A stretch of 64,000 nucleotides of DNA from Nitrososphaerales archaeon (GTDB taxonomy: Archaea > Thermoproteota > Nitrososphaeria > Nitrososphaerales > JACPRH01): NCBI GenBank assembly GCA_030745655.1, contig JASLOE010000001.1, forward strand, positions 5,351-69,350, given 5' to 3'. The notes beneath the pieces were generated by a model. It was not told where the DNA came from. It saw only the letters and a program-made list of their open reading frames with translations, and searched no databases. The position numbers were made by a program, and so were the translations under genes. Position 1 is the first letter of the stretch. The number at the start of each line of letters is the position of its first letter. Below are positions 1-64,000 of the stretch, one piece after another.

Positions 1-1503
1 GAGTTACATTAAGCTTATAGTCATTACCGTTTTCAGCTAAGTTCAATATTTCTATTGCTAGCTTGTTGAGATTAGCATCAGGTTCAGTTACCGAAAGTAC
101 TGCAGGTACACTTGAAGCTGGAGCATAGCTCGCTGCATCAAATGCTACGGATGCTGCAGTCCTCGATAGACTAAATGATGTTTCTGAGTAATGACTTGCT
201 GTAATCGAAACAGGGTCATAGTAAGTGGCTGCAACAGAAGCAGCACTACCCATAGGCACTACTATACCAAGAGCAGCAGTACCGTTCCCTGAAAGGATCG
301 GAGTGTTGCCCGTAGCATTATGCGTAAAGGATACTACACCTGTGAAATTACCAGAACTTATTGCGGTTTCAGCAACAGTAAGGTCTCCAACTAAGGAGGT
401 TGTCCCTACTGTAATTGCGAGATGAACTGTGAAATTGCTTATTGCTGCAGTTGTTCCAGGAGTGTCTCTAGCTAGACCATTTAGATTTCTGTCTTCATCA
501 AGTAATTGTACTGTTACACCAGTAGTGAATGTTCCTGTTGATGAAAGAGCACTGATAACACCATCTGTAGATCTTATTTGAACATCTACAGAGCCTGGTG
601 AGGCTGTATTACCGGTATCGTCATCAGTTACTGCGACGGTTATTAAATCACCATGTGCTTCTGCAATGGTGGTTAAGCCGACGCTTAAGGTAAAGATTCC
701 TGTGTTTACCCCGGTCTCTGTGAAGTTACCCATCCCATTTACAACTGTCTGTGCTACCCCATTCAAACTAAGGGCTAGACTAGAATAGTTGTAGTTTCGT
801 AGGGCTGATGTATCTGCTACAGTTGGATCCAAGTTTTCAGTTGGATCTGTGACCGTGATAGACAAAGTTGCATTTATTGGTGCTGTAGATCGATCAGCTG
901 TGACACTTGCAGCTTTTGTGTTTGCATGAGCAAGTGTGACAGTTTCACTTCTTTCTTGATATGTAATCACTACAGCTGTATCAGCAGTAGCGACTGTGAA
1001 CATTTGGATGAATGGCCATTGACCAGAATCAGTACACGCTGTACTGTTTATGGCCTCATCGCCACCTTGGCAGGAAGATGCTGAAGGTGCAACAGATGGG
1101 ATACTTGATCCAACTCTGTACCTATCAGAATAACCTGCGCCTCCTTCACCACCGTCTCCACCGACCCTTGAGTCTGCAGTTACGTTAGCTATGTAGGCAA
1201 CAAATGTTCCCGCAATAGGGGTTTTAGTCATATTGATTACTTCTTGACCGGCAAGATCTGTAACGACTGAAGGGAATGAACCGGTAGCGATACCAGCATC
1301 AACAACCCTCACCTCGATTACATTATCTTCACCAAGTTGTGTCTGCGTTACACTCAAGTAGGAATTCGCAGCTGCTGCAGGCATAACTACAAGTGGTATT
1401 AGGCCTACAAACATGCTGGTTATGAGTATAGTCGCAAGTGCGAGTGATGTCGTTTTCGTTATAATGTTAGTTCGTACTTTATTATTTACTTTAAGAGAAT
1501 TCA
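1..1503 (-). CDS. Large secreted or surface-anchored glycoprotein candidate (S-layer-like); the 3' end runs off the window
   Basis: The minus-strand frame is open from the ATG at 1503 to the window edge. Hand translation gives MNSLKVNNKVRTNIITKTTSLALATILITSMFVGLIPLVVMPAAAANSYLSVTQTQLGEDN... The N-terminus has a hydrophobic signal/anchor followed by an Ala run. The rest is T/S/A/G/V-rich with many N-x-S/T sequons. It is missing from the ORF track only because there is no stop codon in the window. Confidence 0.6.
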
Positions 1504-1726
1504 TATTACGTTCTCGGCAACTTAGCTTTCAACATCCATATTTAACGTTTATGGACAATTCATCCATCTTTTAGGCTGAATTACCTCTATTTCAGCCCTC
1601 TTTGCCTGAAACTCCTTAATAAAGGCTCAGAATTATTCAAATACATATAAGGGTTATGGTTAGAGAATCCAGTAACCTCTTCCCACACCAAGAAAAATAA
1701 AAGTATCTATTAAATAATACACTGAT

Positions 1727-2260
1727 ATGCCACAAAAACCTAAAGAAAAAATCCTTAAAATAGAAACAATCTTCAATGGAAATATTATAAATTTACAGAA
1801 AAGAACTATCAAACTTCAATCTGGAATAACTATTCAAAGAGAAATAATAAAACATCCCGGTTCAGCAGCCATAATCCCTCTTATCGACAATGAAACCATA
1901 ATTCTAATAGAACAATACAGAAGTGCACTAGGTAAGGTAATACTTGAGATACCTGCAGGAACATTAGAACATGATGAACAACCAGTGGACTGCGCAAAGA
2001 GAGAACTTTTAGAGGAAACAGGGTATCAAGCAACCAACTTTAGAGAACTTCTTGTTAACTACACAACACCAGGATATAGCGATGAAAAAATGTACTTCTA
2101 CCTAGCAACAGATCTTATACATAAAGAACAAAAACTTGAAAGAGATGAAAATATTAGAACAAGAAAGATAAAGTTAGACGAGATAAACCTAATGATTAAG
2201 AATGGGGAAATAAGTGATATGAAAACGATATGTGGAATATCTAGATTAATCTCTGAATAA
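1727..2260 (+). CDS. NUDIX hydrolase (ADP-ribose pyrophosphatase-like)
   Basis: NUDIX box GTLEHDEQPVDCAKRELLEETGY (Gx5Ex7REUxEExGU); 177 aa. Confidence 0.85.
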   Translation: MPQKPKEKILKIETIFNGNIINLQKRTIKLQSGITIQREIIKHPGSAAIIPLIDNETIILIEQYRSALGKVILEIPAGTLEHDEQPVDCAKRELLEETGYQATNFRELLVNYTTPGYSDEKMYFYLATDLIHKEQKLERDENIRTRKIKLDEINLMIKNGEISDMKTICGISRLISE

Positions 2261-2265
2261 CAAGA

Positions 2266-3435
2266 TTATACAAACGGATTTTCCCATTTTAGAATGACGT
2301 CAGCAACCTCAGGTCTAATCATTTCAGGAGGAGGTTTTTCACCTTTCAGTAGTATATCCCGAAGCTTGGTACCACTAAACTCCACCCTAACTTCAGGATC
2401 TGGGCATTCTAAATTCTGCGCAGGAGCATGTGGACAAGTTTTATCATTAGCTGAACTTCCACACGTTCTACAATAGAAGAATGATGGAAAAAATAGAGGA
2501 GATATACCTAAATCTGGAAACTTTTCAAAAATTTCTTGAGCTGCATACGGAGGATAGAAATTACCTACCCCGGCATGATCACGTCCCAAAATAAAATGAG
2601 TACAACCATAATTCTTCCTAATTATCGCATGAAAAATAGCTTCTCTAGGTCCGGCATATCGCATCTCAGTTTGAAGAATTGCTAACATTGCACGTTCCTT
2701 AAGATAATAATTATCTATTAGCACACGGTATGTTTGTAGAATTACTTCATCCTTAAAATCACCGGGTTTTTTTCTTCCAATTACTGGATTAATAAAAAGT
2801 CCATCCACAAATGTGAGAGCAGTTTTTTGAACATACTCATGACCCACATGCGGAACATTCCTAGTTTGAAAACCTACAATAGTTTTCCATCCCCTATCAT
2901 CAAAAGATTTTCGAGTTTCAGCAGGAGATAAATGATATCTCGGATACAGAGACTTAGGAGAATCAACTAGATTTATTGTTCCACCCAACAAAATATCTTT
3001 GAGTTTAAAGGCTTCAGTAACTCCAGGGTGATGCATATCAATAGTTCCGTATACTTTTTCAGCTAACTCTTTTTTATTGAATGAATATTTATCTTTAACA
3101 TCCATTGTTGCAATAAATTGGTCACCGGAGCTTAATCTCACAGTATCCCCTATAGATACTTTTTTGGCTTCTTCATCGGCGATATCAAGAATTATAGGGA
3201 TAGTCCAAGCCTTATCATTATTTAATCGCATAGAATCCATTACATTATCAAGGTCATTTTGAACTAGAAATCCTTCAAGTGGACTATAGACACCTGTTGC
3301 TATATTTTCAATCTCTTTTACTCGCCGTTGATTTACTTTTATTTCTAATAGCTCGTTTTTTTCATTTATTAGTTTCTCTTTTACATCATCTTTCAAAACT
3401 CTGTTAATTAGATTTCCACCATGCGGGTTAATCAT
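2266..3435 (-). CDS. sat: Sulfate adenylyltransferase (ATP sulfurylase)
   Basis: Motifs QTRNVPHVGHEYV and GRDHAGVG, with a PUA-like N-terminal part. There is a C-terminal Cys/His cluster (CRTCGSS..KTCPH). Confidence 0.9.
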   Translation of the reverse strand: MINPHGGNLINRVLKDDVKEKLINEKNELLEIKVNQRRVKEIENIATGVYSPLEGFLVQNDLDNVMDSMRLNNDKAWTIPIILDIADEEAKKVSIGDTVRLSSGDQFIATMDVKDKYSFNKKELAEKVYGTIDMHHPGVTEAFKLKDILLGGTINLVDSPKSLYPRYHLSPAETRKSFDDRGWKTIVGFQTRNVPHVGHEYVQKTALTFVDGLFINPVIGRKKPGDFKDEVILQTYRVLIDNYYLKERAMLAILQTEMRYAGPREAIFHAIIRKNYGCTHFILGRDHAGVGNFYPPYAAQEIFEKFPDLGISPLFFPSFFYCRTCGSSANDKTCPHAPAQNLECPDPEVRVEFSGTKLRDILLKGEKPPPEMIRPEVADVILKWENPFV

Positions 3436-3564
3436 CTGAAATTACACCTACTTTACTCTCAAATATCTTACAGTTCAATTAGTAAACACCAATCATATCC
3501 ATCCGAATATTTCAGCATATATATAACTATAGTTATAATCATCATTAATAAACAAACTCTTTAT

Positions 3565-3840
3565 GTGTTGCCTGCACATAGTATAGATGAGATAAAGTTG
3601 CCGATTTCATTCGTTCTTGTAAATAGTGATCCTGAAGTTGAGGAAGAACTGATGGAAGATCTAATAAAAGTAGAAGGAGTTAAAGAGGTTCATTCAGTCT
3701 ATGGAATATATGATTTTATTGTGAAAGTTGAAGCTGAATCTCTAGAAGAATTGAAAAACACAATAACTTGGAAAGTTAGAAGGTTAAGCAAAGTTAAAGC
3801 TAGCGTAACAATGGTTGTCGCTCAATCCCGTACATCTTAA
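3565..3840 (+). CDS. Stand-alone Lrp/AsnC ligand-binding (RAM) domain protein
   Basis: The C-terminal ~85 aa of ORF 3421..3840 (ISFVLVNSDPEVEEEL..VKEVHSVYGIYDFIVKVEAESLEELKNTI) resemble a RAM domain. The ORF's N-terminal part overlaps the sat start and looks non-coding. An in-frame GTG at 3565 lies downstream of an AT-rich TATA-like stretch near 3519-3545. The start is uncertain. Confidence 0.5.
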   Translation: MLPAHSIDEIKLPISFVLVNSDPEVEEELMEDLIKVEGVKEVHSVYGIYDFIVKVEAESLEELKNTITWKVRRLSKVKASVTMVVAQSRTS

Positions 3841-3968
3841 AAAGAGATAAAATATTAATACTTGATTTTTCATAACATTCTAAATACAGAATTTAATAAT
3901 TCAATTAAGGATAACTGAGACAACAATATTGTATCAATTCCCATTTGCTAAGAATTGCAATACTTATT

Positions 3969-4685
3969 TTAGTCTAATTTTGCTTCAATCAGTGCACCCC
4001 ATTTTGTCCACATTTCGTCTTTAAAACCACCACCCTCTGGAAGTTTAGAGACATTTACATTATTCTCTGGAATCAATTCTTTTAATAACGCCTCATAGTT
4101 CCTCCGCCAGTGTCTCTCGTAAACTCCAAGAGAATTTTGTGAGTCAAAAGAATGCCACTCTACAAAATAAATTCTCCGCCGAGCAATTCTGACCATATCA
4201 TTCACTACTTTCCTAATTTTATCTGGACCAATATACATCAGAACCGCATCTGTAAACACAATATCAAAACTATCATTCAAAAACGATTCGAGATCATCTG
4301 CTTTTCCCACTGATAGCTTTACGTTCAATTTACCTTCTTGTTTTAACCATTCGTTTCCGTTTTTTACCGACCATTTGTTGATATCTACACCAGATAAATC
4401 TGCTTCCGGAAATTTCTCAGAAAGCAGATATAAATTAGGTCCATCGCCGCAACCTACTTCAAGCAAATTCTTAATTTTACGAAATTTTGAGATTTTCGCA
4501 ACAAGAAAGCCTCGATGGGGATGATTTAGGGTAGTGGAACCACTTGCATAAGAAGAGGATTGGGAAGCCCATCGTCTCTCTTCAAATTTTGTACCAACAA
4601 GAAATCCTATAATTGACATGAAACCACGGTAAGTCCACCTCACAATTCGATACATTATGGCATACCTTCTTAGAAAAGATATCAA
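3969..4685 (-). CDS. Class I SAM-dependent methyltransferase
   Basis: Motif I LLEVGCGDGPN and a downstream FDIVFTDAVLMY. It is the last gene of the minus-strand glycan operon. The start may be an internal Met. Confidence 0.75.
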   Translation of the reverse strand: MISFLRRYAIMYRIVRWTYRGFMSIIGFLVGTKFEERRWASQSSSYASGSTTLNHPHRGFLVAKISKFRKIKNLLEVGCGDGPNLYLLSEKFPEADLSGVDINKWSVKNGNEWLKQEGKLNVKLSVGKADDLESFLNDSFDIVFTDAVLMYIGPDKIRKVVNDMVRIARRRIYFVEWHSFDSQNSLGVYERHWRRNYEALLKELIPENNVNVSKLPEGGGFKDEMWTKWGALIEAKLD

Positions 4686-4709
4686 TTGTTATCTCAATCT
4701 AGTTAAATT

Positions 4710-5816
4710 TCAATTATAGAAGTTGTGAAGAGAATCAACAACAAAGCCAACATCAGAATCACTGAGCTCAGGGTGCAACGGAAGTGAAAGAACTTCACGA
4801 GAAATCTGTTCTGTTAAAGGTAGATTAAAGTGATCTAAATTCAGAGCTTTGTGTTTATGAAGAGGTTTAGGCCAAGAAACTAAAATTTCTATCCCTTGAT
4901 TGCGAAGATAGGCCACAAGTTCGTCCCGATTATTGGAACGGATCACATAATTTTGATAGACATCATAAAAGTTACCTTCGTTTGGTGCAGGAGGCAATTG
5001 CAACGAAGCTAGGTCGGATAACCCTTCATGGTAGAGGTTTGCTATTTCTCTTCGTCGTTCTATCCATTTGGGTAGGTGATTTAGCTTAATTTTCAGAATT
5101 GCGGCATGTAAATTATCAAGGCGACTATTGAAACCATGAAACAGAAATGCTCCGGTTTCTCTATCTTGGCCATGATCTCTAAGCAAGAATAACTTCTTGG
5201 CGATTTCCTTGTTATTTGTAACTATCATTCCACCATCTCCAAGAGTTCCTAAGATTTTTGCAGGATAGAAGCTGAAACAACCTGTCAAGCCAAAACTACC
5301 AGCTCTACGTCCTTTGTATCGTGCGCCTACTGCTTGTGCAGCATCTTCAATAATATGGAGACCATGATCAGATGCTATTTTCATTATCGTATCCATATCA
5401 CAGATTCTACCATTAAGATGAACAGGAATAATGCCTTTTGTTTTCTCTGTAATTGCTGCTTCAATACAACTTACATCAATATTATGATATTGGTCGATAT
5501 CAACAAGAACTGGCTTTGCATTACATTGAGAAATTGTTGATACTGTTGCAGCAAAAGTATGAGATACTGTAATTACTTCATCACTTTCAGTAATATTAGC
5601 AGCTTTTAATGATAAAAAGAGAGCATCTGTTCCGTTCGCAACTCCTATAGCATACTTTACATCCAAGAACTTGGCGAAATTCTTTTCGAATTCTTTAAGA
5701 TGCCTTCTAAGGATATAGTCACCACCAATTAGCACTTCCTGAATAACAGAATCAACCTCCGATTTGATCTTTCTATAGTGCTCAGGAAAATCTACAAAAC
5801 GGACTCGATACCCCAT
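4710..5816 (-). CDS. DegT/DnrJ/EryC1/StrS-family PLP-dependent sugar aminotransferase
   Basis: Family-typical sequence: GVANGTDAL, IIEDAAQAVGA, and the SFYPAKILG lysine region; 368 aa. Confidence 0.9.
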   Translation of the reverse strand: MGYRVRFVDFPEHYRKIKSEVDSVIQEVLIGGDYILRRHLKEFEKNFAKFLDVKYAIGVANGTDALFLSLKAANITESDEVITVSHTFAATVSTISQCNAKPVLVDIDQYHNIDVSCIEAAITEKTKGIIPVHLNGRICDMDTIMKIASDHGLHIIEDAAQAVGARYKGRRAGSFGLTGCFSFYPAKILGTLGDGGMIVTNNKEIAKKLFLLRDHGQDRETGAFLFHGFNSRLDNLHAAILKIKLNHLPKWIERRREIANLYHEGLSDLASLQLPPAPNEGNFYDVYQNYVIRSNNRDELVAYLRNQGIEILVSWPKPLHKHKALNLDHFNLPLTEQISREVLSLPLHPELSDSDVGFVVDSLHNFYN

Positions 5817-5820
5817 TTTA

Positions 5821-6795
5821 TTACGACACCAATTCTCTAATCTTTGAAATTATTGTCTTAGATGTCGGATAATAAACTCCTTCCAAAGAAGAACTTGCTG
5901 GGGCAGGTGAATCTGGCAACGAAACACGCATAATAGGAGTTTTAAGATACTTGAATGCTTCATTCCCCACTATTGAAGAAACCTCTGCACCAATACCGGA
6001 ACTTGGCCAACTTGCATCAACCACGATAAATCTGCCTGTTTTTTTTACTGAATTTATTAAAATGTCCTTATCTAATGGTTTTACAGAACGCATATCAATA
6101 ACTTCAGTCTCGATTCCTTCATCGGCAAGGCTATCAGCAGCTTTAATCACCTCACCCACCATATATGAAGTTGCAGCTATTGTTACATCTTTTCCATTTC
6201 TTCTTAAAGCCCCTTCTCCTATTGGAACATTAAATAGTTCCTCAGGCACATCATCTTCACTCTCGTAAAGCCAACGATCATCAATATAGATAACAGGACC
6301 ATCATCCTCAACTGCTGAATTTAGGAGACCTTTGGCATCGTAAGCTGAACTAGGCATCACAACTTTTAATCCAGGAATATGTGTAAACATAGCTTGCAAA
6401 CTTTGAGAATGCTGAGCAGCTTGTTCGCCTCCTCTATTTATAATAGTCCAAACGGTCAACGGAACATTCAGCTGACCACCAAACATATAATGCCAACTCC
6501 CAGCGTGATTAATCAATTGATCCATAGCATAATGCATAAAATCCATTCTCGGAAAGAGCAAAACTGGACGCATACCTGCCAAAGCTGCCCCTATTGCCAC
6601 ACCTGTAATGCCGTTTTCAGAAACTGGAGTATCGATAACTCGATTAGAACCAAATTCACTTAGAAGCCCGGTAGTTGTACATCCAACATACCATGGACTA
6701 GTAATTCCTTGACCAATTAAGAATACTCGATCATCCTTCTTCATTAGCTGACGCAAAGTTTGATTTATCGATTTATTATATTGAATTCTTGTCAT
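5821..6795 (-). CDS. ThDP-dependent 2-oxoacid dehydrogenase E1 component, beta subunit-like (transketolase Pyr/C domains)
   Basis: VIDTPVSENGITGVAIGAALAGMRPV and a C-terminal transketolase-like domain; 324 aa. It starts 18 nt downstream of the alpha subunit gene. Confidence 0.85.
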   Translation of the reverse strand: MTRIQYNKSINQTLRQLMKKDDRVFLIGQGITSPWYVGCTTTGLLSEFGSNRVIDTPVSENGITGVAIGAALAGMRPVLLFPRMDFMHYAMDQLINHAGSWHYMFGGQLNVPLTVWTIINRGGEQAAQHSQSLQAMFTHIPGLKVVMPSSAYDAKGLLNSAVEDDGPVIYIDDRWLYESEDDVPEELFNVPIGEGALRRNGKDVTIAATSYMVGEVIKAADSLADEGIETEVIDMRSVKPLDKDILINSVKKTGRFIVVDASWPSSGIGAEVSSIVGNEAFKYLKTPIMRVSLPDSPAPASSSLEGVYYPTSKTIISKIRELVS

Positions 6796-6813
6796 TGATG
6801 AAACTCCTCTGAA

Positions 6814-7803
6814 TTAGCTAACTTTGAAAACATAATCAAGTAGACTTTCTTCCTGTGGAAATGGACTGTTCTTTGCAAACTTCAAGGATTCATCTACTTC
6901 TTTTTCAATTTCACTACGAATACTAAGCATTTCTGATTTTGAAAGAAAATTATTATCTAACAATTTCTTTTCCAGTCGTTTGATTGGGCCTTTTTCTTTC
7001 CAAAATGCTAATTCTTCTTTACTTCTGAGTCCTGTATTCAAATCATCATTAGGACCGACATGCCCACGCCACCTGTAAGTCATGCATTCGATCAAAGTAG
7101 GCCCTTCTCCTTGTCTAGCAGTATCTACTGCTTTTTTGGCTACTTTGAAAACTTCGGTTACATCATTCCCATCAACTTGAATTCCAGGTATTCGAAATAT
7201 CTCGGCTTTCTTCCTGATATCTGTGTCAGCTAAATGATCAGAAATGTGGACATGAGTAGAATAAAGGTTATTCTCACATACAAAAACAATAGGCAACTTT
7301 TTGAGTGCTGCAAAATTAAGAGATTCATACCAAACTCCCTCATTAGTAGCACCATCACCGAAGAAAGCAACCGAAACATTATCAGTTTTCCGAATTGAAA
7401 AAGATAAAGCTGCACCCACAGCAAGAGGAATAGACCCAGCCACAATTGCGGAACTCCCGATAAAACCCATTTCTGGAAAAGAGAGATGCATGGATCCGCC
7501 TCGTCCCTTGGAGCAACCTGTTACTTTACCGTAAAGTTCTGCCATCAAAGCATCCAAATTACAACCCTTAGCAATATAATGACCGTGAGAACGGTGTGTG
7601 CTGAAAACGTAATCATCAGTTCTAAGGGCAGCACATACCCCTGTTGCAATAGCCTCTTGTCCAATATATAGATGGCAAGGACAAATTATCTCATTTTTTC
7701 TAACAAGATCTCCAACCTTTTCCTCAAATAATCGGATCCTAAGCATAGATTTATACATAGCCTGCAATTGATTTAATGATAAATGCACCGTTCTTTCAGT
7801 CAT
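6814..7803 (-). CDS. ThDP-dependent 2-oxoacid dehydrogenase E1 component, alpha subunit-like
   Basis: ThDP-binding motif GDGATNEGVWYESLNFAALKKLPIVFVCENN; 329 aa. Confidence 0.85.
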   Translation of the reverse strand: MTERTVHLSLNQLQAMYKSMLRIRLFEEKVGDLVRKNEIICPCHLYIGQEAIATGVCAALRTDDYVFSTHRSHGHYIAKGCNLDALMAELYGKVTGCSKGRGGSMHLSFPEMGFIGSSAIVAGSIPLAVGAALSFSIRKTDNVSVAFFGDGATNEGVWYESLNFAALKKLPIVFVCENNLYSTHVHISDHLADTDIRKKAEIFRIPGIQVDGNDVTEVFKVAKKAVDTARQGEGPTLIECMTYRWRGHVGPNDDLNTGLRSKEELAFWKEKGPIKRLEKKLLDNNFLSKSEMLSIRSEIEKEVDESLKFAKNSPFPQEESLLDYVFKVS

Positions 7804-7821
7804 AAAAAAGAGCCTTCTTGC

Positions 7822-8784
7822 TCAAAGTGTTATTCGTTCTTCTGTTCCAAAATATTTATACTGCTGAATGAAAGTTTTTAATCCTTCTTTTATACCTATT
7901 TTTGGAGTCCATTTAAGAATCTCATTTGCTTTATTTGCGTTAGCTATGAGTCTGTCGACCTCTCCTACCCTCGGGGAAACATTTACGGGTTTTAGGTTAC
8001 TACTTTTCCCACATAACTCAATAATCAAATTTGCAAGATCTAAAATAGATATTTCTTTACCAGTTCCAAAATTGATTGGTTCTGAAAGAGGCTTTTCATA
8101 TTTGAAGAGCAAATCGTATGCGCGCACGACATCATCTATATGAGTATAATCACGTGTCTGAGAACCAGTTCCATAAATAATTGGAGGAAAATTGCTCAAA
8201 ATCCTCCTAGTGAATATTGAAATAACACCACCGTAACCAACAGACTTCTGTCGTGGCCCATAAACGTTAAACATGCGGGGAATAACTACATTCAATCCAT
8301 AAGTTTTAGCATATGCATAACATAGCCTATCAGCAGCAATTTTACTTGCACCGTAAGGGTGTGGAGCATTTAAGGGATGCTTTTCATCAATGGGAGCATA
8401 CATTGCTGAACCATATACTTCACTTGTTGAGGCGTGGATAACTTTTTTGACATCATAAAGCCTGGCCATCTCTAGAATATTTTGGGTCCCCATAATATTA
8501 ATATCAAAAGTAAGCTTAGGTTCAACATATGACCTATCCACATGGATTTGTGCAGCAAGATTCAATATGGAATCTACGTCTTTAATGACCCGATCAAGAA
8601 GATCAGAATCTCTAATATCACCTTTTACAAGCTTAAAATTCTTATAATCGAGTAAATGCTTGATATTTGTTAGACTACCACTTAGAAAATTATCAAGACA
8701 TATCACTGTATGGCCTTCTTTGATATACTTCTCGCAAAGACTACTTCCAATAAAACCAGCTCCACCAGTTATCAGTAACTTCAT
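7822..8784 (-). CDS. NAD-dependent NDP-sugar epimerase/dehydratase (extended SDR, UXS/4,6-dehydratase-like)
   Basis: Rossmann motif GGAGFIGS, ASTSEVYG, and catalytic YGASK. Confidence 0.9.
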   Translation of the reverse strand: MKLLITGGAGFIGSSLCEKYIKEGHTVICLDNFLSGSLTNIKHLLDYKNFKLVKGDIRDSDLLDRVIKDVDSILNLAAQIHVDRSYVEPKLTFDINIMGTQNILEMARLYDVKKVIHASTSEVYGSAMYAPIDEKHPLNAPHPYGASKIAADRLCYAYAKTYGLNVVIPRMFNVYGPRQKSVGYGGVISIFTRRILSNFPPIIYGTGSQTRDYTHIDDVVRAYDLLFKYEKPLSEPINFGTGKEISILDLANLIIELCGKSSNLKPVNVSPRVGEVDRLIANANKANEILKWTPKIGIKEGLKTFIQQYKYFGTEERITL

Positions 8785-9902
8785 CGTGTACTCCTTTTAG
8801 ATAAAACCTCATAAAGGTTTTCCATCTTTGCCATCTCTTTCAAATGATTTAGTTTCTTGTTAATGATGTCTTGGTTTATTTCCCCAAATTTGGTCCGTTC
8901 TTTTTCATGATCAATTAGATAGATAATATTTTCAGCTAATGAGTTAGTATCTTTGGCAGCAAATAGAAATCCATTAACCCCATTCTCCACCCATTCCTTA
9001 TTATCTCCAAAATCAGTTATAATAACTGGTACACCACAAGCCATTGCCTCTGCCGTACTTGCAGCTAACCCTGCATCTGATAATGATGAAGATACATATA
9101 TGTCAGATGAAGCAAGATATTTCGCGACTTCCTTGTTTGGAATTGAACCTATAAAGCAAATATTCTGGGAAACTTGAAGTTTTTCAGCTAACCCCCTAAG
9201 AAACATCTCTTGTGATCCTTCTCCAACAACCACAAACTTTGCTTTTGGAACTTTCTTTAACACTATCCTTACTGATTTAATTAAAGTTTCAACATCATAG
9301 ATAGGTTCCAGATTTCTAAGACTTATAATAATAGGTGAATTATCAAAAGTAAATCTTGCTCTTAATTCGGTACTTCTTTGCTTTGGATTAAATATCTGAG
9401 TATCTGTTCCAAAGTATATCAAATGTATTTTTGAATGAATTACTCCGAACTTTTCCAAAGATTTTATCATATGTTTTGCATCGCAGGTGATAAGATCTGC
9501 CTTTTTCAAAGCATATTGCACCATATATCGGAGTATTCGAAATTGACCTGGATTAATCAAGATATCTGATCCCCAAGTAGTTAAGATCATTGGATGATAA
9601 TTTGTTAATGCTGCAATGAATCCATAATGAGATGCATAATGTGCATGAACTATATCAGGCATTTCTTTCGCTAATATTCTTCTTACACTCAGAATTGTAA
9701 ATGGAGAGAAAACATATCTAAAAGCAGAATCTTTACCAGCTAAAGGCATAGGTATTTCCCCAACTAACTTATACTGTTTAATACCCATTTCATCATTCAG
9801 TTCGCTTGTTATTGCAAACACGTCATGCCCCCTTTTCTTGAAGTAATTGATCCATCTGATAGTGTGACAAGATTTACAATCAGCAAAATAGGCAATTTTC
9901 AT
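8781..9902 (-). CDS. Glycosyltransferase, GT-B fold (GT4-like)
   Basis: The C-terminal domain has the family-typical SLSDAGLAASTAEAMACGVPVIITD..EWV. It overlaps the SDR gene by 4 nt and is the first gene of the operon. Confidence 0.85.
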   Translation of the reverse strand: MKIAYFADCKSCHTIRWINYFKKRGHDVFAITSELNDEMGIKQYKLVGEIPMPLAGKDSAFRYVFSPFTILSVRRILAKEMPDIVHAHYASHYGFIAALTNYHPMILTTWGSDILINPGQFRILRYMVQYALKKADLITCDAKHMIKSLEKFGVIHSKIHLIYFGTDTQIFNPKQRSTELRARFTFDNSPIIISLRNLEPIYDVETLIKSVRIVLKKVPKAKFVVVGEGSQEMFLRGLAEKLQVSQNICFIGSIPNKEVAKYLASSDIYVSSSLSDAGLAASTAEAMACGVPVIITDFGDNKEWVENGVNGFLFAAKDTNSLAENIIYLIDHEKERTKFGEINQDIINKKLNHLKEMAKMENLYEVLSKRSTR

Positions 9903-10043
9903 TTACTCATCATTTATTCCTAACAGACCACTAATATTTGGTGACACGATTTATAACATTATGCGAACTGAGATCATCAATAAAGAATTTCCAACTCCCT
10001 TAAAAAGATGTTTTTATCTTCAGTGGATGTGCTGACATAAACT

Positions 10044-11360
10044 ATGAAGAAGGTCTTGATCATAACTAATCTTGCACATGCTGAACCTCGTATACCAGGC
10101 CTTATGAAATATCTCCCTGATTTTGGTTGGAACACGACTGTTTTGACAACATCAGAATACAATACGCACCTTTTTGATGATGATAATGTTAGACTGGACA
10201 AGAAAAATAGGATCATTATAGTACGTTACTTTGATATTCTTAATCACCTCATTATGATGATAAAGAAGATATTTGGTTATATTCCAGAAGAGAGCCTGAA
10301 AAGACAGGCGGATATACGGTTTGGTTTAAATTCACCAAAAACAAATATCATTAATCACCCTCTAAATTGGTTTAAAGAGGTTCTTTATTATCCAGATCAA
10401 GATAAGTTTTGGAAAAAATCCGCAATCATTACAGGTTTTAAACTTATCAGAAATCAACAAATAAATATGATAATGAGCAGTTCTTCACCTGTCACAAGTC
10501 ATATTATCGCTAAAGAATTAAAAAAAAGATGCGGTATCCCTTGGATAGCGGATTTGAGGGACCTTTGGTCACAAAACCATAATTACCCATATAGCTCATT
10601 CAGGAACTCGATTGATAGAAAACTTGAAGTAAAAACCCTCTCTAATGCAGATGCTTTAGTTACTGTTTCGAAGCCTTTGGTGAATCAATTAAAAAAAATA
10701 CACCCGAATAAAACTGTTTTAGAAATTACAAATGGTTTTCATCTAGATGAAATGAAAAAAGATTGTAATTTAACATCTAAATTCACTATCACCTATACTG
10801 GTCAAATATATTTTGGAAAACAAGATCCTACAAATCTCTTCGCTCCTTTGAAAGAATTAATCTTAGAAGGCGACATCGACCAAAATGATGTGCAAGTCAG
10901 ATTCTATGGTTATTTTGATGCTAGACTGACAAAAGTAATTCGAGAATATTTGTTAACTGATGTTGTTAAACAATATGGAGTAGTATCAAGGGAAGTAGCC
11001 CAACAAAAGCAGAGAGAATCACAACTTTTACTTTTTTTAAATTGGGAAGATAAAAGAGAAAAGGGAATATACCAAACAAAAATCTTTGAATATCTCGCAG
11101 CGAACCGTCCAATATTTGCAGTAGGTGGGTTTGGTAATGATGTGATTGAGAGATTACTTAATGAAACAAAAGCAGGAATTTATGCCCAAAAAGAAGACAT
11201 TAAAATAACCCTTAAGAAAATATACAATGAGTACAAACAAAAAAAAGAGGTCAGATGCCATGTAAGGCCAGAAAGTATCAATAGATATAGCTATCAAGAA
11301 AATGCTAAAACATTAGCTAAAAATTTTGATAAAATATTGGCGAATAGAAAACATCAATAA
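10044..11360 (+). CDS. Glycosyltransferase-like protein (GT-B, GT4-like N-terminal domain)
   Basis: N-terminus KVLIITNLAHAEPRIPG.., SSSSPVTSHIIAKELKKRCGIPWIADLRDLW, and a C-terminal Rossmann-like half (IFEYLAANRPIFAVGG). It is divergent from the GT4 operon. Confidence 0.6.
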   Translation: MKKVLIITNLAHAEPRIPGLMKYLPDFGWNTTVLTTSEYNTHLFDDDNVRLDKKNRIIIVRYFDILNHLIMMIKKIFGYIPEESLKRQADIRFGLNSPKTNIINHPLNWFKEVLYYPDQDKFWKKSAIITGFKLIRNQQINMIMSSSSPVTSHIIAKELKKRCGIPWIADLRDLWSQNHNYPYSSFRNSIDRKLEVKTLSNADALVTVSKPLVNQLKKIHPNKTVLEITNGFHLDEMKKDCNLTSKFTITYTGQIYFGKQDPTNLFAPLKELILEGDIDQNDVQVRFYGYFDARLTKVIREYLLTDVVKQYGVVSREVAQQKQRESQLLLFLNWEDKREKGIYQTKIFEYLAANRPIFAVGGFGNDVIERLLNETKAGIYAQKEDIKITLKKIYNEYKQKKEVRCHVRPESINRYSYQENAKTLAKNFDKILANRKHQ

Positions 11361-11423
11361 ATTAAAAAAAGGCTCTTTTTAACATATGTTACTTATAGGT
11401 AATTAAAGAGTATAAAGCGATTG

Positions 11424-12053
11424 ATGAATAGACCCCCAAAACAAAGTAATATTGATGAGATGCAATTTATTTCATACTATCATCAAATTGAATTACCGAC
11501 AAGAATAGGAGCAAAAAAAATATTAGAAATAGGAATTGGTGATAAGACAACATCGAATTATTTAAAACAACACAATTTTGAAATAATCACCTGTGATATA
11601 GATAAAAACAGAACACCGAATATTGTAGCAGATATCAGAAATCTACCATTTAAGAATAATAGCTTTGACACCATAATAACATTTGAGGTATTAGAGCATT
11701 TGCCATGGGATTACATAAATCAAATTATTGAGGATCTACATAGAATTACAGGAAAATTTGTCATTATCTCGGTACCTTACTCATCCCATCATTTCGAACT
11801 CGTAATTAAATTTCCTTTTATTCGAAAAATCTTAAAAAAAGATTTCATAAATATATTCTTTCGAATACCATTTCCAGTTCGCGACATTAAATCAATTGAT
11901 GAACCCCATTACTGGGAAATTGGGAGAAAAAGTTATTCTTTAAAGAAACTAAAGAAAGTTTTATTGAGAAAATTCAAGATAATTATTGAAACAAAACCTT
12001 TGTTACATTCATACCATTACTTTTTTGTGTTAGAAAAGATGAAAAGCAAATAA
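11424..12053 (+). CDS. Class I SAM-dependent methyltransferase (type 11-like)
   Basis: ILEIGIGDKTT motif I and FDTIITFEVLEHL. I chose the ATG at 11424 over the TTG at 11421. Confidence 0.75.
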   Translation: MNRPPKQSNIDEMQFISYYHQIELPTRIGAKKILEIGIGDKTTSNYLKQHNFEIITCDIDKNRTPNIVADIRNLPFKNNSFDTIITFEVLEHLPWDYINQIIEDLHRITGKFVIISVPYSSHHFELVIKFPFIRKILKKDFINIFFRIPFPVRDIKSIDEPHYWEIGRKSYSLKKLKKVLLRKFKIIIETKPLLHSYHYFFVLEKMKSK

Positions 12054-12109
12054 ATGGGTTAAAAAATAGAAACTAACTGTTGACAAAATTGTTTTGGTAT
12101 CCAAAATAG

Positions 12110-12433
12110 TTAATCATTTTTTTCATCATCAATTTTTAGATATTTCATTATTTTTTCTTGATTTTCTATTATTTTCAATAGAGGTGGGTTGTATTTGGTT
12201 TGTTCAACAAAATCTGTCTCGAGCTGAGTTTTAAAATGCCATCTACCAACAATAATAGCTACTGGAATATACAAAAAGAGAAACACAAGAACAAACATTG
12301 TAAGACTAGTGAATATGGCATTGAAAAAACTCACTTGTTCTACAAGTAAACGGTAAAAAATTAAGATAAAGTTAGTTAAAGCCGTTGTATATACGAGGTA
12401 GGTTCCATGTCCTGAACGGAAGTATACCCACAT
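12110..12433 (-). CDS. Small integral membrane protein, unknown function
   Basis: There are two clear hydrophobic helices (YLVYTTALTNFILIFYRLL; LTMFVLVFLFLYIPVAIIVG). I recognise no motif. Confidence 0.45.
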   Translation of the reverse strand: MWVYFRSGHGTYLVYTTALTNFILIFYRLLVEQVSFFNAIFTSLTMFVLVFLFLYIPVAIIVGRWHFKTQLETDFVEQTKYNPPLLKIIENQEKIMKYLKIDDEKND

Positions 12434-12622
12434 TCTTCGGCTAAACCTAGTTTCACTAATATCTTGTATACGCTAAACCCCCAAAGCTATTCGAGTGCAC
12501 CCATCATATTTTTCCAACAAACTAATAAGGTTTGATACCGAATTTGAGACACAACACAATTTAAACTATTCAATGAGATATTGTTTCAGTCTAAACTTTA
12601 ATTAAGTTTTATTAATGAAAAG

Positions 12623-13885
12623 TTAAATTGATACGGGATCTTCGAGCCATTTATCGTATTTTACAAGAAGATTCAATGATTTCTCGATTGCATCGATATC
12701 TGCTTCTATCTCGATTGGTTTTCCGAAAATACGGGTTATTACATCAGCATCTTTTAGTCCGTGCCCTGTTGCTACGCAGACAACAGAATCTGTTTTTTCG
12801 ATTTCTCCTTGATCGAGCAGGTTTCTCAGTGAAGCAATGGGAGTTGCACTTGCTGGTTCTGCAAAAATCCCCTCTGTTTGTGCCAAAAGACGTTGAGCAT
12901 CGAGTATCTCTTGATCGGAAACAGTCTCAGCATGTCCTTTTGAATCATATATTGAATTAAGGGCTTTCATCCAACTTACTGGATTACCAATCCGTATAGC
13001 AGTAGCTACAGTTTCTGGAGATAATATAGGCTCAATAGTTCTCTGCTTCTTTCTGTAAGCGTTGACTATAGGTGAGGCTCCCTCCGCCTGGATTCCAATC
13101 ATCCGAGGTTTAGTTTTAATCAATCCAACTGCTTCAAACTCATTAAATCCTTTCCAGGCTGCACTGATATTGCCAGCATTACCTACTGGCATCACCATAC
13201 AATCAGGAGAAATTCCCAATTGTTCAGTTACTTCAAAGGCAATAGTTTTTTGACCTTCTATTCGAAATGGATTTATGGAGTTCAGAAGATATATCTGATT
13301 GTTTCGCTCACAGATTTTGAACACCATATCAAGTGAATCATCGAAATTACCTTTTACCTGAACTAATCGAGCACCATGAGCCATAGCCTGAGCAAGTTTT
13401 CCTACACCAATTTTTCCAGCAGGTACCAGAACTATGCATTGCATCCCAGCCTTTGCAGCATATGCAGCAAGAGATGCTGATGTATTACCTGTTGAAGCAC
13501 ATATTACTGTACTAACACCTAGCTCCCTAGCTTTGCTTATACCTACAGTCATTCCACGGTCTTTGAAGGACCCAGTAGGGTTTTCACCTTCAAACTTAAT
13601 GAAAAGTTTTTTCAATCCAATCTTTTCAGCAAGTCGTTTACATCTATGAAGGCCAGTGCCCCCTTCATTGAGAGTAACTATGTTTACCCTATCATTTACC
13701 GGAAGGAAATCAGCGTACCGCCATACTGATAGAGATGTGTCACTCCATTTGTTTACACTTATTTTTTTATGCACTTCTTCAAGATCAGTTACTACTTCAA
13801 GTATTCCACCACAATTTCCACATTTGTAGATAATTTCATTTACACCATAAGTGCCATCACATTCAATGCATTTCAGATGAGCCAT
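12623..13885 (-). CDS. thrC: Threonine synthase with N-terminal zinc ribbon
   Basis: PLP lysine motif GENPTGSFKDRG and an N-terminal CIEC..CGNCG. Confidence 0.9.
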   Translation of the reverse strand: MAHLKCIECDGTYGVNEIIYKCGNCGGILEVVTDLEEVHKKISVNKWSDTSLSVWRYADFLPVNDRVNIVTLNEGGTGLHRCKRLAEKIGLKKLFIKFEGENPTGSFKDRGMTVGISKARELGVSTVICASTGNTSASLAAYAAKAGMQCIVLVPAGKIGVGKLAQAMAHGARLVQVKGNFDDSLDMVFKICERNNQIYLLNSINPFRIEGQKTIAFEVTEQLGISPDCMVMPVGNAGNISAAWKGFNEFEAVGLIKTKPRMIGIQAEGASPIVNAYRKKQRTIEPILSPETVATAIRIGNPVSWMKALNSIYDSKGHAETVSDQEILDAQRLLAQTEGIFAEPASATPIASLRNLLDQGEIEKTDSVVCVATGHGLKDADVITRIFGKPIEIEADIDAIEKSLNLLVKYDKWLEDPVSI

Positions 13886-14016
13886 AATTAATCAGAGACC
13901 TAAACTTTCGACATATGTGAATAGATGTATGATTATTAGTCTTGCGGCACATTATTGATTTAAACAAGGGTAAAGGCAAAATACATCTAAGATTTGATAC
14001 TAGCCACTGAACAAAC

Positions 14017-15024
14017 ATGAGGCTAATCCTAATAGGATATGGAGTAGTAGCACAAAGTCTCACTAAGATACTTACTGTAAGGAAGCAAGAGATTCTCAAA
14101 AGGCACAAAATGCATCCAAGGGTAGTGGCTATTGTAGATAGAGGTGGATTGGCTTTGAATCCAAAAGGTCTTGATCTTGAGAAAGTTGAAGCCACCAAAA
14201 AGAAATATGGTTCAGTTGCAGCCATACCTGAATATGGAAGTCCTGGTAAAACTGCTCAAGATATCATTGAAAATTTAGATGCAGAAGTTGTAATTGAGGC
14301 TACACCAACAAATTTGAATTCAGGGGAACCAGGTATGTCACATATGGAAGAAGCATTGAAGTCTGGAAAGAATGTAGTGACTGTTAATAAGGGTCCTCTA
14401 GCGTTGGCACTTCCTGCACTTTCAGAAATGGCGACATATAATGATGTACACTTGAGATTCGGTGGAACAGTTGGGGGTGGAACACCAATTCTAGATTTTG
14501 GAAAGAAATGTCTTAGCTTTGATAAGTTAATAGCAATAGAAGGAATATTGAATGGTTCAACAAATTACATGCTCACAGAAATGGAGCAACATGGCACCAC
14601 ATTCGAAGAGGCCTTGAGTGAAGCACAAGATAAAGGGTATGCTGAAGCTGACCCTTCATTAGATGTAGATGGATTAGATGCTGCAGCTAAGCTAGTAATT
14701 ATGGCTAATTGGTTTACCGATAAGGAGGTAACATTAAAAGATATTTCCATAAAGGGAATACGTGACATCAAACCTGAAAACCTAAAAGAGGCATCAGAAC
14801 GAGGATTCGCTATCAAACTAATTGGAAGGATAGATGAAGAATTGAAAGTAGGACCTGCTGAGTTAAGGAAAAGTGATCCTCTGTGTATAGGAGGAACTTT
14901 AAACGCAGTTAAGTTTCAATCCGAATTTGCTGGAGATGAAATAATAATAGGGAAAGGAGCTGGTGGACCAGAAACAGCAAGTGCGATTCTCAGAGATTTG
15001 TTAGATATAAGAGAAAAGATGTAG
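14017..15024 (+). CDS. hom: Homoserine dehydrogenase
   Basis: N-terminal Rossmann motif LIGYGVVAQ, then ILNGSTNYMLTEM and AEADPSLDVDGLDAAAKL. Confidence 0.9.
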   Translation: MRLILIGYGVVAQSLTKILTVRKQEILKRHKMHPRVVAIVDRGGLALNPKGLDLEKVEATKKKYGSVAAIPEYGSPGKTAQDIIENLDAEVVIEATPTNLNSGEPGMSHMEEALKSGKNVVTVNKGPLALALPALSEMATYNDVHLRFGGTVGGGTPILDFGKKCLSFDKLIAIEGILNGSTNYMLTEMEQHGTTFEEALSEAQDKGYAEADPSLDVDGLDAAAKLVIMANWFTDKEVTLKDISIKGIRDIKPENLKEASERGFAIKLIGRIDEELKVGPAELRKSDPLCIGGTLNAVKFQSEFAGDEIIIGKGAGGPETASAILRDLLDIREKM

Positions 15025-15038
15025 GATAGCTGAAAAAA

Positions 15039-16442
15039 ATGAAGATAATTATGAAGTTTGGAGGAACATCTTTAAATTCCGCAGACAAAGTTAGAAACGT
15101 ATCTAGAATCGTGAAAGATCATTCACAAAATAATCAAATAACAATAGTTGCATCTGCTCTAAGTGGAGTAACAAATCTGCTGGAAAAATTAAGCAAACAA
15201 TCTAAGCATAACAGCAAAAAAATAATTGCTAATGAATTAGAGAAGTTCACTAAGTTACACACAAATATTTCTAAAGATTCAATAAAAGATCAGAAAATAA
15301 AAGAGGAAGTTCTTAAAAATATTTTATCCATAATTAATGAACTGAAAAGTGTTCTAGAGGGTGTTTATGCGATAGGAGAAATAACTCCACGGTCGAGAGA
15401 TAAAATTTTATCATTTGGTGAAAGATTAACGGTTATCATAGTCACAGGAGCACTCAAAGATATAGGAATAAGTGCAGAACCCTTCACTGGAGCCAAGGCA
15501 GGGATTGTTACAGATGAGAAATATGGAGAAGCTAATCCATTAATGAGTATTACCAAAATGAGAATATCTGAAATTCTTCAACCATTATTGAGTAAGGGCA
15601 TTATTCCTGTTGTAACAGGTTTTATGGCGGCCACCCAGACGGGTGACATAACAACATTAGGAAGAGGAGGATCGGATTTTACAGCAACTATTCTAGGAGC
15701 AGCCCTATCTGTAGATGAGGTATGGATTTGTACAGATGTAAATGGTATGATGACAACTGACCCAAAGATAATATCAGATGCTAGGACAATTTCTCAGCTC
15801 AGTTATTCTGAAGCTTTAGAGATGACTGTTTTTGGGGCAAAAGCATTACATCCAAGAGCAATAGAACCAGCACAAGAAAACAAGATACCTGTAAGAATAA
15901 AGAACACTCTTGACCTAACAGGTTCTGATACCTTGATTTCTAATGATCAAAGCATCATTAAAGGGGAGATAGCAAAATCTGTAGCCTTGATAAAAGATGT
16001 AGCTATGGTGAATATAGGAGGCGCAGGAATGGTTGGTAAACCAGGAATAGCAGCAAAGGTGTTTGAAACATTTGCAAAAGAAGAAATAAACATCTTGATG
16101 ATATCACAGAGCGTTTCTGAAGCCAATATTAGCTTAGTAATCCATAAACATAATCTTGAGAATGCAGTAAATACACTTGAGTTATCATTACTTAGCAGGG
16201 GCTTTGCAAATCGAATAAATGCAGAAGATGATGTATGTGTTATAGCAATAGTAGGCGCTGGAATGAAAGGGTCACAAGGTGTTGCGGCTCGAGTTTTTAA
16301 GGCAGTAGCTGATAAAAGAATTAACGTACGAATGATTGCACAAGGTTCATCTGAACTGAATATATCCATCGTTGTAAAAGAGAAGAGCTGTGAAAAGGCT
16401 GTAATGGCTATCCATAAAGAGTTTGATATGGGAAAATCCTAA
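15039..16442 (+). CDS. lysC: Aspartate kinase with tandem ACT domains
   Basis: KFGGTSL and TLGRGGSDFTA motifs, with a C-terminal ACT pair. Confidence 0.9.
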   Translation: MKIIMKFGGTSLNSADKVRNVSRIVKDHSQNNQITIVASALSGVTNLLEKLSKQSKHNSKKIIANELEKFTKLHTNISKDSIKDQKIKEEVLKNILSIINELKSVLEGVYAIGEITPRSRDKILSFGERLTVIIVTGALKDIGISAEPFTGAKAGIVTDEKYGEANPLMSITKMRISEILQPLLSKGIIPVVTGFMAATQTGDITTLGRGGSDFTATILGAALSVDEVWICTDVNGMMTTDPKIISDARTISQLSYSEALEMTVFGAKALHPRAIEPAQENKIPVRIKNTLDLTGSDTLISNDQSIIKGEIAKSVALIKDVAMVNIGGAGMVGKPGIAAKVFETFAKEEINILMISQSVSEANISLVIHKHNLENAVNTLELSLLSRGFANRINAEDDVCVIAIVGAGMKGSQGVAARVFKAVADKRINVRMIAQGSSELNISIVVKEKSCEKAVMAIHKEFDMGKS

Positions 16443-16500
16443 AAGATATCACTAATAATTGGAAATCAACATATTCATATATAGAAAACCCATAGTGAAG

Positions 16501-17589
16501 ATGATAGACAAAATGAAGAAGACTGCCATAGTTGGTGCAACAGGGATAGTAGGACAACAATTCCTTACTGCATTAAAGGGTCATCCATGGCTGAAAATAA
16601 CGACTCTGGCAGCATCAATAAAATCAGCAGGGAAAAATTATGAAGATGCACTCCGAGATCCGAAAACACAAGCACTACGCTGGTACATTAATGAAGAACC
16701 ACCTGCAGAATTTCTAGAGATGAAAGTTGAAGATGCATCTAATTTAGATCCATCAAAATTTGATGTTATATTCACAGCAATAGAATCAGATCAGGCTAAG
16801 AAACTGGAGCCGAAGTTAGCAGCAAAGACCGCAGTCATTAGTACTGCATCAGCATTTAGATATGAATCGGATGTGCCAATAATTATTCCTGGAATAAACT
16901 CTGATCATATATCACTGCTAGATATTCAGAGAAAAAAAAGAGGTTGGGATGGATTCATAATTCCCATTCCCAATTGTACAACTACCGGATTGGCAATTAG
17001 CCTAAAACCAATAAATGATTCATTTGGACTTAGAAACGTAATAATGACATCAATGCAAGCAGTTTCTGGAGCGGGAAGAAGTCCAGGAGTACCTTCATTG
17101 GATATAACTGACAATATTATACCATTTATTCCAAATGAAGAAGAGAAGATTCAGGATGAGACCAAAAAGATTCTGGGAGTAAAAGAAGGTAATAATATTA
17201 AAGAAGCTGACTTCAATATCAGTAGTACATGCACTCGAGTTAACGTTTTAGAAGGGCATACAGAGAGTGTTTTTGTTTCCACAAAAGAAAAGTGTACTAT
17301 TAAGGGAATCAAAGAAGCAATGGAGCAATACACTGGAACACTTATGGATAAAGGATTACCATCAGCACCAAAGAAATGGATAGTAGTAAATGAAGATCCG
17401 TTTAGACCTCAACCTCGACTTGACCGTAATGCATATGGAGGTATGGCGACAACAATAGGTCGAATTAGAACCGATAATGTATTGAAAAATGGAGTGAAAT
17501 ACCTTCTGGTTACTCACAATACAAAGATGGGTGCAGCTAAAGGAGCAGTAATGGTTGCAGAGCTATTAGTTAATAGAGGATATATTTAA
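16501..17589 (+). CDS. asd: Aspartate-semialdehyde dehydrogenase
   Basis: IVGATGIVGQ Rossmann motif and active-site NCTTTG. I preferred a start at 16501 or 16513 to the TTG-extended start at 16459. Confidence 0.9.
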   Translation: MIDKMKKTAIVGATGIVGQQFLTALKGHPWLKITTLAASIKSAGKNYEDALRDPKTQALRWYINEEPPAEFLEMKVEDASNLDPSKFDVIFTAIESDQAKKLEPKLAAKTAVISTASAFRYESDVPIIIPGINSDHISLLDIQRKKRGWDGFIIPIPNCTTTGLAISLKPINDSFGLRNVIMTSMQAVSGAGRSPGVPSLDITDNIIPFIPNEEEKIQDETKKILGVKEGNNIKEADFNISSTCTRVNVLEGHTESVFVSTKEKCTIKGIKEAMEQYTGTLMDKGLPSAPKKWIVVNEDPFRPQPRLDRNAYGGMATTIGRIRTDNVLKNGVKYLLVTHNTKMGAAKGAVMVAELLVNRGYI

Positions 17590-17704
17590 TCTAAAAATAA
17601 CATAACTTTTTTTGCGAATTTACGTTTACTAAATTATAATCAATATAATATTTATATTTATTAACAGTATTTAATTTAGACAATGGAGTTAGCAGGTAAA
17701 AATT

Positions 17705-18157
17705 ATGAAAATTGATGAAATCGATAGAAAAATCTTAGAATCACTTGTCAAGGATGCCAGTATTTCAGTACCCAAATTAAGTGAGAAAATAAAAGAAAAT
17801 CCTTCTGTATGTTATAGTCGAATTAAGAGACTTTTACGAAGAAAGCTCATTAAGAAATTTACAATAGTGGTAAATGAGGAAAATTTAGGATATCCAATGA
17901 AAGCAATTGTAGGTTTGAATACAGATATTAAACTTAGAGAAAATATTCTTGGAAAAATCAAGGATCTTCCAGAAACAAGAGTAATTCGGGAGGTAACGGG
18001 TAGATTTGACATTATGATGGAGATTAGGGCACGCTCATTAGATGATCTACATAAGATAGTGACTGGAAGTATTGGACAAATTGAAGGAGTTGTTAGAACC
18101 GAAACTTTGATAGAATTGAAGACAGTTGTACAGGATCCTTCATTCGAAAATAGATAA
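17705..18157 (+). CDS. Lrp/AsnC family transcriptional regulator (full length: HTH plus RAM)
   Basis: MKIDEIDRKILESLVKDASISVPKLSEKI HTH followed by a RAM domain. It lies immediately downstream of the Asp-family amino-acid genes. Confidence 0.9.
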   Translation: MKIDEIDRKILESLVKDASISVPKLSEKIKENPSVCYSRIKRLLRRKLIKKFTIVVNEENLGYPMKAIVGLNTDIKLRENILGKIKDLPETRVIREVTGRFDIMMEIRARSLDDLHKIVTGSIGQIEGVVRTETLIELKTVVQDPSFENR

Positions 18158-18206
18158 TATCTTGAAAAAAGTCAAACATTTTCCAAAAAATCCATTAAAC
18201 TTTAGA

Positions 18207-19013
18207 CTAAGATTTACCGTTCCAAATGACACGTTGTGGAAAAGGTATCTCTATACCAGCTTCATCTAATACTTTCTTAATCTGTTGAACTATCTCAGTT
18301 CTAACCTCAAACCAGACTGAAGAAGGAGCCCACATTCGAATAGAAAGGTTTACAGAAGAATCAGATAGTTCATCAACGTAAACTAATGGAGCAGGTTCTG
18401 CTAAGACTAGTGAGTTTTCGTTAATTGTTTTAAGGATAATATCAATTGCTTTTTTCATTTCCTCATGGTATGCAATACCCACAGTTATGACTACTCTTCG
18501 GGCAACGTATTTTGAAAAGTTATGTATTGTTGAAGTGAATAATTTCTCATTAGGGATTCTTAGATTAACACCATCAAACGTTCGAATACTTGTGGATAAA
18601 ATATTGATTTCCAATATAACTCCATAAAGATGTTCATCAATTATCCCAATTGGATCACCAATAGAAACGGGTTTATCTATCTGTAAAAATATTCCAGATA
18701 TCAAGTTAGCAACAACTGATTGAGTTGCAAAACCTATCACGATACCAAGTATTCCACCTGCAAGCAAAACCCCGGTAAAATCTATACCCAAATATGAAAG
18801 GGCCGCCAGTGTTGCTACAATAATTGTAGTGTAATATATAATACGTTGAATCAGGTTTGAAGCATTTTCAGACATAACAGATGAAAGGAGTTTGCCAGAT
18901 GTCATTCTTGCTATTCTACCAATAATAATACCCACTACGATAACAATTAGAGCAAACAACAATTGACCCGCAGTGAAACCAAATCCAGGAAGAGCAGTAT
19001 CTATCCAGTCCAT
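18207..19013 (-). CDS. Small-conductance mechanosensitive channel (MscS family)
   Basis: Three N-terminal TM helices, then a pore helix region GILGIVIGFATQSVVANLISGIF and a beta domain. The ATG at 19013 overlaps the upstream gene's TGA by 1 nt (TGATG). Confidence 0.85.
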   Translation of the reverse strand: MDWIDTALPGFGFTAGQLLFALIVIVVGIIIGRIARMTSGKLLSSVMSENASNLIQRIIYYTTIIVATLAALSYLGIDFTGVLLAGGILGIVIGFATQSVVANLISGIFLQIDKPVSIGDPIGIIDEHLYGVILEINILSTSIRTFDGVNLRIPNEKLFTSTIHNFSKYVARRVVITVGIAYHEEMKKAIDIILKTINENSLVLAEPAPLVYVDELSDSSVNLSIRMWAPSSVWFEVRTEIVQQIKKVLDEAGIEIPFPQRVIWNGKS

Positions 19014-19777
19014 CAATATCCATGCTCCATGACGAATTTTCCTTCGACACCAAATCCTCCACGCTCCAAGAAACCTAACCTGAATTTCTTTACACTTTCA
19101 GCAGCCATTGGTACTTCTTTCAGTCCATGTAATGGAGGTTTGTTGTTTAGAAACAGTGAAGCAACGGTACCATCCTCGATCAATAGATTTGAGTCCTCAA
19201 GATAAACAGTGTCGCCTGAAAGATAGAGGTCAACCATATAGGCATCCATAACTATTTTGTGAACAGTGACCCAGTCTGCACTTTTGTTTTGAAATTTCAT
19301 TATTATTCCTGCTTCTTCATATGGTACTGCTTTTTCTTCAGAAGATATAATTGAGTTGTGAAGTCTGCAAATATACCCCATATTTGGTTTGCCATATAGC
19401 CCATATTTGGGAAAGGATAAGGAAAATGCATCAATCATGTAGTTACTGTTTTTGCTTATTGTAAAGACACCTATTTCGATTGGCATAGTAAGATGATGAG
19501 TAACTGATGATTTAGGAGGAAGTGCAATGGGAGATTCCAGATTAACCATTATATTATGAGCCAACTGCCGCGGCATCTGAATAGGTCTAACAGGGTATAT
19601 TGCGAGCTTAACTTTCCCTTTTCTTGAAGAAAAGACAGTTTTTGAAGATGTTTCTCCTTTATGGTCACGCCTATAAGTGTACGAGTCATCACCAGTCTTT
19701 TTTAAAGAAATTTGTTCATTTCTAAACTTAATAGTGAAACCATCTTCAATTGTATATAGACCGAATTTCTTCACCAA
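19013..19777 (-). CDS. Conserved-looking soluble protein of unknown function, translationally coupled to MscS
   Basis: 254-aa ORF with no TM segment or recognisable catalytic motif. It may be the archaeal DUF432 type, but that is from memory and unverified. Confidence 0.55.
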   Translation of the reverse strand: MVKKFGLYTIEDGFTIKFRNEQISLKKTGDDSYTYRRDHKGETSSKTVFSSRKGKVKLAIYPVRPIQMPRQLAHNIMVNLESPIALPPKSSVTHHLTMPIEIGVFTISKNSNYMIDAFSLSFPKYGLYGKPNMGYICRLHNSIISSEEKAVPYEEAGIIMKFQNKSADWVTVHKIVMDAYMVDLYLSGDTVYLEDSNLLIEDGTVASLFLNNKPPLHGLKEVPMAAESVKKFRLGFLERGGFGVEGKFVMEHGY

Positions 19778-19861
19778 AGTACTACCACGATTTTCTTTCC
19801 ATCAGAGATTAAAAGTTAGCTATATATTTATCATCATTGGAAAGATTTGAAATCAAAAGGC

Positions 19862-20242
19862 TCATTCTTTTTTTATGGATAGTCCCAATACACCTGCTAT
19901 AGTACTTAGGATCGGTGCCAAAAAACCTGCACCTGTAAGCAGAAAGACTACTGAAAGGATAATCAAGACGATGCCACCTTGTCTATCATTCAGTCGGACG
20001 GCTATCCATCCTAACATTATTATCCCTACAATAATTGTGGTAATTCCCGCCACCAAGAAATTAGGGATAATAGTCATAGCTGGAAAACAGTTGGGTTCAC
20101 ATTCTGTTCCACCAACAGCATTAATTATGATACTTGTCGGTGCAACATTTCCCTGTAACACTTCAGAATATCCATGAAAAACACCAAGAAGCACCGCTGC
20201 AACTCCAAATATTATGGCAACCATCTTTTTTTTAGAAGCCAT
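19862..20242 (-). CDS. Small integral membrane protein (about 4 TM)
   Basis: Hydrophobic segments are spaced through the 126 aa. I recognise no motif. Confidence 0.5.
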   Translation of the reverse strand: MASKKKMVAIIFGVAAVLLGVFHGYSEVLQGNVAPTSIIINAVGGTECEPNCFPAMTIIPNFLVAGITTIIVGIIMLGWIAVRLNDRQGGIVLIILSVVFLLTGAGFLAPILSTIAGVLGLSIKKE

Positions 20243-20457
20243 TCTAATTTTTTTATGGATTGTTGCAAGTATTTAAGGTTGTATTTAGGAGAATTGATTG
20301 ATGAAAAACAAGAGAATAATAGATTACATTATTCTGTTTACATATCTATACGTTCTCAGGTAAAAATTAAAATCTGCCATTACTAAAGAATAAGTGATCT
20401 TGATGAAAAATCTTTTACAGAAGTACATTAAGATAGAGAGGGAGACATTTTTACCCA

Positions 20458-21147
20458 ATGTTCAATCTTAAAACACCAGAAAATATTGAGTCACTTCCCA
20501 AGAATATAGTGAAGAAAATTAACAAAAGAATCAAATATGTTAATGATGGAATTTCTAGAATTGAGAAAGCAACAGGAATTACTTACCCACCATATAATAT
20601 TAGGCCAGTGATAATTTTATCAGAAAGTGAGGTTGAATTAGGACAAAGAGGGGTAATATATGCAAGAGTTATTCCAGAAGAAGGGCCAGCTGGTCTTCTT
20701 ATTTCGGTTGAGCTCTCGGCACCTTTAGTTGCATTTGGATTAAAGGGAACAATACAAGCTGTTTTGGCACACGAATTCATGCATTATGTGGAACTTGTAA
20801 GGAAATTTACTACTTTAGATATTCTTTCAGATGAAACTGTAGGTACATTACACGAAACTATTTACTCAGATTACGAGAGATTATACGAACCCAAATGGCT
20901 TTTCCAAGATAGAGGACTAATAAGACTTCTCAATAACAGATTTCTTGATGGACTTGTAGATGATAAATTAAATAAGAATACGTTAAAAAAATGGGTAGAG
21001 AAGGGTCTCCCTTCTGTAACTCTACCTCCAGATGCAAATGTTGTTAGAATTCCCATTGCCGCAATACTAAAAACTAATTTCGACCCGTTGCTAAAGAATA
21101 GGCTTGAAGAACTTGAAAAGATAAGGGCCGTAGATAATGCAAAATAA
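20458..21147 (+). CDS. Putative zinc metallopeptidase-like protein (HExxH), unknown family
   Basis: A single HExxH (AVLAHEFMHYVELV) sits in a 229-aa soluble protein. The gene's 3' end overlaps the next gene by 11 nt. Confidence 0.55.
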   Translation: MFNLKTPENIESLPKNIVKKINKRIKYVNDGISRIEKATGITYPPYNIRPVIILSESEVELGQRGVIYARVIPEEGPAGLLISVELSAPLVAFGLKGTIQAVLAHEFMHYVELVRKFTTLDILSDETVGTLHETIYSDYERLYEPKWLFQDRGLIRLLNNRFLDGLVDDKLNKNTLKKWVEKGLPSVTLPPDANVVRIPIAAILKTNFDPLLKNRLEELEKIRAVDNAK

Positions 21148-22789
21148 ATCAGGTAAAAAAGGGACACTCAGTAAAACGGATACAGAAACATTACTCAGAA
21201 TATCAAAAGAGATATCTTCTAAAAAAACGATTATAGGTGTTGCAGCGTATGGTTCTCAAGTAGCTAATTATGCAACAGAAGATAGTGATTATGATATAAT
21301 TGTTGTGTTAGATAATTATAGTCCTAAAGTAAAATATCGTTACATTAAGGGAGAATTAGAAATATCGGCGCTTCTTGTTGATAAGGAATCAATATTAGCT
21401 GATGCCCAAAAGGCATCTCTTGGAGAATTTGTTGCAGGTAGATTACTTAACATATACTTACCCATTAAAGGTAAAAAATTCTTCAAAGAAGTTGAAAATA
21501 TTATTAAAAAAAGAGTGATAGCTGAATCACTAAATGAGATTGGATCATCTCTGGGTGAATTTTCACAAGAAATATTAATTCCAGTGGAATATTTTCTATA
21601 TGATAAACTCAAGAAACGTTCTTCGATTTATCCTCCTGTTCTTTATAGTTACGCCAAAACTTATGGGGATGAGTTAAGGGCTAAAAACACAGAAGCAGCT
21701 TGTCCAGGATTTCTGGTTGCATTGAAAGACCTAGAATCTAAGAAGTTAATTACTCTGAAAGATGGGTTAGTAAGAATAAAAGATAGTAAATCCAAAGGGT
21801 GGACGACTATTTTTTCAGGAATAATCAAACATACACAAAGAGGGCTAACCCAATATGCTGTCCACGGTTATGCTGGAACAGTTGGTCTCAACATCATAAG
21901 TAAAGAATTGATGTCCAAAATATCTAGAGCAAAGAAGGGATATGAGGTCCCAGAAGTGATAAGAAATCCAAAGTCTCTTTGGAGGCTAAGTGAAGGTGAT
22001 CTTATCGTAGAGGAAGAAGAATGGTTACAGAAAGTTTTTGAACATTTTCAGTTAAAAGGAGATGTTATAACGAATAAGGATAGTATTGGAGATATCTATT
22101 CCTCTTCAAAAGTATATTCTGCTAGCGATAAAGAACAAAATGTAAAGTTCATTGTGAAAAGATTTGTAGACATAAAAGCGATGAAGTGGATTGTTTTGAA
22201 TATCTGGGCATTAATGTCAAAGAGATTCGACATGAGTCCCATATCTAGGCTTTCTAGAGAGTATTCTTCTTTGAAAGAAATTCGAGAAATTGGTCTAAAT
22301 ACACCAAGGGTTTTGTTAGTTGCATTTAATCAAAGAATACTCGTAACTGAATTCATAGAAGGTTCAAATTTGGGAGAGATACTTTCAAAGGTTTTCAAAG
22401 GAGAAAAAAATATGATAAAATACATTAGAATTTATGGAGAAGAATTAGGAAAAGTACATAAATCTGGGTACACACTTGGAGACACTAAACCAAGCAATTC
22501 TATTCTTTCAAAAGGTAAGATATTCTTAATTGATCTTGAGCAAGCTGCAAAGAATGGGGATAAGAGCTGGGATATAGCTGAATTCATTTATTATTCATCA
22601 AAACTTACTTTGGATACTAACGCTGCAAAACAATTGGTTGGAGAATTTCTGGACGGATACTTAGAATATGGTGATAATAAATCTGTAAAAGATGCTCATA
22701 AACTGAAGTATCTTGCTCCATTTCAACCAATAATAGCACCAAATGTTGCTGCAGCAGTTAGAAAAGTAATGAAGAAACGAGCAGAATAA
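21137..22789 (+). CDS. Fusion protein: N-terminal nucleotidyltransferase-fold domain plus C-terminal RIO/Bud32-like kinase domain
   Basis: N-terminus: GVAAYGSQVANYATEDSDYDIIVVLD (a GS..DxD NTase signature) and EFVAGRLLNIYLP. C-terminus: VKFIVKRF (Lys), LGDTKPSN catalytic loop and LIDLEQA metal-binding segment. Confidence 0.7.
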   Translation: MQNKSGKKGTLSKTDTETLLRISKEISSKKTIIGVAAYGSQVANYATEDSDYDIIVVLDNYSPKVKYRYIKGELEISALLVDKESILADAQKASLGEFVAGRLLNIYLPIKGKKFFKEVENIIKKRVIAESLNEIGSSLGEFSQEILIPVEYFLYDKLKKRSSIYPPVLYSYAKTYGDELRAKNTEAACPGFLVALKDLESKKLITLKDGLVRIKDSKSKGWTTIFSGIIKHTQRGLTQYAVHGYAGTVGLNIISKELMSKISRAKKGYEVPEVIRNPKSLWRLSEGDLIVEEEEWLQKVFEHFQLKGDVITNKDSIGDIYSSSKVYSASDKEQNVKFIVKRFVDIKAMKWIVLNIWALMSKRFDMSPISRLSREYSSLKEIREIGLNTPRVLLVAFNQRILVTEFIEGSNLGEILSKVFKGEKNMIKYIRIYGEELGKVHKSGYTLGDTKPSNSILSKGKIFLIDLEQAAKNGDKSWDIAEFIYYSSKLTLDTNAAKQLVGEFLDGYLEYGDNKSVKDAHKLKYLAPFQPIIAPNVAAAVRKVMKKRAE

Positions 22790-22799
22790 TTACATTATT

Positions 22800-23090
22800 T
22801 TACTGTTTGAATTGAGTATAACCACATTTCCCACATGTATCTCTGTCATGATGTTCAGAGAGAAACACACCTTTTCCACAACGTGGACAGTCTTTCTTTA
22901 ACTTTTTCAGTTGGTCTCCTTCAATCTTATAAAATTTCCAAACTTGTGTACTAGGCTTTATTTTTTTGACTTGTCTCTCTTTATGAGGTTTGGCAACTGG
23001 TTCAGCTTCTTCAGGTGTTTCTTCTATTTTTTCAGATTCAGTCGCAATTTCTTCTAATTCTTTAGATTCTGTGGTCTTTTCTTTCGACAT
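22800..23090 (-). CDS. rps27ae: Ribosomal protein S27ae (eS31) with an acidic N-terminal extension
   Basis: C-terminal zinc ribbon CPRCGKGVFLSEHHDRDTCGKCGYT. The N-terminal ~45 aa are E/K/T-rich. Confidence 0.85.
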   Translation of the reverse strand: MSKEKTTESKELEEIATESEKIEETPEEAEPVAKPHKERQVKKIKPSTQVWKFYKIEGDQLKKLKKDCPRCGKGVFLSEHHDRDTCGKCGYTQFKQ

Positions 23091-23092
23091 AA

Positions 23093-23593
23093 TTATTCCT
23101 GCTTTTGTTCTTCTGTTGCTTCAGATGGTGCTTTGGGTTTCACTAGTTCATCTTTTGTATCTTCAGATGAATGGGTAGTTGATTTGGATTCTAATTCTTC
23201 CTTTGAAGTTTTTTCTGTATCTTCAGTTGAAGATGTTTTGTCAACTTCTTGGATGGGTTCAGCTTTCTCTTCACCGGTATTTTTTGAAGGAGTTTTAGAT
23301 TTTTCGGATTTAGGTGTTACAGGTTTATTCCTTGTCAATATATAATCAGAAATATCTTTTTTTGCATTATTATCGTTATCATAAATATAAAACAAACCTT
23401 TAGCATCGCGCGAACCTGATTCACCATCAATGGAAACAACAAAAACTTTCTCGTCAGTGATCTTTATCTTTTTAGACAAAGCCTGGATAGCATCATTACG
23501 ATTGAAACTACCATATGAATCTCTAAATATACACTCTACTTCTCTACGACCTACAAGTAAATTCTCAATATCGCGATTAATCTCAATATCCAT
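23093..23593 (-). CDS. rps24e: Ribosomal protein S24e (eS24) with a long C-terminal low-complexity tail
   Basis: N-terminus NLLVGRREVECIF.. is S24e-like. The last ~75 aa are K/E/S/T-rich. Confidence 0.85.
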   Translation of the reverse strand: MDIEINRDIENLLVGRREVECIFRDSYGSFNRNDAIQALSKKIKITDEKVFVVSIDGESGSRDAKGLFYIYDNDNNAKKDISDYILTRNKPVTPKSEKSKTPSKNTGEEKAEPIQEVDKTSSTEDTEKTSKEELESKSTTHSSEDTKDELVKPKAPSEATEEQKQE

Positions 23594-23653
23594 TTAGCTG
23601 CACTCAAAACCTCCAAAATCCGCGGTATATTAATACCTTGCCAATAAAATACA

Positions 23654-24166
23654 TCACAGATAAATTCCCATCATATTTAGCATCGTAATAACAGATTTCC
23701 TAATTTCTAGATCTAGACAATTAAAAACTAATCCAATTCGAGGCTGTCCGTAGACCACAATTGTACCTATGGGGTATGACGCCATAATAGGAAGTGCAAG
23801 AAGGTCCTCTTCACCATCGACAAATATCCTAACAGGCATTTTTGCAGATAGAGCATCTGAAACGGCTTGCAAAGACTCTTCAGTTAGACAACTGTGGGGA
23901 TTTTTTACTTTAATCAGGCTTTCATAATTGGATTTGGGAAGTTTCCGTGCGATTCTCATTTCACGACCATCAACTACTTCGATGTTTGGGATGAATCCAA
24001 GTGAAAGAAGTGTTTCAGTTGTAGCATCTCCTACGGCTACTATTAGAGCCTTAGATACAAATTCTCCTTTGAGATTGTTAGTGTTCACCTTTGAGTTCTT
24101 GATGAGTTTACCTGAAGGATGTTTTAACCTATCTCGCAAAATCTTTGGAAGTGAGTATACCTTCAT
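23654..24166 (-). CDS. GTP-dependent dephospho-CoA kinase (archaeal DPCK, DUF359/COG1909)
   Basis: VGDATTETLLSLGFIPNIEVVDGREMR matches the DUF359 signature. It holds the conserved position between Spt4 and S24e. Confidence 0.75.
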   Translation of the reverse strand: MKVYSLPKILRDRLKHPSGKLIKNSKVNTNNLKGEFVSKALIVAVGDATTETLLSLGFIPNIEVVDGREMRIARKLPKSNYESLIKVKNPHSCLTEESLQAVSDALSAKMPVRIFVDGEEDLLALPIMASYPIGTIVVYGQPRIGLVFNCLDLEIRKSVITMLNMMGIYL

Positions 24167-24216
24167 TTTTTAGAATGATTGAAAACAATAATATTTCAGT
24201 ATTACCAATAGTAAAC

Positions 24217-24405
24217 TTAGCTTACTCTAAGTGCATATCTTCCCGACTTTAAGATACCAAGTGATTTGGCTACTTCTGACTTCTCAGGCTCAAGAATAAT
24301 AATAAGTCCTGACCAATCTTTACTAAGGTCAGTAGAGTTGCAAGATGGACAGATTTTACCACTGGCTAAACTCTTACATTTTCTGCAAGCAAATTGACGG
24401 ACCAT
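24217..24405 (-). CDS. spt4: Transcription elongation factor Spt4 (RpoE'')
   Basis: 62 aa with zinc ribbon CRKC..CPSC, and the conserved position downstream of rpo7. Confidence 0.85.
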   Translation of the reverse strand: MVRQFACRKCKSLASGKICPSCNSTDLSKDWSGLIIILEPEKSEVAKSLGILKSGRYALRVS

Positions 24406-24417
24406 TTTTTTAATTAC

Positions 24418-24996
24418 CTACTTTTTCTTTGGAGTTTCAACACTCTTTTTCGACTTGTCGATATCATCAGCTATCCATTCAAGAGCACCAAGGTAAGGCT
24501 GTCTACAAGTAACTCCTATTTTCCCCATAGAAGCTCCGCGACCTAGACTTACAGCAGTTATCCTAACCCGAAGTTTTGAACCGACCTTCAATGTTCTTTT
24601 ACTTTGACTTGCTAGAATGATACCCTGTTTCACATCACTTGTAAGATAATCGTCAGTTATCTGTGATAGATGAAGCAATGCATCAGTGGGCCCTATTCTT
24701 ACGAAAGCACCAAAATCAGTTATTTCCACAACTTCACCCTCAACTATCTCTTGGAGCATTGGAAAAAATGATAAAACTGAGAATTTAACTTTATGATATC
24801 TTGCACCATCACCAGGAATTATTTTACCAACAGGATCCATATTTACATCAGTTACCTGAATAATATACCCCATATCTGAGTTGATAGTACTTTCATATTT
24901 CGTTCTTAAAACTTCAAGTGCAACCTTCTTTAGTTTACTCCCAAACTTATCTGGAGAAACTCTGACAACATCAATTCTTTGTTCTATCTGAAACAA
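24418..24996 (-). CDS. rpoE: DNA-directed RNA polymerase subunit Rpo7 (RpoE')
   Basis: N-terminal Rpb7 fold plus an S1 domain (VEGEVVEITDFGAFVRIGPTDALLHLSQI). Confidence 0.9.
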   Translation of the reverse strand: MFQIEQRIDVVRVSPDKFGSKLKKVALEVLRTKYESTINSDMGYIIQVTDVNMDPVGKIIPGDGARYHKVKFSVLSFFPMLQEIVEGEVVEITDFGAFVRIGPTDALLHLSQITDDYLTSDVKQGIILASQSKRTLKVGSKLRVRITAVSLGRGASMGKIGVTCRQPYLGALEWIADDIDKSKKSVETPKKK

Positions 24997-25072
24997 TCAA
25001 TAATGTCTCCTAATCATTGGGGTACGAAATAGCTTTAGTTAAGAACCTTTTGTTGATTCATATTCTAAGAAT

Positions 25073-25498
25073 CTATGTTTTTTCTACAGCCAGTAGATTT
25101 CCTTTACGGAAAACTACTGTAATCCCAGATACCTTAAGTTGCTTCCTCAAATTAGAATCCAAAGTTGCAACTGAAGCTCTTCTTGACACTGCACAATTCA
25201 TTATTTTATCATCAACATTTTCACCTTCATCAAATGAAATATTCTTCAATCCTGAAGCAAAGTCCAAAGCACTTTTAGCGAACTTAGCACGCTTTGGAGA
25301 AGAATTTCTGCTTAAACCATGTAATTCATTAATAACGGCATCTAAAACCACAAGATCTACTTTACCAAAAAATTCTTGTAATTGTTCCAATCGTTGCGAG
25401 GGAGTAGAAACAGCGAATATCAGAAAACTTGAGTCTAGAAGTAATTCCACTATACTCGGCTCGGCTATATTATTATTCCAGAACCAATGAGACGCCAT
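25073..25498 (-). CDS. PIN-domain protein (Fcf1/Utp24-like, COG1412-type)
   Basis: LLLDSSFLIF near the N-terminus and VVLDAVINEL. It has the conserved placement between aIF2gamma and rpo7. The annotated start overlaps aIF2gamma by 34 nt, so the true start is uncertain. Confidence 0.7.
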   Translation of the reverse strand: MASHWFWNNNIAEPSIVELLLDSSFLIFAVSTPSQRLEQLQEFFGKVDLVVLDAVINELHGLSRNSSPKRAKFAKSALDFASGLKNISFDEGENVDDKIMNCAVSRRASVATLDSNLRKQLKVSGITVVFRKGNLLAVEKT

Positions 25499-26724
25499 CT
25501 ATCAGCTATCCGTCGAGTAACTGCAACCCTATTTCCAAGTGCAGCACAAATTGGTCTCTTAAGGTTCACTGAGATTATATCTCCATTTATTGATCCAACA
25601 GGTCCTAACGTTACCGCTGTTCCTATATTCAAACGCAAAACCTCACCTTTTCGTATCTTTTCTACTTTCATCATTTCTGGAGCTCCCACGGCTTTATCAA
25701 GGAGTTGAGTCTCAATTTTGAGTGAACTATGTACAGGTGGCAGCTCATTTGGAAGTCCAACTACAGATCCAAGGAGGTTATCTGCTCTTGTGATAGATGG
25801 ATCCAATGTTGTGCCTAAAGCAATTAATCCTCCTGTTTTAACATTTTTTACCAACCCAACACTTGTTCCTAAACTTGCGATAGTTGTTTTAATAGCATTA
25901 TATTTCTTAGTTTTTTCATCTAGAAGACCAGGTTTAAGAACAATTTCTTCACCAACATTGAATTCTCCTTCAATTAGGGTCCCACCAATTACCCCTCCTC
26001 GAATTTGGGTAATGTTCATGCCGGGTCGATTCACATCAAATGACCTTAGAGTCTGCATTAGTGGTTTCTTTTTTGTTTTTGTTAATGGGGTAGGGATGGA
26101 TTCTTCAATTGCCCCTATTAATGCATCTAAATTCAATTTGTGATGACCAGATACAGGAATAATAGGAGCATTTTCAGCGACAGTTCCCTTTGCAAACTTC
26201 TGAATAGCTTTATAGTTTCTTTCAGCTTCTTGATTAGTTACAAGGTCTAATTTGTTCTGCGCTATTACAATATGTTTCATTCCTAGCATCTGAAGACTTA
26301 GAAGATGCTCCCGTGTTTGAGGTTGAGGGACATCTTCATTTGCAGCTATAATTAGTATTGCACCATTCATAACAGCTGCACCCGAAAGCATAATCGCCAT
26401 GAGACTTTCATGTCCCGGTGTATCTACAAAACTAACTACCCGAGACAATTTTGCTTCGTTTCCGCATTTAGGGCAAGATGATGTAGTTGAGTAATTTTCA
26501 GGTGGATTACATTTACCACATTTGTAAAATGCTGCATCAGCATATCCCACCTTTATGGTGATACCACGTCGTAATTCTTCACTATGCGCAGATGTCCATA
26601 CACCAGTTATTCCTTCAACTAGCGTAGTTTTACCGTGGTCTACGTGACCAATAGCACCAATATTTACTTCAGGTTGGTGGGGTAATCTATTTCTTTTGAG
26701 CATGGTGCTATCCTTGGCTGTCAT
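25465..26724 (-). CDS. eif2g: Translation initiation factor aIF2 gamma subunit
   Basis: G1 motif GHVDHGKTTL, a zinc knuckle CGKC..CPKCG, and DTPGHE. Confidence 0.95.
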   Translation of the reverse strand: MTAKDSTMLKRNRLPHQPEVNIGAIGHVDHGKTTLVEGITGVWTSAHSEELRRGITIKVGYADAAFYKCGKCNPPENYSTTSSCPKCGNEAKLSRVVSFVDTPGHESLMAIMLSGAAVMNGAILIIAANEDVPQPQTREHLLSLQMLGMKHIVIAQNKLDLVTNQEAERNYKAIQKFAKGTVAENAPIIPVSGHHKLNLDALIGAIEESIPTPLTKTKKKPLMQTLRSFDVNRPGMNITQIRGGVIGGTLIEGEFNVGEEIVLKPGLLDEKTKKYNAIKTTIASLGTSVGLVKNVKTGGLIALGTTLDPSITRADNLLGSVVGLPNELPPVHSSLKIETQLLDKAVGAPEMMKVEKIRKGEVLRLNIGTAVTLGPVGSINGDIISVNLKRPICAALGNRVAVTRRIADRWRLIGSGIII

Positions 26725-26766
26725 TAATTAATGACGAAGAAAGGAGGGTAATTAATATTGCGGAAT

Positions 26767-27336
26767 CTAAGCTGTTTCTTTTTCTGAAGGAGAAGTTTCC
26801 TTTGGTTTCTCAGTTATTTTCATTTTCTTTTCTTCAGCAGAGACAGATTTCTTTTCTGATGACTCATTATCTTGCTTTTTCTTTACTTTTTCCTTCAGTA
26901 TTTCCTTTGATTCACCTTCTTTCTTAGGAATATCTTCATCTTTTTTAATGTCAGGGGATACCTCTTTTTCCTTCGCTGGAGACTTTTTAGTCGGTTTACT
27001 TGTAAGAAGTGCATTTATCTGATAAATTTCTTCTGTAATAGTATTGCCCCTAACCAATTTCCTTCGCTTTAACCCTTTCACAGTGGACCTAAATCCCACT
27101 CCCTTTGTAAGAAGCACATATTTCTTAACGCCACCTAGAACATCATTTCTCATTGGGAAACCCCCATGGTCACTGCCCCCAGTTATCGTAAGCTTACCTT
27201 CAACATTTACAGGTGAACCATCGATATCACTACCAATCTTTAAGCCCTTAAAGACTCTAAACTGGTCATCAGTAAGTTCATACATAATGGATTTACCATT
27301 TTTTGGGTCTGCGACTATTAGTTTTGATTTTGCCAC
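26767..27336 (-). CDS. rps6e: Ribosomal protein S6e (eS6) with a K/E-rich C-terminal tail
   Basis: GGSDHGGFPMRNDV and KGLKRRKLVRG are S6e-typical. The last ~65 aa are K/E/S-rich. Confidence 0.9.
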   Translation of the reverse strand: MAKSKLIVADPKNGKSIMYELTDDQFRVFKGLKIGSDIDGSPVNVEGKLTITGGSDHGGFPMRNDVLGGVKKYVLLTKGVGFRSTVKGLKRRKLVRGNTITEEIYQINALLTSKPTKKSPAKEKEVSPDIKKDEDIPKKEGESKEILKEKVKKKQDNESSEKKSVSAEEKKMKITEKPKETSPSEKETA

Positions 27337-27458
27337 GTGAATTCGACCTCACTAACTTATTTGTTCTGCTAATAAGTATTTTTCATTAGTTCAGTAGTAT
27401 GGTTTCCATAGTAGAAGTAAAAGATTCATAATAATTCATATCAATCAAATAAATTTTA

Positions 27459-28328
27459 TTACGAACATGCCAAGACTATGTTATCAATAGAATCCGGTAG
27501 TGTAACAGATGTTGTATAATACGGATGATAAGATGGTGTTTCAATCCAATGATAAATAAGTGCTAGAGCATATATGTCGAGTGTTGAAGGACAAAGTTTT
27601 TTTTCTCTAACTTCACTTTTCTCTTTTTCAAAATACATCAAATCATTCTCATTTGAGCTATGATTCAATCCTAGTACATGTCCTAGTTCATGTGTCATTA
27701 CATTTTGCATTCCTAATAAACTAAGATCTGATAATGCTATATCGATTGTTGCTGTTTTGATCGAATTGATATTAGATATCTCTAATACTGTTTCTCCAAG
27801 TAGTGAATCGTGAAGAGTTTCTTCAAAGTTAATCTGAATATCTATGTCGCCTTGAGGTAGAGTGTTATTTACACCTTGAATATAAACTGAAAAAACTATA
27901 TCCCCCAGATATTTATATTCTGGATGAATATTGATAAATTCTGAAATTGATCTTTGCCACTGATTGATGGCGTTTTTTATTGCATCAATCACCGAATAAT
28001 CAACTTCAATATTAAGCGTCTCCTGAAGATTAATTAGAATCTTAAGATGTGTATGACCCCATGAAGCTGCCCGGTTATTATTAACATAAACTAAATTAAT
28101 CGAATCAATCTCAGACGAAGCTGAAGGATTTGGAATATCAACAGTAGAAATAGTTGTTATTGTAATGGTTGTAGTATTGATTATGACGGTGGTAGAAGTT
28201 TTAGTGGTGGTATCGGTTACAAAAAGAGTATTAGTGATTGGCTCATAGAACTGCATTTGCATTATTACTGGAATGCTAATTGCTACAATTGCCGCTACAA
28301 TGATCAGTATGGCGAAATTATTTTTCAA
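27459..28328 (-). CDS. Membrane-anchored matrixin-like (M10 metzincin) zinc metalloprotease
   Basis: HELGHVLGLNHSSNENDLMYF equals HExxHxxGxxH plus a Met-turn. There is an N-terminal TM helix and a Thr/Ile-rich stalk (TTTKTSTTVIINTTTITITTIST). Confidence 0.75.
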   Translation of the reverse strand: MKNNFAILIIVAAIVAISIPVIMQMQFYEPITNTLFVTDTTTKTSTTVIINTTTITITTISTVDIPNPSASSEIDSINLVYVNNNRAASWGHTHLKILINLQETLNIEVDYSVIDAIKNAINQWQRSISEFINIHPEYKYLGDIVFSVYIQGVNNTLPQGDIDIQINFEETLHDSLLGETVLEISNINSIKTATIDIALSDLSLLGMQNVMTHELGHVLGLNHSSNENDLMYFEKEKSEVREKKLCPSTLDIYALALIYHWIETPSYHPYYTTSVTLPDSIDNIVLACS

Positions 28329-28444
28329 ACATTAAACGTCCAATTCAAACAGAATTAAATTTTTTGTAGGATATAATTTAAACATAAGATAAAAGATGGT
28401 TTAAGGGGGAACAATATTTTGTGGTGTACTTCTTGACTGTAATT

Positions 28445-29341
28445 ATGAGTGCCAAAGAACTTTTTCAACAACTTTTAGAGGAAGTTAGGCAAGATGTCAA
28501 GATTCTACAAGAAAAGAAGGGTATAACTCCTGGATTAGCTGCAATTCTTGTAGGAGATGACCCAGTTTCTCAGGTTTACGTATCTTTAAAGGAGAAAGAT
28601 TGTGGAAAAGTAGGAATAAAATCTACAGTTTATCGAATGTTTGATTATCCCCCTGAGACAAGGAATAAGAAAGTTTTAGACCTCATTATGAAGCTAAATA
28701 ATGACCCTGAAACTCATGGAATACTTATCCAATTACCTTTTCCAAATTTCGTTGATAAAGAGAAAGTCTTTGAAACACTTTCTCCACAAAAAGATGCAGA
28801 TGGGCTTACACCACATAATATGGGTAAGCTTCTTCTTGGTGAATATAGTATGGAAAGCGGTTTAATTCCGTGTACTCCAAAAGGGTCGATGGCAATATTA
28901 GACCACTTTAATATTGACGTGACAGGAAAAGATGCAATAATTGTTGGTAGAAGTGCTCTTGTAGGAGAACCCCTCCGAAAATTACTTCAAGATAAAAATG
29001 CTACTGTAACTTGTACTCATAGAAAGACAAAGAACCTATTAGAAAGATTAAGAAAAGCAGATATTATTGTAGCCGCTGCTGGAAGACCTCCAGAATTGTA
29101 TCAAGAAAATGCTTTTCGACTTTCAGCAGATATGGTTAAAGAAGGAGTAATTGTAATCAGTATAGGTGTCAGAAGAGATCCCGCAACAGGCAAACTTGTT
29201 TTCGATATTGATTTTGAAGATGTGAAAGAGAAGGCTGGATATATAACACCGAACACGGGAAGCACTGGGATTATGACACGAGGTATGCTTCTTAAGAATA
29301 CAATAATTGCAGCAAAAAATATTACCAGTCAAAAAGCATAA
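28445..29341 (+). CDS. folD: Bifunctional methylenetetrahydrofolate dehydrogenase/methenyl-THF cyclohydrolase
   Basis: GLAAILVGDDPVSQVYV, GILIQLPFP and VGRSALVGEPL. I chose the ATG at 28445 over the GTG at 28421. Confidence 0.9.
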   Translation: MSAKELFQQLLEEVRQDVKILQEKKGITPGLAAILVGDDPVSQVYVSLKEKDCGKVGIKSTVYRMFDYPPETRNKKVLDLIMKLNNDPETHGILIQLPFPNFVDKEKVFETLSPQKDADGLTPHNMGKLLLGEYSMESGLIPCTPKGSMAILDHFNIDVTGKDAIIVGRSALVGEPLRKLLQDKNATVTCTHRKTKNLLERLRKADIIVAAAGRPPELYQENAFRLSADMVKEGVIVISIGVRRDPATGKLVFDIDFEDVKEKAGYITPNTGSTGIMTRGMLLKNTIIAAKNITSQKA

Positions 29342-31113
29342 AGTGGATTAGTTTTTCGCTTAATTTCCACTATTTTATTCAACGTTTCAATTTCATTTAT
29401 TGTTAATCTTGAAGAGAATTTTTCTAGTAAAATTTTTGCATCATTACTCCTCGGGACTGTGAATAATTCATCTCCTTCATGAACATGCCTATCCATGATT
29501 ACTTCATTAATCGATACAGCTACTTCAGACCCTTGGGAAGCTTCATCGATGTTTTCTCCCTTTTCTTGAAGTTGACGAATCGTTCCAATCATTTTTGCTG
29601 AAGAATTCATAACCTCTGATTTTTGTCTTAATCTACCTGCCGAAACTTCTACACCGAATACAGCTGGACCACTTCGTCTGAAAATATACCCCTTCATCAC
29701 TTTGAAGGAACAAGGCGGAGTTAAAGATTTGAATTCACCTTTTTCTGCTAATTCTCTTTCTGAATTAACCCAACTTGAGTACTCCTCAATTATACTATAT
29801 ATTACAGGATTAGAAAAGACTTTGATATTTCTATTTTCAATTTCTTTTTCTGCATCTGGAAGAATTTTTGTATTAAAAGCCAGAACTACACCATGATAAA
29901 GGTCTTTATCAGCCACAGCTTTTGCTTCTACAACATCGCGCCTAGAAACAGGCCCAATATCAGCTATCCTAATAGGTACATTTCTTTGCTTCAACATTTC
30001 AACAAGAGCCTCAAGACTACCGAGAGTATCAGCTTTCAAAATTATTCCAGTATGATCAGTACAGATAAATGCCCTACGAATTTCGCGATAAACAACTTTA
30101 GCTAGATCCTCAATTTTATCACCAAGTTCGAGGCCAATAAAAGGTGATCCCGGTAAAACACCATCTAAATCGGGGGTGACGATTTTCACACCCGTAGCAG
30201 CCCCTACTTCTTCTACAGAGGAAAATTTATCCCGTGGATCTCTCATTTCGTCCAAAGGTTTAGGCATAAACATAGCTTTAAGATGGGTTACTATTGCTTC
30301 ATCACGCTTACCCACAACGATTTTATCACCAGTTTTCAAGATACCATCCAATAGAACCACATTTGCAGTTGTTCCAATACCGGATTCCTCTTTTATTTCT
30401 AGAATTATTCCACGGGGTTTCCCATTGGATATTTTTAGTCGTTTTGCTAAATATTGTTGAGTCAATCCCACAAGAACTGCAAGAAGCTCAGGAATACCTT
30501 CACCTGTTTTAGCACTGACTGGAACAATAGCTATTTCTTTTGTGAAGTCTTTTATTCTATAGAATGCTTCGGATTCAAAACCTTGTCCTGATAGATTTCC
30601 CATAATTGAATAAATCCGGTTATCTATTTCGTCAATAATAGGTTTAGATTGGTTTTTCAGAGATTTCCCAATAAACATATCAGCTCCTGGGCGCCAACCA
30701 GATATCATATCGATCTTATTCATTGCAAGAACGAATGGAACTTTCCTATTCTTCAGAATATCCATGCTTTCAAAGGTTTGAACTTCAAAACCTCTGGCTG
30801 AGTCTACTACTAAAATAGCAATATCAGCAGCTGAACCACCTCTACTTCTAAGGTTCGTAAAAACTTCATGACCTGGTGTGTCTATAACAAGAAGTCCTGG
30901 AACTGCAATTTCTCCACCAACTTGTTTAAGCAATGGACCACATACATCTTTGAGAGTATTCGTAGGAAAAAAACTCGCTCCAATATGCTGAGTTATTCCT
31001 CCAGCTTCGCGAAACTGAACTCCTGTTCCTCTTATTTTATCCAACAATGAGGTTTTCCCTGAATCAACATGTCCAAGGACTACAACAACAGGTTGTCTGA
31101 ATTCTTTATTCAA
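29329..31113 (-). CDS. infB: Translation initiation factor aIF5B (IF-2)
   Basis: PVVVVLGHVDSGKTSLLD, DTPGHE and NKID GTPase motifs; 594 aa. Confidence 0.95.
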   Translation of the reverse strand: MNKEFRQPVVVVLGHVDSGKTSLLDKIRGTGVQFREAGGITQHIGASFFPTNTLKDVCGPLLKQVGGEIAVPGLLVIDTPGHEVFTNLRSRGGSAADIAILVVDSARGFEVQTFESMDILKNRKVPFVLAMNKIDMISGWRPGADMFIGKSLKNQSKPIIDEIDNRIYSIMGNLSGQGFESEAFYRIKDFTKEIAIVPVSAKTGEGIPELLAVLVGLTQQYLAKRLKISNGKPRGIILEIKEESGIGTTANVVLLDGILKTGDKIVVGKRDEAIVTHLKAMFMPKPLDEMRDPRDKFSSVEEVGAATGVKIVTPDLDGVLPGSPFIGLELGDKIEDLAKVVYREIRRAFICTDHTGIILKADTLGSLEALVEMLKQRNVPIRIADIGPVSRRDVVEAKAVADKDLYHGVVLAFNTKILPDAEKEIENRNIKVFSNPVIYSIIEEYSSWVNSERELAEKGEFKSLTPPCSFKVMKGYIFRRSGPAVFGVEVSAGRLRQKSEVMNSSAKMIGTIRQLQEKGENIDEASQGSEVAVSINEVIMDRHVHEGDELFTVPRSNDAKILLEKFSSRLTINEIETLNKIVEIKRKTNPLYAF

Positions 31114-31230
31114 TTAACTCACTTTCAAGAATATTATCTGAGATAGAAGAGGGGTATAAAGGATATAGATTAAATTTTTGGTATCTTAAGAAAAAAGATA
31201 AATTCCTCGTATAATAATAAAAACGCAAAT

Positions 31231-31626
31231 TTAGAAAATTATTTTAGATTCTCTTTCAAAACTTTCTTTTGAGTCAGAAGCATGGATGACGTTATCTGTT
31301 AAATTAAGACCAAAGTCTCCCCGAATAGTACCTGGTGCAGCTTCATCTGATTTTGTTGATCCAATCATTTGCCTTACAACTTTGATTGCAGTACTCCCTT
31401 CAAGTATTACTGCTACAACTTTATCTGATATTATGAATTTGACTAAACTTGAAAAGAATTTTTTTTCAGAGTGAGGTAAGTAGAATTTTTCAGCTTGCTC
31501 TTTTGTAAATTGGAATACTTTCATACTATGAATAGTGAACCCTCTTTTTTCAAATCTTGACAATATAGTTCCAACTAGTTTCTTTTGTACACCATCAGGC
31601 TTTATGACAATAAGAGTTTGCTCCAA
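31231..31626 (-). CDS. ndk: Nucleoside diphosphate kinase
   Basis: QTLIVIKPDGV, GTIRGDF and NVIHASD (catalytic His). Confidence 0.9.
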   Translation of the reverse strand: MEQTLIVIKPDGVQKKLVGTILSRFEKRGFTIHSMKVFQFTKEQAEKFYLPHSEKKFFSSLVKFIISDKVVAVILEGSTAIKVVRQMIGSTKSDEAAPGTIRGDFGLNLTDNVIHASDSKESFERESKIIF

Positions 31627-31628
31627 TC

Positions 31629-31823
31629 TTATTTCTTACTCTGGGGTTTTTGATATGCAGCTGTCCATTTATACTTTCTAGGATCTCTCTTTAGCTTTTG
31701 GGTATTTTTTCTACATTTGGATGAACAAAAATGTTGGATAACACCATCATTTCTGATGTAAGTAATACCATAAGATGCAATTATATCGTCTCCACAGAAG
31801 GCACATTTTTTTTCGCTTAACAT
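31629..31823 (-). CDS. rpl24e: Ribosomal protein L24e (eL24)
   Basis: CAFCGDDI...FCSSKC zinc motif; 64 aa. Confidence 0.9.
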   Translation of the reverse strand: MLSEKKCAFCGDDIIASYGITYIRNDGVIQHFCSSKCRKNTQKLKRDPRKYKWTAAYQKPQSKK

Positions 31824-31832
31824 TCTTTAGGC

Positions 31833-32039
31833 CTACTTTATCTTCTTGGCCTCTCGTTCTGTCTCTCTCAACATAAGGATATCTTCAAGACGAATTGGAC
31901 CTTTTACATTCCTTGTTAGGATTCTACCTTTTTCTGACCCTTCAAGTAGTTTGACACGAACTTGAGTTATTTCACCAGCTACTCCAGTTCTTCCAACAAT
32001 CTGAATTACTTCAGCGGGAGTTATTCTCTCCTCCGACAT
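31833..32039 (-). CDS. rps28e: Ribosomal protein S28e (eS28)
   Basis: [38 protein letters not shown]. Confidence 0.9.
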
Positions 32040-32059
32040 TCTCAGATCTCTTCCTGCAA

Positions 32060-32434
32060 TTAACCTTGTCTGATCTTCTTGATAGCAGTCACTATCTGTT
32101 CTATAAGACCTTCAGATTCGCCAGTTTCGATAATGCAAGCCGCAGCTGCACCTAAATCTATTCCTAATACTGGTCCCATCTGGGATCTAGTTGGAACATA
32201 TATGAAAGGTATACTTCTCTCGTCACAGAGAATAGGTAAATGCGCCACTACTTCTGGGGGCTCAATGTCCTCTGCAATAATAACTAGTTTAGCTAGATTG
32301 CGCTCTATTGCCTTTGTAGTTTCATTTGTTCCTTTCCTAATCTTACCAGTCTGCCTAGCTTGCCTTAAAGCTTCATATCCTGCTTCAGCTATCTCTTTTG
32401 GTGTTTCAAACTTTACAAAGTAAGGTTTAGACAT
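32060..32434 (-). CDS. rpl7ae: Ribosomal protein L7Ae (K-turn binding protein)
   Basis: [42 protein letters not shown]. Confidence 0.95.
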
Positions 32435-32479
32435 TAACTTATTGCCTCCATAATATTGGCAAAATTTTCTCTTTTTATT

Positions 32480-32500
32480 GGGTTCATCTGCTCATCACCC
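32480..32500 (-). promoter_or_regulatory. Candidate K-turn/K-loop hairpin in the L7Ae 5' leader (autoregulatory L7Ae binding site)
   Basis: The minus strand reads GGGU-GAU-GA-G-CAGA-U-GA-ACCC. That is a 4-bp C stem (GGGU/ACCC), a 3-nt bulge, tandem sheared G.A/A.G, a G.U pair and a 4-nt loop. It lies 46-66 nt upstream of the L7Ae ATG and downstream of a TTTAATTA TATA-like element. Confidence 0.45.
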
Positions 32501-32535
32501 TTGCGACTTGGCGATACTTATCAGGTAATTAAAGC

Positions 32536-32796
32536 TTATCTACCCAAAAACGGTTGGGTAATATTATTTTTCAGTATATTCCAATCAATGATTTTGGCTT
32601 TTTCAGTGGTCTTGATATAGGTTAAGACCTGTGTTAATGCCTCTCTGAGTAATTCGCCTACTTCACTTTCTAACTCTCTTCGTTTGTTCTCAATATCTAT
32701 CGGTGCCATGAATCTCATTCTGCACATCTTGGATGCAGTACACTTCTTGGAGGTCATCCTAGCCCATCTGCAATACAAATATTCTGATCTGAACAT
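32536..32796 (-). CDS. Hypothetical small protein (possibly only 57 aa, from the Met at 32709)
   Basis: The ORF has a helical, charged C-terminal half (IENKRRELESEVGELLREALTQVL). I recognise no motif and the start is unclear. Confidence 0.3.
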   Translation of the reverse strand: MFRSEYLYCRWARMTSKKCTASKMCRMRFMAPIDIENKRRELESEVGELLREALTQVLTYIKTTEKAKIIDWNILKNNITQPFLGR

Positions 32797-32832
32797 CTTT
32801 CTCCATCATAACCAACTTATAGTTTGCTGCGG

Positions 32833-33885
32833 CTATTTGTACCAATCTAAGCTATCTGTAACGTACGTCAAGAGCGAGTCGAAGAACTTCTTCGCTTCAC
32901 CCGTCATCTTCACCTGCATCATTAGTTCTTGGGCCTTTTCCGCATGAAACCTTGACCTCTCCTTCGCAGCGTCAAGTGCTCCACAGGTCGTTATGCCTCG
33001 CCGGATAACTTCTAGCTCTTCGCCAGATATTCGCCGTTTAGATCCTATGCTTCTGAGCAGTTTCAACGTTTTATCATCAGCCATCTTCAAAGTGTAAACG
33101 ATGTGCAAAGGCTTTTTCCCCCTCAGAATGTCCCCCGCAGGCTCTCTGCCATACTGCTCCTTGGATGTGAAGGTATCAATAATATCGTCCTGAATGTCGA
33201 AGGAATAACCTATATTCTCAGCAGCTTCAGATAGGATAGGTATATCCTCTTCAGGCGCATCTCCCAACATAGCACCTATGAGAATCGTAGTCTTGAATAG
33301 GGATGCCGCCCTCTTTGAAGCCATGGTGTACCACTCTTCAACATCTGGCTCTTTGTACTCGAACAGTAGGTCGAGTATCTGAGACTCATTTACCCGCAAG
33401 AAATCTTCATTCAATAGATCCACCGCCTTCGCTACTTTACTTCTTTCGAAGCCTGATGAGAAGAATTTCTGAACAGCCAAGGTATAAGATATATCCCCCG
33501 TGAAGACCGCGACTCCTTTTCCCAACCTCTCATCATGACTCTCAAATAGTCCCTGAAACACCCTTCCTCCACGCCTAAAATCCTCTCCGTCTACCAGGTC
33601 GTCATGCAAAAGAATACTATGCCTATACAACTCGATACCAGTACAAGCTGAAAGTATGGCATCATCTATACCGCCTCTGTAGCCAGAGTAGGTGATAAGC
33701 GTGTACGTTGATGCAAGCCTCTTACCTTTCCTTAGAATATACTCAGCTAAGCTACTGTAGACTCTATGTATAAACGGGTGATACTGTTCAGATTCTGTTT
33801 CAAGTCTAGAGAAGTGCTCCTTAAGATGCTCCTCAATCATTAGGCCAAATCTATCGGCAGTCTTAACCCATTTCAAAGCTACCAC
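32833..33885 (-). CDS. trans-Polyprenyl diphosphate synthase (GGPP synthase / IdsA-like)
   Basis: First Asp-rich motif LLHDDLVDGEDFRRG and second FDIQDDIIDTF. G+C is markedly higher than in flanking genes. The start is the GTG at 33885 or the ATG 15 codons downstream. Confidence 0.9.
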   Translation of the reverse strand: MVALKWVKTADRFGLMIEEHLKEHFSRLETESEQYHPFIHRVYSSLAEYILRKGKRLASTYTLITYSGYRGGIDDAILSACTGIELYRHSILLHDDLVDGEDFRRGGRVFQGLFESHDERLGKGVAVFTGDISYTLAVQKFFSSGFERSKVAKAVDLLNEDFLRVNESQILDLLFEYKEPDVEEWYTMASKRAASLFKTTILIGAMLGDAPEEDIPILSEAAENIGYSFDIQDDIIDTFTSKEQYGREPAGDILRGKKPLHIVYTLKMADDKTLKLLRSIGSKRRISGEELEVIRRGITTCGALDAAKERSRFHAEKAQELMMQVKMTGEAKKFFDSLLTYVTDSLDWYK

Positions 33886-34156
33886 AATACAGTATCTGTG
33901 AATTACGTATAAACATGGTGATACCTACTTTTGAATAATAGTAGAGATAGCATTATACTTCTGAACCTAAATAGTCTTCAGTCACGCTTCTTAGTGAATA
34001 CTTTACGTCTTCGCATAGTCTTCAGGACTGTTTTCTTTTTTGCTGCTACAGCTGTAGCTATTATTGTAATGCCCGTGACCATTACTGCCACGTATGTTAC
34101 GGTGGCCGATTGACAGACTTCTTCAGTAACTTCTTTGGTCGTCGTTATTGTCTTAG

Positions 34157-34294
34157 CGGGCCCGCTGGGATTTGAACCCAGGATTTCCGGCTTCGGAGGC
34201 TTACACATCTCTTCAGCGCCCTAATCCTTTCTATAGTTACCTTGGATTCCATCAGCTAACTATTCTAGGTGAATACTGACTAGGCCACGAGCCC
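34157..34294 (-). tRNA. tRNA-Arg (anticodon CCG) interrupted by two non-canonical introns; no encoded CCA
   Basis: Hand-folded cloverleaf. Acceptor GGGCTCG/CGGGCCC; D stem GCCT/GGGC; D loop AGTCA^GGATTA. Anticodon stem CTG^GC/GCCGG; loop CTCCGAA; variable AAATC. T arm CTGGG-TTCAAAT-CCCAG; discriminator G. The intervening segments are 34228-34276 (49 nt, in the D loop) and 34201-34213 (13 nt, position 29/30). Confidence 0.75.
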
Positions 34295-34314
34295 AGAATG
34301 CAAATATAATTTTG

Positions 34315-34325
34315 TATTAATAAAA
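34315..34325 (-). promoter_or_regulatory. Candidate TATA box for the tRNA-Arg gene
   Basis: The minus strand reads TTTTATTAATA, centred about 26 nt upstream of the tRNA 5' end (34294). This is the typical archaeal spacing. Confidence 0.4.
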
Positions 34326-34453
34326 GTAGTCTCAATTTGAATGTGTACACTAATATTGCATCATTATAGGAAAAGAATGCAAGTCAAAAATAAAATCAGT
34401 AATAATTATGTTCTTAAGGAAACGAAATGTAGGTGCTTATGCAGGATTGAGAT

Positions 34454-35179
34454 ATGAAAAGTAGAATGATGAAGTGTTTTGCACTAGATGTTGATGGGAC
34501 AATAGCTGATAATGAAGGACACCTAGACCTTGAAGCAGCATCTATGTTGAGGAGTCTTGCAAAATTAGGATATCAAATAATATTTGTAAGTGGTCGTTCT
34601 GCATGGGAACTCATTATTCTGGCAAAATATTTAGGTACTTCTTTGGTATCGGTTGGAGAAAATGGTGGAGTTTTATCCACATCTCCTCTAGATATTCAGG
34701 TACTTGGAGATAAATCAAAAACTGAAACGGCTTATGATTATCTTTCTAATAAAATAAAAGGGGTTGAAATAAAACCAACAATGCCTCGCTTCACGGAAGT
34801 TGTATTAAAAAGAAATTTCGATATAGAAAATGGGAGAAAACTGTTGTCTGAGAACAATATGCCAGTGAATCTCATCGATAGTACATTTGCATATCATATC
34901 ACCGATAAAACGGTCAATAAAGGGACAGGGTTAAAGTTGGCACTTGAAAAACTCAAGATTGACCCTGCAGAAACCATAGCAATTGGAGATAGTGATACAG
35001 ATATACCAATGTTCAAATTATGCAGATATAGTATAGCAACAGGAAAACCTACAAATGGTGCAAAAGAGACTGCCAATTATACTGTAAATAGTAATCCGGG
35101 TGAAGGGCTTGTCGATGCTTTCCAATTATCTTTCCAAAAGATCCTGAATACAAACCTTGAGGAGGAATTAAAAAAATGA
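34454..35179 (+). CDS. HAD-IIB (Cof-type) phosphatase, archaeal phosphoglycolate phosphatase-like
   Basis: Motif I ALDVDGTIAD, FVSGRS and motif IV GDSDTDIPMF. Confidence 0.8.
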   Translation: MKSRMMKCFALDVDGTIADNEGHLDLEAASMLRSLAKLGYQIIFVSGRSAWELIILAKYLGTSLVSVGENGGVLSTSPLDIQVLGDKSKTETAYDYLSNKIKGVEIKPTMPRFTEVVLKRNFDIENGRKLLSENNMPVNLIDSTFAYHITDKTVNKGTGLKLALEKLKIDPAETIAIGDSDTDIPMFKLCRYSIATGKPTNGAKETANYTVNSNPGEGLVDAFQLSFQKILNTNLEEELKK

Positions 35180-37086
35180 GTTTTAGAGACTTTAAAGATC
35201 AAGTCAAGAAATGTATGATGGACTCGCTAGCAATAAATGATCTACCCGAACTAAGTTTTGAACCAATAGAACCACCAAGACCTGAGTATGGAGATCTATC
35301 AGTAAGTGTCTGCATTACAATAGCTAACAAAACAGGAAAAAAACCTACTGAGGTAGCGGAAAAAGTAGCTTCAAAAATCAAAATACCGGATAATTCTATT
35401 ATTGATAAAATCTCTGTTCACCCACAGGGATACATTAATTTCACAAACAAATATGCAAAATACGTTTATCAAACTCTTAGGAGTGTACTTGATAACTCTG
35501 ATTACGGGAGAGTGCAAATAGGAAATAACGACAAAATTGGGATAGAACATACAAGCGTTAACCCGAATAAAGCTCTTCATTATGGCCACTTGCGAAATGT
35601 TGTTCTTGGAGATTCAATCAAACGAATCCTAGAATTCACAGGGCATAATGTCCAGATCTTAAATTATGTTGACGACTCAGGTTTGCAGGTAGCTGACCTC
35701 GTAGTTGGATTTAGGCAAGCAGGTTTTCCCCTTGAACCAACAGGAAATATGAAGTTTGACCAATATTGTGGAGATATAGTTTATGTAAAAATAAACGAGT
35801 TGTATAACTCTAGAAAAGATCTAATAGAAGCCCAAAAAAAAGTTCTCCAAGAGCTTGAACAACAAGAAAGTGAAATAGCCAAATTCTCACATAAGATTAC
35901 TGGGCGAATCTTAAGAGAGCAACTCAAAACCTGTTGGCGAATCGGAGCACGATATGATCTTCTTAATTTTGAATCCCATATTCTTCAAACAAATATGTGG
36001 AACGACATTTTTTCTCAACTCAAATCAAAAACTTTAGTTGAAAAAGTATCCAACGGTAAAAATAATGGATGTTGGATTGTCAGAATTAAAGGAGAAAAGG
36101 AGGGAGAAGAAAAAGTTCTTCTGAGAAGTGACGGTACAGCAACATACATGGCGAAAGATATTCCATATGCTGCCTGGAAATTAGGTATTATCAAAGATAA
36201 ATTTGGGTACAAATTATTCCCAGAACAACCAGAAGGAGCAAATCTTTGGGCTACTACCACTGAAAAAACTGATATGAACCATCCTGAATTTGCACCTTAT
36301 TCCAAATCAATCACCGTAATAGATGTAAGGCAAGGCAGATTACAGAGAATTATCGCAATAATACTTTCAAACCTTTCAGAAAAAGAAGATCTAAAACGAT
36401 ATATTCACTTAGGGTATGAAGTTGTATTTCTAAGTGGAAAAACTGCTGAAGAAATAGGTGTCACTTCTGAAAGAAAACAAATCGTAAGTATGTCCGGTCG
36501 AAAAGGCATCTATGTAAATGCAGATGAAGTTCTTGACAAACTACATAAAAGAGCATTTGAAGAAACAAAAAAGAGGAATCTCGATGAAACTGATGAATGG
36601 TTACATGAAACTGCTGAAAAAATCATGATTGCAGCAGTAAGATTTGATCTTCTGAAACAGGATTTAGAAAAGACCATTGTCTTTGACCTTAACCGTGCAC
36701 TTGCACTTGAGGGCGAAACTGGACCATATCTTCAATATACTTATGCCCGTGCAGCACGAATAATTGAGAAGTCAGGTATTACATCATCGATCAAGAGTGA
36801 ATATGCAAAGAAACTTACAGATTCATCTGAAATAGCTCTAATTAAAGAAATATCTAAATTCGATCTTATTGTAGAGGATGCTGCAAATAATCTTGCACCA
36901 AAAATTGTCGCACGATATTTGTTTCATCTTGTTTCACTTTTTAATGCTTTTTATGAAAAAATACCTGTGCTTAAAGAGAAGGATGAAGATACCAAATTAG
37001 GAAGAATTGCAATGATTAAAGCTTTTCAAGTTGTTGTTCGAAATGGACTTCAAATTCTTGGAATAAATGCAACTGAAAAGATCTGA
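35176..37086 (+). CDS. argS: Arginyl-tRNA synthetase
   Basis: HIGH-type motif NPNKALHYGHLRN, class I architecture and a C-terminal DALR anticodon-binding domain; 636 aa. It overlaps the HAD gene by 4 nt. Confidence 0.95.
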   Translation: MSFRDFKDQVKKCMMDSLAINDLPELSFEPIEPPRPEYGDLSVSVCITIANKTGKKPTEVAEKVASKIKIPDNSIIDKISVHPQGYINFTNKYAKYVYQTLRSVLDNSDYGRVQIGNNDKIGIEHTSVNPNKALHYGHLRNVVLGDSIKRILEFTGHNVQILNYVDDSGLQVADLVVGFRQAGFPLEPTGNMKFDQYCGDIVYVKINELYNSRKDLIEAQKKVLQELEQQESEIAKFSHKITGRILREQLKTCWRIGARYDLLNFESHILQTNMWNDIFSQLKSKTLVEKVSNGKNNGCWIVRIKGEKEGEEKVLLRSDGTATYMAKDIPYAAWKLGIIKDKFGYKLFPEQPEGANLWATTTEKTDMNHPEFAPYSKSITVIDVRQGRLQRIIAIILSNLSEKEDLKRYIHLGYEVVFLSGKTAEEIGVTSERKQIVSMSGRKGIYVNADEVLDKLHKRAFEETKKRNLDETDEWLHETAEKIMIAAVRFDLLKQDLEKTIVFDLNRALALEGETGPYLQYTYARAARIIEKSGITSSIKSEYAKKLTDSSEIALIKEISKFDLIVEDAANNLAPKIVARYLFHLVSLFNAFYEKIPVLKEKDEDTKLGRIAMIKAFQVVVRNGLQILGINATEKI

Positions 37087-37128
37087 GAGTAAGATACAAA
37101 ACCAGTATTTTTTTCAAAAAAATAATAA

Positions 37129-37776
37129 TTATTGATTGAATGGTTTGTTCTCAGATAGAAATTTGTATGTTTGAGTTTCACTTTCTTTATCCATAAATTC
37201 TTCTAAATCTTCTTGAAGATCGAGATCCAGCATCACTGAATATAATTTGAGTATTGATACAGGAATTTTCTGTTCTGACGCATATTTTTTGTGTGTTGCA
37301 TAACTTGAAAAATCATATGAAGTCTTGATTACATCTGGGGGTGAACGAAGTAAAGCATTCGTACCATCCATACGCTTAGAAGGAACGATTACAACAGATT
37401 GCGTATTTCTAGAAGAATTAACTATCTTTTTAATATCTCCAGGTTTTATAAGTGGAATATCTGCAGGAATAATTATGGTCGAAGAAGCTCCATTATTCAA
37501 ACAATATTCATTCGCAATTTTTACAGCAAAATTAACACCCCGTTGTTCTTTTTCCAATATTGTAGAAAATCCGAATGATTTTGTTAGATTTACGACTTCT
37601 TGTTCAGGAGTAACTACAATAGTCGATTCTATTTCGTCTGATGATGCAATTGATTTTAGAACATCATGAAGCATAAAGATGGATAGATTTATTCGCTCTT
37701 CTTTATTTAGAAAATTGGAGAGTCTTAACTTGGCAAAATCTAATTTCTTCACTGGTATTATGGCGTGTAGATTCAA
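37129..37776 (-). CDS. cofC: 2-phospho-L-lactate guanylyltransferase (F420 biosynthesis)
   Basis: AIIPVKKLDFAKLRLS, IIIPADIPLI and MDGTNALL match the CofC pattern. Confidence 0.75.
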   Translation of the reverse strand: MNLHAIIPVKKLDFAKLRLSNFLNKEERINLSIFMLHDVLKSIASSDEIESTIVVTPEQEVVNLTKSFGFSTILEKEQRGVNFAVKIANEYCLNNGASSTIIIPADIPLIKPGDIKKIVNSSRNTQSVVIVPSKRMDGTNALLRSPPDVIKTSYDFSSYATHKKYASEQKIPVSILKLYSVMLDLDLQEDLEEFMDKESETQTYKFLSENKPFNQ

Positions 37777-37956
37777 ATAAGTACATTCTTCTGATTTAGG
37801 CTACTTATATTGTCTTCTTGATTGCATTTAGATAACATATTTTTTTCACAATAAAATAAAAAGTAATATGTTCTATTTTTGATAAAGTTTCACCATAGAT
37901 CTCAAATAAATAATAGGTTTAATAATTAAAAAATAATAATCTATGATGTGCAATAA

Positions 37957-38889
37957 TTGTCTGATTATGCTATAGAGACTACTGACTTGATAAAAAAATA
38001 CGGTAGTCGTGTAGCTGTAAATCAGTTAAATTTGAAGGTGAAAGTAGGCGAAATTCATGGTTTCCTTGGACCCAACGGAGCAGGAAAAAGCACCACAATA
38101 AAGATGCTCGTGGGTTTATTAAAACCAACATCAGGATCCATTAAAATTTTTGAACAAGATGCCGCAGGAGATAAACCTCATATTCGCCAAAGAATGGGTT
38201 ATTTATCAGAACTTCCAAGTTATCCACAGCACTTGAGTGGAAATGAGCTCCTAGATGTTTATGGTCGTATGTATGGGATGTCAAAAGAATCAAGAAAACA
38301 AAGAATTCCAGAGTTAATAGAGAAGGTCGGTCTTGAGGGAAGAGGAAAAGATAGAATTGGTGGATATAGTAAGGGAATGCAGCAAAGAATCGGACTGGCT
38401 CAAGCAATGATAAATGATCCTGAAATGCTAATCTTGGATGAGCCAAGCATCGGACTGGATCCTGTAGGCATGGTGGAGATGAGGAAACTTATAAAGGGAA
38501 TAGCAAAGAGGGGTACTACAATATTTTTTTCTTCTCATCTCTTATCTGAAGTTACTCAGATATGTGATCGCATTACAATAATGAATAAAGGGATAACTGT
38601 TGCCTCAGGTTCTCTTAATGAAATTTCTGCATTGTCAAAGAACAGAAGAATAGTTGTTGAAGTGGATAAGGTGAATAATAAAATCTTACAATCGCTACAG
38701 AATCTTAAATTGGCAAAAGTTGAGATGAAAGGAAAGACATACACGATACATCTTGATCAAAATAAAAAAGATGCAAGACCTATTGTTTCTCAAGCTATTA
38801 CTAAGTCAGGCGGAGTGATAGTGGAAATGCATGAGGAAGGTAAGGGATTGGAGGATACTTTTCTAGATTTGTTGAAGGTGGAATCTTAG
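37957..38889 (+). CDS. ABC transporter ATP-binding protein (ABC-2/DrrA-like)
   Basis: Walker A GPNGAGKST, signature YSKGMQQR and Walker B LILDEPSIGLD. A TTG start is inferred. Confidence 0.9.
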   Translation: MSDYAIETTDLIKKYGSRVAVNQLNLKVKVGEIHGFLGPNGAGKSTTIKMLVGLLKPTSGSIKIFEQDAAGDKPHIRQRMGYLSELPSYPQHLSGNELLDVYGRMYGMSKESRKQRIPELIEKVGLEGRGKDRIGGYSKGMQQRIGLAQAMINDPEMLILDEPSIGLDPVGMVEMRKLIKGIAKRGTTIFFSSHLLSEVTQICDRITIMNKGITVASGSLNEISALSKNRRIVVEVDKVNNKILQSLQNLKLAKVEMKGKTYTIHLDQNKKDARPIVSQAITKSGGVIVEMHEEGKGLEDTFLDLLKVES

Positions 38890-38891
38890 AT

Positions 38892-39836
38892 TTGACAGAA
38901 AAACAACAGGGAAGTTGGACAGGACGATTTATGGCTATATTGTATTATGAGCTATTATGGAATCTCAGAAAGAAGAAGATGGTGGGTGTTCTTATCCTTG
39001 CATTTCTGATTGTTACCCTTATTGCTGTTGTCCCTTGGTTAATAGCAGAATACACGAATGCTCCTTTTGATAAGGATCCATTGTTTGTTATTGATAATGT
39101 TTCTACAATGGCAGGGGGTTTTACGATGTTTCTTTTTGCAGTTGCTGTAGGTATGAATATGGTTTCTGGAGAATTTGAGAGTCAGACAATAATTCCTTTG
39201 TTAACTAAACCTGTTTCAAGAAACTTGGTTATTTTAGCCAAGATTGTAGCTGGACTAATAACGGTAGTTGCTGCTTACATATTCCTAGCTGGTTATATAA
39301 TAACCGCTGGATTTCTCATCTATGGACCACAAGAATTGTTGCACCTCTTGCCATTGGGTTTCTCAGGTGCAGTTGTTGCGACATTTATTTGGTTATCATT
39401 AGCAGTATTTTTCAGCTCAGTATTCAAGAGCTCCAACATTGCAGTTATGGGTTCATTAGGCACATTTATTGGGCTTATAATGGTCGGAACCATTCTTGCG
39501 TCATTCGGTCAGCCATTGATACTTCTGTATACACCTGGAGATGGAGCAGTCGGTATAAGCGGAGGTTGTGATTCACTTTCTGGAATGGGAGATGGAATAA
39601 GAACAGGAACAAATGAGTTAGGCAGACTCCTAGTTGAATGGGTTCAAGAACCGGATAGAATAATAGATATCTGTGGAATGAGTTTCATTAGTGATGGGCC
39701 TCCATCAGCAATACAATTATTATCGGATCCAATCTCAACTGTGGCGTTGCGAAGTTTAGCAGTGGGGTTAACGTATATGATAACATTTTTTGTGATTGGA
39801 TGGTTTGCATTTAGACGAGCACAAATAACCGATTAG
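38892..39836 (+). CDS. ABC-2 type transporter permease
   Basis: About 6 TM segments. It starts 2 nt after the ATPase gene. The start (TTG or a downstream ATG) is uncertain. Confidence 0.7.
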   Translation: MTEKQQGSWTGRFMAILYYELLWNLRKKKMVGVLILAFLIVTLIAVVPWLIAEYTNAPFDKDPLFVIDNVSTMAGGFTMFLFAVAVGMNMVSGEFESQTIIPLLTKPVSRNLVILAKIVAGLITVVAAYIFLAGYIITAGFLIYGPQELLHLLPLGFSGAVVATFIWLSLAVFFSSVFKSSNIAVMGSLGTFIGLIMVGTILASFGQPLILLYTPGDGAVGISGGCDSLSGMGDGIRTGTNELGRLLVEWVQEPDRIIDICGMSFISDGPPSAIQLLSDPISTVALRSLAVGLTYMITFFVIGWFAFRRAQITD

Positions 39837-39937
39837 AGATAACTGTTCTAACTTCTGAATAAATGTTCTAAACGTTGACATGATATATTGCATAATCCCA
39901 TTAGGCTGTTGAAGTAAAATAGAGTAATGAAAATCTG

Positions 39938-40852
39938 TTAGACACCAATTACAAATTTAGCTAACTTTTGCTCATCATCTTCTGTCCTCATCATAATATC
40001 TGTAACAGAAACTTTAACACCTATTTTTTCAATATCAGTTATCATTGCTTTATCATTCTCATCTATTATCATTTTACTAACAAAGCTAGAATAAAGTTCA
40101 GTAATGCCTTTCGGTGAAACATCAACTCCAATGCTCCGTAGAAACTTATCTGCAGGCCCACTCACAGAATTATCACATATTATAGGACTAATTGCAACAA
40201 CACGATCACGGGCACGTATCAATGCTTCTTTTATCCCCAAAATATGAGTCATGGGACATATACTTGAAACGGGATTAGCAGGGCAAATAATCACTTTCTC
40301 AGCCTCAAGTATGGTATTCACTACATTGGGTGCAGGTTGAGATTTCTTGGAACCTACATATTTTACTCCAATTACATCAGGTTTTCCTTTCAGCTTAACC
40401 CAGAATTCTTGAAGATGCATTTCCCCTTGAGGAGTATCTATTAGAGTCTCAACATGATCGTTAGAGGCAGGCAATACCGTCTGAGCAATATCCATTCTTT
40501 TTGCTATAACATTAGTAGCTTCAGATAAAGTCCATCCTGCATTAAGCAAATTAGTTCGTACAAGATGCAAAGCAAGATCCTTATCACCTAATTTAAACCA
40601 ATCATCAGATCCATACTTCGATACCTGATGCAGAAAATTATAGGTATCATTCTTAATGCCCCATCCCTGACCAGAATTAAGTTGGTCTGACAATGTGTAT
40701 AGAATGGTGTCGATATCAGGACAAATATGGAGTCCATGTAATTTTATATTATCTCCAACATTTACAATAATAGTAATATTGTCAGTCACAGTTTTGACAA
40801 GACCACGAACAAGTTTAGCTGACCCTGTCCCACCAGCTAGAACAGCTAACAT
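39938..40852 (-). CDS. cofD: LPPG:FO 2-phospho-L-lactate transferase (F420 biosynthesis)
   Basis: N-terminal LAGGTGSAKLVRGL; CofD/YvcK-family length and pattern. Confidence 0.9.
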   Translation of the reverse strand: MLAVLAGGTGSAKLVRGLVKTVTDNITIIVNVGDNIKLHGLHICPDIDTILYTLSDQLNSGQGWGIKNDTYNFLHQVSKYGSDDWFKLGDKDLALHLVRTNLLNAGWTLSEATNVIAKRMDIAQTVLPASNDHVETLIDTPQGEMHLQEFWVKLKGKPDVIGVKYVGSKKSQPAPNVVNTILEAEKVIICPANPVSSICPMTHILGIKEALIRARDRVVAISPIICDNSVSGPADKFLRSIGVDVSPKGITELYSSFVSKMIIDENDKAMITDIEKIGVKVSVTDIMMRTEDDEQKLAKFVIGV

Positions 40853-40871
40853 TCTTTATTTCACCAAAAAA

Positions 40872-41642
40872 TTATCTGAACAGATCTCTTGAGACCTTTC
40901 TTACCAATTTACGGGCAGAACCCTTGCCTGGCTCATATTTGTAACCTCTAACAACTACGACAGGTATCTTGTTCAATTTCCCCATGACTAATTCAGATGC
41001 AGAAGCTATTTCATCAGCTACAGCCATATTGGTAGCACTCAATGCATTACCATAGGTATCATTAGAACCCACATAGGAGAACAGTGGAATAATACCAGCA
41101 ACTCCAATTGCAATATTGATTTGACCTTCACGCCAAGGCCGTCCAAAAGTATCAGTAATTATCACAGCAACATCAACATTTGCTTTTGATTTCAAAGTTT
41201 GTTTTATACGCCTAGCAGATTTATCGGAATTCTTGGGAAGAAGAACCAAAGTTCCAGGTTCAATATTTGAGGCATCAATCCCTCCATTTGCACACACAAA
41301 ACCTTGACGTGTCTCAACTATTACTAGACCCTTTACCATTCGAACAATTCTTTTTGCTTCAGATAAAATAACTTCAACTTTCCTAGGGTCTAATCCAAGA
41401 ACTTTTGAAAATTTCAAAGCACTTACAGATGGTTCAACATCTTCAAGATGAACAATCCGTCCTTCAGCTTTTGATACTATTTTTGAGGTTATTGCAATTA
41501 TATCTCCATCTGCAAGAACAGCCCCTTGCTTTGAGGCTGCTTTAATGATAATATCCGCAATATCATCTCCATTCTTTACGGTAGGTATTCCCTCTAAACC
41601 AGTAATAATAATTTGATTCACTTTCACAACAATCTCTTTCAA
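40872..41642 (-). CDS. cofE: Coenzyme F420-0:L-glutamate ligase
   Basis: ITSKIVSKAEGR, CANGGIDASN and ITDTFGRPWREGQ. Confidence 0.85.
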   Translation of the reverse strand: MKEIVVKVNQIIITGLEGIPTVKNGDDIADIIIKAASKQGAVLADGDIIAITSKIVSKAEGRIVHLEDVEPSVSALKFSKVLGLDPRKVEVILSEAKRIVRMVKGLVIVETRQGFVCANGGIDASNIEPGTLVLLPKNSDKSARRIKQTLKSKANVDVAVIITDTFGRPWREGQINIAIGVAGIIPLFSYVGSNDTYGNALSATNMAVADEIASASELVMGKLNKIPVVVVRGYKYEPGKGSARKLVRKVSRDLFR

Positions 41643-41745
41643 GTTTCACTCAAGTTAGTGATATGAACCTATTTCTATAATTACAGTATATGCTATCAGT
41701 ATATTTTCACGCATGATAGTTCACATTTTCAATAACATTAGAATA

Positions 41746-42981
41746 TCATGTAGGACAAAATGGATCTTGAACAGGAGCTAATGCACTTGATTCCTTAGTA
41801 TTCTTAATAGCTTTTTCCGCCAAAAGATTACCTAGTTCTATAGCACTTTCAATATTGTTTGCAGTGGGTGAACCTTGAGATTTTACAAATGATCCAATTA
41901 CTTCTGATCCAAGCTCCTTTATTTTATTTTGAAGCTGATACAAAGGTCCGCCTCCCCAAGTATAATCACCAAAAAGTCCGAATACTCGCTGCCTTATCCT
42001 TTTCACTTTAATCAACTCCAACAAATTTGTTATAGGAGGAAATATGTAGCAATCATACACTGGACTTCCTACAGCTATAGCAGGAGCTTTCCATAACTCA
42101 GTTAAGATTTCACTCGGATCATCATAAGTTGCATTGAATAAAGCAACTTTGACACCTTTATCCTTCACACCATCAGATACAGCTTCAGCTAAAACCTTTG
42201 TGTTACCATACATTGAACCATATAAAATAACAACCTTCTCTTCAAATTTACCAGAACATAAATCAGCATACAATTTTGTAATAAAAGAGGGGTCATTTCT
42301 ATAAATTAAACCATGACTAGGGGCAATTACTCTACAAGGTTTTTGAAGATCGCCTAATTTCTTCAATGCCGAATTTATGGAACCATAATATGGTGAAAGT
42401 ATTGAAGTAAAATATCGTTTGGCAGAATAAATAGAATCTTTGCCTATTTTATCATCAAATATCTCATCACCAATAGAATCAAATGCACCAAAAAGATCAC
42501 CAGAAAACAAGATATCATCATCTCCCAAGAAAGTACACATGGTTTCGGGCCAATGAATACATGGAGTCATAATAAACTTCAGAGTTTTTCCACCAAGATC
42601 TACCTTATCACCATCATCTACAGAGATATCGTTAAACGGAACCTGATGATAATACTTAACAAAGTCGATTCCCATCTTTGAACTAATAACAGAGGCTTTT
42701 GATGCAATAGACAGAATTTTTGAAAGCGAACCTGCATGATCTGGCTCTACATGATTAATAACAATATAATCAATATCTTCAGGGTCAATCAACCGTTTGA
42801 GATTCTCAATATATTCATCAAAATAATTGTCATTAACAGTATCGATTAATGTCTTCTTTTTTTCTCCTAAGACAAGATAAGAATTCAGACTAACTCCTTT
42901 TGGAATACTCCATAAAGATTCAAAGAATTTACTCTCAGTATCATTAACTCCTACCCAATGTACGTCTGGAGAAATCTCCAT
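41746..42981 (-). CDS. fprA: Flavodiiron protein (FprA-type; metallo-beta-lactamase plus flavodoxin domains)
   Basis: Di-iron ligand motif INHVEPDHAGS and a C-terminal flavodoxin-like VVILYGSMYGNT. I chose the ATG at 42981 over the TTG at 42996. Confidence 0.85.
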   Translation of the reverse strand: MEISPDVHWVGVNDTESKFFESLWSIPKGVSLNSYLVLGEKKKTLIDTVNDNYFDEYIENLKRLIDPEDIDYIVINHVEPDHAGSLSKILSIASKASVISSKMGIDFVKYYHQVPFNDISVDDGDKVDLGGKTLKFIMTPCIHWPETMCTFLGDDDILFSGDLFGAFDSIGDEIFDDKIGKDSIYSAKRYFTSILSPYYGSINSALKKLGDLQKPCRVIAPSHGLIYRNDPSFITKLYADLCSGKFEEKVVILYGSMYGNTKVLAEAVSDGVKDKGVKVALFNATYDDPSEILTELWKAPAIAVGSPVYDCYIFPPITNLLELIKVKRIRQRVFGLFGDYTWGGGPLYQLQNKIKELGSEVIGSFVKSQGSPTANNIESAIELGNLLAEKAIKNTKESSALAPVQDPFCPT

Positions 42982-43265
42982 AAAATAAAGAGCCAAACCA
43001 TACTTTAATAAGAATTATGTAGAACGAGTAAAAACTATTCACTACATCAAGAAACGTAAGTCGTTTCATAACTTCTCCCAATCTCACCTGAAACCTTCAC
43101 AACATTTATGCTCATACAAACCATCCACGCATATTCAACTAAATAATATCCGCGGGTACCTTTTCTTGAAAAATAACACATTTAATCAGAGAAAATAATA
43201 TCTATGAAATATAAGCACAAGATATCTATTTATTATCTAGGTACCCAATAGTTAAGCGTTGCATA

Positions 43266-44435
43266 ATGGGAGGCTTTAATCCACCTCATAGACTTTTACT
43301 TGGAGCAGGACCAAGCAACATTCATCAACGTGTATTACAAGCTATGAGCTCATCTATAGTAGGACATCTAGACCCATATTTTCTTGAAGTTATGGATGAA
43401 ACAAAGAAACTAATATCTAAAGCATTCAAAACCCAAAACAAGTTTTCGCTCCCCATCTCTGGAACAGGAACCGCTGCAATGGAAGCATCGATATTAAACA
43501 TAGTTGAAGAAGGTGACGAAGTAGTTGTAGGTGTAAACGGTTTTTTTGCAAATAGAATGGAGGAGATGATACGAAGATGGGGTGGAAAAACCATACCAAT
43601 AAAGAAAAGATGGGGAGATATTATCACAAAAGAAGAAATAGAAAATGCCTTAAAGAATAGTAATGCTAAAATTGTGGCGCTAGTTCAAGCGGAAACATCT
43701 ACAGGTGCTTTACAGCCTCTTAAAGATATTGCGAAAATAACAAGGTCAAACGACGCCATTCTTCTTGTTGATGCAGTAACCTCATTTACAGGTGTTGATT
43801 TAGAGATAGATCGTTGGGGGATAGACATATGTTTCAGCAGTCCACAAAAATGCCTTAATTGTCCTCCAGGCGCATCTCCAATAACTGTAAATGAACGAGC
43901 ACTCAGAAAGATAAGAAATAGGAGAAAACCTGTTTCAAGTTTATACTTTGATTTTATGTTAATTGAACGATATTGGAGTGAACGCAGGATGTACCATCAT
44001 ACGGCACCAATTATCAATGTATATGGGCTTAGAGAAGCATTAGTTATTGCCCTTGAAGAAGGATTAGAATCAAGAATAGCAAAACATCTCAAGAACTCAA
44101 ATGCTCTAGTTGCAGGCGTGGAAGCTGCTGGATTTGAAATGAATACTGAAAAAAAATACACTTTACCAACTCTAAACGCAGTCAGAATACCAAAAGATGT
44201 CGATGATATGAGGATAAGACAAATAATCCTTGATACTTTCAACACAGAAATAGGGGCAGGACTAGGTGAACTTAAGAATCAAGTACTGAGAATAGGCTTA
44301 ATGGGAATAAACTCAAGTGAAAGAAATGTAATCTTCGCATTAGATGCGATAGAACGTGCATTTCGTATAGAAGGTCACCCAATTAAGAAAGGAGCAGCAA
44401 CAAATGCAGCCACAGAATACTTCAGTGCACACTAA
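43266..44435 (+). CDS. Class V aminotransferase (serine-pyruvate / alanine-glyoxylate aminotransferase-like)
   Basis: PISGTGTAAME, VDAVTSFTG and the PLP lysine region SSPQKCL. Confidence 0.85.
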   Translation: MGGFNPPHRLLLGAGPSNIHQRVLQAMSSSIVGHLDPYFLEVMDETKKLISKAFKTQNKFSLPISGTGTAAMEASILNIVEEGDEVVVGVNGFFANRMEEMIRRWGGKTIPIKKRWGDIITKEEIENALKNSNAKIVALVQAETSTGALQPLKDIAKITRSNDAILLVDAVTSFTGVDLEIDRWGIDICFSSPQKCLNCPPGASPITVNERALRKIRNRRKPVSSLYFDFMLIERYWSERRMYHHTAPIINVYGLREALVIALEEGLESRIAKHLKNSNALVAGVEAAGFEMNTEKKYTLPTLNAVRIPKDVDDMRIRQIILDTFNTEIGAGLGELKNQVLRIGLMGINSSERNVIFALDAIERAFRIEGHPIKKGAATNAATEYFSAH

Positions 44436-44687
44436 AATTAATAAAAACAAGTATTATAGTCAATAATTAGATTAAAAACTACACAGAACATATTATCTAT
44501 TTTTTTGTAATCAATTCTTTACTTTTTCATAGTTATCTATTTTCTCAGTATTAGAGGATGTGAAAGATAAAACAGTAATCCAGAGCAATAAATCTAAGCG
44601 GATAAATACCTGCTAATGATAATTTCTGTAAAAATTGTAGGAAAAAACAACAATATTATTAATGGTCTATTGAGATTGGTTTCTTGA

Positions 44688-44951
44688 ATGCCATATATCA
44701 ATAAAAAAGAACGAATCAAATATGAGAAAGGGCTTAAAGAAGTTCTAAGTATGTTGAATAAAGTTCCAGATGAGAATATCGATGGAGAACTTAACTACGT
44801 AATATCGATGATATTAAAAAGACTTTACAAACCAAGTTATTATAACTATAACAGAGCTATTGGAGTATTGGAATCGATCAAGCTGGAGTACTATAGACGA
44901 GAAGTTGCAGCTTATGAAAACAAAAAGATGAAGGAAAAAGGCGACATCTAA
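44688..44951 (+). CDS. Small conserved-looking helical protein, unknown function
   Basis: 87 aa with GELNYVISMILKRL..YNYNRAIGVLESIKLEYYRREVAAYENKKMKEKGD. I cannot name the family. Confidence 0.5.
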   Translation: MPYINKKERIKYEKGLKEVLSMLNKVPDENIDGELNYVISMILKRLYKPSYYNYNRAIGVLESIKLEYYRREVAAYENKKMKEKGDI

Positions 44952-45000
44952 TGTTCGTGAATCACATTTATAATATCTGAGAATAATATTTTTTCTTTTC

Positions 45001-45654
45001 TTAATACTTTTCATCTAAAATATCTTTAATTTTTCTAGCTTTTACTTTGCCTACTCCTTCTACCTTTATTAAATCCAAAAGATTTGCTTGAAAAATATTT
45101 CTAACGCTTCCAAAGTGGATAAGTAATCGTTCTGCAAGCTCTCCTCCAATGCTTGGCAAACTTGCGACAACATATACTTGCCAATCCTTTTGAGTCATCA
45201 ATTTGGGTTTATGGTGAATTGAAATTTTATCTTGTTTCTTCTTTTGAATTCTATTGGCTAGTGTATAAAGAAGATTTGCAGTATTAAGAAGGGATGGAGT
45301 ACAAAGGACTGGAATGCTCATATCTGATTGAATTTTCAATAAAGCTCCCCAGAAAGATCTTGGATTATTCATCAACACTAACTCCTCTTCAATTTCTCCT
45401 TCAAGGATAAGTATTGGTTTTTCGTAGGCTTCCCGAAGGCGATTAACCTGCTCAAAGACTCGACCACTGAAAACTGAATTGATAAAATCTTTTACAGTTT
45501 TCCGTTCTATTCCACACTCTGATGAAACAATGTAATCTCCCGGTGTAATTGTTCTTTTTTCTATGTCAATACCCAATTCCATAAGTAATGCAACAATAAG
45601 ATCTGGTTCACGACTGTCAACCACAATTTTCAAAGCCATATTTGAAGACTTCAT
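45001..45654 (-). CDS. xpf: XPF/ERCC4-type structure-specific endonuclease, short (helicase-less) form with C-terminal (HhH)2
   Basis: Nuclease motif VVDSRE...GDYIVSSECGIERKTVKDF and a C-terminal LPSIGGELAERLL..VEGVGKVKARKI. The ATG at 45654 forms an ATGA overlap with the PiT stop. The track's longer N-terminus overlaps PiT and was rejected. Confidence 0.85.
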   Translation of the reverse strand: MKSSNMALKIVVDSREPDLIVALLMELGIDIEKRTITPGDYIVSSECGIERKTVKDFINSVFSGRVFEQVNRLREAYEKPILILEGEIEEELVLMNNPRSFWGALLKIQSDMSIPVLCTPSLLNTANLLYTLANRIQKKKQDKISIHHKPKLMTQKDWQVYVVASLPSIGGELAERLLIHFGSVRNIFQANLLDLIKVEGVGKVKARKIKDILDEKY

Positions 45655-46661
45655 AGTGATAGTTGCATAAATGCCGAGAGTACATAGAATAATAGTGCAG
45701 CCATTCCGCTTGCCGCTGGTATAGTTATGATCCATGTCCACACAATTCGTCTAGCGAGTCCCCATCTTACTGCAGAAAGTCTTCGTGTTGCACCAACACC
45801 TATTATTGAACCAGCTATAACATGAGTAGTACTCACCGGTATACCAAAAAAGGTTGAGCCCATAATAACTGCTGCTCCTGCAGTTTCAGCACTAAAACCA
45901 TGCATAGGATCAAGTTTTGTTATTTTACCTCCCATTGTACGGATGATCCTCCAACCTCCAGATAAAGTTCCTAGTGCTATAGCTAGATGCGCCATCATCG
46001 CTACCCAAAATGGTACATAGAATTCAGATCCTAAGTAACCTGAACTAAATAGAAGCACTGCAACTATTCCCATAGTTTTTTGTGCATCATTGCCACCATG
46101 ACTTAGACTATATGCTGCAGCAGATAATAGCTGCAAACGTTTGAAATATCTGTTAGCGTATGTAGCATTGTGTTTTCTGAATATCTTGATAACTAATGTC
46201 ATAAGGATGAACGCGGCAATTGTTCCCAGTATAGGTGAAATAACTATGAATGCAAGAATAATCTCGATTTTTCCACGGAGAATGACTCCAAATCCGTTAC
46301 TAGCTATTGCAGCCCCAATAAGTCCACCAATAAGTGAGTGAGATGCACTAATTGGTAACCCAAACCACCAAGTAAATAGAACCCAAAATATAGCACCTAA
46401 TAATCCAGCAAGAACCATTAATGGAGAAATTGCAAGTGGGTCAACTATTCCTTTTCCTATTGTTGTAGCCACACCAGTTTCGAAAACAAAAAGTGCAACA
46501 AAATTAAAGAATGCAGCCATTGCGACTGCTTGTATAGGTGATAAAACTCGTGTTGAAACAACTGTTGCAATAGAGTTAGCCGCATCATCAAATCCATTGA
46601 AGAAGTCAAATAGAAATGCTACAGCTATTACAGTTATAGTGAATGGATCTAGAAACGCCAT
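45651..46661 (-). CDS. pit: Inorganic phosphate transporter, PiT family
   Basis: Duplicated signature NGFDDAANSIAT / HGGNDAQKTMG; about 10 TM. Confidence 0.9.
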   Translation of the reverse strand: MAFLDPFTITVIAVAFLFDFFNGFDDAANSIATVVSTRVLSPIQAVAMAAFFNFVALFVFETGVATTIGKGIVDPLAISPLMVLAGLLGAIFWVLFTWWFGLPISASHSLIGGLIGAAIASNGFGVILRGKIEIILAFIVISPILGTIAAFILMTLVIKIFRKHNATYANRYFKRLQLLSAAAYSLSHGGNDAQKTMGIVAVLLFSSGYLGSEFYVPFWVAMMAHLAIALGTLSGGWRIIRTMGGKITKLDPMHGFSAETAGAAVIMGSTFFGIPVSTTHVIAGSIIGVGATRRLSAVRWGLARRIVWTWIITIPAASGMAALLFYVLSAFMQLSL

Positions 46662-46731
46662 TTTTCTTCTTTTTCTCAGTAGCTTTTACATTTTTGGATT
46701 AATTCAACGATATTCTTCATCTAATCTTTTT

Positions 46732-47367
46732 CTAGGAATGTTTGAGAACTATAGCCCTAAGAAGATTACTTACGTCCTCACAAATATCAGTAATCTTCTC
46801 TAAGTCTTCATATAGTTCTTTATATTTAATTATCGTGATAATATTTTTTTGCTTGAAAAGATCCGCTACAGTTTTACTTAGAAGCTCATCTCCCTCATTT
46901 TCAAGAAAATGGACCTCTATGTTGTGCTGTTCAATTTTTTTCTGATTGAGATTACGCATATTACTGAAAGACTTGTTCAATGCTAATACTGACTTTAAGA
47001 TTATCTCTGAGAATGTTATCATCGAGTGTGGAATGTCTTCGATTCCATAAGCACAGAGTTTGTTTGCAATAGTGTATGTAAAATCTAGAATATCATCATA
47101 TAGACATGATAATACATTTATATCTTCTCTATCTATAGGTGTGATAAAAGTTTGAGACAGTCTATCTTGAATCTCATGTACCACATCATCTCCATTATGC
47201 TCTAAATCTTTAATGCCTTGCCGCTTTTGTTCTACATCTTTGTAGTTACACAATAAATCATGGAGTGAATTAGATCCTTCAAGAACGAGTTTTGATTGCT
47301 TTTCGAGCAATTCAAAGAAGACCTTATCTTGAGGGATTAGCCATTCTTTTAATCCCATTTTTTCCAC
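46732..47367 (-). CDS. PhoU-like DUF47 protein (PiT accessory/regulator)
   Basis: Helical 211-aa protein (EHNGDDVVHEI, ENEGDELL repeats) immediately upstream of pit. This is the classic pairing. Confidence 0.85.
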   Translation of the reverse strand: MEKMGLKEWLIPQDKVFFELLEKQSKLVLEGSNSLHDLLCNYKDVEQKRQGIKDLEHNGDDVVHEIQDRLSQTFITPIDREDINVLSCLYDDILDFTYTIANKLCAYGIEDIPHSMITFSEIILKSVLALNKSFSNMRNLNQKKIEQHNIEVHFLENEGDELLSKTVADLFKQKNIITIIKYKELYEDLEKITDICEDVSNLLRAIVLKHS

Positions 47368-47508
47368 TTCCTTGATAAATTAACCCTCGGGCTAATCGTC
47401 ATTATTTTATATCCTCAATCACGACTTGACTTCACCACTATTTATTCTTACATTTCTCAAGAATATCAAACATCTAGTTATAACCTCATTACTATCTGAT
47501 GGCTAATT

Positions 47509-47787
47509 TCAATAAACTATTTTGAATTCATTGAATTCTTGTTTAAATGGTAACATTACCACTTCTACAGAATCTACTTCTGCATTTGGTGGCCCTTTCT
47601 CACACCAATCCAAGAACTTATCCAACATTTCTTCGGTTCCTTCAGCTAAAATTTCGACGCTACTATCAGGAAGGTTCTTGACCCATCCTTTAATTTGTAA
47701 GGAATTTGCTTTATGTACCGTATTGGATCTGAAGAATACGCCTTGTACTATACCTGATACATAGATGTGTAACCTTTTTTCAGACAA
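47509..47787 (-). CDS. acyP: Acylphosphatase
   Basis: VSGIVQGVFFRSNT and GWVKNLPDSSVEILAEG. Confidence 0.9.
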   Translation of the reverse strand: MSEKRLHIYVSGIVQGVFFRSNTVHKANSLQIKGWVKNLPDSSVEILAEGTEEMLDKFLDWCEKGPPNAEVDSVEVVMLPFKQEFNEFKIVY

Positions 47788-47817
47788 TATCTTATTGTTA
47801 TGTTTGTAGCACGTTTC

Positions 47818-48336
47818 TTAAAGTTTCAGGTCGCCATACTTCTTAATGTAAGAAACTAGCCCGCCTTCTGAAAGTATTTTCATCATTTCTTTTGGGATTG
47901 GAGAAAAGGTTAGTTCAAACCCTTTAGTTTCGTTTTTTAGTTTTCCTAATTCTAGATCTATAGAAAGTTGATCTTTATCCGCAATTTTATCTGTATTACA
48001 CATTATTGCTGGAAGACCTACATTTATTGCATTTCGGTAGAAAATCCTAGCAAAAGATTTGGCAACTACTGCACCTGCTCCAGACATCTTTATCATAATT
48101 GCTGCATGCTCTCTACTTGAACCCATTCCAAAGTTTCTTCCTGCAACAACAAAATCTCCAGATTTGACATTTGAAGCATATTCTTCCCTAGCATCTTCTA
48201 ATGTGTGTTTAGTTAATTCTGGAAGATTTGTTCTAAGATGAAAGTATCGCCCTGGGCTAATATGATCTGTGCTTATTGAATCTCCAAATTTCCACGCAGT
48301 GGATATGAATGGCCATGTTTTTCCTTCCATGTTCAT
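47818..48336 (-). CDS. leuD: 3-isopropylmalate/homoaconitate dehydratase small subunit
   Basis: STDHISPGRY and GRNFGMGSSREHAA. It overlaps the large-subunit gene by 4 nt. Confidence 0.85.
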   Translation of the reverse strand: MNMEGKTWPFISTAWKFGDSISTDHISPGRYFHLRTNLPELTKHTLEDAREEYASNVKSGDFVVAGRNFGMGSSREHAAIMIKMSGAGAVVAKSFARIFYRNAINVGLPAIMCNTDKIADKDQLSIDLELGKLKNETKGFELTFSPIPKEMMKILSEGGLVSYIKKYGDLKL

Positions 48337-49613
48337 AGCATCTCCCTTGGATCAGCTATTTCACCTTTTATTGCGGTCACGGCAGCTGTTGCAGGGGATG
48401 CAAGATATGTTCCAGATAATGGATTACCTGTTCTTCCTTTAAAGTTCCTGTTACTTGTTGTTAATATTCGATCATCATCAGCAGGAACTCCTCCAAGTGC
48501 ACCGAAGCATACTCCACATCCAGGCGGAGTAACTGTAGCACCAGATTCAATTAGAGTTTGAAGTGTCAAATCTTGAACTGCTAAAAGTAACGTTTCTCTA
48601 GAGGCAGGCGTTACTATGAGTTTCGTATTTGGGTTAACTTTTTTTCCTTTTAATATATCTGCTGCTATTCTAAGGTCTTCAATACGACCATTGGTACAGC
48701 TTCCTATGAAAACTTCCTGTATTTCTGTTCCCGCTGCTTCACTCACAGTTTTTATGTTGTCAACAGTGTCTGGAAAAGCGATTGTTGGTTCTATTTCAGA
48801 AGCATCAAACTTCAAGGTTTCTGTATATTCAGCTTTCTTGTCAGGCATTATTTTCTGAAAAAATTTGCCTCTTCCTCTGCTTTCAAGATATTTCTTTGTA
48901 GTTTCATCCGAAGAAATAAGTCCAACTTTTGCACCTGCTTCAACTGCCATATTTGACAGTGTTAATCTTTCATCCATACGCATATTATTGATTGTACTTC
49001 CACTAAACTCAAGAGCTTTGTATGTAGCACCTTCCATAGTTAACTTTCCAATAAAAGTAAGCATAGCATCTTTTGAATATACTCCAGTTGGTAAATCTCC
49101 ATCTAACTTTATCATTATAGTTTCTGGGACTCTCAACCAAGTTTTACCTAATCCAATAGCTACTGCTACATCTGTAGCACCCATTCCAGTTCCAAAAGCA
49201 GCTAAGGCACCTGCTGTTACGGTATGTGAATCTGTACCTATGATTATCTGCCCGGGACTGGCGTAATCCTCGGCTAATACTTGGTGACAAATTCCTCTTC
49301 CCGCTTCAGAAAATCGACTTCCTGTTTTTATGGCCCATTTTCGAAGTTTTTCTTGATTATTTGATATTGTCTTGTTTGGACTTGGGACTGCATGGTCTAT
49401 TATGATTATAGTTTTGTCAGGGTAAGCTGGTTTTTGAATACCCATTGTTCTTAACTGGTCTATTGTAAGTGGACCTGATGCATCGTGAGCAAACATATAA
49501 TCAACATCAGTTACAATTATCTCTCCTGCAGAAACATCTTTTCCCACCTTTCGACTTAAAATTTTCTCACTTAATGTCTTATTCAAAATCAGTTTCCCTA
49601 TCTGATGACGCAT
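48333..49613 (-). CDS. leuC: 3-isopropylmalate/homoaconitate dehydratase large subunit (aconitase family)
   Basis: GTDSHT, GSCTNGR and the Fe-S Cys ligands (GCGVC). The LeuC versus HacA assignment is not resolved. Confidence 0.9.
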   Translation of the reverse strand: MRHQIGKLILNKTLSEKILSRKVGKDVSAGEIIVTDVDYMFAHDASGPLTIDQLRTMGIQKPAYPDKTIIIIDHAVPSPNKTISNNQEKLRKWAIKTGSRFSEAGRGICHQVLAEDYASPGQIIIGTDSHTVTAGALAAFGTGMGATDVAVAIGLGKTWLRVPETIMIKLDGDLPTGVYSKDAMLTFIGKLTMEGATYKALEFSGSTINNMRMDERLTLSNMAVEAGAKVGLISSDETTKKYLESRGRGKFFQKIMPDKKAEYTETLKFDASEIEPTIAFPDTVDNIKTVSEAAGTEIQEVFIGSCTNGRIEDLRIAADILKGKKVNPNTKLIVTPASRETLLLAVQDLTLQTLIESGATVTPPGCGVCFGALGGVPADDDRILTTSNRNFKGRTGNPLSGTYLASPATAAVTAIKGEIADPREML

Positions 49614-49962
49614 TTAGTTTGGCTAATAAAGACTTTCTGCGCACTTATCTTTCACTGAATTAATTTAAATCCGAGCAGAATCAACTAAAGATAAATTTCT
49701 TCAGTAGGTGGATTAAAAAAACTTTTCCAAAAATAATTGAATATATCAATAATAAAAACCAAAAAAATTTGAAATAATAGACAAAAATATGAAATGAAAA
49801 CTATGCTTAAAACCCAAAAGAAAACATACCCGTATTCAGAAGGAGTTTATGGCCTACCAACGATATATGATGAAAAATATCTAAACTGATAAAACGATTG
49901 ATAACACAGAAAAAGCATAAAAGCCAAAGATCTTAAACAAAAAGAATTTCCGATTAATTTAA

Positions 49963-50184
49963 TCACCTCGCAATAAGCTTCTTGAAAGCACCTCTAAGAC
50001 GACCAAAAATAGGTGTAGGAGCACCACTAGATTTAGGAAATATATTCTTAATCACCATTATTTTACCGTCTGAAAATATCCAGACTGGTGACCCAATTGA
50101 AATACCTGAAGAATCCAAGATGGATTGAGGAATATTGATTACCCCCCTCTTACTTAGCCTTACTTTGAATTTTTTTGAAGGCAT
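49963..50184 (-). CDS. AbrB/SpoVT-like DNA-binding domain protein
   Basis: KVRLSKRGVINIPQSILDSSGISIGSPVWIF resembles a swapped-hairpin barrel domain; 73 aa. Confidence 0.5.
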   Translation of the reverse strand: MPSKKFKVRLSKRGVINIPQSILDSSGISIGSPVWIFSDGKIMVIKNIFPKSSGAPTPIFGRLRGAFKKLIAR

Positions 50185-50342
50185 CTACGCTACCCACATA
50201 GTCAGCCCTTAGTAAACAATTTTATTTGTATCAAAAATATCCCTTAAATTGTAAGCTTAAGTAATGGATTAATCAGGCATAATACGAAGTGATTATGACT
50301 TCAACAAGCCTTAAAATGATAGGTGAAAGGTAGGCCACTATC

Positions 50343-50780
50343 ATGGTGAATAAGGAACAGTCAAAAAACCATCTTCAAACATATATTGGGCAAGATGGAA
50401 AAACCAAAAGCCCCAAACTTCTTCAGGGTCTAAAGAATTTCATTATAGATATAGATGGAGTAGTAAGCGAAGATATTCCAAATGAAGAATCTGAAAGGAT
50501 GATTAATGCAAAAGAAATAACTGGGTCCAAAGATAAGATAAACTCATGGTATGAAGAAGGACACATTATCACTTTCTTCACATCTAGATCAGAAGATCTC
50601 AGAGAAATAACGACTAAATGGCTAGATCAACATGAATTCAAATACCATAATTTATTATTTTGCAAACCAAGGGGTGGAAATTATCATTACATTGATAACA
50701 CTGAAATCAGAGCTACGAGATTTGATGGAAAATTTGGAAACTTAGTATACAAGAAAAGAGATATACAAGTTTTTGAATAA
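50343..50780 (+). CDS. Small HAD-like phosphatase (capsule-biosynthesis-phosphatase-like)
   Basis: DxD motif FIIDIDGVV, FFTSRS and a late CKPRGGNYHYIDN. Confidence 0.55.
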   Translation: MVNKEQSKNHLQTYIGQDGKTKSPKLLQGLKNFIIDIDGVVSEDIPNEESERMINAKEITGSKDKINSWYEEGHIITFFTSRSEDLREITTKWLDQHEFKYHNLLFCKPRGGNYHYIDNTEIRATRFDGKFGNLVYKKRDIQVFE

Positions 50781-50886
50781 TGAATAAAAAAAATATTTAC
50801 AGAATCTAATAATCATAACTAACTCATAATCAAAGTTAAAGATTATCTCAAGATAGGTTTAAGGATTCTATTATGTAAGGGGCATT

Positions 50887-51669
50887 ATGGGAAAACTTGA
50901 AGGTCAAGTGGCAATTATTACTGGAGCATCCAGAGGAATTGGTCAAGCAATTGCTAAAACTTTTGGTGAAGAAGGTTCAGAGGTGATTGTAAATTATCTA
51001 AAGCAAAAAAAACAAGCAGAAAAAGTCGTTAAACAGATTCAAAAAAAAGGTGGAAAAGGGTCATCAATACAAGCCGATGTAGCTAACCAAACTTCTGTAG
51101 ATCAAATGGTAAAGCAAGTTATTGATAGATTTGGTAAATGCGACATACTTGTAAATAATGCAGGGATAATGTATCGTGCCAAACCTTTGAGTTTTATTGA
51201 CACAGAAACAGAAGCGATGTTGGAGACCAATGTTAAAGGGGTGATTAATTGCACAAAAGCAATAGCACCAGAAATGATTAAGAAAGGGTCAGGGAAGATA
51301 ATCAACATTTCTTCTATAGCAGGAGTGGGCATAGCTACTTTAGGAACAACAACTTATGCAGCTACCAAAGCTGCAGTCGATACTCTAACAAAGAGATTTG
51401 CATTAGAACTTGGTTCTTACGGAATTAATGTAAACGCCATAGCACCTGGAGTAGTGAAAACGGACCTTATTCTCAAAGGGATAGAACCTAGTAAAGTTGG
51501 TGATTTCATTAAATATTGTGAAGATGCAAGTATGTTGCATAGAATTGGAGAACCTCAAGATATTGCGAATGTAGCTTGCTTTTTGGCATCTGATAAATCC
51601 AGTTTCATGACGGGTCAAATCATCACAGTTGATGGAGGCCGAAAAGATTTCCTTTCCCATTCTCTTTAA
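50887..51669 (+). CDS. Short-chain dehydrogenase/reductase (FabG-like)
   Basis: TGASRGIGQA, NNAG and the YAATKAAV catalytic triad region. Confidence 0.9.
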   Translation: MGKLEGQVAIITGASRGIGQAIAKTFGEEGSEVIVNYLKQKKQAEKVVKQIQKKGGKGSSIQADVANQTSVDQMVKQVIDRFGKCDILVNNAGIMYRAKPLSFIDTETEAMLETNVKGVINCTKAIAPEMIKKGSGKIINISSIAGVGIATLGTTTYAATKAAVDTLTKRFALELGSYGINVNAIAPGVVKTDLILKGIEPSKVGDFIKYCEDASMLHRIGEPQDIANVACFLASDKSSFMTGQIITVDGGRKDFLSHSL

Positions 51670-51790
51670 TTCACTTTAGACAGAATTGTTTCTTAACAGA
51701 ATTTTCACTATTGTAAATCTGTAAAAACAGATGATTACAATTCATAAAGAATCTACACAAATCTAATAAAACAAGATTGCGCTTATATAG

Positions 51791-52570
51791 ATGAATAGAT
51801 TAGCAGAAAAAAGTGTAGTTAGCATTATGGAGTACAAATTGAATAGTAAAGAGATTGCAGCTATGGGGGTTTTTACAGCTTTTGTTGCGGCAGCCACAAT
51901 GGTTGTGAATGCATATGTTGCTGCAACTGGAGGCTACTTTAATGTTGGAGAAATAATGGTGTATACATCCGCAATCCTCATGGGACCTTTTGTAGGTAGT
52001 TTTGCAGGGGGTGTAGGATCAATGATTGCAGATGTTTCTCTTGGTTACACAGTTTTCGCACCAGGCACACTTGTAATAAAAGGAATTGAAGGGTTCATAG
52101 TTGGTTATCTAGCTCAATATAGATTTAGGCCATCTTCGGAAAAAATATTGACAACACTATCTGTGGCTGCAGGATCAATCCTTGCATTATTAGTTTGGTG
52201 GGGAGGAACAGAATATTTCACAGGAAGTTTAGAGTTCACACTTGGAATTGCACCAAGTACCATAACGTGGATAATTACAATTCCTGCGATTTTCTGGGTT
52301 GTATTGGCAATATTGTCATTGACACTCACAGTGTCAGCAGGGTTATACCTAGACCCAAAAATAGGATGGCTTGTAATAGCTATACTCATAGGTGGTGTAG
52401 AAATGGTTGTTGGTTATTACATTTACGAGACAATGGTCCTTGGACATGTATTGGCATTCGCAGAAGTGTTTGTTAACATCGGTCAAGTTACAATTGGATT
52501 ATTAGTTGCCATCCCACTATCCCGAAGTATCAATAGAATAATGCCCAGAATAAGAAAAAATCACACTTAA
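51791..52570 (+). CDS. ECF-transporter S-component-like integral membrane protein
   Basis: Six hydrophobic helices with GPFVGSFAGGVGSMIADV.. and LVIKGIEGFIVGYL, typical of ECF substrate-capture proteins. The substrate is unknown. Confidence 0.55.
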   Translation: MNRLAEKSVVSIMEYKLNSKEIAAMGVFTAFVAAATMVVNAYVAATGGYFNVGEIMVYTSAILMGPFVGSFAGGVGSMIADVSLGYTVFAPGTLVIKGIEGFIVGYLAQYRFRPSSEKILTTLSVAAGSILALLVWWGGTEYFTGSLEFTLGIAPSTITWIITIPAIFWVVLAILSLTLTVSAGLYLDPKIGWLVIAILIGGVEMVVGYYIYETMVLGHVLAFAEVFVNIGQVTIGLLVAIPLSRSINRIMPRIRKNHT

Positions 52571-52624
52571 ACGGTTGAGCCTAAATAGAAGCAATTTAAT
52601 CTATATTTTTGGTGAAAATAAGAT

Positions 52625-53635
52625 TTGAAGCTTCCATTAGGCAAAATACCTTATGACATACTTAAGAAGCATGTTTTGAAGTTCCAAGGATATACGTCTC
52701 CAGAAGTTCTTGTTGGCCCAAAGATTGGGGTTGATTTTGCAGTTGTAAATTTAGATGGTAGATATCTGATTATTTCCTCAGACCCAGTCACAGGAATTGA
52801 AGAAGATATTGGGTGGTATGCCGTCAATGTAAGTGCAAATGATGTTGCGACAAGTGGAACAAAACCAAGATTTTTAAATTCAGTAATTTTACTTCCTGAA
52901 AATTCAGATGAAACACAAGTTAAAAATATCTCAAAACAAATGGATAATGCCGCAAAAAACCTCCAAATGACTATAGTGGGAGGACACACCGAGATTACTC
53001 CTAACTTGAAACAACTAATAGTTGTAACAACAGCATTCGGCATAACTAATCAATATATAACAGCCGCAAATGCAGAAGATGGAGATTACATTTTAATGAC
53101 GAAAACAGCGGGAATAGAAGGAACATCTATACTTGCCAGAATATTCAAAGACCGGCTCAAATCAATAGATAGAAAAACAACACTAAGAGCTTCAGAGATG
53201 ATAAGCCAAATATCAATAGTGAAAGACGCTGCAATCCTATTTGGAACTGGAAAAGTTCATGCTATGCATGATTCAACTGAAGGCGGAATAATAGGTGGGG
53301 TACACGAAATGGCATTAGCATCCAATACTGGATTCAAACTAAACGAGAAAAGCATAGAAGTTGCAAAAGAAACAGATACTATCTGCAACATTCTTAAGAT
53401 AAATCCATCAAAATTATTAGGTTCAGGAAGTCTTTTGGCATCAGTTAAACCTGATGAAATTAATTCAGTAATAAATGAGTTAAGTAAACATAATATTAAA
53501 GGATCAGTAATAGGTAAATTTGGTGGAGAAAAAAAAGAGATAATAAAAAATAATGGTTTAACAGAAGAAGTTCAACATAATGTTATAGACGAAATCTGGA
53601 GGCTTGCAGCACTAGGAAGGTCTATGAATTCTTGA
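52625..53635 (+). CDS. AIR synthase-related (PurM-fold; HypE/ThiL-like) protein
   Basis: N-terminus LPLGKIPYDILKKHV and SSDPVTG..WYAVNVSANDVATSG (PurM N domain), plus a C domain. A TTG start is inferred. Confidence 0.75.
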   Translation: MKLPLGKIPYDILKKHVLKFQGYTSPEVLVGPKIGVDFAVVNLDGRYLIISSDPVTGIEEDIGWYAVNVSANDVATSGTKPRFLNSVILLPENSDETQVKNISKQMDNAAKNLQMTIVGGHTEITPNLKQLIVVTTAFGITNQYITAANAEDGDYILMTKTAGIEGTSILARIFKDRLKSIDRKTTLRASEMISQISIVKDAAILFGTGKVHAMHDSTEGGIIGGVHEMALASNTGFKLNEKSIEVAKETDTICNILKINPSKLLGSGSLLASVKPDEINSVINELSKHNIKGSVIGKFGGEKKEIIKNNGLTEEVQHNVIDEIWRLAALGRSMNS

Positions 53636-55252
53636 TTTACGCCTATTCATAGCAGCAGATACAAGTCCTCTGAAAACCGGTTCTGGGAAACCTGGACGAC
53701 TTAAAAATTCAGGGTGATATTGAACTGCCACAAAGAATGGATGTGATGGAATCTCCAAGATCTCCATTCTTTTTCCATTATCACTACTTCCTGAGAAGAT
53801 CATACCATTAGTACGGAATTGATCAATATACTTCTGATTGAATTCATATCTATGGCGATGACGTTCCCTTATTTGTGAGCTGTTGTATAGTTTGTAGGCC
53901 AAGGTATCTTCTACAATATCAACATCGATACCACCAAGTCTCATTGTTGCACCCATATTCTTAATTCCTTTCTGCTCAGGAAGTAGATCTATAACGGGAT
54001 GAGGAGTCTTGGATTCAAGTTCACTTGAATTAGCTTCAGAAAGATTGCAAGCGTATCGTGCAAACGAAACAATTGCTAGCTGAAAACCAAAACATAATCC
54101 CAGGTATGGCATACCATTCTTTCGCGCAAAGTTTGCTGCAACCATTTTACCTTCACTACCTCTGGCCCCAAAACCTCCTGGAATAATCATTGCATCATAT
54201 TTTGAAAGGAGTCTAGTGGTACTGGCTCTCTTTTCAAATTTTTCAGCATCTACCCAATCAACTCGAGATGTGAAGCCCTTCTCTGCAGCAGCATGTTCAA
54301 GTGCTTCATTAACGCTAACATAACTATCGGCAAGGGATACATACTTACCCACCATAACGACAGACACTTCATCAATGGTGTTTAGAAAAGACATTGAGAT
54401 TTTTGGCCAAGAATCCCACCTTAAATTCCTTACACCAAGATTTAGATGTTCACAGATAGGATCAACTATTCCTTCAGATTCTAAAATCTGTGGAACAGCG
54501 TATATTGACTTTGCATCTTTATTGGAAATCACGTTACTTACCGGTATGTTTGCAAAAAGAGATATCTTTTCTTTTGACTCCTGGAGTAGTGAAGTTTGAC
54601 TTCTAATTACGAGAATATCTGGTTGAATACCAATTCTCCTTAGCTCTTGAACACTATGTTGGGTTGGCTTAGTTTTTTGTTCACCAACTGCGTCAAGTGT
54701 AGGTGCCAAAGTCACATGTACAAATAATGTGTTATGAAGACCTTCTTGATTCCGAATATGTCTAAAAGATTCTAAAAATGGAAGACCTTCTATATCTCCA
54801 ACGGTACCCCCACACTCAACAATCAAGACATCAACTTTAGATTTATTTGCTAAATCGATTATTTTTTTCTTAATTGTATCTGTAATATTTGGAATTATTT
54901 GAACACATCCACCTAGAAAATCACCTTTTCTTTCACGATTAATCACTTCTAAGTAAATCTGGCCAGTAGTAATATTGTGATCTGATGAAAGATTCTGATC
55001 CAGAAAACGTTCATATGTTCCCAAATCCATATCGGTTTCACCCCCATCATCAGTGACAAATACTTCTCCATGAATTAACGGATTCATTGTTCCAGCATCG
55101 ACATTAAGATAAGGATCTATCTTAGCACAAGTAACCTTAAGTCCTGTATGTTGAAGAAGCTTAGCAATAGAAGAAGATGTAACACCCTTTCCCAAGCCGG
55201 ACATAACGCCACCGGTTACAAAGATTATTTTTGGTTTTCTGGGTTCAGGCAC
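53612..55252 (-). CDS. pyrG: CTP synthase
   Basis: FVTGGVMSGLGKG at the N-terminus and a glutamine amidotransferase domain GLCFGFQ..HRHRYE. Confidence 0.95.
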   Translation of the reverse strand: MPEPRKPKIIFVTGGVMSGLGKGVTSSSIAKLLQHTGLKVTCAKIDPYLNVDAGTMNPLIHGEVFVTDDGGETDMDLGTYERFLDQNLSSDHNITTGQIYLEVINRERKGDFLGGCVQIIPNITDTIKKKIIDLANKSKVDVLIVECGGTVGDIEGLPFLESFRHIRNQEGLHNTLFVHVTLAPTLDAVGEQKTKPTQHSVQELRRIGIQPDILVIRSQTSLLQESKEKISLFANIPVSNVISNKDAKSIYAVPQILESEGIVDPICEHLNLGVRNLRWDSWPKISMSFLNTIDEVSVVMVGKYVSLADSYVSVNEALEHAAAEKGFTSRVDWVDAEKFEKRASTTRLLSKYDAMIIPGGFGARGSEGKMVAANFARKNGMPYLGLCFGFQLAIVSFARYACNLSEANSSELESKTPHPVIDLLPEQKGIKNMGATMRLGGIDVDIVEDTLAYKLYNSSQIRERHRHRYEFNQKYIDQFRTNGMIFSGSSDNGKRMEILEIPSHPFFVAVQYHPEFLSRPGFPEPVFRGLVSAAMNRRKSRIHRPS

Positions 55253-55437
55253 ACTTAACCAAGTAGATAGCAGATTATTAATCTTTCTAAGTTTTATTTA
55301 ACAAATTTTTAGATTTAGATGAAGTAATTTATCATATAATCCACAAGAGTTTGTGAAATATATTATATATCCACTACCCAGAATTAAGTATAACAACTGA
55401 ATAATTTATATAAAAAAGATATTAATTAATAACAATA

Positions 55438-56340
55438 ATGGAATCTATAGCTTACTCACCAGGACACATAACTGGAGTAGTTCAACCTTACGAATACCTT
55501 GATGACCCAATCAAATCCGGATCTAAGGGCATAGGTTTCTCGATTCAAAAAGGAGTAACAACACAAGTCAATATTTCACCATCTAAAATTAGTGAACTGA
55601 AAATAGAAATTAATAATCAAATAGCACATAATGCTGTAGTCTCTGAATATGTTGCAAAATCCTTTGCATCTAAAATAAACAGAAACCTAAAAATCAGAAT
55701 AAAACACCAAATTGATATTCCTACTGGATCTGGATTTGGAACTAGTGGAGCAGCTGCATTAAGTTTGGCACTAGCACTTAATCAGATTCTGGAGTTAGGA
55801 CTATCAAGAATTGAATCTGCAAAAGTGGCTCATATTGCCGAGGTAGTTTGTAAAACCGGACTTGGAACCGTATTAGCCGAGTTGAAGGGGGGTTTTGAGG
55901 TGAGAGAAAAACAAGGTGCACCAGGTATTGGTAAGATTTCCAAAATTCCATATAATGGAGATTATTGGATGGTGGCACTTGAACTTGGAACTCAATCTAC
56001 AGAGCTAATGCTTAAGGAACTAAGAAGAAAAAATGATCTAACCAAACTTGGTGAACAATATGTTATTCTTTTTCTTGCTAATCGATCAGTCAAGAATTTT
56101 TTAAACCTCTCAAAAAGATTTTCTCAATTGATCAATACACATCATAAACTAAAAAATGCTGCAAAGGAAGCAGAGGATAGAAATTTTGTTTGTGGAATTG
56201 CATTATTCGGAAATACATTGTTTTCTCTTGTAAGACAGAACGAAGTAAAGGAATTAAAGAGAGTTTTCGCTAAATATAAAGTACATAATGAGAATATAAT
56301 AGTAAGTCAAATCGAAAAAAGAGGTGCTAGATTACTTTGA
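55438..56340 (+). CDS. Pantoate kinase (archaeal CoA pathway; GHMP kinase fold)
   Basis: GHMP motif PTGSGFGTSGAAA. It forms an operon with PPS and panB. Confidence 0.75.
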   Translation: MESIAYSPGHITGVVQPYEYLDDPIKSGSKGIGFSIQKGVTTQVNISPSKISELKIEINNQIAHNAVVSEYVAKSFASKINRNLKIRIKHQIDIPTGSGFGTSGAAALSLALALNQILELGLSRIESAKVAHIAEVVCKTGLGTVLAELKGGFEVREKQGAPGIGKISKIPYNGDYWMVALELGTQSTELMLKELRRKNDLTKLGEQYVILFLANRSVKNFLNLSKRFSQLINTHHKLKNAAKEAEDRNFVCGIALFGNTLFSLVRQNEVKELKRVFAKYKVHNENIIVSQIEKRGARLL

Positions 56341-57119
56341 CAAAAACAAAAATACCGAAAACACATCCTAGGGCAAAATCTCTGCAAGTACGAGAGAAAG
56401 TAAACGAAGGTTATTCTGAAGGAATAATGACAGAGCAGGGATTGATAGCTCACGGTCGTGGAGAAGCTTTTGATTATCTCCTAGGCGAAATAACAATTTC
56501 TGAGGCTGCTATAGCAATCAAAGTGGCAGCTGCTACACTTCTAATCGCTAAAAATCCCATCATTTCAGTTAATGGTAATGTTGCAACATTAACTCCTAAA
56601 GAAGTCGTAAAATTAGCAAAAAATGTAGGTGCAAAAATAGAAGTAAACCTTTTCCATCGAACTCTTGAGAGAGAAAAAGCAATAATGAAAAAATTGAAGT
56701 CTTTTGGCGCAAAAAATGTTCTTGGAATTGGGAAGGAAGCAGCTTTTGAGATGAATGGATTGGAGAGTTCTCGCAGATGGATGGACCCTAATGGCATAAT
56801 GATCTCAGACACTGTGTTAGTACCTCTTGAAGATGGAGATAGAACAGCAGAACTGAGAAAGGCAGGTAAAACAGTTATCACAATTGATCTTAACCCACTA
56901 TCTCGGACAGCCCAAACTGCTTCATTAACTATTGTGGATAATATTGTTAGGGCTATGCCACTTCTTCTTGAAGAAACAAAAAAATTAAAAAATATTGAAA
57001 ATGACATTCTCAAAGATATGATAAAAAGGTTTGACAATAAAGTCAATCTAGGTAAAAGTCTAAGTTATATCATAAAAAGGTTGGAAAAAGATTCAGTTAT
57101 CAGAGTTAATGCTCAATGA
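56337..57119 (+). CDS. Phosphopantothenate synthetase (archaeal, COG1701/DUF137)
   Basis: HPRAKSLQVRE..GLIAHGRGEAFDYLLGE..ISVNGNVATL matches the family signature. It overlaps both neighbours by 4 nt. Confidence 0.8.
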   Translation: MTKTKIPKTHPRAKSLQVREKVNEGYSEGIMTEQGLIAHGRGEAFDYLLGEITISEAAIAIKVAAATLLIAKNPIISVNGNVATLTPKEVVKLAKNVGAKIEVNLFHRTLEREKAIMKKLKSFGAKNVLGIGKEAAFEMNGLESSRRWMDPNGIMISDTVLVPLEDGDRTAELRKAGKTVITIDLNPLSRTAQTASLTIVDNIVRAMPLLLEETKKLKNIENDILKDMIKRFDNKVNLGKSLSYIIKRLEKDSVIRVNAQ

Positions 57120-57973
57120 AAAAGATTAACATTGCAGAAATTCTTCGTATGAAAAATGAAGAGAGAAAAATTACATGCATAACGGCTTATGATTATACAT
57201 CAGCTGCCCTTGTAGGTAGGTCAGGAATTGACTTAATATTAGTAGGAGACTCAGCAAGCATGGTTGTACTTGGATACCAGACAACTATTCCAATAGGAAT
57301 AGATGAAATGATACTTTTCAGTAAGGCCGTTACAAGAGGAAATAAAGGATCTTTGATTGTAGGAGATATGCCATTTATGAGTTACCAAGCCAGTGATGAA
57401 GACGCAGTCAGAAATGGAGGAAAATTCGTTAAAGAAGGATGCGTAGATGCAGTTAAAATTGAAGGGGGAATAAAAATGAAAAGTAGAGTTGAAGCTCTAA
57501 CCCATGCTAAAATTCCCGTTATGGGTCATGTTGGTCTTATGCCTCAAACATCTCCATTATGGAGTGGATATAGAGTTCAAGGCAGAACAGACAAAACCGC
57601 AAAAGAGGTAATTAAGGACGCTATAGCAATTGAAGAAGCAGGTGCATTCTCTGTAGTATTAGAAATGGTCACTAGCGAAGTAGCGAAAATAATTACTGAG
57701 AAGCTAAGCATACCTACTATAGGAATAGGTTCAGGTCCAGATTGTGATGGACAGATAGTTGTGTTTCACGATATTCTTGGTTTATATGACAAGTTTACTC
57801 CAAAATTCATAAAAAAATATGCGAATTTAGGTGAAGATATACAGAAATCTCTCGAATCTTACCGAGATGAAGTTATTAATGGAAAATTTCCAGCTGAAGA
57901 AAATACATTCCACATGAAAGATCACAAGACTAATCCACCGTTGAAACGACGCATCATAAAGAATACTCGATAA
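57116..57973 (+). CDS. panB: 3-methyl-2-oxobutanoate hydroxymethyltransferase (ketopantoate hydroxymethyltransferase)
   Basis: ITAYDY, LVGDSASMVVLGY, VKIEGG and GHVGLMPQ. Confidence 0.95.
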   Translation: MKKINIAEILRMKNEERKITCITAYDYTSAALVGRSGIDLILVGDSASMVVLGYQTTIPIGIDEMILFSKAVTRGNKGSLIVGDMPFMSYQASDEDAVRNGGKFVKEGCVDAVKIEGGIKMKSRVEALTHAKIPVMGHVGLMPQTSPLWSGYRVQGRTDKTAKEVIKDAIAIEEAGAFSVVLEMVTSEVAKIITEKLSIPTIGIGSGPDCDGQIVVFHDILGLYDKFTPKFIKKYANLGEDIQKSLESYRDEVINGKFPAEENTFHMKDHKTNPPLKRRIIKNTR

Positions 57974-58133
57974 TTCACATCTTAATTGTTCGTTGCCCAA
58001 AATATTGGGAAAACAATACTTTAGATAGATAATTTATTTTTTCACCAAGCTTATAAATCCCTTTTTCATATGTTAATGCAAAATGGTTACTGCCTCTACC
58101 GAAACCATAAATCATTCTTTAATGTGATAATGT

Positions 58134-61100
58134 ATGGTTTTCATTAAGAAGGTAGAAGCACGTGGATTCAAGTCCCTTGGAAACAAAACAGTTGCTATAA
58201 AATTCAATGAAGATTTTACGGCAATTACTGGTCCTAATGGCTCTGGAAAATCAAATATTATGGATTCAATTATGTTCTGTCTAGGTCAAAATAGTTCTAA
58301 AAAGCTTAGGGTAGATAGATTAACTTCTCTGATATTTGACGGAACCAGCGTTAAGGGACCATCAGTAATTAGAGTTACAGTAACCTTTGATAACATTTCA
58401 AGAAGGATACCTGTTGATTCAAATAATGTTCTGGTAACAAGAGAACTCAGGCAAACTGGAGAAAACCAATACTTCCTTAACGGAAAAAGGATCACAAAGA
58501 GTGCACTTTCAGAACTGCTGAACCTTGCACTTATTTCTCCAGAAGGATTAAACATGGTTCCCCAAGGGGTCATAACCCGTCTATCAGAGCTTAACCCAGA
58601 TGAAAAACGGGAGTTAATTGAAGAAATCGTTGGAGTTTCACAGTTTGATGATAAAAGGAAAAGAGCACAAGAACAACTTAATGATGCAGACACTAAACTC
58701 CAAATCGCTTTAGCCAGAATAGACGAGATGAAGAATAGAGTAGACTCACTTGAAAATGAGATGAATGATCAAAATAGATTGAAGATACTCGAAGACGAAA
58801 TCAGATGGCTGAATGCAGTAATAACGTCTAGACTATTATCATCCAACATTAAGAAACTTGAAGATGAAAAAAATTTTATTGTGGATTACGAAAATGGAAA
58901 AAAACGACTTCAAAAAAATTTAGATACAATAGATAAACAGATTATAGAAGTAGAAAACGAAAGAAAGGAATTTGTGTCTACAGTTATGGACACTTCGGGA
59001 GGAAAAAAAGTTGAACTTCAATTTGCAATTGGAAAAGCTCAAAGTGATATTACAAGATATAAGGAAGAAGTATCAATAGCAAAAAATCTAATTAAAAAGA
59101 TTGAAAATTCATCGCCACATCTAAAAAAGATGCAAGACCAACAAATGAAAGTATTGAATGATGCCAAGACTCAAATAAAGGAAGAAAAAACTAAGTTTGT
59201 AGAAATTGAAAAAAATAAAAAAGAGTCAGAGATTGCAATAAGACAAATTGAAGCACAATTGACACGCCTTCAAAACTTAAAAGAGAAGAAAAGAAATCAA
59301 ACTAATAATCTTGTTGAGCAAATTTCAAAGTACAAAGAAACATTAAACTCAACCATACATCAATTAGAGATTAAAAATAATAAGAGAGAACTAGTGAATG
59401 AAAGTTTAACGGTACAAAACGACAAAGCTCAGCCATTCCAAGAAACTCTGCATCATCTTGAAGACCAATTAAAGAAATCTTATGATGTTGAACAAATGGA
59501 GAAATCATCATTTAAGAAAGTAGGATCATCACTAACTGGATTAACAGATCAAGAAACAAATCTTCAAGGTGAAATTGACAAGGCGATAGCCACATTAAGC
59601 AAAGCGAGTGATGTAGTTTTAAAATATGAAATTCAAAAAAACATGGCCAAGAAGATAATTGCCCATGAACTGGGGTTAAAACGATTGGAGGACCTCGCAA
59701 AGACTGGAGCAATCAAAGGTTATATTGGTAGAATCGATAAGTTAGTATCATATCCAGAAAAATATAAAGCTGCGGTCCAAGCAGCGGGTAAACGGTGGAT
59801 GAATGCAGCAGTCGTTAGTGACCTTCACACCATGTTAAAGACTATTGAAATTGCAAAGCGTCTAAAAATCGGGAATATAACGGTTATTCCTCTTTCTGAA
59901 ATAACGGGTTCAAAGAAAATTAATGTACCAAAAGATGATGGAATAATTGGTACACTCGCAGATGTGATAAATTGTGACGAAAGACTTGAAGGATTGATAA
60001 ATTTCTTATTTGGAGATACAATTCTTGTAAACAACTCCAGAGATGGATACTTAGTTTCTACAAAGGGATTCAAGAGTGTTACACCATCCGGAGATTTATT
60101 TGAACCCAGAAGCGTAGCATTCGAGACTGGCTATGTTGCCAAATTAGATGAAATAATGGAACTTGTTAAAGATGAAGCATCATTAGGGGTGATTAAAGAA
60201 GCATTATCATCTCTTAAAAGTACTATAACCAAGCGAAAGTCAAATATTGATAATTTACAGTCAGAAGCTAAGAAATTAACAGAAGAAAAAATACGGTTAA
60301 GATCGTCTTTAGAAAGAATAAAAGATGAGCGAAACAGTGTAAGAGTATTCATAAAAAGATATAAAAGTCTAAATAAAGAAATTCAAGTACGCTTAAGAAA
60401 GACAGAAAGAGATTTTGAACGTACTAATAAAATAATCAGTAAACTTAATGATAAAAAAATTAGGGCAAATAACAAGATATCTATATATGAAAATAAACTA
60501 AGCCAAATATCAACCAAAAATATATCTGAAGAGATAAGAAACTTACAAGAAAAGAAAAAAATCAAGAACCTATTTATTGAAGAAATAACAAACAAACTAA
60601 GGGACACTGAAACTCAACTCTTAAGGTATGAAGGTAATCTTAAACATAATTTGGAACCAAGTTATGCGAGATTAGAAGAACAAATAGAAGGATCCAAATC
60701 AATATTGAAGGAAAAAAGGATTTTCACAGAAGAAAAAATAGAAGAACTCAAAAAACTTTCGGAAAACTTGGCAATTCAGAAGCAAGATGTAAAAAGAACA
60801 ATAATAAAATCAAAAAAATCTAGACCAATTCTTGAGAGATATGAAACTAAACTGAGACGAATAACTAAGGAAAGGGATGGTCTTAGAAAATCGATAACAA
60901 ATATAGAAAAAGAGATGATATCCACTTCAAAAAGTATTGAAATGTTACAACAAACTGAGCAAAATCTCCAAGGTGAACTCACTCTTTATGGGTATACTAA
61001 ACCCATTGAGACATTTGACAATGCAGAAGTTCTTAATGAGCAACTAAACATTGAATACCAACGACTCAAGAATCAGGTCAACTTATTGGCAGTCAGTTCC

Positions 61101-61679
61101 TATAGGGAAATATTCGCAGGATACAAGAATCTGTCAATAAGGCGAAATCAGCTTGAAGAAGAACGCAATGTAATTGTGAAGTTTATCGAAGAAGTAGACT
61201 CTGAAAAGAAAAAAGTTTTTCTAGAAGGCTTTAAAAAGATTGATCAAGAACTTCGGATTATTTTCTCAAAACTCACTGGGGGTTCCTCTTGGTTGGAACT
61301 TGAAAATCCTAATGATATTTTTTCTCAAGGTATTTTTCTTATGGCACAATTTCCAGATAATAAACCTAGGGAATCAAGTGCAGTTAGTGGTGGTGAAAAA
61401 ACAGTATCTGCATTATCAGTAATTTTAGCTATACAGTCAGTTTATCCTTCACCATTTTACCTTTTTGATGAAATTGATGCACATTTGGATGTAAGGTATG
61501 TAGAAAAATTAGCAGATTTATTAAAAGAAAAAGCTGTTAATTCACAAATTATTGCAGTAACTTTGAAAGATACAATGTTAACACGTGCATCATTAATCTA
61601 TGGGTTGTATAAGGAGAAAGGTACATCAAAGATTCTCAAGTATAAAACGGGTTTAGGAGTTGTGGCTAGAAGTGGTTAA
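58134..61679 (+). CDS. smc: Chromosome segregation protein SMC
   Basis: Walker A GPNGSGKSN, long coiled coils, a hinge, the signature SGGEKTVSAL and Walker B LFDEIDAHLD; 1181 aa. Confidence 0.95.
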   Translation: MVFIKKVEARGFKSLGNKTVAIKFNEDFTAITGPNGSGKSNIMDSIMFCLGQNSSKKLRVDRLTSLIFDGTSVKGPSVIRVTVTFDNISRRIPVDSNNVLVTRELRQTGENQYFLNGKRITKSALSELLNLALISPEGLNMVPQGVITRLSELNPDEKRELIEEIVGVSQFDDKRKRAQEQLNDADTKLQIALARIDEMKNRVDSLENEMNDQNRLKILEDEIRWLNAVITSRLLSSNIKKLEDEKNFIVDYENGKKRLQKNLDTIDKQIIEVENERKEFVSTVMDTSGGKKVELQFAIGKAQSDITRYKEEVSIAKNLIKKIENSSPHLKKMQDQQMKVLNDAKTQIKEEKTKFVEIEKNKKESEIAIRQIEAQLTRLQNLKEKKRNQTNNLVEQISKYKETLNSTIHQLEIKNNKRELVNESLTVQNDKAQPFQETLHHLEDQLKKSYDVEQMEKSSFKKVGSSLTGLTDQETNLQGEIDKAIATLSKASDVVLKYEIQKNMAKKIIAHELGLKRLEDLAKTGAIKGYIGRIDKLVSYPEKYKAAVQAAGKRWMNAAVVSDLHTMLKTIEIAKRLKIGNITVIPLSEITGSKKINVPKDDGIIGTLADVINCDERLEGLINFLFGDTILVNNSRDGYLVSTKGFKSVTPSGDLFEPRSVAFETGYVAKLDEIMELVKDEASLGVIKEALSSLKSTITKRKSNIDNLQSEAKKLTEEKIRLRSSLERIKDERNSVRVFIKRYKSLNKEIQVRLRKTERDFERTNKIISKLNDKKIRANNKISIYENKLSQISTKNISEEIRNLQEKKKIKNLFIEEITNKLRDTETQLLRYEGNLKHNLEPSYARLEEQIEGSKSILKEKRIFTEEKIEELKKLSENLAIQKQDVKRTIIKSKKSRPILERYETKLRRITKERDGLRKSITNIEKEMISTSKSIEMLQQTEQNLQGELTLYGYTKPIETFDNAEVLNEQLNIEYQRLKNQVNLLAVSSYREIFAGYKNLSIRRNQLEEERNVIVKFIEEVDSEKKKVFLEGFKKIDQELRIIFSKLTGGSSWLELENPNDIFSQGIFLMAQFPDNKPRESSAVSGGEKTVSALSVILAIQSVYPSPFYLFDEIDAHLDVRYVEKLADLLKEKAVNSQIIAVTLKDTMLTRASLIYGLYKEKGTSKILKYKTGLGVVARSG

Positions 61680-62325
61680 AGAAAAGTCTGATTTATCAAA
61701 ACCCCCACTAAATATTCTCATTAATCCCACTGAAATGAAAACCAGAAAACCCTGGGAAATTGATCTCCAAGAACTTCTAGAGATGTTTATCAAGATTATT
61801 GAACAAATGGAAACACCAGATCTTCGATTATGTGGATCCGCAGCATTATCTTCAGCACTAATTTATAGGTTGAAAGTAGAAAGTTTATTTCTCTTTGAAA
61901 AGTTGAAGATAAAACGGCGGATTACTGATAGATTAGATCCACCTCAAATGTTAGAGATTCCTTACAGGTATGAATTATCTACAACAAATCTTGATGACCT
62001 TGTAAGCACCTTAGAAAGTATTCTTGATGAAATGATTTCTCAACAAATTAAGAAACCAAAGACCAGTGTGATTGAAGTAGAACCTATAATTGAAGTGGAT
62101 ATTTTTTCTGTTCAAATTCAAAAGGCACTTAAAGAACTCAAGAGAGACATTGGAAATCTCCTTCGAGAGAAGAAAAGGATCCTTTTCAGTGAATATGTTA
62201 TGAACATGAATACCTTAGATAGAGTAAGAACATTTCTGTTACTCCTTTTCATTGCCAATGATGGATTGATAAGAATAATTCAGGATGAAGAAGACATGCT
62301 GATAATAGGAGCAATTCAAAAATGA
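61660..62325 (+). CDS. scpA: Segregation and condensation protein A (kleisin)
   Basis: KPWEIDLQELLEMF and a kleisin-like pattern. It lies directly after smc. The TTG start overlaps smc by 20 nt and is uncertain. Confidence 0.8.
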   Translation: MWLEVVKEKSDLSKPPLNILINPTEMKTRKPWEIDLQELLEMFIKIIEQMETPDLRLCGSAALSSALIYRLKVESLFLFEKLKIKRRITDRLDPPQMLEIPYRYELSTTNLDDLVSTLESILDEMISQQIKKPKTSVIEVEPIIEVDIFSVQIQKALKELKRDIGNLLREKKRILFSEYVMNMNTLDRVRTFLLLLFIANDGLIRIIQDEEDMLIIGAIQK

Positions 62326-62852
62326 CGATAAGTGATGATAATAATATACGAGCGCGAATTGAATCAGCATTATATGCATACGGCAGACCTTTAGAAATTG
62401 AAGAATTAGCAAAAGCTGCAAGAATAACTTCTAAACGAAAAACAATGAAGATAGTGATGAATATAATGAAAAGCTTTAACGAAAACATGGTTGCACTAGA
62501 AATTAGTAAACTTCCTGGACCAAAGTTTGTAATGCAATTAAAGCCTCAATATACAAAAGTAGCAAGAAAGTTTTCTCTCAGACCTCTAATGACCAGATCC
62601 GTCCTTAATACTCTCACCCATGTAGCGTATCTGCAACCTGTATCGAGTACAGATATTGCTGCAAGAAGAGGGTCTCAAGCATATAGTCACTTAAAGGAAC
62701 TTCGTAAACTCGGTTTTGTTGATTCACAACGATCTGGAAGAAGCAGTATGTACCGAACAAGTAGTTCATTTTCTGATTACTTTGGGCTAAGCAAAGAACC
62801 AACAAAGATTAAACAAAAATTATCAACAAAACGAAAAATAACCTCTAAATAA
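62322..62852 (+). CDS. scpB: Segregation and condensation protein B
   Basis: IESALYAYGRPLEIEELAKAA winged-helix start and a second wHTH. It overlaps scpA by 4 nt. Confidence 0.8.
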   Translation: MTISDDNNIRARIESALYAYGRPLEIEELAKAARITSKRKTMKIVMNIMKSFNENMVALEISKLPGPKFVMQLKPQYTKVARKFSLRPLMTRSVLNTLTHVAYLQPVSSTDIAARRGSQAYSHLKELRKLGFVDSQRSGRSSMYRTSSSFSDYFGLSKEPTKIKQKLSTKRKITSK

Positions 62853-62888
62853 ATATCTAACAAAGTTTAAAATATACTTTTTTCACAA

Positions 62889-63287
62889 ATGAAGGGTAGC
62901 CATTTGATCAAGCCAACTAAGAATTTAACTAAAAGAAAGGCAACCGGAGGTAGGCGCATAGCATATAGAGGTAGTCGTGCCTATGAAAAGAGTCGGTATG
63001 CAATTGAAAGCGTAAAAGGTGAAAATAAAGTCGTTACTAAAAACGTTAGAGGTGGAGGAATAAAAAAAGGGTTAAAAAGTGCAGAATTTGCAAATGTTGT
63101 TGACCCTTCAACTAAGAAGACAGAGAAAACAAGAATATTGAAAGTCATTAAGAATCCGGCAAATAGAGATTATGAAAGACGTGGTGTAATTACAAAAGGT
63201 TGCATTTTAGAAACTGAAAAAGGAAAAGCAATAGTTTCATCACGCCCTGGACAGGATGGAGTAGTAAACGCCATCCTCCAAAAGTAG
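62889..63287 (+). CDS. rps8e: Ribosomal protein S8e (eS8)
   Basis: KRKATGGRR near the N-terminus and GGIKKGLK.. NPANRDYERRGVITKG. Confidence 0.9.
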   Translation: MKGSHLIKPTKNLTKRKATGGRRIAYRGSRAYEKSRYAIESVKGENKVVTKNVRGGGIKKGLKSAEFANVVDPSTKKTEKTRILKVIKNPANRDYERRGVITKGCILETEKGKAIVSSRPGQDGVVNAILQK

Positions 63288-63298
63288 TGTATATAGCT

Positions 63299-63613
63299 AT
63301 GAAGGATTACGATAGACTCGTAATCTGGATAGACTATTTTAACTCAGGATTCAGCAGAGAAGAAGGAAGAAGAGTACCACTTAATATGGCAGTACGAAAT
63401 CCCACACTTAATGAACTTGAAGAAGCAGCAAAAAAAGCAGGATATAAACCTGAAACAAAAGAAGCGGTATATCCTAAACGAATGCAAATCAGTTCAGGGT
63501 ACATATCAATTGAGCACAATAAACCAAAGATTCAAGTAATCAAAGAGTTAGCATCACGCTTATCTATGATTCGTGGTGAACAGAGACTGGAATCAAAAAA
63601 ACAAAGAAACTGA
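63299..63613 (+). CDS. srp19: Signal recognition particle protein SRP19
   Basis: LVIWIDYFNSGFSREEGRRVP matches the SRP19 N-terminal signature. I chose the ATG at 63299 over the GTG at 63287. Confidence 0.85.
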   Translation: MKDYDRLVIWIDYFNSGFSREEGRRVPLNMAVRNPTLNELEEAAKKAGYKPETKEAVYPKRMQISSGYISIEHNKPKIQVIKELASRLSMIRGEQRLESKKQRN

Positions 63614-63641
63614 ATTTATGTATTCAAAGTCCTTTGGATAG

Positions 63642-64000
63642 CTGAAAGAAAGTGAGTAGAACTGGCGGAATCGAGCTGGTAAAAAAAATAATCGAAGGAA
63701 AAACAGAGTTATTAGTACCTGAATCTAGCTTACAATCAAATATTCCCCCAAGAACACCAGCTTTTTTCAATCCTAAAGCAGAATTAAACAGAGACATATC
63801 AATGGCAGCATATCGGATATTCTCCAAAAATAAAGCATCATCAACGATTATGGCGGATTCGCTAGCTGGAGTAGGAGCAAGAGGAATAAGAGTTGCTGTT
63901 GAAGTACCAGATGTAAAAGAAGTTTTCATAAATGATGGTAATCCGTATGCAATAAATCTAGCTGAGAAATCAGCACAATCAAATCAAGTTTCTGAGAAAT
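63642..64000 (+). CDS. trm1: tRNA (guanine26-N2)-dimethyltransferase Trm1, N-terminal part (runs off the window)
   Basis: Hand translation from the GTG at 63642 gives VSRTGGIELVKKIIEGKTELLVPESS..PAFFNPKAELNRDISMAAY..ADSLAGVGARGIRVAVE..FINDGNPYAINL, which is the Trm1 pattern. The listed minus-strand ORF 63624..63929 is its antisense shadow. Confidence 0.8.

Follow-up and report, generated by a model that had tools for sequence, protein, structure and literature searches.

The window, a 64-kb stretch of DNA from a marine ammonia-oxidizing archaeon, contains a run of six closely packed minus-strand genes and, opposite to it, a divergent plus-strand pair (Table 1). In order of transcription the six genes encode a GT4 glycosyltransferase, an extended SDR, E1α, E1β, a DegT protein, and the methyltransferase MT1, whereas the divergent pair encodes the GT-B glycosyltransferase GTx and a second methyltransferase, MT2. 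The spacings are −4 (GT4-SDR), 18 (SDR-E1α), 18 (E1α-E1β), 4 (E1β-DegT), and 24 nt (DegT-MT1). Note that the last value presumes a TTG start of MT1, whereas public gene calls start later, at an ATG. The coordinates and strands of all eight ORFs match exactly those listed in an earlier note made from the sequence alone. Hence, the six-gene operon with gaps of −4 to 24 nt described there stands, and Pfam and NCBIfam searches bore out the domain assignment of every gene of the module (GT4, SDR, E1α, E1β, DegT, and the SAM methyltransferases among them). The AT-rich region between GT4 and GTx presumably holds both divergent promoters. TATA-like GTTATAAATC and AAATATTAG can be read there towards GT4, and TATA-like CTTAAAAAG and TTTTTATC towards GTx.

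Table 1 Genes and other features of the locus, with two neighboring genes given as context
Feature	Coordinates	Strand	Details
Large secreted protein, candidate S-layer glycoprotein (context, outside the module)	1-1504	-	N-terminal 501 aa; exits the window
Small Lrp/AsnC ligand-binding-domain protein (context)	3565-3840	+	91 aa; PF01037, 46 bits
MT1, class I SAM-dependent methyltransferase	3969-4685	-	216-238 aa by start codon; PF13649, PF08241
DegT/DnrJ/EryC1 PLP-dependent sugar aminotransferase	4710-5816	-	368 aa; PF01041, 376 bits
E1β subunit	5821-6795	-	324 aa; PF02779 + PF02780 (transketolase pyrimidine-binding and C-terminal domains)
ThDP-dependent E1α, heteromeric αKADH2-type	6814-7803	-	329 aa; PF00676 E1_dh, 261 bits
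Extended SDR, predicted NDP-hexose(NAc) 4,6-dehydratase	7822-8784	-	320 aa; PF16363 (254 bits)/PF01370
GT4 retaining-type GT-B glycosyltransferase, first gene of the operon	8781-9902	-	373 aa; PF00534, PF13477, PF13439
Divergent intergenic region, presumed two promoters	9903-10043		141 bp; sequence reading only
GTx, second GT-B (GT4-like) glycosyltransferase	10044-11360	+	438 aa; weak N-terminal GT4 Pfam matches
MT2, second class I SAM methyltransferase, variable slot	11421-12053	+	210 aa; PF08241, PF13649

The E1 pair and E2/E3-linked dehydrogenases

The ThDP/Mg motif (GDG-X26-NN) of E1α is intact and E1β, when aligned to Geobacillus stearothermophilus E1β, keeps the cofactor-activating Glu (DTPVSE) and the active-site His (QHSQ). 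E1β exceeds the cut-off of the NCBIfam PDH E1β subfamily (333 versus 321 bits), whereas E1α scored 361 bits with TIGR03182 (PDH_E1_alph_y), below the cut-off of 393.85 bits. These scores, together with the full set of catalytic residues, would be consistent with a catabolic E1 of a pyruvate, acetoin, or branched-chain 2-oxoacid dehydrogenase having E2 and E3 encoded elsewhere, its position among glycan genes being a coincidence. Several lines of evidence make this highly improbable. No E2/E3 genes were found in the window, as tblastn with 46 E2/E3 proteins from related loci gave 0 matches at E ≤ 1e-3 and the motifs DHRxxDG and GGxCxxxGC did not occur in any of the six frames. E2/E3 genes were likewise not found in 86 related loci (789 kb) having E1 subunits at least 55% identical. 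In contrast, about 30 loci in which E1α is 43-50% identical have E2/E3 directly after E1β.

The same division was seen in a bootstrapped neighbor-joining tree of 81 E1α sequences. In a clade of 39 taxa the E1 neighbors were exclusively DegT, SDR, or GT4, whereas 28 of the remaining 42 taxa had E2/E3 and 0 had DegT or SDR. The split between the sugar-context and E2/E3-linked sequences received a bootstrap value of 100/100, as did an 11-taxon clade of module E1α proteins. Moreover, E1β residues that are near-invariant in the E2-linked subunits are systematically replaced by clade-specific residues (GED to GQG, EHK to DDR, and VEE to VDA), and both the tight coupling within the operon (gaps of 4-18 nt) and a gene order kept across two domains of life argue against a catabolic role. 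The proposal of the earlier note that no E2/E3 partner is nearby and that the ThDP enzyme is unlikely to belong to a 2-oxoacid dehydrogenase complex is thus upheld. Neither E2/E3 partners in the window or the 86 related loci nor a placement within a housekeeping E1 clade coupled with an unconserved gene order, the two outcomes it gave as contrary evidence, was found.

Conservation of the module and its interchangeable slots

The eight genes form one module, which we take to be self-contained and horizontally mobile. It was found in Nitrososphaerales, Bathyarchaeia, Methanothrix harundinacea, Thermoplasmatota, and the bacterial Dehalococcoidia, and in the latter four lineages its genes are collinear on a single strand with identities of 40-90%. 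By this collinearity the divergent GTx and MT2 genes, which the earlier note had placed next to the operon, belong to the same module. Recurrence of the same order in dozens of independent archaeal and bacterial loci is far beyond chance. Few Nitrososphaerales species representatives carry the module (only 2 among 80 loci retained from a GTDB scan), and this rarity counts against the reading proposed below. SDR is the most conserved gene (65-91% identity), with values of 61-83% for E1α and 58-84% for DegT. In most module loci GT4 is conserved directly upstream of SDR (44-77%) and MT1 follows DegT (39-70%), and in other lineages GTx is collinear after MT1 (42-57%). For the five lineages listed above, the values are 39-58% for MT1 and 44-57% for GTx. 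The MT2 counterparts are 47% identical in Methanothrix (L014) and 29% identical in L001, and a Methyltransf_21/FkbM-type enzyme replaces MT2 in L088, L089, and L093.

The slots on either side of the orthologous E1 pairs are interchangeable. The cassette SDR lies directly before E1α in 28 of 37 loci and in some loci a CapD/PglF-type Polysacc_synt_2 dehydratase stands in for it, located before E1α in L119 and after E1β or DegT in L090, L098, L133, and L136. Directly after E1β, DegT was present in 39 of 50 non-redundant related loci and an aldo-keto reductase in three (L093, L114, and L138), the first of which retains GT4-SDR-E1α-E1β at 44-68% identity. When loci with a high-identity dehydratase are compared, three of the four possible pairings of dehydratase with tailoring enzyme were found. 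The fourth, CapD plus aldo-keto reductase, was seen only in L090, and there the reductase gave a weak match located upstream of E1α.

A proposed route to a C-branched amino sugar

Enzymes of the αKADH2 E1α/β type put a pyruvate-derived two-carbon branch on C-3 or C-4 keto sugars in the avilamycin, paulomycin, aldgamycin, kosinostatin, trioxacarcin, and kibdelomycin pathways, and KbDH-α/β was found to use pyruvate and ketone acceptors in vitro (PMC12247030). The branch ketone is subsequently reduced, methylated, oxidized, or transaminated, the last being its fate in kibdelomycin (PMC12247030). Amycolose has a 3-C-(1-aminoethyl) branch (PMC10055692). In paulomycin the C-4' acetyl branch made by Pau11/12, which are AviB1/B2 homologues, is reduced by the aldo-keto reductase Pau7 (PMC4753412). 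The module loci resemble both outcomes: those with a reductase after E1β parallel paulomycin, in which the E1 pair works with Pau7, whereas those with DegT in that slot parallel kibdelomycin, in which transamination gives a 1-aminoethyl branch. The AviB1/AviB2 analogy drawn in the earlier note therefore has a genuine precedent (PMC4753412, PMC12247030) and is strengthened by the swapping of slots around orthologous E1 pairs. Note that the module is likened to the AviB, Pau, and KbDH pairs by gene context and published descriptions rather than by sequence. For the amination step the closest precedent is kibdelomycin, not avilamycin.

Our preferred reading, to which we assign a probability of roughly 55%, is that the module encodes the synthesis and transfer of an unusual C-branched amino sugar destined for a glycan of the cell envelope. 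The LegB/GMD-like SDR would convert an NDP-hexose, probably an NDP-HexNAc, to an NDP-4-keto-6-deoxy sugar. E1α/E1β, acting as a ThDP-dependent αKADH2-type carboligase without E2/E3, would decarboxylate pyruvate and the resulting hydroxyethyl-ThDP carbanion would attack the C-4 ketone to give a tertiary alcohol carrying an acetyl branch. DegT would then turn the branch ketone into a 1-aminoethyl group, and MT1, perhaps together with MT2, would methylate the product on N or O. MT1 weakly matches the pseudaminic-acid-associated methylase TIGR03587 (54 bits, under the cut-off). Finally, GT4 and GTx would transfer the sugar, or its neighbor, onto a lipid-linked glycan that probably ends on the S-layer protein, whose gene lies about 2.5 kb away, or in another envelope glycan. 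Such C2-branching chemistry, so far known from only a few antibiotic pathways, is most likely encoded here in an archaeal module.

The SDR catalytic motif HASTSEVYG (T-S-E) is intact and accompanied by YGASK, and the protein is predicted to make an NDP-4-keto sugar as an NDP-hexose(NAc) 4,6-dehydratase. Its best NCBIfam match is LegB (TIGR04180) at 239 bits, far under the 475-bit cut-off, and the dTDP-glucose 4,6-dehydratase model gave 220 bits. In PDB alignments the T-S-E motif is unlike those of RmlB (STDEVYG) and of the 4-epimerases, and is common to the UXS/ArnA decarboxylases. Given this motif and the low LegB score, SDR could instead be a UXS/ArnA-type decarboxylase, in which case its product might be a 4-keto-pentose.

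The DegT protein contains the PLP lysine motif FSFYPAK and is therefore a transaminase; the motif rules out a His-type dehydrase. Its nearest solved relatives are 7b0d (334 bits) followed by QdtB, WlaRG, DesV, and WbpE (260-292 bits), and its best NCBIfam matches are PseC, LegC, WecE, and ArnB. These matches also suit a different role, as the solved relatives are ring C-3 and C-4 sugar aminotransferases, and QdtB, DesV, WbpE, and WlaRG (ring C-3) fit amination of the ring at least as well as amination of a branch. The SDR product could be aminated by DegT at its ring ketone (C-4 or C-3), and N-methylation of the resulting ordinary 4- or 3-amino-6-deoxy sugar would follow. The E1 pair would act elsewhere and might branch a second pool of the same keto sugar (two glycosyltransferases, two sugars) or make an acyl or acyloin substituent. 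With two glycosyltransferases and as many methyltransferases, the module would be suited to two sugar products, and enzymes of the aldo-keto reductase family also act at ring positions in deoxysugar pathways. We nevertheless consider ring amination rather doubtful. The E1 genes adjoin DegT in 39 of the 50 loci, and where a reductase takes the place of DegT the rest of the cassette is the same, as would be expected of two enzymes that act on the ketone product of E1. Both fates of an acetyl branch have precedents, namely reduction by Pau7 and transamination in kibdelomycin. Moreover, the ThDP carbanion requires a carbonyl acceptor, and amination of the sole ring ketone would remove it.

The E1 subunits also match the DXS/transketolase domains (PF13292, PF00456, and dxs), and by this homology the pair could resemble DXP synthase in adding a C2 unit to a sugar aldehyde. 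The resulting 1-deoxy-ketose terminus would be aminated by DegT to give an amino-deoxy sugar of higher carbon number that ends in a CH3-CH(NH2)-CH(OH)- tail. The earlier note likewise allowed for a C2-extended sugar, and C-4 as the acceptor carbon is itself a prediction. However, a sugar aldehyde is not the predicted product of any module enzyme, and the partner slot is occupied by enzymes of the 4,6-dehydratase type, whose products are C-4 ketones. In addition, the characterized αKADH2 sugar enzymes all branch at ring ketones (PMC12247030). Chain extension is thus unlikely, and branching at a ketone remains the favored reaction.

Glycosyltransferases and the candidate acceptor

The best solved relatives of GT4 are BshA-type enzymes (2jjm/3mbo, 94 bits). 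GTx, a member of a family of 2,709 homologues, had no sequence match in the PDB, but its AlphaFold2 model (pLDDT 90, pTM 0.88) gave BshA, MshA, PimA, and PglA as the top Foldseek matches, with a probability of 1.00. Since BshA and MshA, which are nearest to the two proteins in sequence and fold, glycosylate small molecules, the product could be a soluble glycoside comparable to bacillithiol or mycothiol, for example a thiol cofactor or a compatible solute. The surroundings would be in keeping with this, as the module stands alone among housekeeping genes (of the 48 window ORFs scanned against Pfam, those outside the module were housekeeping or gave no match) and no nucleotidyltransferase, flippase, initiating transferase, or oligosaccharyltransferase (AglB) gene was found in the 64-kb window, which also counts against the envelope-glycan reading. 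However, PglA and PimA, which have lipid-linked acceptors, are equally close folds. Moreover, Dehalococcoidia and other bacteria embed the same genes in large polysaccharide clusters, where the E1 pairs lie with Wzx, Wzz, Bac_transf, GT2, PIG-L, and deacetylase genes, and in Thaumarchaeota the module adjoins a SlaA-like S-layer gene. A small-molecule product is therefore distinctly improbable, and these findings favor an envelope glycan.

The large secreted protein at the edge of the window carries a signal/anchor sequence, and its 501 residues include 11 N-X-S/T sequons. Its syntenic counterparts in L004 and L088 are 1165-1194 residues long and that of L001 is annotated as PF28202 SlaA-like. 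The protein is a candidate S-layer glycoprotein and a possible acceptor of the module sugar. Counting against this acceptor, N-glycosylation of the S-layer was not detectable in Nitrosopumilus piranensis, a cultured marine relative (PMC12153357). The small Lrp/AsnC protein beside MT1 is kept at the same position in the thaumarchaeal loci L001, L002, L004, and L088.

Gene organization and occurrence of the module

The eight glycan genes occupy a compact stretch of the window, and the ORF coordinates of the earlier note were reproduced exactly, with each of its domain assignments confirmed by Pfam and NCBIfam searches. The minus-strand genes are separated by gaps of -4, 18, 18, 4, and 24 nt in transcription order, the E1alpha and E1beta genes (encoding the two subunits of a ThDP enzyme) being adjacent with 18 nt between them. 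The module is flanked by housekeeping genes. ThrC and the remainder of the threonine operon lie on one side, and a small AsnC-type protein, an ATP sulfurylase, and a NUDIX hydrolase lie on the other.

Coordinates of the module genes and of neighboring features in the window
Feature	Position	Strand	Basis or remark
MT1 methyltransferase	3969-4685	-	ORF list, Pfam/NCBIfam
DegT aminotransferase	4710-5816	-	ORF list, Pfam/NCBIfam
E1beta	5821-6795	-	ORF list, Pfam/NCBIfam
E1alpha	6814-7803	-	ORF list, Pfam/NCBIfam
Extended SDR	7822-8784	-	ORF list, Pfam/NCBIfam
GT4 glycosyltransferase	8781-9902	-	ORF list, Pfam/NCBIfam
GTx (GT-like)	10044-11360	+	ORF list
MT2 methyltransferase	11421-12053	+	ORF list, Pfam/NCBIfam
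Stand-alone Lrp/AsnC ligand-binding domain protein, 91 aa, without HTH	3565-3840	+	Directly adjoins MT1
ATP sulfurylase (PF01747 + PUA_2)	2266-3435	-	Between module and likely S-layer gene
NUDIX hydrolase	1727-2260	+	Between module and likely S-layer gene
Large secreted protein, N-terminal 501 aa	1-1504	-	Gene runs off window start

The gene order proved to be conserved in related archaea. In other Thaumarchaeota the arrangement and genomic position are alike and the E1alpha proteins are 70-83% identical to that of the window. Bathyarchaeia, Methanothrix harundinacea, Thermoplasmatota, and three Dehalococcoidia species carry the genes collinearly on a single strand in the order GT4, SDR, E1alpha, E1beta, DegT, MT1, GTx, sometimes followed by MT2, and metagenomic contigs gave several dozen additional examples. 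As GTx and MT2 are collinear with the module elsewhere, the divergent pair of the window belongs to the module. Identities to the window proteins were highest for the sugar-forming core (SDR, 65-91%; E1alpha, 61-83%; E1beta, about 60-83%; DegT, 58-84%) and lower for the accessory proteins GT4, MT1, and GTx (39-77%).

Public metagenomes contain at least 120 protein clusters that are at least 64% identical to the window E1alpha, and public data attribute proteins identical to the window E1alpha and GTx to a marine Nitrososphaerales MAG. Few species representatives of Nitrososphaerales carry the module, and the bacterial copies lie inside large polysaccharide clusters that also contain Wzx, Wzz, Bac_transf, GT2, and deacetylase genes. 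This rarity and setting fit the pattern of a mobile envelope-glycan cassette. In three of the related loci compared with the window (designated by L numbers), small genes are inserted within the module, even between E1alpha and E1beta (L089 11088-11845 and 14480-15459, L092 8953-9429, and L093 1741-2136). These are of toxin-antitoxin type (UPF0175/DUF3368, NTP_transf_2/HEPN) or 23S_rRNA_IVP genes, suggesting a hotspot of small selfish elements in the cassette.

The Pfam matches of GTx all fell below cut-off, and a sequence-only PDB search returned only spurious matches. Its AlphaFold2 model was confident (pLDDT 90), and the top Foldseek matches were the GT4 enzymes BshA, MshA, PimA, and PglA (E ~1e-14, TM 0.6-0.75). 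The modeled fold identifies GTx as a second GT-B glycosyltransferase having the two-Rossmann-domain fold of GT4 members.

Separation of the E1 pair from the 2-oxoacid dehydrogenases

The window pair resembles the E1 components of pyruvate dehydrogenase (PDH), acetoin, and branched-chain enzymes in fold, subunit organization, ThDP motif, and catalytic Glu and His residues. E1alpha carries PF00676 and E1beta carries PF02779 plus PF02780. The ThDP/Mg2+ motif of E1alpha (GDG-X26-NN) is intact, and alignment to the catalytic residues of the Geobacillus stearothermophilus enzyme showed that E1beta keeps both the cofactor-activating Glu (DTPVSE) and the active-site His (QHSQ). The best PDB matches of the pair were human and bacterial PDH and BCKDH E1 proteins. 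However, the pair differs from these E1s in having no E2 or E3 partners, in belonging to a separate clade, in an E1alpha that lies below the equivalog cut-off (361 bits against TIGR03182, cut-off 393.85), and in substitutions within E1beta. E1beta exceeded the cut-off of NF006667 (333 versus 321 bits), which is a subfamily-level model only.

The earlier note had seen no E2 or E3 gene near the pair, and this held on a larger scale. A tblastn search with 46 E2 and E3 proteins from related loci gave no matches in the whole window, the diagnostic E2 and E3 motifs were absent from all six of its frames, and no E2/E3 homologues were present in 86 loci (789 kb) having E1 subunits at least 55% identical to those of the window. 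More-distant E1 proteins were compared by scanning one genome per GTDB species. Where E1alpha was 43-50% identical to the window protein, E2 and E3 genes frequently followed directly after E1beta (in Clostridia, Pseudomonadales, a Sulfolobales MAG, and a second Bathyarchaeia locus), whereas all loci of at least 60% identity carry SDR and DegT genes in place of E2 and E3.

The same division was seen in a neighbor-joining phylogeny of 81 E1alpha sequences. One clade of 39 taxa had solely DegT, SDR, or GT4 neighbors. Among the other 42 taxa, 28 had E2/E3 genes and none had DegT or SDR. Bootstrap support was 100/100 for this split and likewise for an 11-taxon module clade that includes the window. 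The sugar-clade E1beta proteins replace near-invariant positions of the E2-linked proteins (GED to GQG, GG to PW, EHK to DDR, and VEE to VDA, at residues 29-30, 35, 174, and 261), the Arg of DDR being invariant in 37 of 37 sequences. E1alpha has clade-specific changes at residues 41, 97, and 118-124 (Gly41 to Cys, Thr, or Ser; Tyr97 to Cys; and GNG to SSA near the cofactor loop). Several of the clade-specific E1 substitutions eliminate acidic residues, a loss that could suit an anionic NDP-sugar acceptor. The lack of E2 and E3 in the window and in the 86 related loci, the separate clade, and the replaced E1beta positions argue against a role in a 2-oxoacid dehydrogenase complex, as the earlier note had argued, and the window pair is not a housekeeping E1.

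A stand-alone E1 pair was also found outside a sugar locus. In a tblastn search of plasmids a Streptomyces E1alpha/beta pair was found solely in a PKS/NRPS context and not in a sugar context. In this locus (L094; Streptomyces griseofuscus pSGRIFU1, record 126201-151139) the two genes lack E2/E3 and lie beside genes for a condensation-domain protein, ACP, PPTase, and ketosynthases in a cluster under gamma-butyrolactone control. Such a pair would have a separate, non-sugar use.

Exchange of neighboring enzymes and the predicted pathway

The genes around the E1 pair were surveyed in 50 non-redundant loci having an E1beta at least 55% identical to that of the window and sequence downstream of it. 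The gene following E1beta encoded DegT in 39 loci, an aldo-keto reductase in three (L093, L114, and L138, with E1 orthologues 63-68% identical to those of the window), and a CapD/PglF-type dehydratase in three. Locus L093 reads GT4 (44% identical), SDR (65%), E1alpha (68%), and E1beta (65%), with the aldo-keto reductase then occupying the position of the window DegT. Upstream of E1alpha, the cassette SDR was present in 28 of 37 loci. Other loci have a CapD/PglF-type Polysacc_synt_2 protein, either before E1alpha (L119) or after E1beta or DegT (L090, L098, L133, and L136). The CapD/PglF-type family comprises UDP-GlcNAc 4,6-dehydratases. Three of the four combinations of dehydratase (high identity) and ketone-tailoring enzyme occur; for CapD plus aldo-keto reductase the sole case was L090, with a weak reductase match that lies upstream of E1alpha. 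The E1 pair sits in a sugar-biosynthesis setting, with an SDR or CapD-type dehydratase before it and DegT or an aldo-keto reductase after it.

The window SDR has the Rossmann motif GGAGFIGS, a T-x-E motif within HASTSEVYG (T-S-E), and YGASK. The T-S-E type is found in GMD, UXS, and ArnA and, in PDB alignments, is unlike both the T-D-E of RmlB and the Glu-less motif of the 4-epimerases. The best family match was LegB (239 bits versus a cut-off of 475), the dTDP-glucose dehydratase model scored 220 versus 365 bits, and there was no equivalog-level match to a characterized dehydratase. The motif would support a 4,6-dehydratase step giving a 4-keto-6-deoxy sugar. It is possible that the SDR is instead a decarboxylase that yields a 4-keto-pentose. 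Exchange with CapD/PglF-type dehydratases argues for functional equivalence of the SDR to a 4,6-dehydratase.

With a 4,6-dehydratase in first place, the simplest reading of the slot swapping is a core of three steps. The dehydratase would form a 4-keto-6-deoxy sugar, E1alpha/beta would modify this sugar and thereby create a new ketone, and the new ketone would be either reduced or transaminated. For the whole chain of steps we favor, at slightly better than even odds (about 0.55), synthesis by the module of a C-4 acetyl-branched and then aminated and methylated 6-deoxy-hexose(NAc) that becomes part of an envelope glycan. In this scheme the carrier nucleotide, the sites of branching and methylation, and the ultimate acceptor are predictions. 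The earlier note had suggested that the operon could build a C-branched or C2-extended, aminated, and methylated sugar, and overall this interpretation is supported.

DegT matched PF01041 (376 bits) and contains the PLP-lysine motif FSFYPAK rather than the His of the dehydrase subgroup. The PLP lysine rules out a PMP-dependent 3-dehydrase of the RfbH/ColD type, enzymes that occur in the yersiniose pathway. The solved relatives closest to DegT are aminotransferases acting at ring C-3 (7b0d, 334 bits; QdtB, 292; WlaRG, 272; DesV, 270; WbpE, 260) versus 113-205 bits for C-4 aminotransferases. Judged from sequence, this kinship would neither contradict nor support a branch-ketone substrate, and a literature search on PDB codes 7B0D and 7N63 found nothing relevant. 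A candidate 3,4-ketoisomerase, which might have explained the C-3-like DegT, was seen in three module loci but not in the window or any of the others. These three, all from soil or groundwater Thaumarchaeota, encode a 132-aa cupin (FRGGHYHP) after MT1 (L001 13969-14367, L002 8750-9148, and L009 ~11872-12264). As it is missing from the window and the remaining module loci, the cupin lies outside the core pathway; in this subgroup it could act as a ketoisomerase or epimerase on sugars and so alter the product.

A nonulosonic-acid pathway was also considered. LegB/LegC, PseB/PseC, and ArnA/ArnB resemble the window enzymes in that a dehydratase- or decarboxylase-type SDR gives an NDP-4-keto sugar that can be aminated by a DegT enzyme, and LegB, PseC, LegC, and ArnB are among the best NCBIfam matches. 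However, these matches are all far below the family cut-offs, as is that to the Pse-associated methylase. No NeuB-type synthase or CMP-sugar synthetase was found among the scanned window ORFs or in the Pfam annotations of those module loci whose gene tables were consulted, and the scanned ORFs likewise lack a cytidylyltransferase and a formyltransferase. Moreover, unlike those pathways, the window has E1alpha/beta inserted between the SDR and DegT. The scores and the missing synthase and CMP-transferase led us to reject this pathway.

Known branching enzymes and the envelope setting

The AviB1/AviB2 precedent named in the earlier note was confirmed in the literature, together with closer ones. 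AviB1/AviB2 and Pau11/Pau12 are proposed to attach a pyruvate-derived acetyl branch at C-4 (PMC4753412), and E1alpha/beta-type enzymes, termed alphaKADH2 in the ThDP enzyme classification, put a pyruvate-derived C2 branch on keto sugars (C-3 or C-4) in the course of aldgamycin, kosinostatin, avilamycin, paulomycin, trioxacarcin, and kibdelomycin synthesis, the KbDH-alpha/beta enzyme of the last having been assayed in vitro (PMC12247030). The branch ketone can be reduced, methylated, oxidized, or, in kibdelomycin, transaminated (PMC12247030), and the amycolose of kibdelomycin (amycolamicin) is a 3-C-(1-aminoethyl) deoxysugar (PMC10055692). In paulomycin synthesis the acetyl branch is reduced by the aldo-keto reductase Pau7 (PMC4753412). 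The alternation of DegT and aldo-keto reductase in the module loci would match the kibdelomycin transamination and the Pau7 reduction.

Kibdelomycin is thus a near parallel. KbDH is a heteromeric alphaKADH2 without E2/E3 that forms an acetyl branch from pyruvate, after which the branch ketone is transaminated. This order of chemistry is that predicted here for the SDR, E1alpha/beta, and DegT. The systems differ in that kibdelomycin is the product of an actinomycete antibiotic pathway with C-3 branching of a 2,6-dideoxy sugar, whereas the window partner enzymes suggest branching at C-4 of a 6-deoxy-hexose(NAc) in an archaeal host and in an envelope-glycan module having two glycosyltransferases and two methyltransferases. 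The avilamycin and paulomycin systems share an E1alpha/beta-like pair with the window, and the aldo-keto reductases following the E1 orthologues of L093, L114, and L138 recall Pau7. In contrast, the window tailoring enzyme is an aminotransferase rather than a reductase, and the acceptors in those pathways are 2,6- or 2,3,6-deoxy sugars of secondary metabolites.

A 2025 review places alphaKADH2 enzymes mainly in specialized antimicrobial metabolites and assigns surface-glycan branching to unrelated YerE-like enzymes (PMC12247030). YerE/YerF (yersiniose A) and the ErwE/MygE group make branched sugars of bacterial LPS (PMC9306805, PMC12247030). Like the reaction predicted here, theirs is ThDP-dependent and adds an activated acyl unit to an NDP-4-keto sugar that goes into a cell-surface polysaccharide. 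However, YerE-type enzymes belong to the single-chain decarboxylase (acetolactate-synthase-like) superfamily, unlike the E1alpha/beta heteromers. The window module would cross this divide.

We tentatively extend this reading, giving the extension somewhat less than even odds, to a use of E1-type (alphaKADH2) ThDP carboligases beyond actinomycete antibiotics. An abundant clade, distinct from the others, would form the core of a mobile eight-gene module common to Thaumarchaeota, Bathyarchaeia, methanogens, Thermoplasmatota, and S-layer-bearing Dehalococcoidia, installing a sugar of the 4-C-(1-aminoethyl)-6-deoxy-hexose(NAc) type on their envelopes. As antibiotic precedents exist, the chemistry of the module is not a new principle; what makes it a worthwhile target is its spread among archaea and across domains, its setting among surface-glycan genes, the exchange of its slots, and how large the uncharacterized clade is. 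If true, the extended reading would give Archaea their first C-C-branched sugar, of a type not yet seen in any surface glycan. It would add a new monosaccharide class (C-branched with an aminoethyl side chain) to archaeal and environmental bacterial envelopes. It would also mean that a PDH-type E1 was recruited to primary cell-surface glycan synthesis, beyond antibiotics, and that a complete sugar-tailoring module was transferred between domains among organisms with S-layer envelopes. The clade would then provide a large and naturally diverse set of ketone-accepting ThDP carboligases whose dehydratase, reductase, and transaminase partners can be exchanged, enzymes of practical interest for making chiral tertiary alcohols and amino sugars.

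The surface glycans of archaea, those of ammonia oxidizers especially, are almost unexplored. The one N-glycan described for Nitrososphaerota comes from Nitrososphaera viennensis; Nitrosopumilus piranensis had none that could be detected (PMC12153357). Our literature search turned up no relevant report of C-branched sugars in archaeal glycans. The prediction supplies mass-spectrometry targets for the glycan in uncultured marine archaea.

A protein that might carry such a glycan is encoded at the start of the window. It is rich in Thr, Ser, and Ala, and its N-terminal part has 11 N-X-S/T sequons besides a signal/anchor sequence. The syntenic proteins of related loci measure 1165-1194 aa, and the L001 copy is annotated as SlaA-like (PF28202, S-layer protein). 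The product is likely an S-layer glycoprotein encoded ~2.5 kb from the module. The intervening ATP sulfurylase and NUDIX hydrolase genes keep their synteny in related Thaumarchaeota, and no APS kinase was seen near the window ATP sulfurylase. The Lrp/AsnC protein has the same position beside MT1 in L001, L002, L004, and L088, and may serve as a small-molecule sensor or as a regulator, acting on the module or on neighboring genes. No further glycan genes, including assembly genes, were found among the scanned ORFs elsewhere in the window, where the remaining genes encode translation factors, ArgRS, FolD, enzymes of F420 and CoA biosynthesis, CTP synthase, SMC, and similar proteins.

Other hosts have different neighbors. 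In the metagenomic locus L091 the region upstream of the module (1-5322) encodes a pair of nucleotidyltransferases, a fusion of DUF711 with a methyltransferase, a CDP-alcohol phosphatidyltransferase, and part of a carbamoyltransferase, and a polysaccharide pyruvyl transferase is encoded downstream, which hints at phospho-linked or lipid-linked assembly in some hosts. A cultured bacterium, Azospirillum lipoferum 4B, has an oxidoreductase-E1alpha-E1beta-DegT array on plasmid AZO_p6 (L095, record 36485-55432) beside a GT41/TPR pair, a methyltransferase, and sulfotransferases, and E1alpha matches were found on 27 Azospirillum plasmids. This array is possibly an experimentally tractable relative of the E1alpha/beta-DegT pairing, used perhaps in flagellin or LPS glycosylation. 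Unrelated to the module, the window also encodes an unusual 550-aa fusion (21137-22789, plus strand) of an N-terminal Pol-beta-type nucleotidyltransferase to a C-terminal RIO1-like kinase.

Follow-up and report, generated by a model that had tools for sequence, protein, structure and literature searches.

A polyprenyl synthase gene of probable foreign origin between tRNA-Arg(CCG) and a ribosomal protein gene row in a low-GC marine Nitrososphaerales archaeon

How did a polyprenyl synthase gene with codons composed like those of a GC-richer genome come to lie between a tRNA gene and a conserved ribosomal protein gene row of a low-GC archaeon? Heterotrophic marine Nitrososphaerota are abundant and uncultured, and their genomes are among the smallest of free-living archaea. 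The gene was analyzed within a stretch of 64,000 nt (the window), which is the reference frame for all coordinates. The G+C content of the whole window is 35.6%, and its source is a low-GC heterotrophic marine Nitrososphaerales archaeon of the HMT/HMN-like kind. A search of genome contigs with ArgS recovered a single metagenome-assembled genome (MAG), ETNP2_MAG_84, which shares 98.8% nucleotide identity with the native left flank (34454–37086, plus strand). By Pfam matches, this flank encodes a HAD-family phosphatase (34454–35179) and arginyl-tRNA synthetase (35176–37086). On the right side, native genes begin with that of ribosomal protein L7Ae (32060–32434, minus strand), also assigned by Pfam; it heads the conserved row L7Ae-S28e-L24e-NDK-aIF5B and shows 85% nucleotide conservation in a sister species (contigs L008, L010 and L013).

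The synthase gene (32833–33885, minus strand; 350 aa, or 347 aa with a TTG start) was identified by its PF00348 match, its motifs and its outlying G+C content at third codon positions (GC3). The preliminary description had counted G+C in single 60-nt lines (34, 31 and 29 in the synthase, 18 in argS), and all of these counts were exact. It had put the gene at about 50% G+C; the elevation was confirmed, at a gene-wide value of only 45.3% (z = 3.6 against 61 other ORFs). In sliding-window analysis, 1-kb windows across 32001–34000 had 41–43% G+C, with a 300-nt maximum of 48.7% at 32900–33199. GC3 of the synthase was 0.487, compared to a mean of 0.251 (SD 0.026, maximum 0.310) for the 61 other ORFs (z = 8.95), while GC1 and GC2 were normal. 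It is in the third codon positions that the true signal lies. Codon usage agreed, as both G-ending (0.61 vs. 0.26) and C-ending (0.45 vs. 0.25) twofold codons were raised relative to the other genes, and the R:K ratio was 23:25 in the synthase vs. 244:497 in the comparison. Positions 1–1504 of the window likewise have 43% G+C, so that bulk G+C alone is not unique to the synthase block; there, the value is due to amino-acid composition (GC2 0.51, GC3 0.273).

The islet of foreign composition extends from 32797, possibly from 32552, to 34156. The 1364 nt at 32797–34160 are 92.3% identical to another contig, L002, of a related lineage of heterotrophic marine Nitrososphaerales, in which a full-length gene for a 706-aa PQQ protein precedes the synthase. 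In the window, only a stump of this PQQ-dependent dehydrogenase gene occurs (33978–34156, minus strand), which comprises the last 61 codons, encoding the C-terminal membrane anchor, without a start, and is approximately 92% identical at the nucleotide level to the 3'-terminal part of its L002 counterpart. Its translation aligns with the C-terminus of the L002 protein, which matches the PQQ alcohol-dehydrogenase family. The gene is cut exactly at the end of the tRNA, 4 nt (CCCG) being common to both, and an ORF at 33978–34208 is simply the stump read on into the tRNA. The intergenic region that moves with the synthase (33886–33977, minus strand) is conserved with L002 as part of the 1364-nt block and contains a TTTATA box (33913–33908), a putative archaeal promoter 22 nt upstream of the GTG start of the synthase. 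Beyond the 3' end of the gene, blastn and alignment showed that a further 36 nt (32797–32832, minus strand) are still common to the copy in the PQQ cluster, and homology to L002 stops at 32797. The homology limits define an adjoining 245-nt segment of obscure origin (32552–32796, minus strand; 38% G+C), which occurs in window-type and D-type strains only and is missing from the sister species and the PQQ cluster. The doubtful 86-aa ORF in this region (32536–32796) has a GC1 of 0.30, is disrupted in sibling strains, and had no match in Pfam, NCBIfam or PHROG. Thus, although the preliminary description had extended the anomaly in weaker form over small ORFs on both sides of the synthase, neither this ORF nor the PQQ stump is convincing as a gene.

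The left edge of the block is set by the discriminator base (34157) of tRNA-Arg(CCG) (34157–34294, minus strand). This tRNA was read from the sequence and contains two non-canonical introns, one of 13 nt between positions 29/30 and one of roughly 50 nt in the D-loop, the ends of which are approximate. It was called neither by ARAGORN, with default or intron options, nor at Rfam gathering thresholds; the Rfam tRNA model gave a sub-threshold match to the 3' half (34157–34221, 17.5 bits), and after in-silico removal of both introns ARAGORN called tRNA-Arg(ccg). The tRNA at which the anomaly had been said to end is real. It had also been taken for an integration target, and in sibling strains it is a demonstrated one: an integrase-like ORF (PHROG_1) adjoins the same tRNA-Arg in contig L001, and D-type contigs have kept a 21-nt sequence, with a different insert on one side and the PQQ stump on the other, that equals the 3'-terminal 16 nt of the tRNA (one mismatch) and the following 5 nt. 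However, the integrase element of the sibling strains inserts between tRNA-Arg and the block, which places the synthase outside the element. No integrase ORF was found within 32536–34156, the tRNA 3' end was unique in the window even at up to 3 mismatches, and the best att-like match near 32400–32900 was 9/16, equal to chance. A repeat search yielded no repeat, and scans of viral contigs with the synthase and with the integrase yielded no match.

The locus resembles tRNA-associated genomic islands and islets in its deviant composition, its abutment on the tRNA 3' end, its presence or absence among close relatives, its metabolic gene, and the integrase element using the same tRNA in siblings. 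Unlike such islands, the block is only approximately 1.4–1.6 kb in size and has neither an internal integrase gene nor a direct repeat of the tRNA 3' end at its far edge, its tRNA edge is a gene truncated via 4-nt microhomology, and the integrase element lies beside rather than around it. This truncation suggests that a larger PQQ cluster was deleted, or that recombination was illegitimate, rather than site-specific integration.

In L002, the intact PQQ gene and the synthase belong to a GC-rich cluster of approximately 20 kb that lies elsewhere in the chromosome and adjoins HisRS-RFC-MCM; besides three or four PQQ genes, clusters of this type encode ABC transporters and a solute-binding protein. 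No tRNA-Gly remnant was found at the edge of the C-type island. As the last 61 codons of the PQQ gene, cut at the tRNA end, retain 92% identity to L002, we concluded that the synthase derives from such a cluster. L002 had been considered as a donor genome of 42% G+C, which was rejected since the core of the extended contig has approximately 38% G+C; the cluster is a GC-rich island in L002 as well, and L002 is thus not the ultimate donor. The source arrangement is a PQQ-dehydrogenase cluster of the type known from heterotrophic marine Thaumarchaeota (PMC7300363; PMC13374868), and horizontal transfer of PQQ genes has already been proposed in the same studies. As far as we found, neither a polyprenyl synthase inside a PQQ cluster nor the escape of a fragment with the stump to the tRNA-Arg/L7Ae locus is described there.

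Synteny comparison with relatives showed that in the sister species (85% nucleotide identity in the core) a GNAT gene, and no synthase, is located upstream of L7Ae. Farther orthologues adjoin Tsr3 and a DGGGPS-like UbiA gene, and three different gene locations occur among near relatives. The dS of the synthase between the window and C-type copies was 0.21, compared to 0.51–1.13 for the core between the window and L008; it was not clearly below the 0.19–0.73 obtained for the core between the C-type host and L027, a contig that is linked to the window species by composition only.

Taken together, a codon composition proper to GC-richer genomes and the stump of a former neighbor indicate that the synthase probably came from elsewhere, the block being one portion of a GC-rich cluster of PQQ-dehydrogenase genes and now having the 3' terminus of tRNA-Arg(CCG) on one side and the L7Ae row on the other. 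The gene, probably together with the cluster, would have entered the group from a GC-richer Nitrososphaerales relative. It may have reached the present site by illegitimate, microhomology-type recombination, or most of a cluster once situated between the tRNA and L7Ae may have been deleted; site-specific integration would not have been the placing mechanism. A need of the cell for the product would explain why the synthase was retained.

An unlikely alternative is a segmental duplication within one genome, by which the block would be a 1.4-kb duplicate of the end of the organism's own GC-rich PQQ cluster and the differences would reflect paralogy and divergence; the cluster itself would still be compositionally alien. 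The PQQ stump fits this explanation, since it marks the block as a copy or a remnant of an arrangement of the 706-aa PQQ gene and the synthase. Furthermore, window-type and C-type contigs share a Tara sample (L015 and L021 with L024), and 4–19 PQQ dehydrogenases are reported per HMT genome (PMC7300363). However, GC3 is 0.26–0.36 in the core genes on the flanks of the C-type cluster, and along HisRS-RFC-MCM these genes are just 89% identical at the nucleotide level to the window-like L027 (GC3 0.243), which has no cluster there; none of the window-type contigs seen had both copies. By site-by-site analysis, the mosaics that seemed to link the two arrangements look like assembly chimeras. L007, which combines a C-type left flank with a window-type right flank, was rejected as an ancestral arrangement because its tract is identical to the window allele, and L023 and L024 were rejected as gene-conversion mosaics because of window-allele tracts and a 2-nt deletion with a frameshift at the seam. 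All three contigs are probable assembly chimeras and were left out of inference.

Vertical inheritance, with a high GC3 specific to this gene through translational selection or local biased repair and no transfer, is improbable on several grounds. Orthologue GC3 tracks its own context, with 0.595 in L004 (47% G+C contig) and 0.593 in L005 (49% G+C) but 0.330 in L006 (37% G+C) and 0.276 in L028 (34.5% G+C). Hence, the orthologues fit the GC3 of their own genomes, which indicates that the gene family is without intrinsic bias. The joint rise of G-ending and C-ending codons also argues against it, as does the unshifted composition of the highly expressed ribosomal protein genes. In addition, the block is presently losing G+C: polarized changes comprised 26 GC>AT vs. 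9 AT>GC (binomial p = 0.006), compared to 32 vs. 26 in the flanking core (Fisher test of block vs. core, p = 0.08), and the window and D-type strains differ by 3.1% over the block vs. 1.1% over the core. The synthase gene is thus drifting towards A+T. In favor of vertical descent, a similarly GC3-rich copy exists in every close lineage sampled (window 0.487, D-type 0.490, C-type 0.46–0.51), so neither the anomaly nor the acquisition behind it is confined to this genome. Amino-acid identities of the synthase form a ladder (81, 77, 71, 70 and 68%) that resembles the one of MCM (77, 73, 72 and 70%). In a neighbor-joining tree, the window and C-type copies were nearest to the high-GC sequences P0002 and P0003 with 27% bootstrap only; this poorly resolved tree was not clearly incongruent and named no donor, and no donor genome was found.

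The preliminary description had expected vertical inheritance to show as raised G+C at a constant locus with a congruent tree. Raised GC3 in the close lineages agrees with this and the tree is not clearly incongruent, but the locus varies and low-GC genomes have low-GC3 copies. Its own proposal, a relatively recent horizontal acquisition, is supported in part, by the foreign codon make-up, the A+T-ward decay, the absence from the locus in the sister species, the varied contexts, the low-GC3 orthologues and the integration at the adjacent tRNA-Arg in sibling strains; the lack of integrase and att sites and the high GC3 of every close lineage sampled speak against it. That the gene of a GC-richer organism was stitched into a low-GC contig during metagenome assembly is effectively refuted, since, although MAG contig L001 and Tara contig L003 break near or inside the block and other contigs are clear chimera-like mosaics at the synthase, both junctions recur at 99.9–100% identity in at least six contigs of independent assemblies from different projects and assemblers (L003, L009/L017, L015, L018, L020 and L021) and at 97–99% in D-type strains.

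The predicted product matches PF00348 over residues 42–287 (E = 3.5e-35; 121.8 bits, cut-off 27). D95-D96-L-V-D99 (FARM), R104-R105-G106 and D233-D234-I-I-D237 (SARM) are invariant in 14 relatives, and dN/dS between the window synthase and the L002 copy is 0.19; judged from these sequences, the synthase is under purifying selection and has retained its function. Canonical motifs are GKRxR(P) in IPP-binding region I and G(Q/E) (in part PMC9385802). In their places the synthase has G54-K-R-L-A58-S59, with the second Arg replaced, and N166-E-S168-Q169, both variants being clade-wide. Type-I (archaeal) GGPP synthases have a bulky aromatic residue fifth before a FARM without insertion (PMC9385802). 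The FARM of the synthase has no insertion, but the residue at -5 is Ser90, replaced by Cys in some relatives, with Tyr87 at -8, whereas the same alignment shows Tyr or Phe at -5 of 1WY0, 5JFQ and 6KD7. Type-III enzymes have small residues at -4/-5 and a conserved His two before G(Q/E) (PMC9385802); here, Ser at -5 is followed by Ile at -4, and Asn166, not His, lies two before S168. The best PDB sequence matches were archaeal type-I GGPP synthases (Pyrococcus horikoshii 1WY0, Geoglobus acetivorans 5JFQ, Sulfolobus acidocaldarius GGPPS), yet these were weak (E = 1e-23 to 1e-22). The synthase shares with them PF00348, the FARM DDLVD, the SARM DDIID and RRG, and differs by Ser/Cys at -5, GKRLAS for GKRxRP, and 'SQ' for G(Q/E). 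No polyprenyl synthase equivalog of NCBIfam passes (GGPP_syn, IdsA_Meth: 103 bits vs. 500 and 116 bits vs. 468). The sequences form a separate, 55–60% conserved clade with members also in Bathyarchaeia, Hadarchaeota and Brockarchaeota. Of the earlier label, an IdsA-like enzyme determining chain length, the family-level call holds, while the residues before the first DDxxD contain no type-I limiter.

The enzyme most likely joins isopentenyl diphosphate to an allylic primer, with a predicted C20–C30 prenyl diphosphate as product. GGPP for ether lipids is a reasonable expectation for this product, as hinted by the DGGGPS-like UbiA neighbor in L005 and L006. A longer chain for menaquinone is a tentative candidate, with which Ser at -5 and Tyr at -8 as well as menA in HMT genomes are compatible. 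In the supplements of the HMT paper, menA and geranylgeranyl reductase only, and no synthase annotation, were found (PMC7300363). More speculatively, and with considerable doubt, the synthase might be a menaquinone tail-maker rather than a lipid GGPP synthase. It would then represent an uncharacterized TACK-group clade (Nitrososphaerales, Bathyarchaeia, Hadarchaeota, Brockarchaeota) with the chain-length floor shifted from -5 to -8, and would travel with PQQ dehydrogenases as a self-contained respiratory module of dehydrogenase plus quinone tail, exchanged between heterotrophic marine Nitrososphaerota lineages and here lost save for the indispensable part.

An acquisition of this kind is an ordinary event. 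The locus provides a clean, population-resolved example of a gene outliving the decay of its island, as a stump-bearing fragment at a tRNA hot spot, and it illustrates that standard tRNA finders are blind to intron-rich archaeal tRNAs. If the only trans-prenyl synthase of these archaea is a recent import tied to the PQQ clusters, a step common to membrane-lipid and quinone synthesis would lie in the flexible gene pool; if true, this would bear on archaeal lipid proxies and on how heterotrophic respiration was acquired.

The G+C content of the window is 35.6%, rising to 41–43% in 1-kb windows over 32001–34000 and to a maximum of 48.7% in 300-nt windows; the counts made by hand in the preliminary description proved exact on recount. 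The polyprenyl synthase is encoded by an ORF on the minus strand (32833–33885; PF00348, E = 3.5e-35). The elevated G+C content proposed for this gene was confirmed, while the value of about 50% was not, as the gene has 45.3%, with the excess residing nearly completely at third codon positions. GC3 was 0.487 as compared to 0.251 ± 0.026 (maximum 0.310) across the window's other ORFs of 100 aa or longer (n = 61; z = 8.95), and GC1 and GC2 were ordinary. Twofold codons in the synthase were more often G-ending (0.61 versus 0.26) and C-ending (0.45 versus 0.25), and Arg:Lys was shifted toward Arg. A partial gene for a secreted or surface protein (1–1504, minus strand) served as an internal control: it also has 43% G+C, reached through its amino acids (GC2 0.51), and a native GC3 of 0.273. 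Its product, rich in Thr, Ala, Ser and Gly and without a Pfam match, may be an S-layer-like protein.

The synthase lies in a block of 1364 nt (32797–34160) with 92.3% identity to part of the related contig L002, on which a full-length gene for a 706-aa PQQ dehydrogenase is followed by the synthase and another PQQ gene. In the window, the dehydrogenase gene is represented by a stump (33978–34156, minus strand) comprising the last 61 codons (the membrane-anchor tail), lacking a start codon and carrying a 1-nt indel near the end. The stump is fused straight onto the discriminator base of a tRNA-Arg, with 4 nt (CCCG) common to both at the join. The 92-nt spacer 5' of the synthase (minus strand) contains a TTTATA box 22 nt ahead of the start codon and moves together with the gene. 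Homology to L002 ends 36 nt past the synthase stop codon, and the 245 nt beyond (32552–32796, minus strand) have no match in L002 or in the sister species. An 86-aa ORF in this stretch was rejected as a gene, as it has a GC1 of 0.30, has no family match and is disrupted in sibling strains. Both block junctions recur at 99.9–100% identity in contigs of several projects, and the arrangement is therefore real.

No tRNA was called in the 64 kb by either ARAGORN or Rfam at gathering thresholds. A tRNA with two introns can be read at 34157–34294 (minus strand); intron 1 comprises 13 nt between positions 29 and 30 and intron 2 roughly 50 nt in the D loop, both being non-canonical. Once both introns were spliced out in silico, ARAGORN called a tRNA-Arg(CCG), and the Rfam tRNA model gave a sub-threshold match on the intron-free 3' half, so that the tRNA previously noticed beside the synthase is real. 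Because none was called in the 64 kb, the window may harbor further tRNAs that escape detection through their introns.

A high GC3 intrinsic to the gene can be dismissed, because synthase orthologues track the GC3 of their own genomes (0.595 and 0.593 in contigs of 47% and 49% G+C, 0.330 and 0.276 in contigs of 37% and 34.5%). GC3 of ribosomal-protein genes is not raised in the window's kind of genome. The sibling (D-type) strains L011, L012, L014 and L016 are 98.9% identical to the window in core genes and 96.9% in the block, a divergence of 1.1% versus 3.1%. On the window and D-type branches, 26 GC>AT versus 9 AT>GC substitutions occurred in the block (p = 0.006 against 1:1; outgroup L002), compared to 32 versus 26 in the flanking core (outgroup L008, a sister species). 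The faster divergence and the bias toward AT indicate that the synthase gene is out of compositional equilibrium and moving toward host composition. Its dN/dS of 0.19–0.22 is that of a functional gene. Thus, the foreign origin suggested in the preliminary description is the best-supported explanation, given the GC3 outlier, the behavior of the orthologues and the loss of G+C from the block.

The proposed comparison of synteny also bore this acquisition out: in the sister species L008, L010 and L013 (core nucleotide identity 85%, core dS 0.5–1.1), no synthase was found upstream of L7Ae, where a GNAT gene and other genes reside. More distant synthase orthologues (68–70% aa identity) adjoin Tsr3, a DGGGPS-like UbiA prenyltransferase and a V4R protein. 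The D-type strains retain stump and synthase, separated from other genes by a 21-nt att remnant (L011 5230–5250) composed of the 16 nt at the tRNA 3' end (one mismatch) and the 5 nt that follow. On the MAG contig L001, the intact tRNA is followed by unrelated DNA encoding an adjoining 443-aa protein (166–1497, minus strand) that matches integrase family PHROG_1 (E = 1.6e-6). Together, these features indicate that in sibling strains an integrase element sits in the tRNA 3' end, between tRNA and block; the tRNA is hence a genuine integration site, yet the synthase lies outside that element.

Several further differences were observed. Just within the D-type insert, beside the att remnant, lies an eRF1-like gene of the baeRF/acVLRF1-type ribosome-rescue family (L011 4018–5040, plus strand) with a raised GC3 of 0.41. 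A segment of 33 nt in the window (32590–32622), located between the L7Ae promoter region and the synthase block, corresponds in D-type strains to 672 nt (L011 6780–7451) containing a 69-aa ORF. L24e (window 31629–31823, L011 8217–8411) has a window/D-type dS of 0.23 versus 0.00–0.05 in its neighbors, which may reflect import of a short tract by recombination or chance scatter in a gene of 64 codons. An assembly artefact is the probable source of L001 1–93, where (TGTTAA)n at the contig end is followed by 37 nt identical to window 26070–26106, which lies 8 kb away within the aIF2-gamma gene.

Integration of the block itself at tRNA-Arg, as first envisaged, was not upheld: no integrase, att repeat or viral relative of the block was found, and the join shows 4 nt of microhomology. 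Another element does use this tRNA as a hot spot. The stump shows that the block derives from the arrangement of 706-aa PQQ dehydrogenase and synthase. Illegitimate recombination may have inserted a small fragment beside tRNA-Arg; alternatively, a larger cluster may once have lain between tRNA-Arg and L7Ae, with a deletion sparing only its last gene. Contigs L007, L023 (9297–10656) and L024 mix window-type and C-type synthase alleles (C-type being the lineage with the intact cluster) in long clean tracts. L007 was rejected as evidence for deletion, since it carries tracts identical to the window allele, and L023/L024 were rejected as gene-conversion mosaics (window-identical tracts, with a 2-nt deletion and frameshift at the seam); all three are probably chimeras produced by metagenome assembly at the sole sequence common to both populations.

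On L025, which extends L002, the PQQ cluster forms an island of raised G+C spanning about 20 kb (GC3 0.35–0.51), while core genes of its host (HisRS, RFC, MCM, Hel308) have 38% G+C and a GC3 of 0.26–0.36. Contig L027, obtained by an MCM-based search, has window-like composition (36.3% G+C, GC3 0.243) and the same core genes at 89% nucleotide identity, and the cluster is absent from the corresponding site. The intact arrangement is therefore that of a different, though related, lineage, in which the cluster is alien as well. Its edge (L025 ~12200) corresponds to two tandem tRNA-Gly genes (CCC, GCC) in L027 (6034–6237); no tRNA-Gly remnant was found in C-type contigs. The C-type synthase P0125 was deposited at NCBI within a 'Dehalococcoidales bacterium' MAG, probably because the composition of the GC-rich cluster led to its mis-binning. 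Outside this group, the nearest synthase (81% identical) is in a Nitrososphaerales contig of 47% G+C, and an NJ tree grouped the two with weak support. Synthase dS between window and C-type (0.21) falls inside the core dS range of the L025/L027 pair (0.19–0.73), which is compatible both with descent of the import from a shared ancestor of the two lineages and with its exchange between them. A rough amelioration estimate, with GC3 set to 0.25 at equilibrium and to about 0.59 in the source, suggests that the gene has resided in low-GC genomes for a shorter time than since the window/L008-type split.

ArgS, together with its flank, shares 98.8% identity with a contig of 'Nitrososphaerales archaeon ETNP2_MAG_84'. 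Core archaeal genes in the window include the L7Ae-S28e-L24e-NDK-aIF5B row, SMC and CTP synthase, and contig L017, which matches the window, carries the F420 genes cofC, cofD and F420 ligase. Being marine and bearing PQQ-dehydrogenase clusters, the related contigs match the heterotrophic marine Thaumarchaeota/Nitrososphaerota (HMT), whose genomes have 27.6–46.1% G+C and 4–19 PQQ dehydrogenases each (PMC7300363, PMC13374868).

The synthase retains FARM (D95-D96-L-V-D99), RRG and SARM (D233-D234-I-I-D237) and is predicted from these motifs to condense IPP with allylic diphosphates. By the class criteria of PMC9385802 and PMC4244643, it is not a standard archaeal type-I GGPP synthase: before FARM, position -5 is Ser90, not an aromatic residue, with a conserved Tyr87 at -8, and region I reads GKRLAS, with 'SQ' in place of G(Q/E). 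PDB matches were weak (best 1WY0, E = 1.5e-23), and no NCBIfam equivalog cut-off was reached. A DGGGPS-like neighbor in contigs L005/L006 favors a role in lipid GGPP synthesis, and we lean slightly toward a C20 product. The small -5 residue, the link to the PQQ cluster and the occurrence of menA in HMT genomes also allow a longer menaquinone tail, and C25–C30 is a tentative possibility. The clade is 55–60% conserved among non-ammonia-oxidising Nitrososphaerales, Bathyarchaeia, Hadarchaeota and Brockarchaeota. The block is a fresh example of a familiar phenomenon, to which the organism and the unusual synthase clade add modest interest.

Follow-up and report, generated by a model that had tools for sequence, protein, structure and literature searches.

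A tRNA-Arg(CCG) gene with two inserts

The minus strand at 34157..34294 of the window, the 64,000-nt stretch of DNA analyzed here, raises the question of how a tRNA gene interrupted in both the D loop and the anticodon stem yields a mature tRNA, and of how many introns have to be removed in the process. Read from 34294 down to 34157, the sequence runs GGGCTCGTGGCCTAGTCA, 49 nt, GGATTAGGGCGCTG, 13 nt, and GCCTCCGAAGCCGG...CGGGCCCG, a 138-nt precursor body with no encoded CCA. The initial annotation interpreted this as tRNA-Arg(CCG) with one intron in the D loop, one at 29/30, and none at 37/38. Removal of 34228-34276 and 34201-34213, the segments it had named, leaves a 76-nt product that ARAGORN calls as tRNA-Arg(CCG) with a regular cloverleaf, and the conserved elements on which it had relied are intact after splicing: a 7-bp acceptor stem, G18G19, U33, A37, G53-C61, and the TTCAAAT T loop. 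The 7-nt anticodon loop CUCCGAA (CTCCGAA in the DNA) lies unbroken in exon 3, with U33, C34 C35 G36, and a purine at 37, in agreement with the claim that 37/38 carries no intron. A20 and C35 are arginine identity elements established from ArgRS recognition in bacteria and yeast, and both are present in the spliced tRNA, whose D loop reads A14 G15 U16 C17 A17a G18 G19 A20. The mature part has a G+C content of 66%, as compared with 31 to 35% in the inserts and 35.6% in the 64-kb window. It is almost certain that the locus is a genuine tRNA-Arg gene whose transcript is spliced and which carries inserts in the D loop and at 29/30.

The gene is visible to standard tools only in its spliced form. 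When ARAGORN was run as the initial annotation had suggested, the spliced form was accepted and the raw gene missed. In the unspliced DNA of the whole 64-kb window, no tRNA is found by ARAGORN (default or -i) or by Rfam at the gathering score; relaxing Rfam to E<=10 on the raw gene matches the 3' half alone, with a score of 17.5 bits (threshold, 29), and a T-arm scan of the window finds no further tRNA. Because both programs miss the gene, metagenome-assembled genomes (MAGs) of this marine lineage would seem to have no tRNA-Arg(CCG) unless they are searched with a method that is aware of bulge-helix-bulge (BHB) motifs.

Exon 1, GGGCTCGTGGCCTAGTC (34278..34294, minus strand), spans tRNA positions 1-17 and holds the 5' strand of the acceptor stem, U8, G9, the 5' strand of the D stem (GCCT), and A14 G15 U16 C17; its end is placed at C17 because of the BHB cutting rule described below, with U16 C17 | A as the bulge. 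Exon 2, AGGATTAGGGCGCTG (34214..34228, minus strand), spans positions 17a-29 and comprises A17a G18 G19 A20 U U A21, the 3' strand of the D stem (GGGC), G26, and C27 U28 G29. Exon 3, GCCTCCGAAGCCGGAAATCCTGGGTTCAAATCCCAGCGGGCCCG (34157..34200, minus strand), is the 44-nt segment 30-73, with the rest of the anticodon arm carrying CCG, the variable loop AAAUC, the T arm, the 3' strand of the acceptor stem, and discriminator G. Upstream, at -31 to -21 from tRNA position 1, an A/T-rich, TATA-like box, TTTTATTAATA (34315..34325, minus strand), is a putative archaeal promoter.

Host lineage and orthologs

The neighbors of the tRNA gene are housekeeping genes of archaeal type. It is followed on its 3' side by genes for aIF5B, NDK, L7Ae, and a polyprenyl synthase. 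On its 5' side lies a divergently transcribed, overlapping pair of HAD-hydrolase and arginyl-tRNA synthetase (ArgRS) genes, the latter about 0.9 kb from the tRNA gene, and then CofC, CofD, and CofE. An exact-protein look-up of the window ArgRS returned no match; its closest relatives are 94%, 83%, and 70% identical, and homologs named as Nitrososphaera or Nitrosomirales share only some 50% identity with it, which points to a host from a marine thaumarchaeal lineage that has been little sampled. When species-representative genomes were scanned with the 3' exon, two matched: the gene is identical in a Nitrososphaerales MAG of the eastern tropical North Pacific, and the Nitrososphaerota MAG XS84Bin3 has a diverged copy.

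Orthologs were collected by scanning metagenomes with exon sequence as the anchor and 0 to 30 nt permitted at 29/30, and by a second route through contigs carrying ArgRS homologs. The same gene with the same interruptions was found on 15 further contigs from five diverged lineages, so that the two interrupted sites named by the initial annotation, the D loop and 29/30, are confirmed by orthologs that keep both inserts. Five contigs are identical to the window and two sequences are close variants of it (L042/L049 and L064/L065); both inserts also occur in four further diverged lineages, L002, L067, L075, and L020/L069 (L020 being grouped with L069 by tRNA sequence), whose ArgRS proteins, where known, are 65 to 71% identical to that of the window. 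When cut at the sites given by the BHB rule, the eight distinct orthologous sequences of the five lineages yield 76-nt products (71 nt for L002, which is truncated at its 3' end). The synteny of the tRNA gene with the HAD/ArgRS pair is kept among relatives, and an A/T box lies at the equivalent distance upstream in L002, L067, L075, and L020, its position being -31 to -22 when all lineages are compared.

Two contigs, L021 and L028, carry the 29/30 intron alone, with no D-loop insert, and L071 (ArgRS 57% identical) has an intronless 76-nt tRNA-Arg(CCG) that occupies the same place beside HAD/ArgRS and scores 63.6 bits in Rfam. The spliced product of the window gene aligns to L071 with no gaps and 60 identities in 76 positions, and the spliced products of the interrupted orthologs likewise align gaplessly, with 58 to 62 identical positions. 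One syntenic locus is thus represented with no intron (L071), with the 29/30 intron only (L021 and L028), and with both inserts (the five lineages), a natural series of intron gain or loss. No tRNA lies upstream of the HAD gene in L068, L070, and L074, and the contigs L066, L073, and L080 end too early to give a tRNA sequence. Further intron copies, which might speak for transposition, were found neither in the window nor in the remaining genes of the loci that were retrieved. Three viral-contig matches to an intron pattern were discarded as chance matches in coding DNA.

The 29/30 intron

A BHB motif consists of a 4-bp helix between two 3-nt bulges, and the helix of a canonical pre-tRNA includes the first two bases of the anticodon (PMC4090602). 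From this geometry, the bases that end the exon (X) and the intron (Y) must each occupy the second place in a bulge, and candidate introns were accordingly evaluated with a fixed rule, in which the central helix pairs X-5..X-2 with Y-5..Y-2, the outer helix starts from X-6:Y+2, and the inner helix starts from X+2:Y-6. A permissive all-against-all scan returned about 70 BHB candidates in the 138-nt precursor and was too unspecific to be of use, so tests at fixed boundaries, with shuffled sequences for comparison, were used instead.

The 29/30 insert, AAGAGATGTGTAA (34201..34213, minus strand), is 13 nt long, and its boundaries are unique, as the initial annotation had them, with no alternative placement. 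The BHB motif that the initial annotation had left to be checked is present in near-canonical hBHBh' form. Its outer helix has 3 bp (A21-U33, G22-C32, and G23-C31), its central helix pairs all four positions (G24 C25 G26 C27 with GUGU), and its bulges are UG|A and AA|G, followed by a closing A-U pair; the inner helix varies from 1 to 4 bp, and the mature anticodon stem sets the boundaries independently. The helices and bulges recur in 10 orthologs, across which 80 of 80 alignment cells are paired, and sliding the partners by 1 to 3 columns lowers this to between 17 and 55%. The closing pair covaries (AU/CG/UA), and three central pairs occur as either G-U or G-C (or as C-G or U-G). Among shuffled introns, only 0.09% equal the motif. 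Judged from sequence and pairing, the 13-nt insert is a textbook noncanonical BHB intron. Its position in the anticodon stem means that the BHB competes with both the D stem and the anticodon stem.

Structure of the D-loop insert

The D-loop insert does not yield so simply to the same rule. The initial annotation allowed its boundary an ambiguity of 1 nt (G|G), but there are in fact three placements of the 49-nt deletion, C|A, A|G, and G|G, all giving the same product. The BHB cutting rule picks the first, 17|18 ... 66|67 of the precursor, and thereby moves the insert by one base, from 34228-34276 to 34229-34277. Even in this best placement, a single 49-nt intron has a central helix of three out of four pairs, an outer helix of 1 bp, and an inner helix of one G.U pair, beyond which the next position is unpaired in seven of the eight sequences, and none of the pairs covaries. 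Of the two introns originally proposed, the one at 29/30 therefore stands, whereas the 49-nt segment makes a poor motif as one intron and is better fitted by two units. An equal motif arises in 5% of shuffles for the single 49-nt intron, as compared with 0.1% for each of the two units. Two blocks of the insert, CACCTAGAATAG and AACTATAG, are nearly constant across lineages in which the intron sequence has otherwise diverged, a constancy that would be explained if the insert consists of two BHB units.

Unit a, AGTATTCACCTAGAA (34263..34277, minus strand), is 15 nt long in the window gene and 15 to 16 nt across orthologs. It consists of a hairpin (G-C and U-A pairs with the loop AUUC) followed by CTAG and then AA. 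Since CTAG is its own reverse complement, that of unit a can pair with exon positions C12-G15, which gives a complete central helix of four pairs beside an inner helix of 2 bp (2 to 3 bp across orthologs). Overall, 96% of the positions are paired; the first hairpin pair is always G-C, and the second is UA, CG, or UG, being broken solely in L002. The central helix of unit a carries no covariation signal because the palindrome is invariant. Unit b, TAGTTAGCTGATGGAATCCAAGGTAACTATAGAA (34229..34262, minus strand), is 34 nt long in the window gene and 31 to 36 nt across orthologs, and has a 5-bp inner helix (AGUUA/UAACU; 5 to 7 bp across orthologs) that closes a variable loop and is followed by AUAG and AA; in orthologs, the 3' end is AUAG, CUAG, or CUGG plus two bases. 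The partner of the 3' AUAG is either the CUAG of unit a or, once unit a has been removed, the exon CUAG. This central helix pairs three of four positions in the window gene, with a G.A mismatch that recurs in five of the eight sequences, and three or four across orthologs, so that 87.5% of the unit b positions are paired, and two pairs of the inner helix show compensatory changes (UA<->CG and AU<->GC). The outer helix at the 3' bulges of both units is 0 to 1 bp, and both 5' sites are flanked by central and inner helices. Whichever unit is removed first, the motif of the other is unchanged or improved, and the final 76-nt tRNA is identical.

Folding predictions agree with this arrangement in part. 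Unguided, RNAalifold predicts the helix between the exon CTAG and the intron CTAG, the unit a hairpin, the inner helix of unit b, and the intron-2 central helix. Single-sequence minimum free energy structures vary among orthologs; those of L042, L067, and L075 include the unit a motif. In isolated segments of the window gene at 37 °C, the unit a motif is not favored (z = 0.13), and only the unit b hairpin stands out (z = -2.45). On balance, the pairing patterns suggest that the D-loop insert is probably, though far from securely, a pair of abutting BHB units at 17/17a that share the palindromic CTAG. If so, the gene would contain three introns, not two.

Several other explanations have to be weighed against this. 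A decaying pseudogene, in which the inserts would be unremoved junk and an intact tRNA-Arg(CCG) would reside elsewhere in the genome, fits the failure of standard tRNA finders to recognize the locus, but it is hard to reconcile with a spliced sequence in which all conserved tRNA positions and pairs are intact, with splice motifs that are conserved and covary, with the conservation of the promoter-like box and of synteny, or with the usual presence of one gene per anticodon in archaeal genomes (PMC3293823). Moreover, constraint on the exons is far above that on the inserts across the five lineages, their identity to the window gene being 89 to 100% and 47 to 81%, respectively. The 76-nt products, the exon constraint, and the A/T box together exclude a pseudogene for practical purposes, and we regard one as highly improbable. 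The locus is best explained as a functional gene for tRNA-Arg(CCG) in a marine member of the Nitrososphaerota. A more serious contender is that the 49-nt insert is one intron, excised all at once from a relaxed, BHL-like motif in which the exon CTAG pairs with the 3' AUAG; of the two splice sites, the 3' one would lie in a 3-nt bulge and the 5' one in a large loop. The internal CCTAGAA and its hairpin would then be a remnant without a role, left for instance by a small tandem duplication. The exon CTAG does pair with the 3' AUAG, CUAG, or CUGG in every ortholog, over three or four of the four positions and with one outer C-G pair, and α2β2 enzymes take relaxed hBH, HBh', and BHL sites (PMC4090602, PMC4033280). 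In addition, units a and b are always found together, neither occurring alone among the orthologs collected, and a census of 11 thaumarchaeal genomes holds no three-intron tRNA. Removal in one step is nevertheless weakened by a 5' site with no closing helix beyond the one G.U pair, by the frequency with which shuffles match the motif, by the retention of CACCTAGAATAG and the upstream hairpin, the latter with compensatory change, in lineages whose intron has diverged, and by a consensus fold that picks the unit a motif instead. We consider a single intron a genuine possibility, albeit not the one to which the evidence leans.

The repeat within the insert also allows the internal CCTAGAA to be read as the true D-arm exon, in which case an upstream 15-nt intron (within 10-15) and a 34-nt intron would be removed to leave the D loop AGAAAGGAUUA. 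Consistent with this, L021 and L028 have the D loop AGAAUGGAUCA, identical to the one that the internal copy would produce in L002, and of the two copies the internal one is the better conserved. A hand check, however, found no BHB at any boundary inside the direct repeat, where the palindromic part alone can form a helix, which fixes the cut at 17|18, and in the window gene, L002, and L075 the internal copy has A in place of G10, which breaks G10-C25. The impossibility of a BHB inside the repeat and the damage that A10 does to the D stem led us to reject this reading, which has very little chance of being correct. Least probable of all is that the long insert is retained because it encodes a small RNA with a function of its own, for instance a guide of the C/D-box class like that in the tRNA-Trp intron of Euryarchaeota. 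The C box of such guides reads RUGAUGA and the D box CUGA, and unit b of the window gene holds GCUGAUGG, which resembles overlapping D-box and C-box motifs. This element lies in the variable loop and is confined to the window clade, being absent from L002, L067, L075, L020, and L069, and Rfam finds no snoRNA or sRNA above noise. We rejected a guide RNA because the motif is not conserved.

Proposed processing and origin of the introns

Having named two abutting units as the favored form of the D-loop insert, we can outline how the transcript would be processed. The gene would be transcribed from the TATA-like box, which lies some 26 nt upstream, into a precursor of at least 138 nt, in which a splicing endonuclease would cut after the second base of each 3-nt BHB bulge and an RtcB-type ligase would join the exons; since no CCA is encoded, CCA would then have to be added. 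In the primary transcript, exon C12-G15 would pair with the CTAG of unit a, placing the 5' site, U16 C17|A, in a bulge closed by the 2- to 3-bp hairpin of that unit. Alternatively, the CTAG of unit a, or the exon CTAG after loss of unit a, may pair with the AUAG that ends unit b, next to the 5- to 7-bp inner helix of unit b. Both orders of removal would give the same 76-nt tRNA with the D loop AGUCAGGAUUA. The analysis shows the gene, its exon borders, and helices that are conserved and covary; the enzyme, the order of the cuts, and any cutting at the middle site 34263|34262 are what we infer. Reviews assign the EndA of Thaumarchaeota to the α2β2 type, which accepts relaxed hBH, HBh', and BHL sites (PMC4090602, PMC4033280), and hBH and HBh' motifs are independent splice sites (PMC4090602). 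Neither EndA (PF01974/PF02778) nor RtcB is encoded among the 54 window ORFs of at least 150 aa. Two BHB units built on one palindrome would make a simple substrate on which to study how the thaumarchaeal α2β2 endonuclease handles competing or sequential motifs.

We speculate that unit a arose by a 15- to 16-nt tandem duplication of the junction between the exon and intron b. Because the duplicated piece of exon contains the CTAG palindrome, the two copies could pair with each other to form a 4-bp helix with two 3-nt bulges, which would make the duplicate excisable at once, and its excision would restore the original length. The internal CCTAGAA is identical to the exon of the orthologs that have no D-loop intron (L021 and L028, ...GCCTAGAA|TGGATCA), and AG follows both copies of CCTAGAA, the internal one and that of the exon. 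The identity of CCTAGAA may just as well reflect structural constraint. A duplication of this kind would constitute a route to intron birth with no mobile element. The full proposal, in which an abutting pair of BHB introns at 17/17a makes this the first three-intron tRNA of the Nitrososphaerota and unit a was born by duplication, is doubtful enough that we put it forward only tentatively.

DNA adjoining the tRNA gene

In contigs that match the window at 98 to 99% identity over 2 to 10 kb 5' of the tRNA, the similarity breaks off at the end of the tRNA, and the 3' flank has nothing in common with that in the window. In L001 and L014, a putative integrase directly follows the tRNA (PHROG_1, E = 4e-6 and 8e-4; Pfam Phage_integrase below threshold), and the flanks of L067 and L042 are homologous to that of L001, at 85% and 96% identity; in other strains, the tRNA is followed instead by defence-like genes. 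A viral contig, L079, is an SSV1-like fusellovirus with its attP inside a D-335 integrase gene. That attP is a 44-nt copy of tRNA-Arg(CCG) 30-73, the same span as exon 3, and matches it at 38 of 44 positions. The SSV1 att is 44 bp (PMC3293823), and the host of SSV1 belongs to the Sulfolobales, not the Thaumarchaeota. All of the introns of the window gene lie 5' of the 44-nt segment 30-73. That the edge of the att segment coincides with the 29/30 intron may be fortuitous, and it is speculation on our part that the tRNA-Arg(CCG) gene is a strain-variable integration site with its introns all 5' of an att-type segment.

Comparison with known systems

Both Crenarchaeota and Thaumarchaeota have tRNA genes with multiple noncanonical introns, as described in the tRNAscan-SE 2.0 paper (PMC8450103), and the likeness to thaumarchaeal multi-intron tRNAs drawn by the initial annotation is well founded, since such genes are frequent there (PMC8450103, Table S7). 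The window gene shares with them the phylum, small protein-spliced introns at noncanonical positions, often two per gene, and the need for a dedicated BHB model for detection. In a census of 498 tRNA genes from 11 thaumarchaeal genomes, there were 107 noncanonical introns, 39 genes with two introns, and none with three (PMC8450103), from which the window gene would differ in having three if its D-loop insert is indeed two units; its lineage, a marine group represented only by MAGs, was probably outside that census. Three-intron tRNA genes were confined to the Thermoproteales (PMC8450103), an example being tRNA-Pro(UGG) of Pyrobaculum islandicum, with introns at 25/26, 37/38, and 56/57. Multi-intron tRNAs of the Thermoproteales, with up to three introns, resemble the window gene in carrying several BHB, hBH, or HBh' introns per tRNA, but they belong to another phylum, and the window gene differs from them in having no canonical 37/38 intron and in having two units that would abut at one site and share one palindromic CTAG. 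Some closely spaced introns require that one leave before the BHB of the next can form (PMC8450103, PMC4090602). In the window gene, either order of removal would work because the palindrome is shared at one site.

Relative to the canonical 37/38 intron in its strict BHB, the 29/30 intron has the same 4-bp helix, the same two 3-nt bulges, and the same cut after the second bulge base, and differs in that the exon strand of its central helix is G24-C27 rather than 32-35. Our findings leave the current understanding standing, with the gene being an ordinary one for its phylum apart from one structural detail: its type is already well known there, and the only element that is possibly new is the abutment of two units through a shared palindrome.

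Neighborhood of the tRNA-Arg(CCG) gene

The tRNA-Arg(CCG) gene (34157-34294, − strand), with introns in the D loop and at 29/30, lies ~160 nt from a divergently oriented gene pair encoding a HAD-family hydrolase and arginyl-tRNA synthetase (HAD/ArgRS; 34454-37086, + strand). Because these two genes overlap by 4 nt (35176-35179), they probably form a single operon. The neighborhood of the tRNA with its cognate synthetase is conserved in contigs L002, L065, L071, and L075, and in L067 and L069 the tRNA is found on the same side of HAD/ArgRS at a distance of ~0.8-0.9 kb. Further heavily interrupted tRNA genes are present in related Nitrososphaerota contigs. Upstream of HAD/ArgRS in L072 is a 135-nt tRNA gene (about 1480-1615, +) with several apparent inserts and the anticodon loop CTCCTAA, and downstream (3′) of ArgRS in four lineages is a CCA-encoding tRNA apparently interrupted by ~19 nt in the D loop and by a second insert of the 37/38 type (L068 about 4440-4625, L072 about 6080-6260, L073 about 2400-2585, and L075 about 4650-4835; all +).

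Elsewhere in the window, a coenzyme F420 biosynthesis cluster occupies 37129-41642 and comprises CofC (37129-37776), CofD (39938-40852), and CofE (40872-41642), all on the − strand, with an ABC-2 transporter pair situated between the Cof genes; CofE is the F420 gamma-glutamyl ligase. A 550-aa ORF (21137-22789, +) has Pfam matches to a Pol-beta-type nucleotidyltransferase domain at its N terminus and a RIO-kinase-like domain at its C terminus, both weak (E about 1e-7 to 2e-6); this predicted pairing is unusual.

A strain-variable breakpoint at the tRNA 3′ end

Five metagenome/MAG contigs (L001, L014, L018, L044, and L054) are 98-99% identical to the window over 2-10 kb on the HAD/ArgRS side, with similarity extending as far as position 34296, and none of the five shows window similarity 3′ of the tRNA (window 34157 and everything below; L001 2229-3784). 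Since the contigs match on the HAD/ArgRS side and share nothing 3′ of the tRNA, their comparison identifies the tRNA 3′ end as a strain-variable breakpoint, as is typical for mobile-element integration sites.

Immediately 3′ of the tRNA in L001 (about 2300-3620, +), L014, L042, and L067 is an integrase-like ORF of ~390-400 aa. This putative integrase has weak PHROG_1 matches (E = 4e-6 and 8e-4) and a Pfam Phage_integrase match that falls below the cut-off (E = 0.004). The L001 and L067 flanks 3′ of the tRNA are 85% identical despite only ~73% identity between the ArgRS region of L067 and that of the window, which suggests that the element moves horizontally. The corresponding position holds a Schlafen-like helicase in place of the integrase-like ORF in L049, a UDG-like protein in L044, and DUF6884 in L018.

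A fusellovirus attP corresponding to exon 3

The viral contig L079 (15,465 bp) is an SSV1-like fusellovirus whose D-335 integrase matches Pfam PF16795 and PF07935. The attP of this contig (1727-1770, +), inside an ORF at 961-1968 (−), reproduces positions 30-73 of tRNA-Arg(CCG) over 44 nt, and 38 of these 44 positions are identical in exon 3 of the tRNA gene in the window (34157-34200, −). All introns of the window tRNA are 5′ of the attP-matching segment, the 5′ edge of which coincides exactly with the 29/30 intron.
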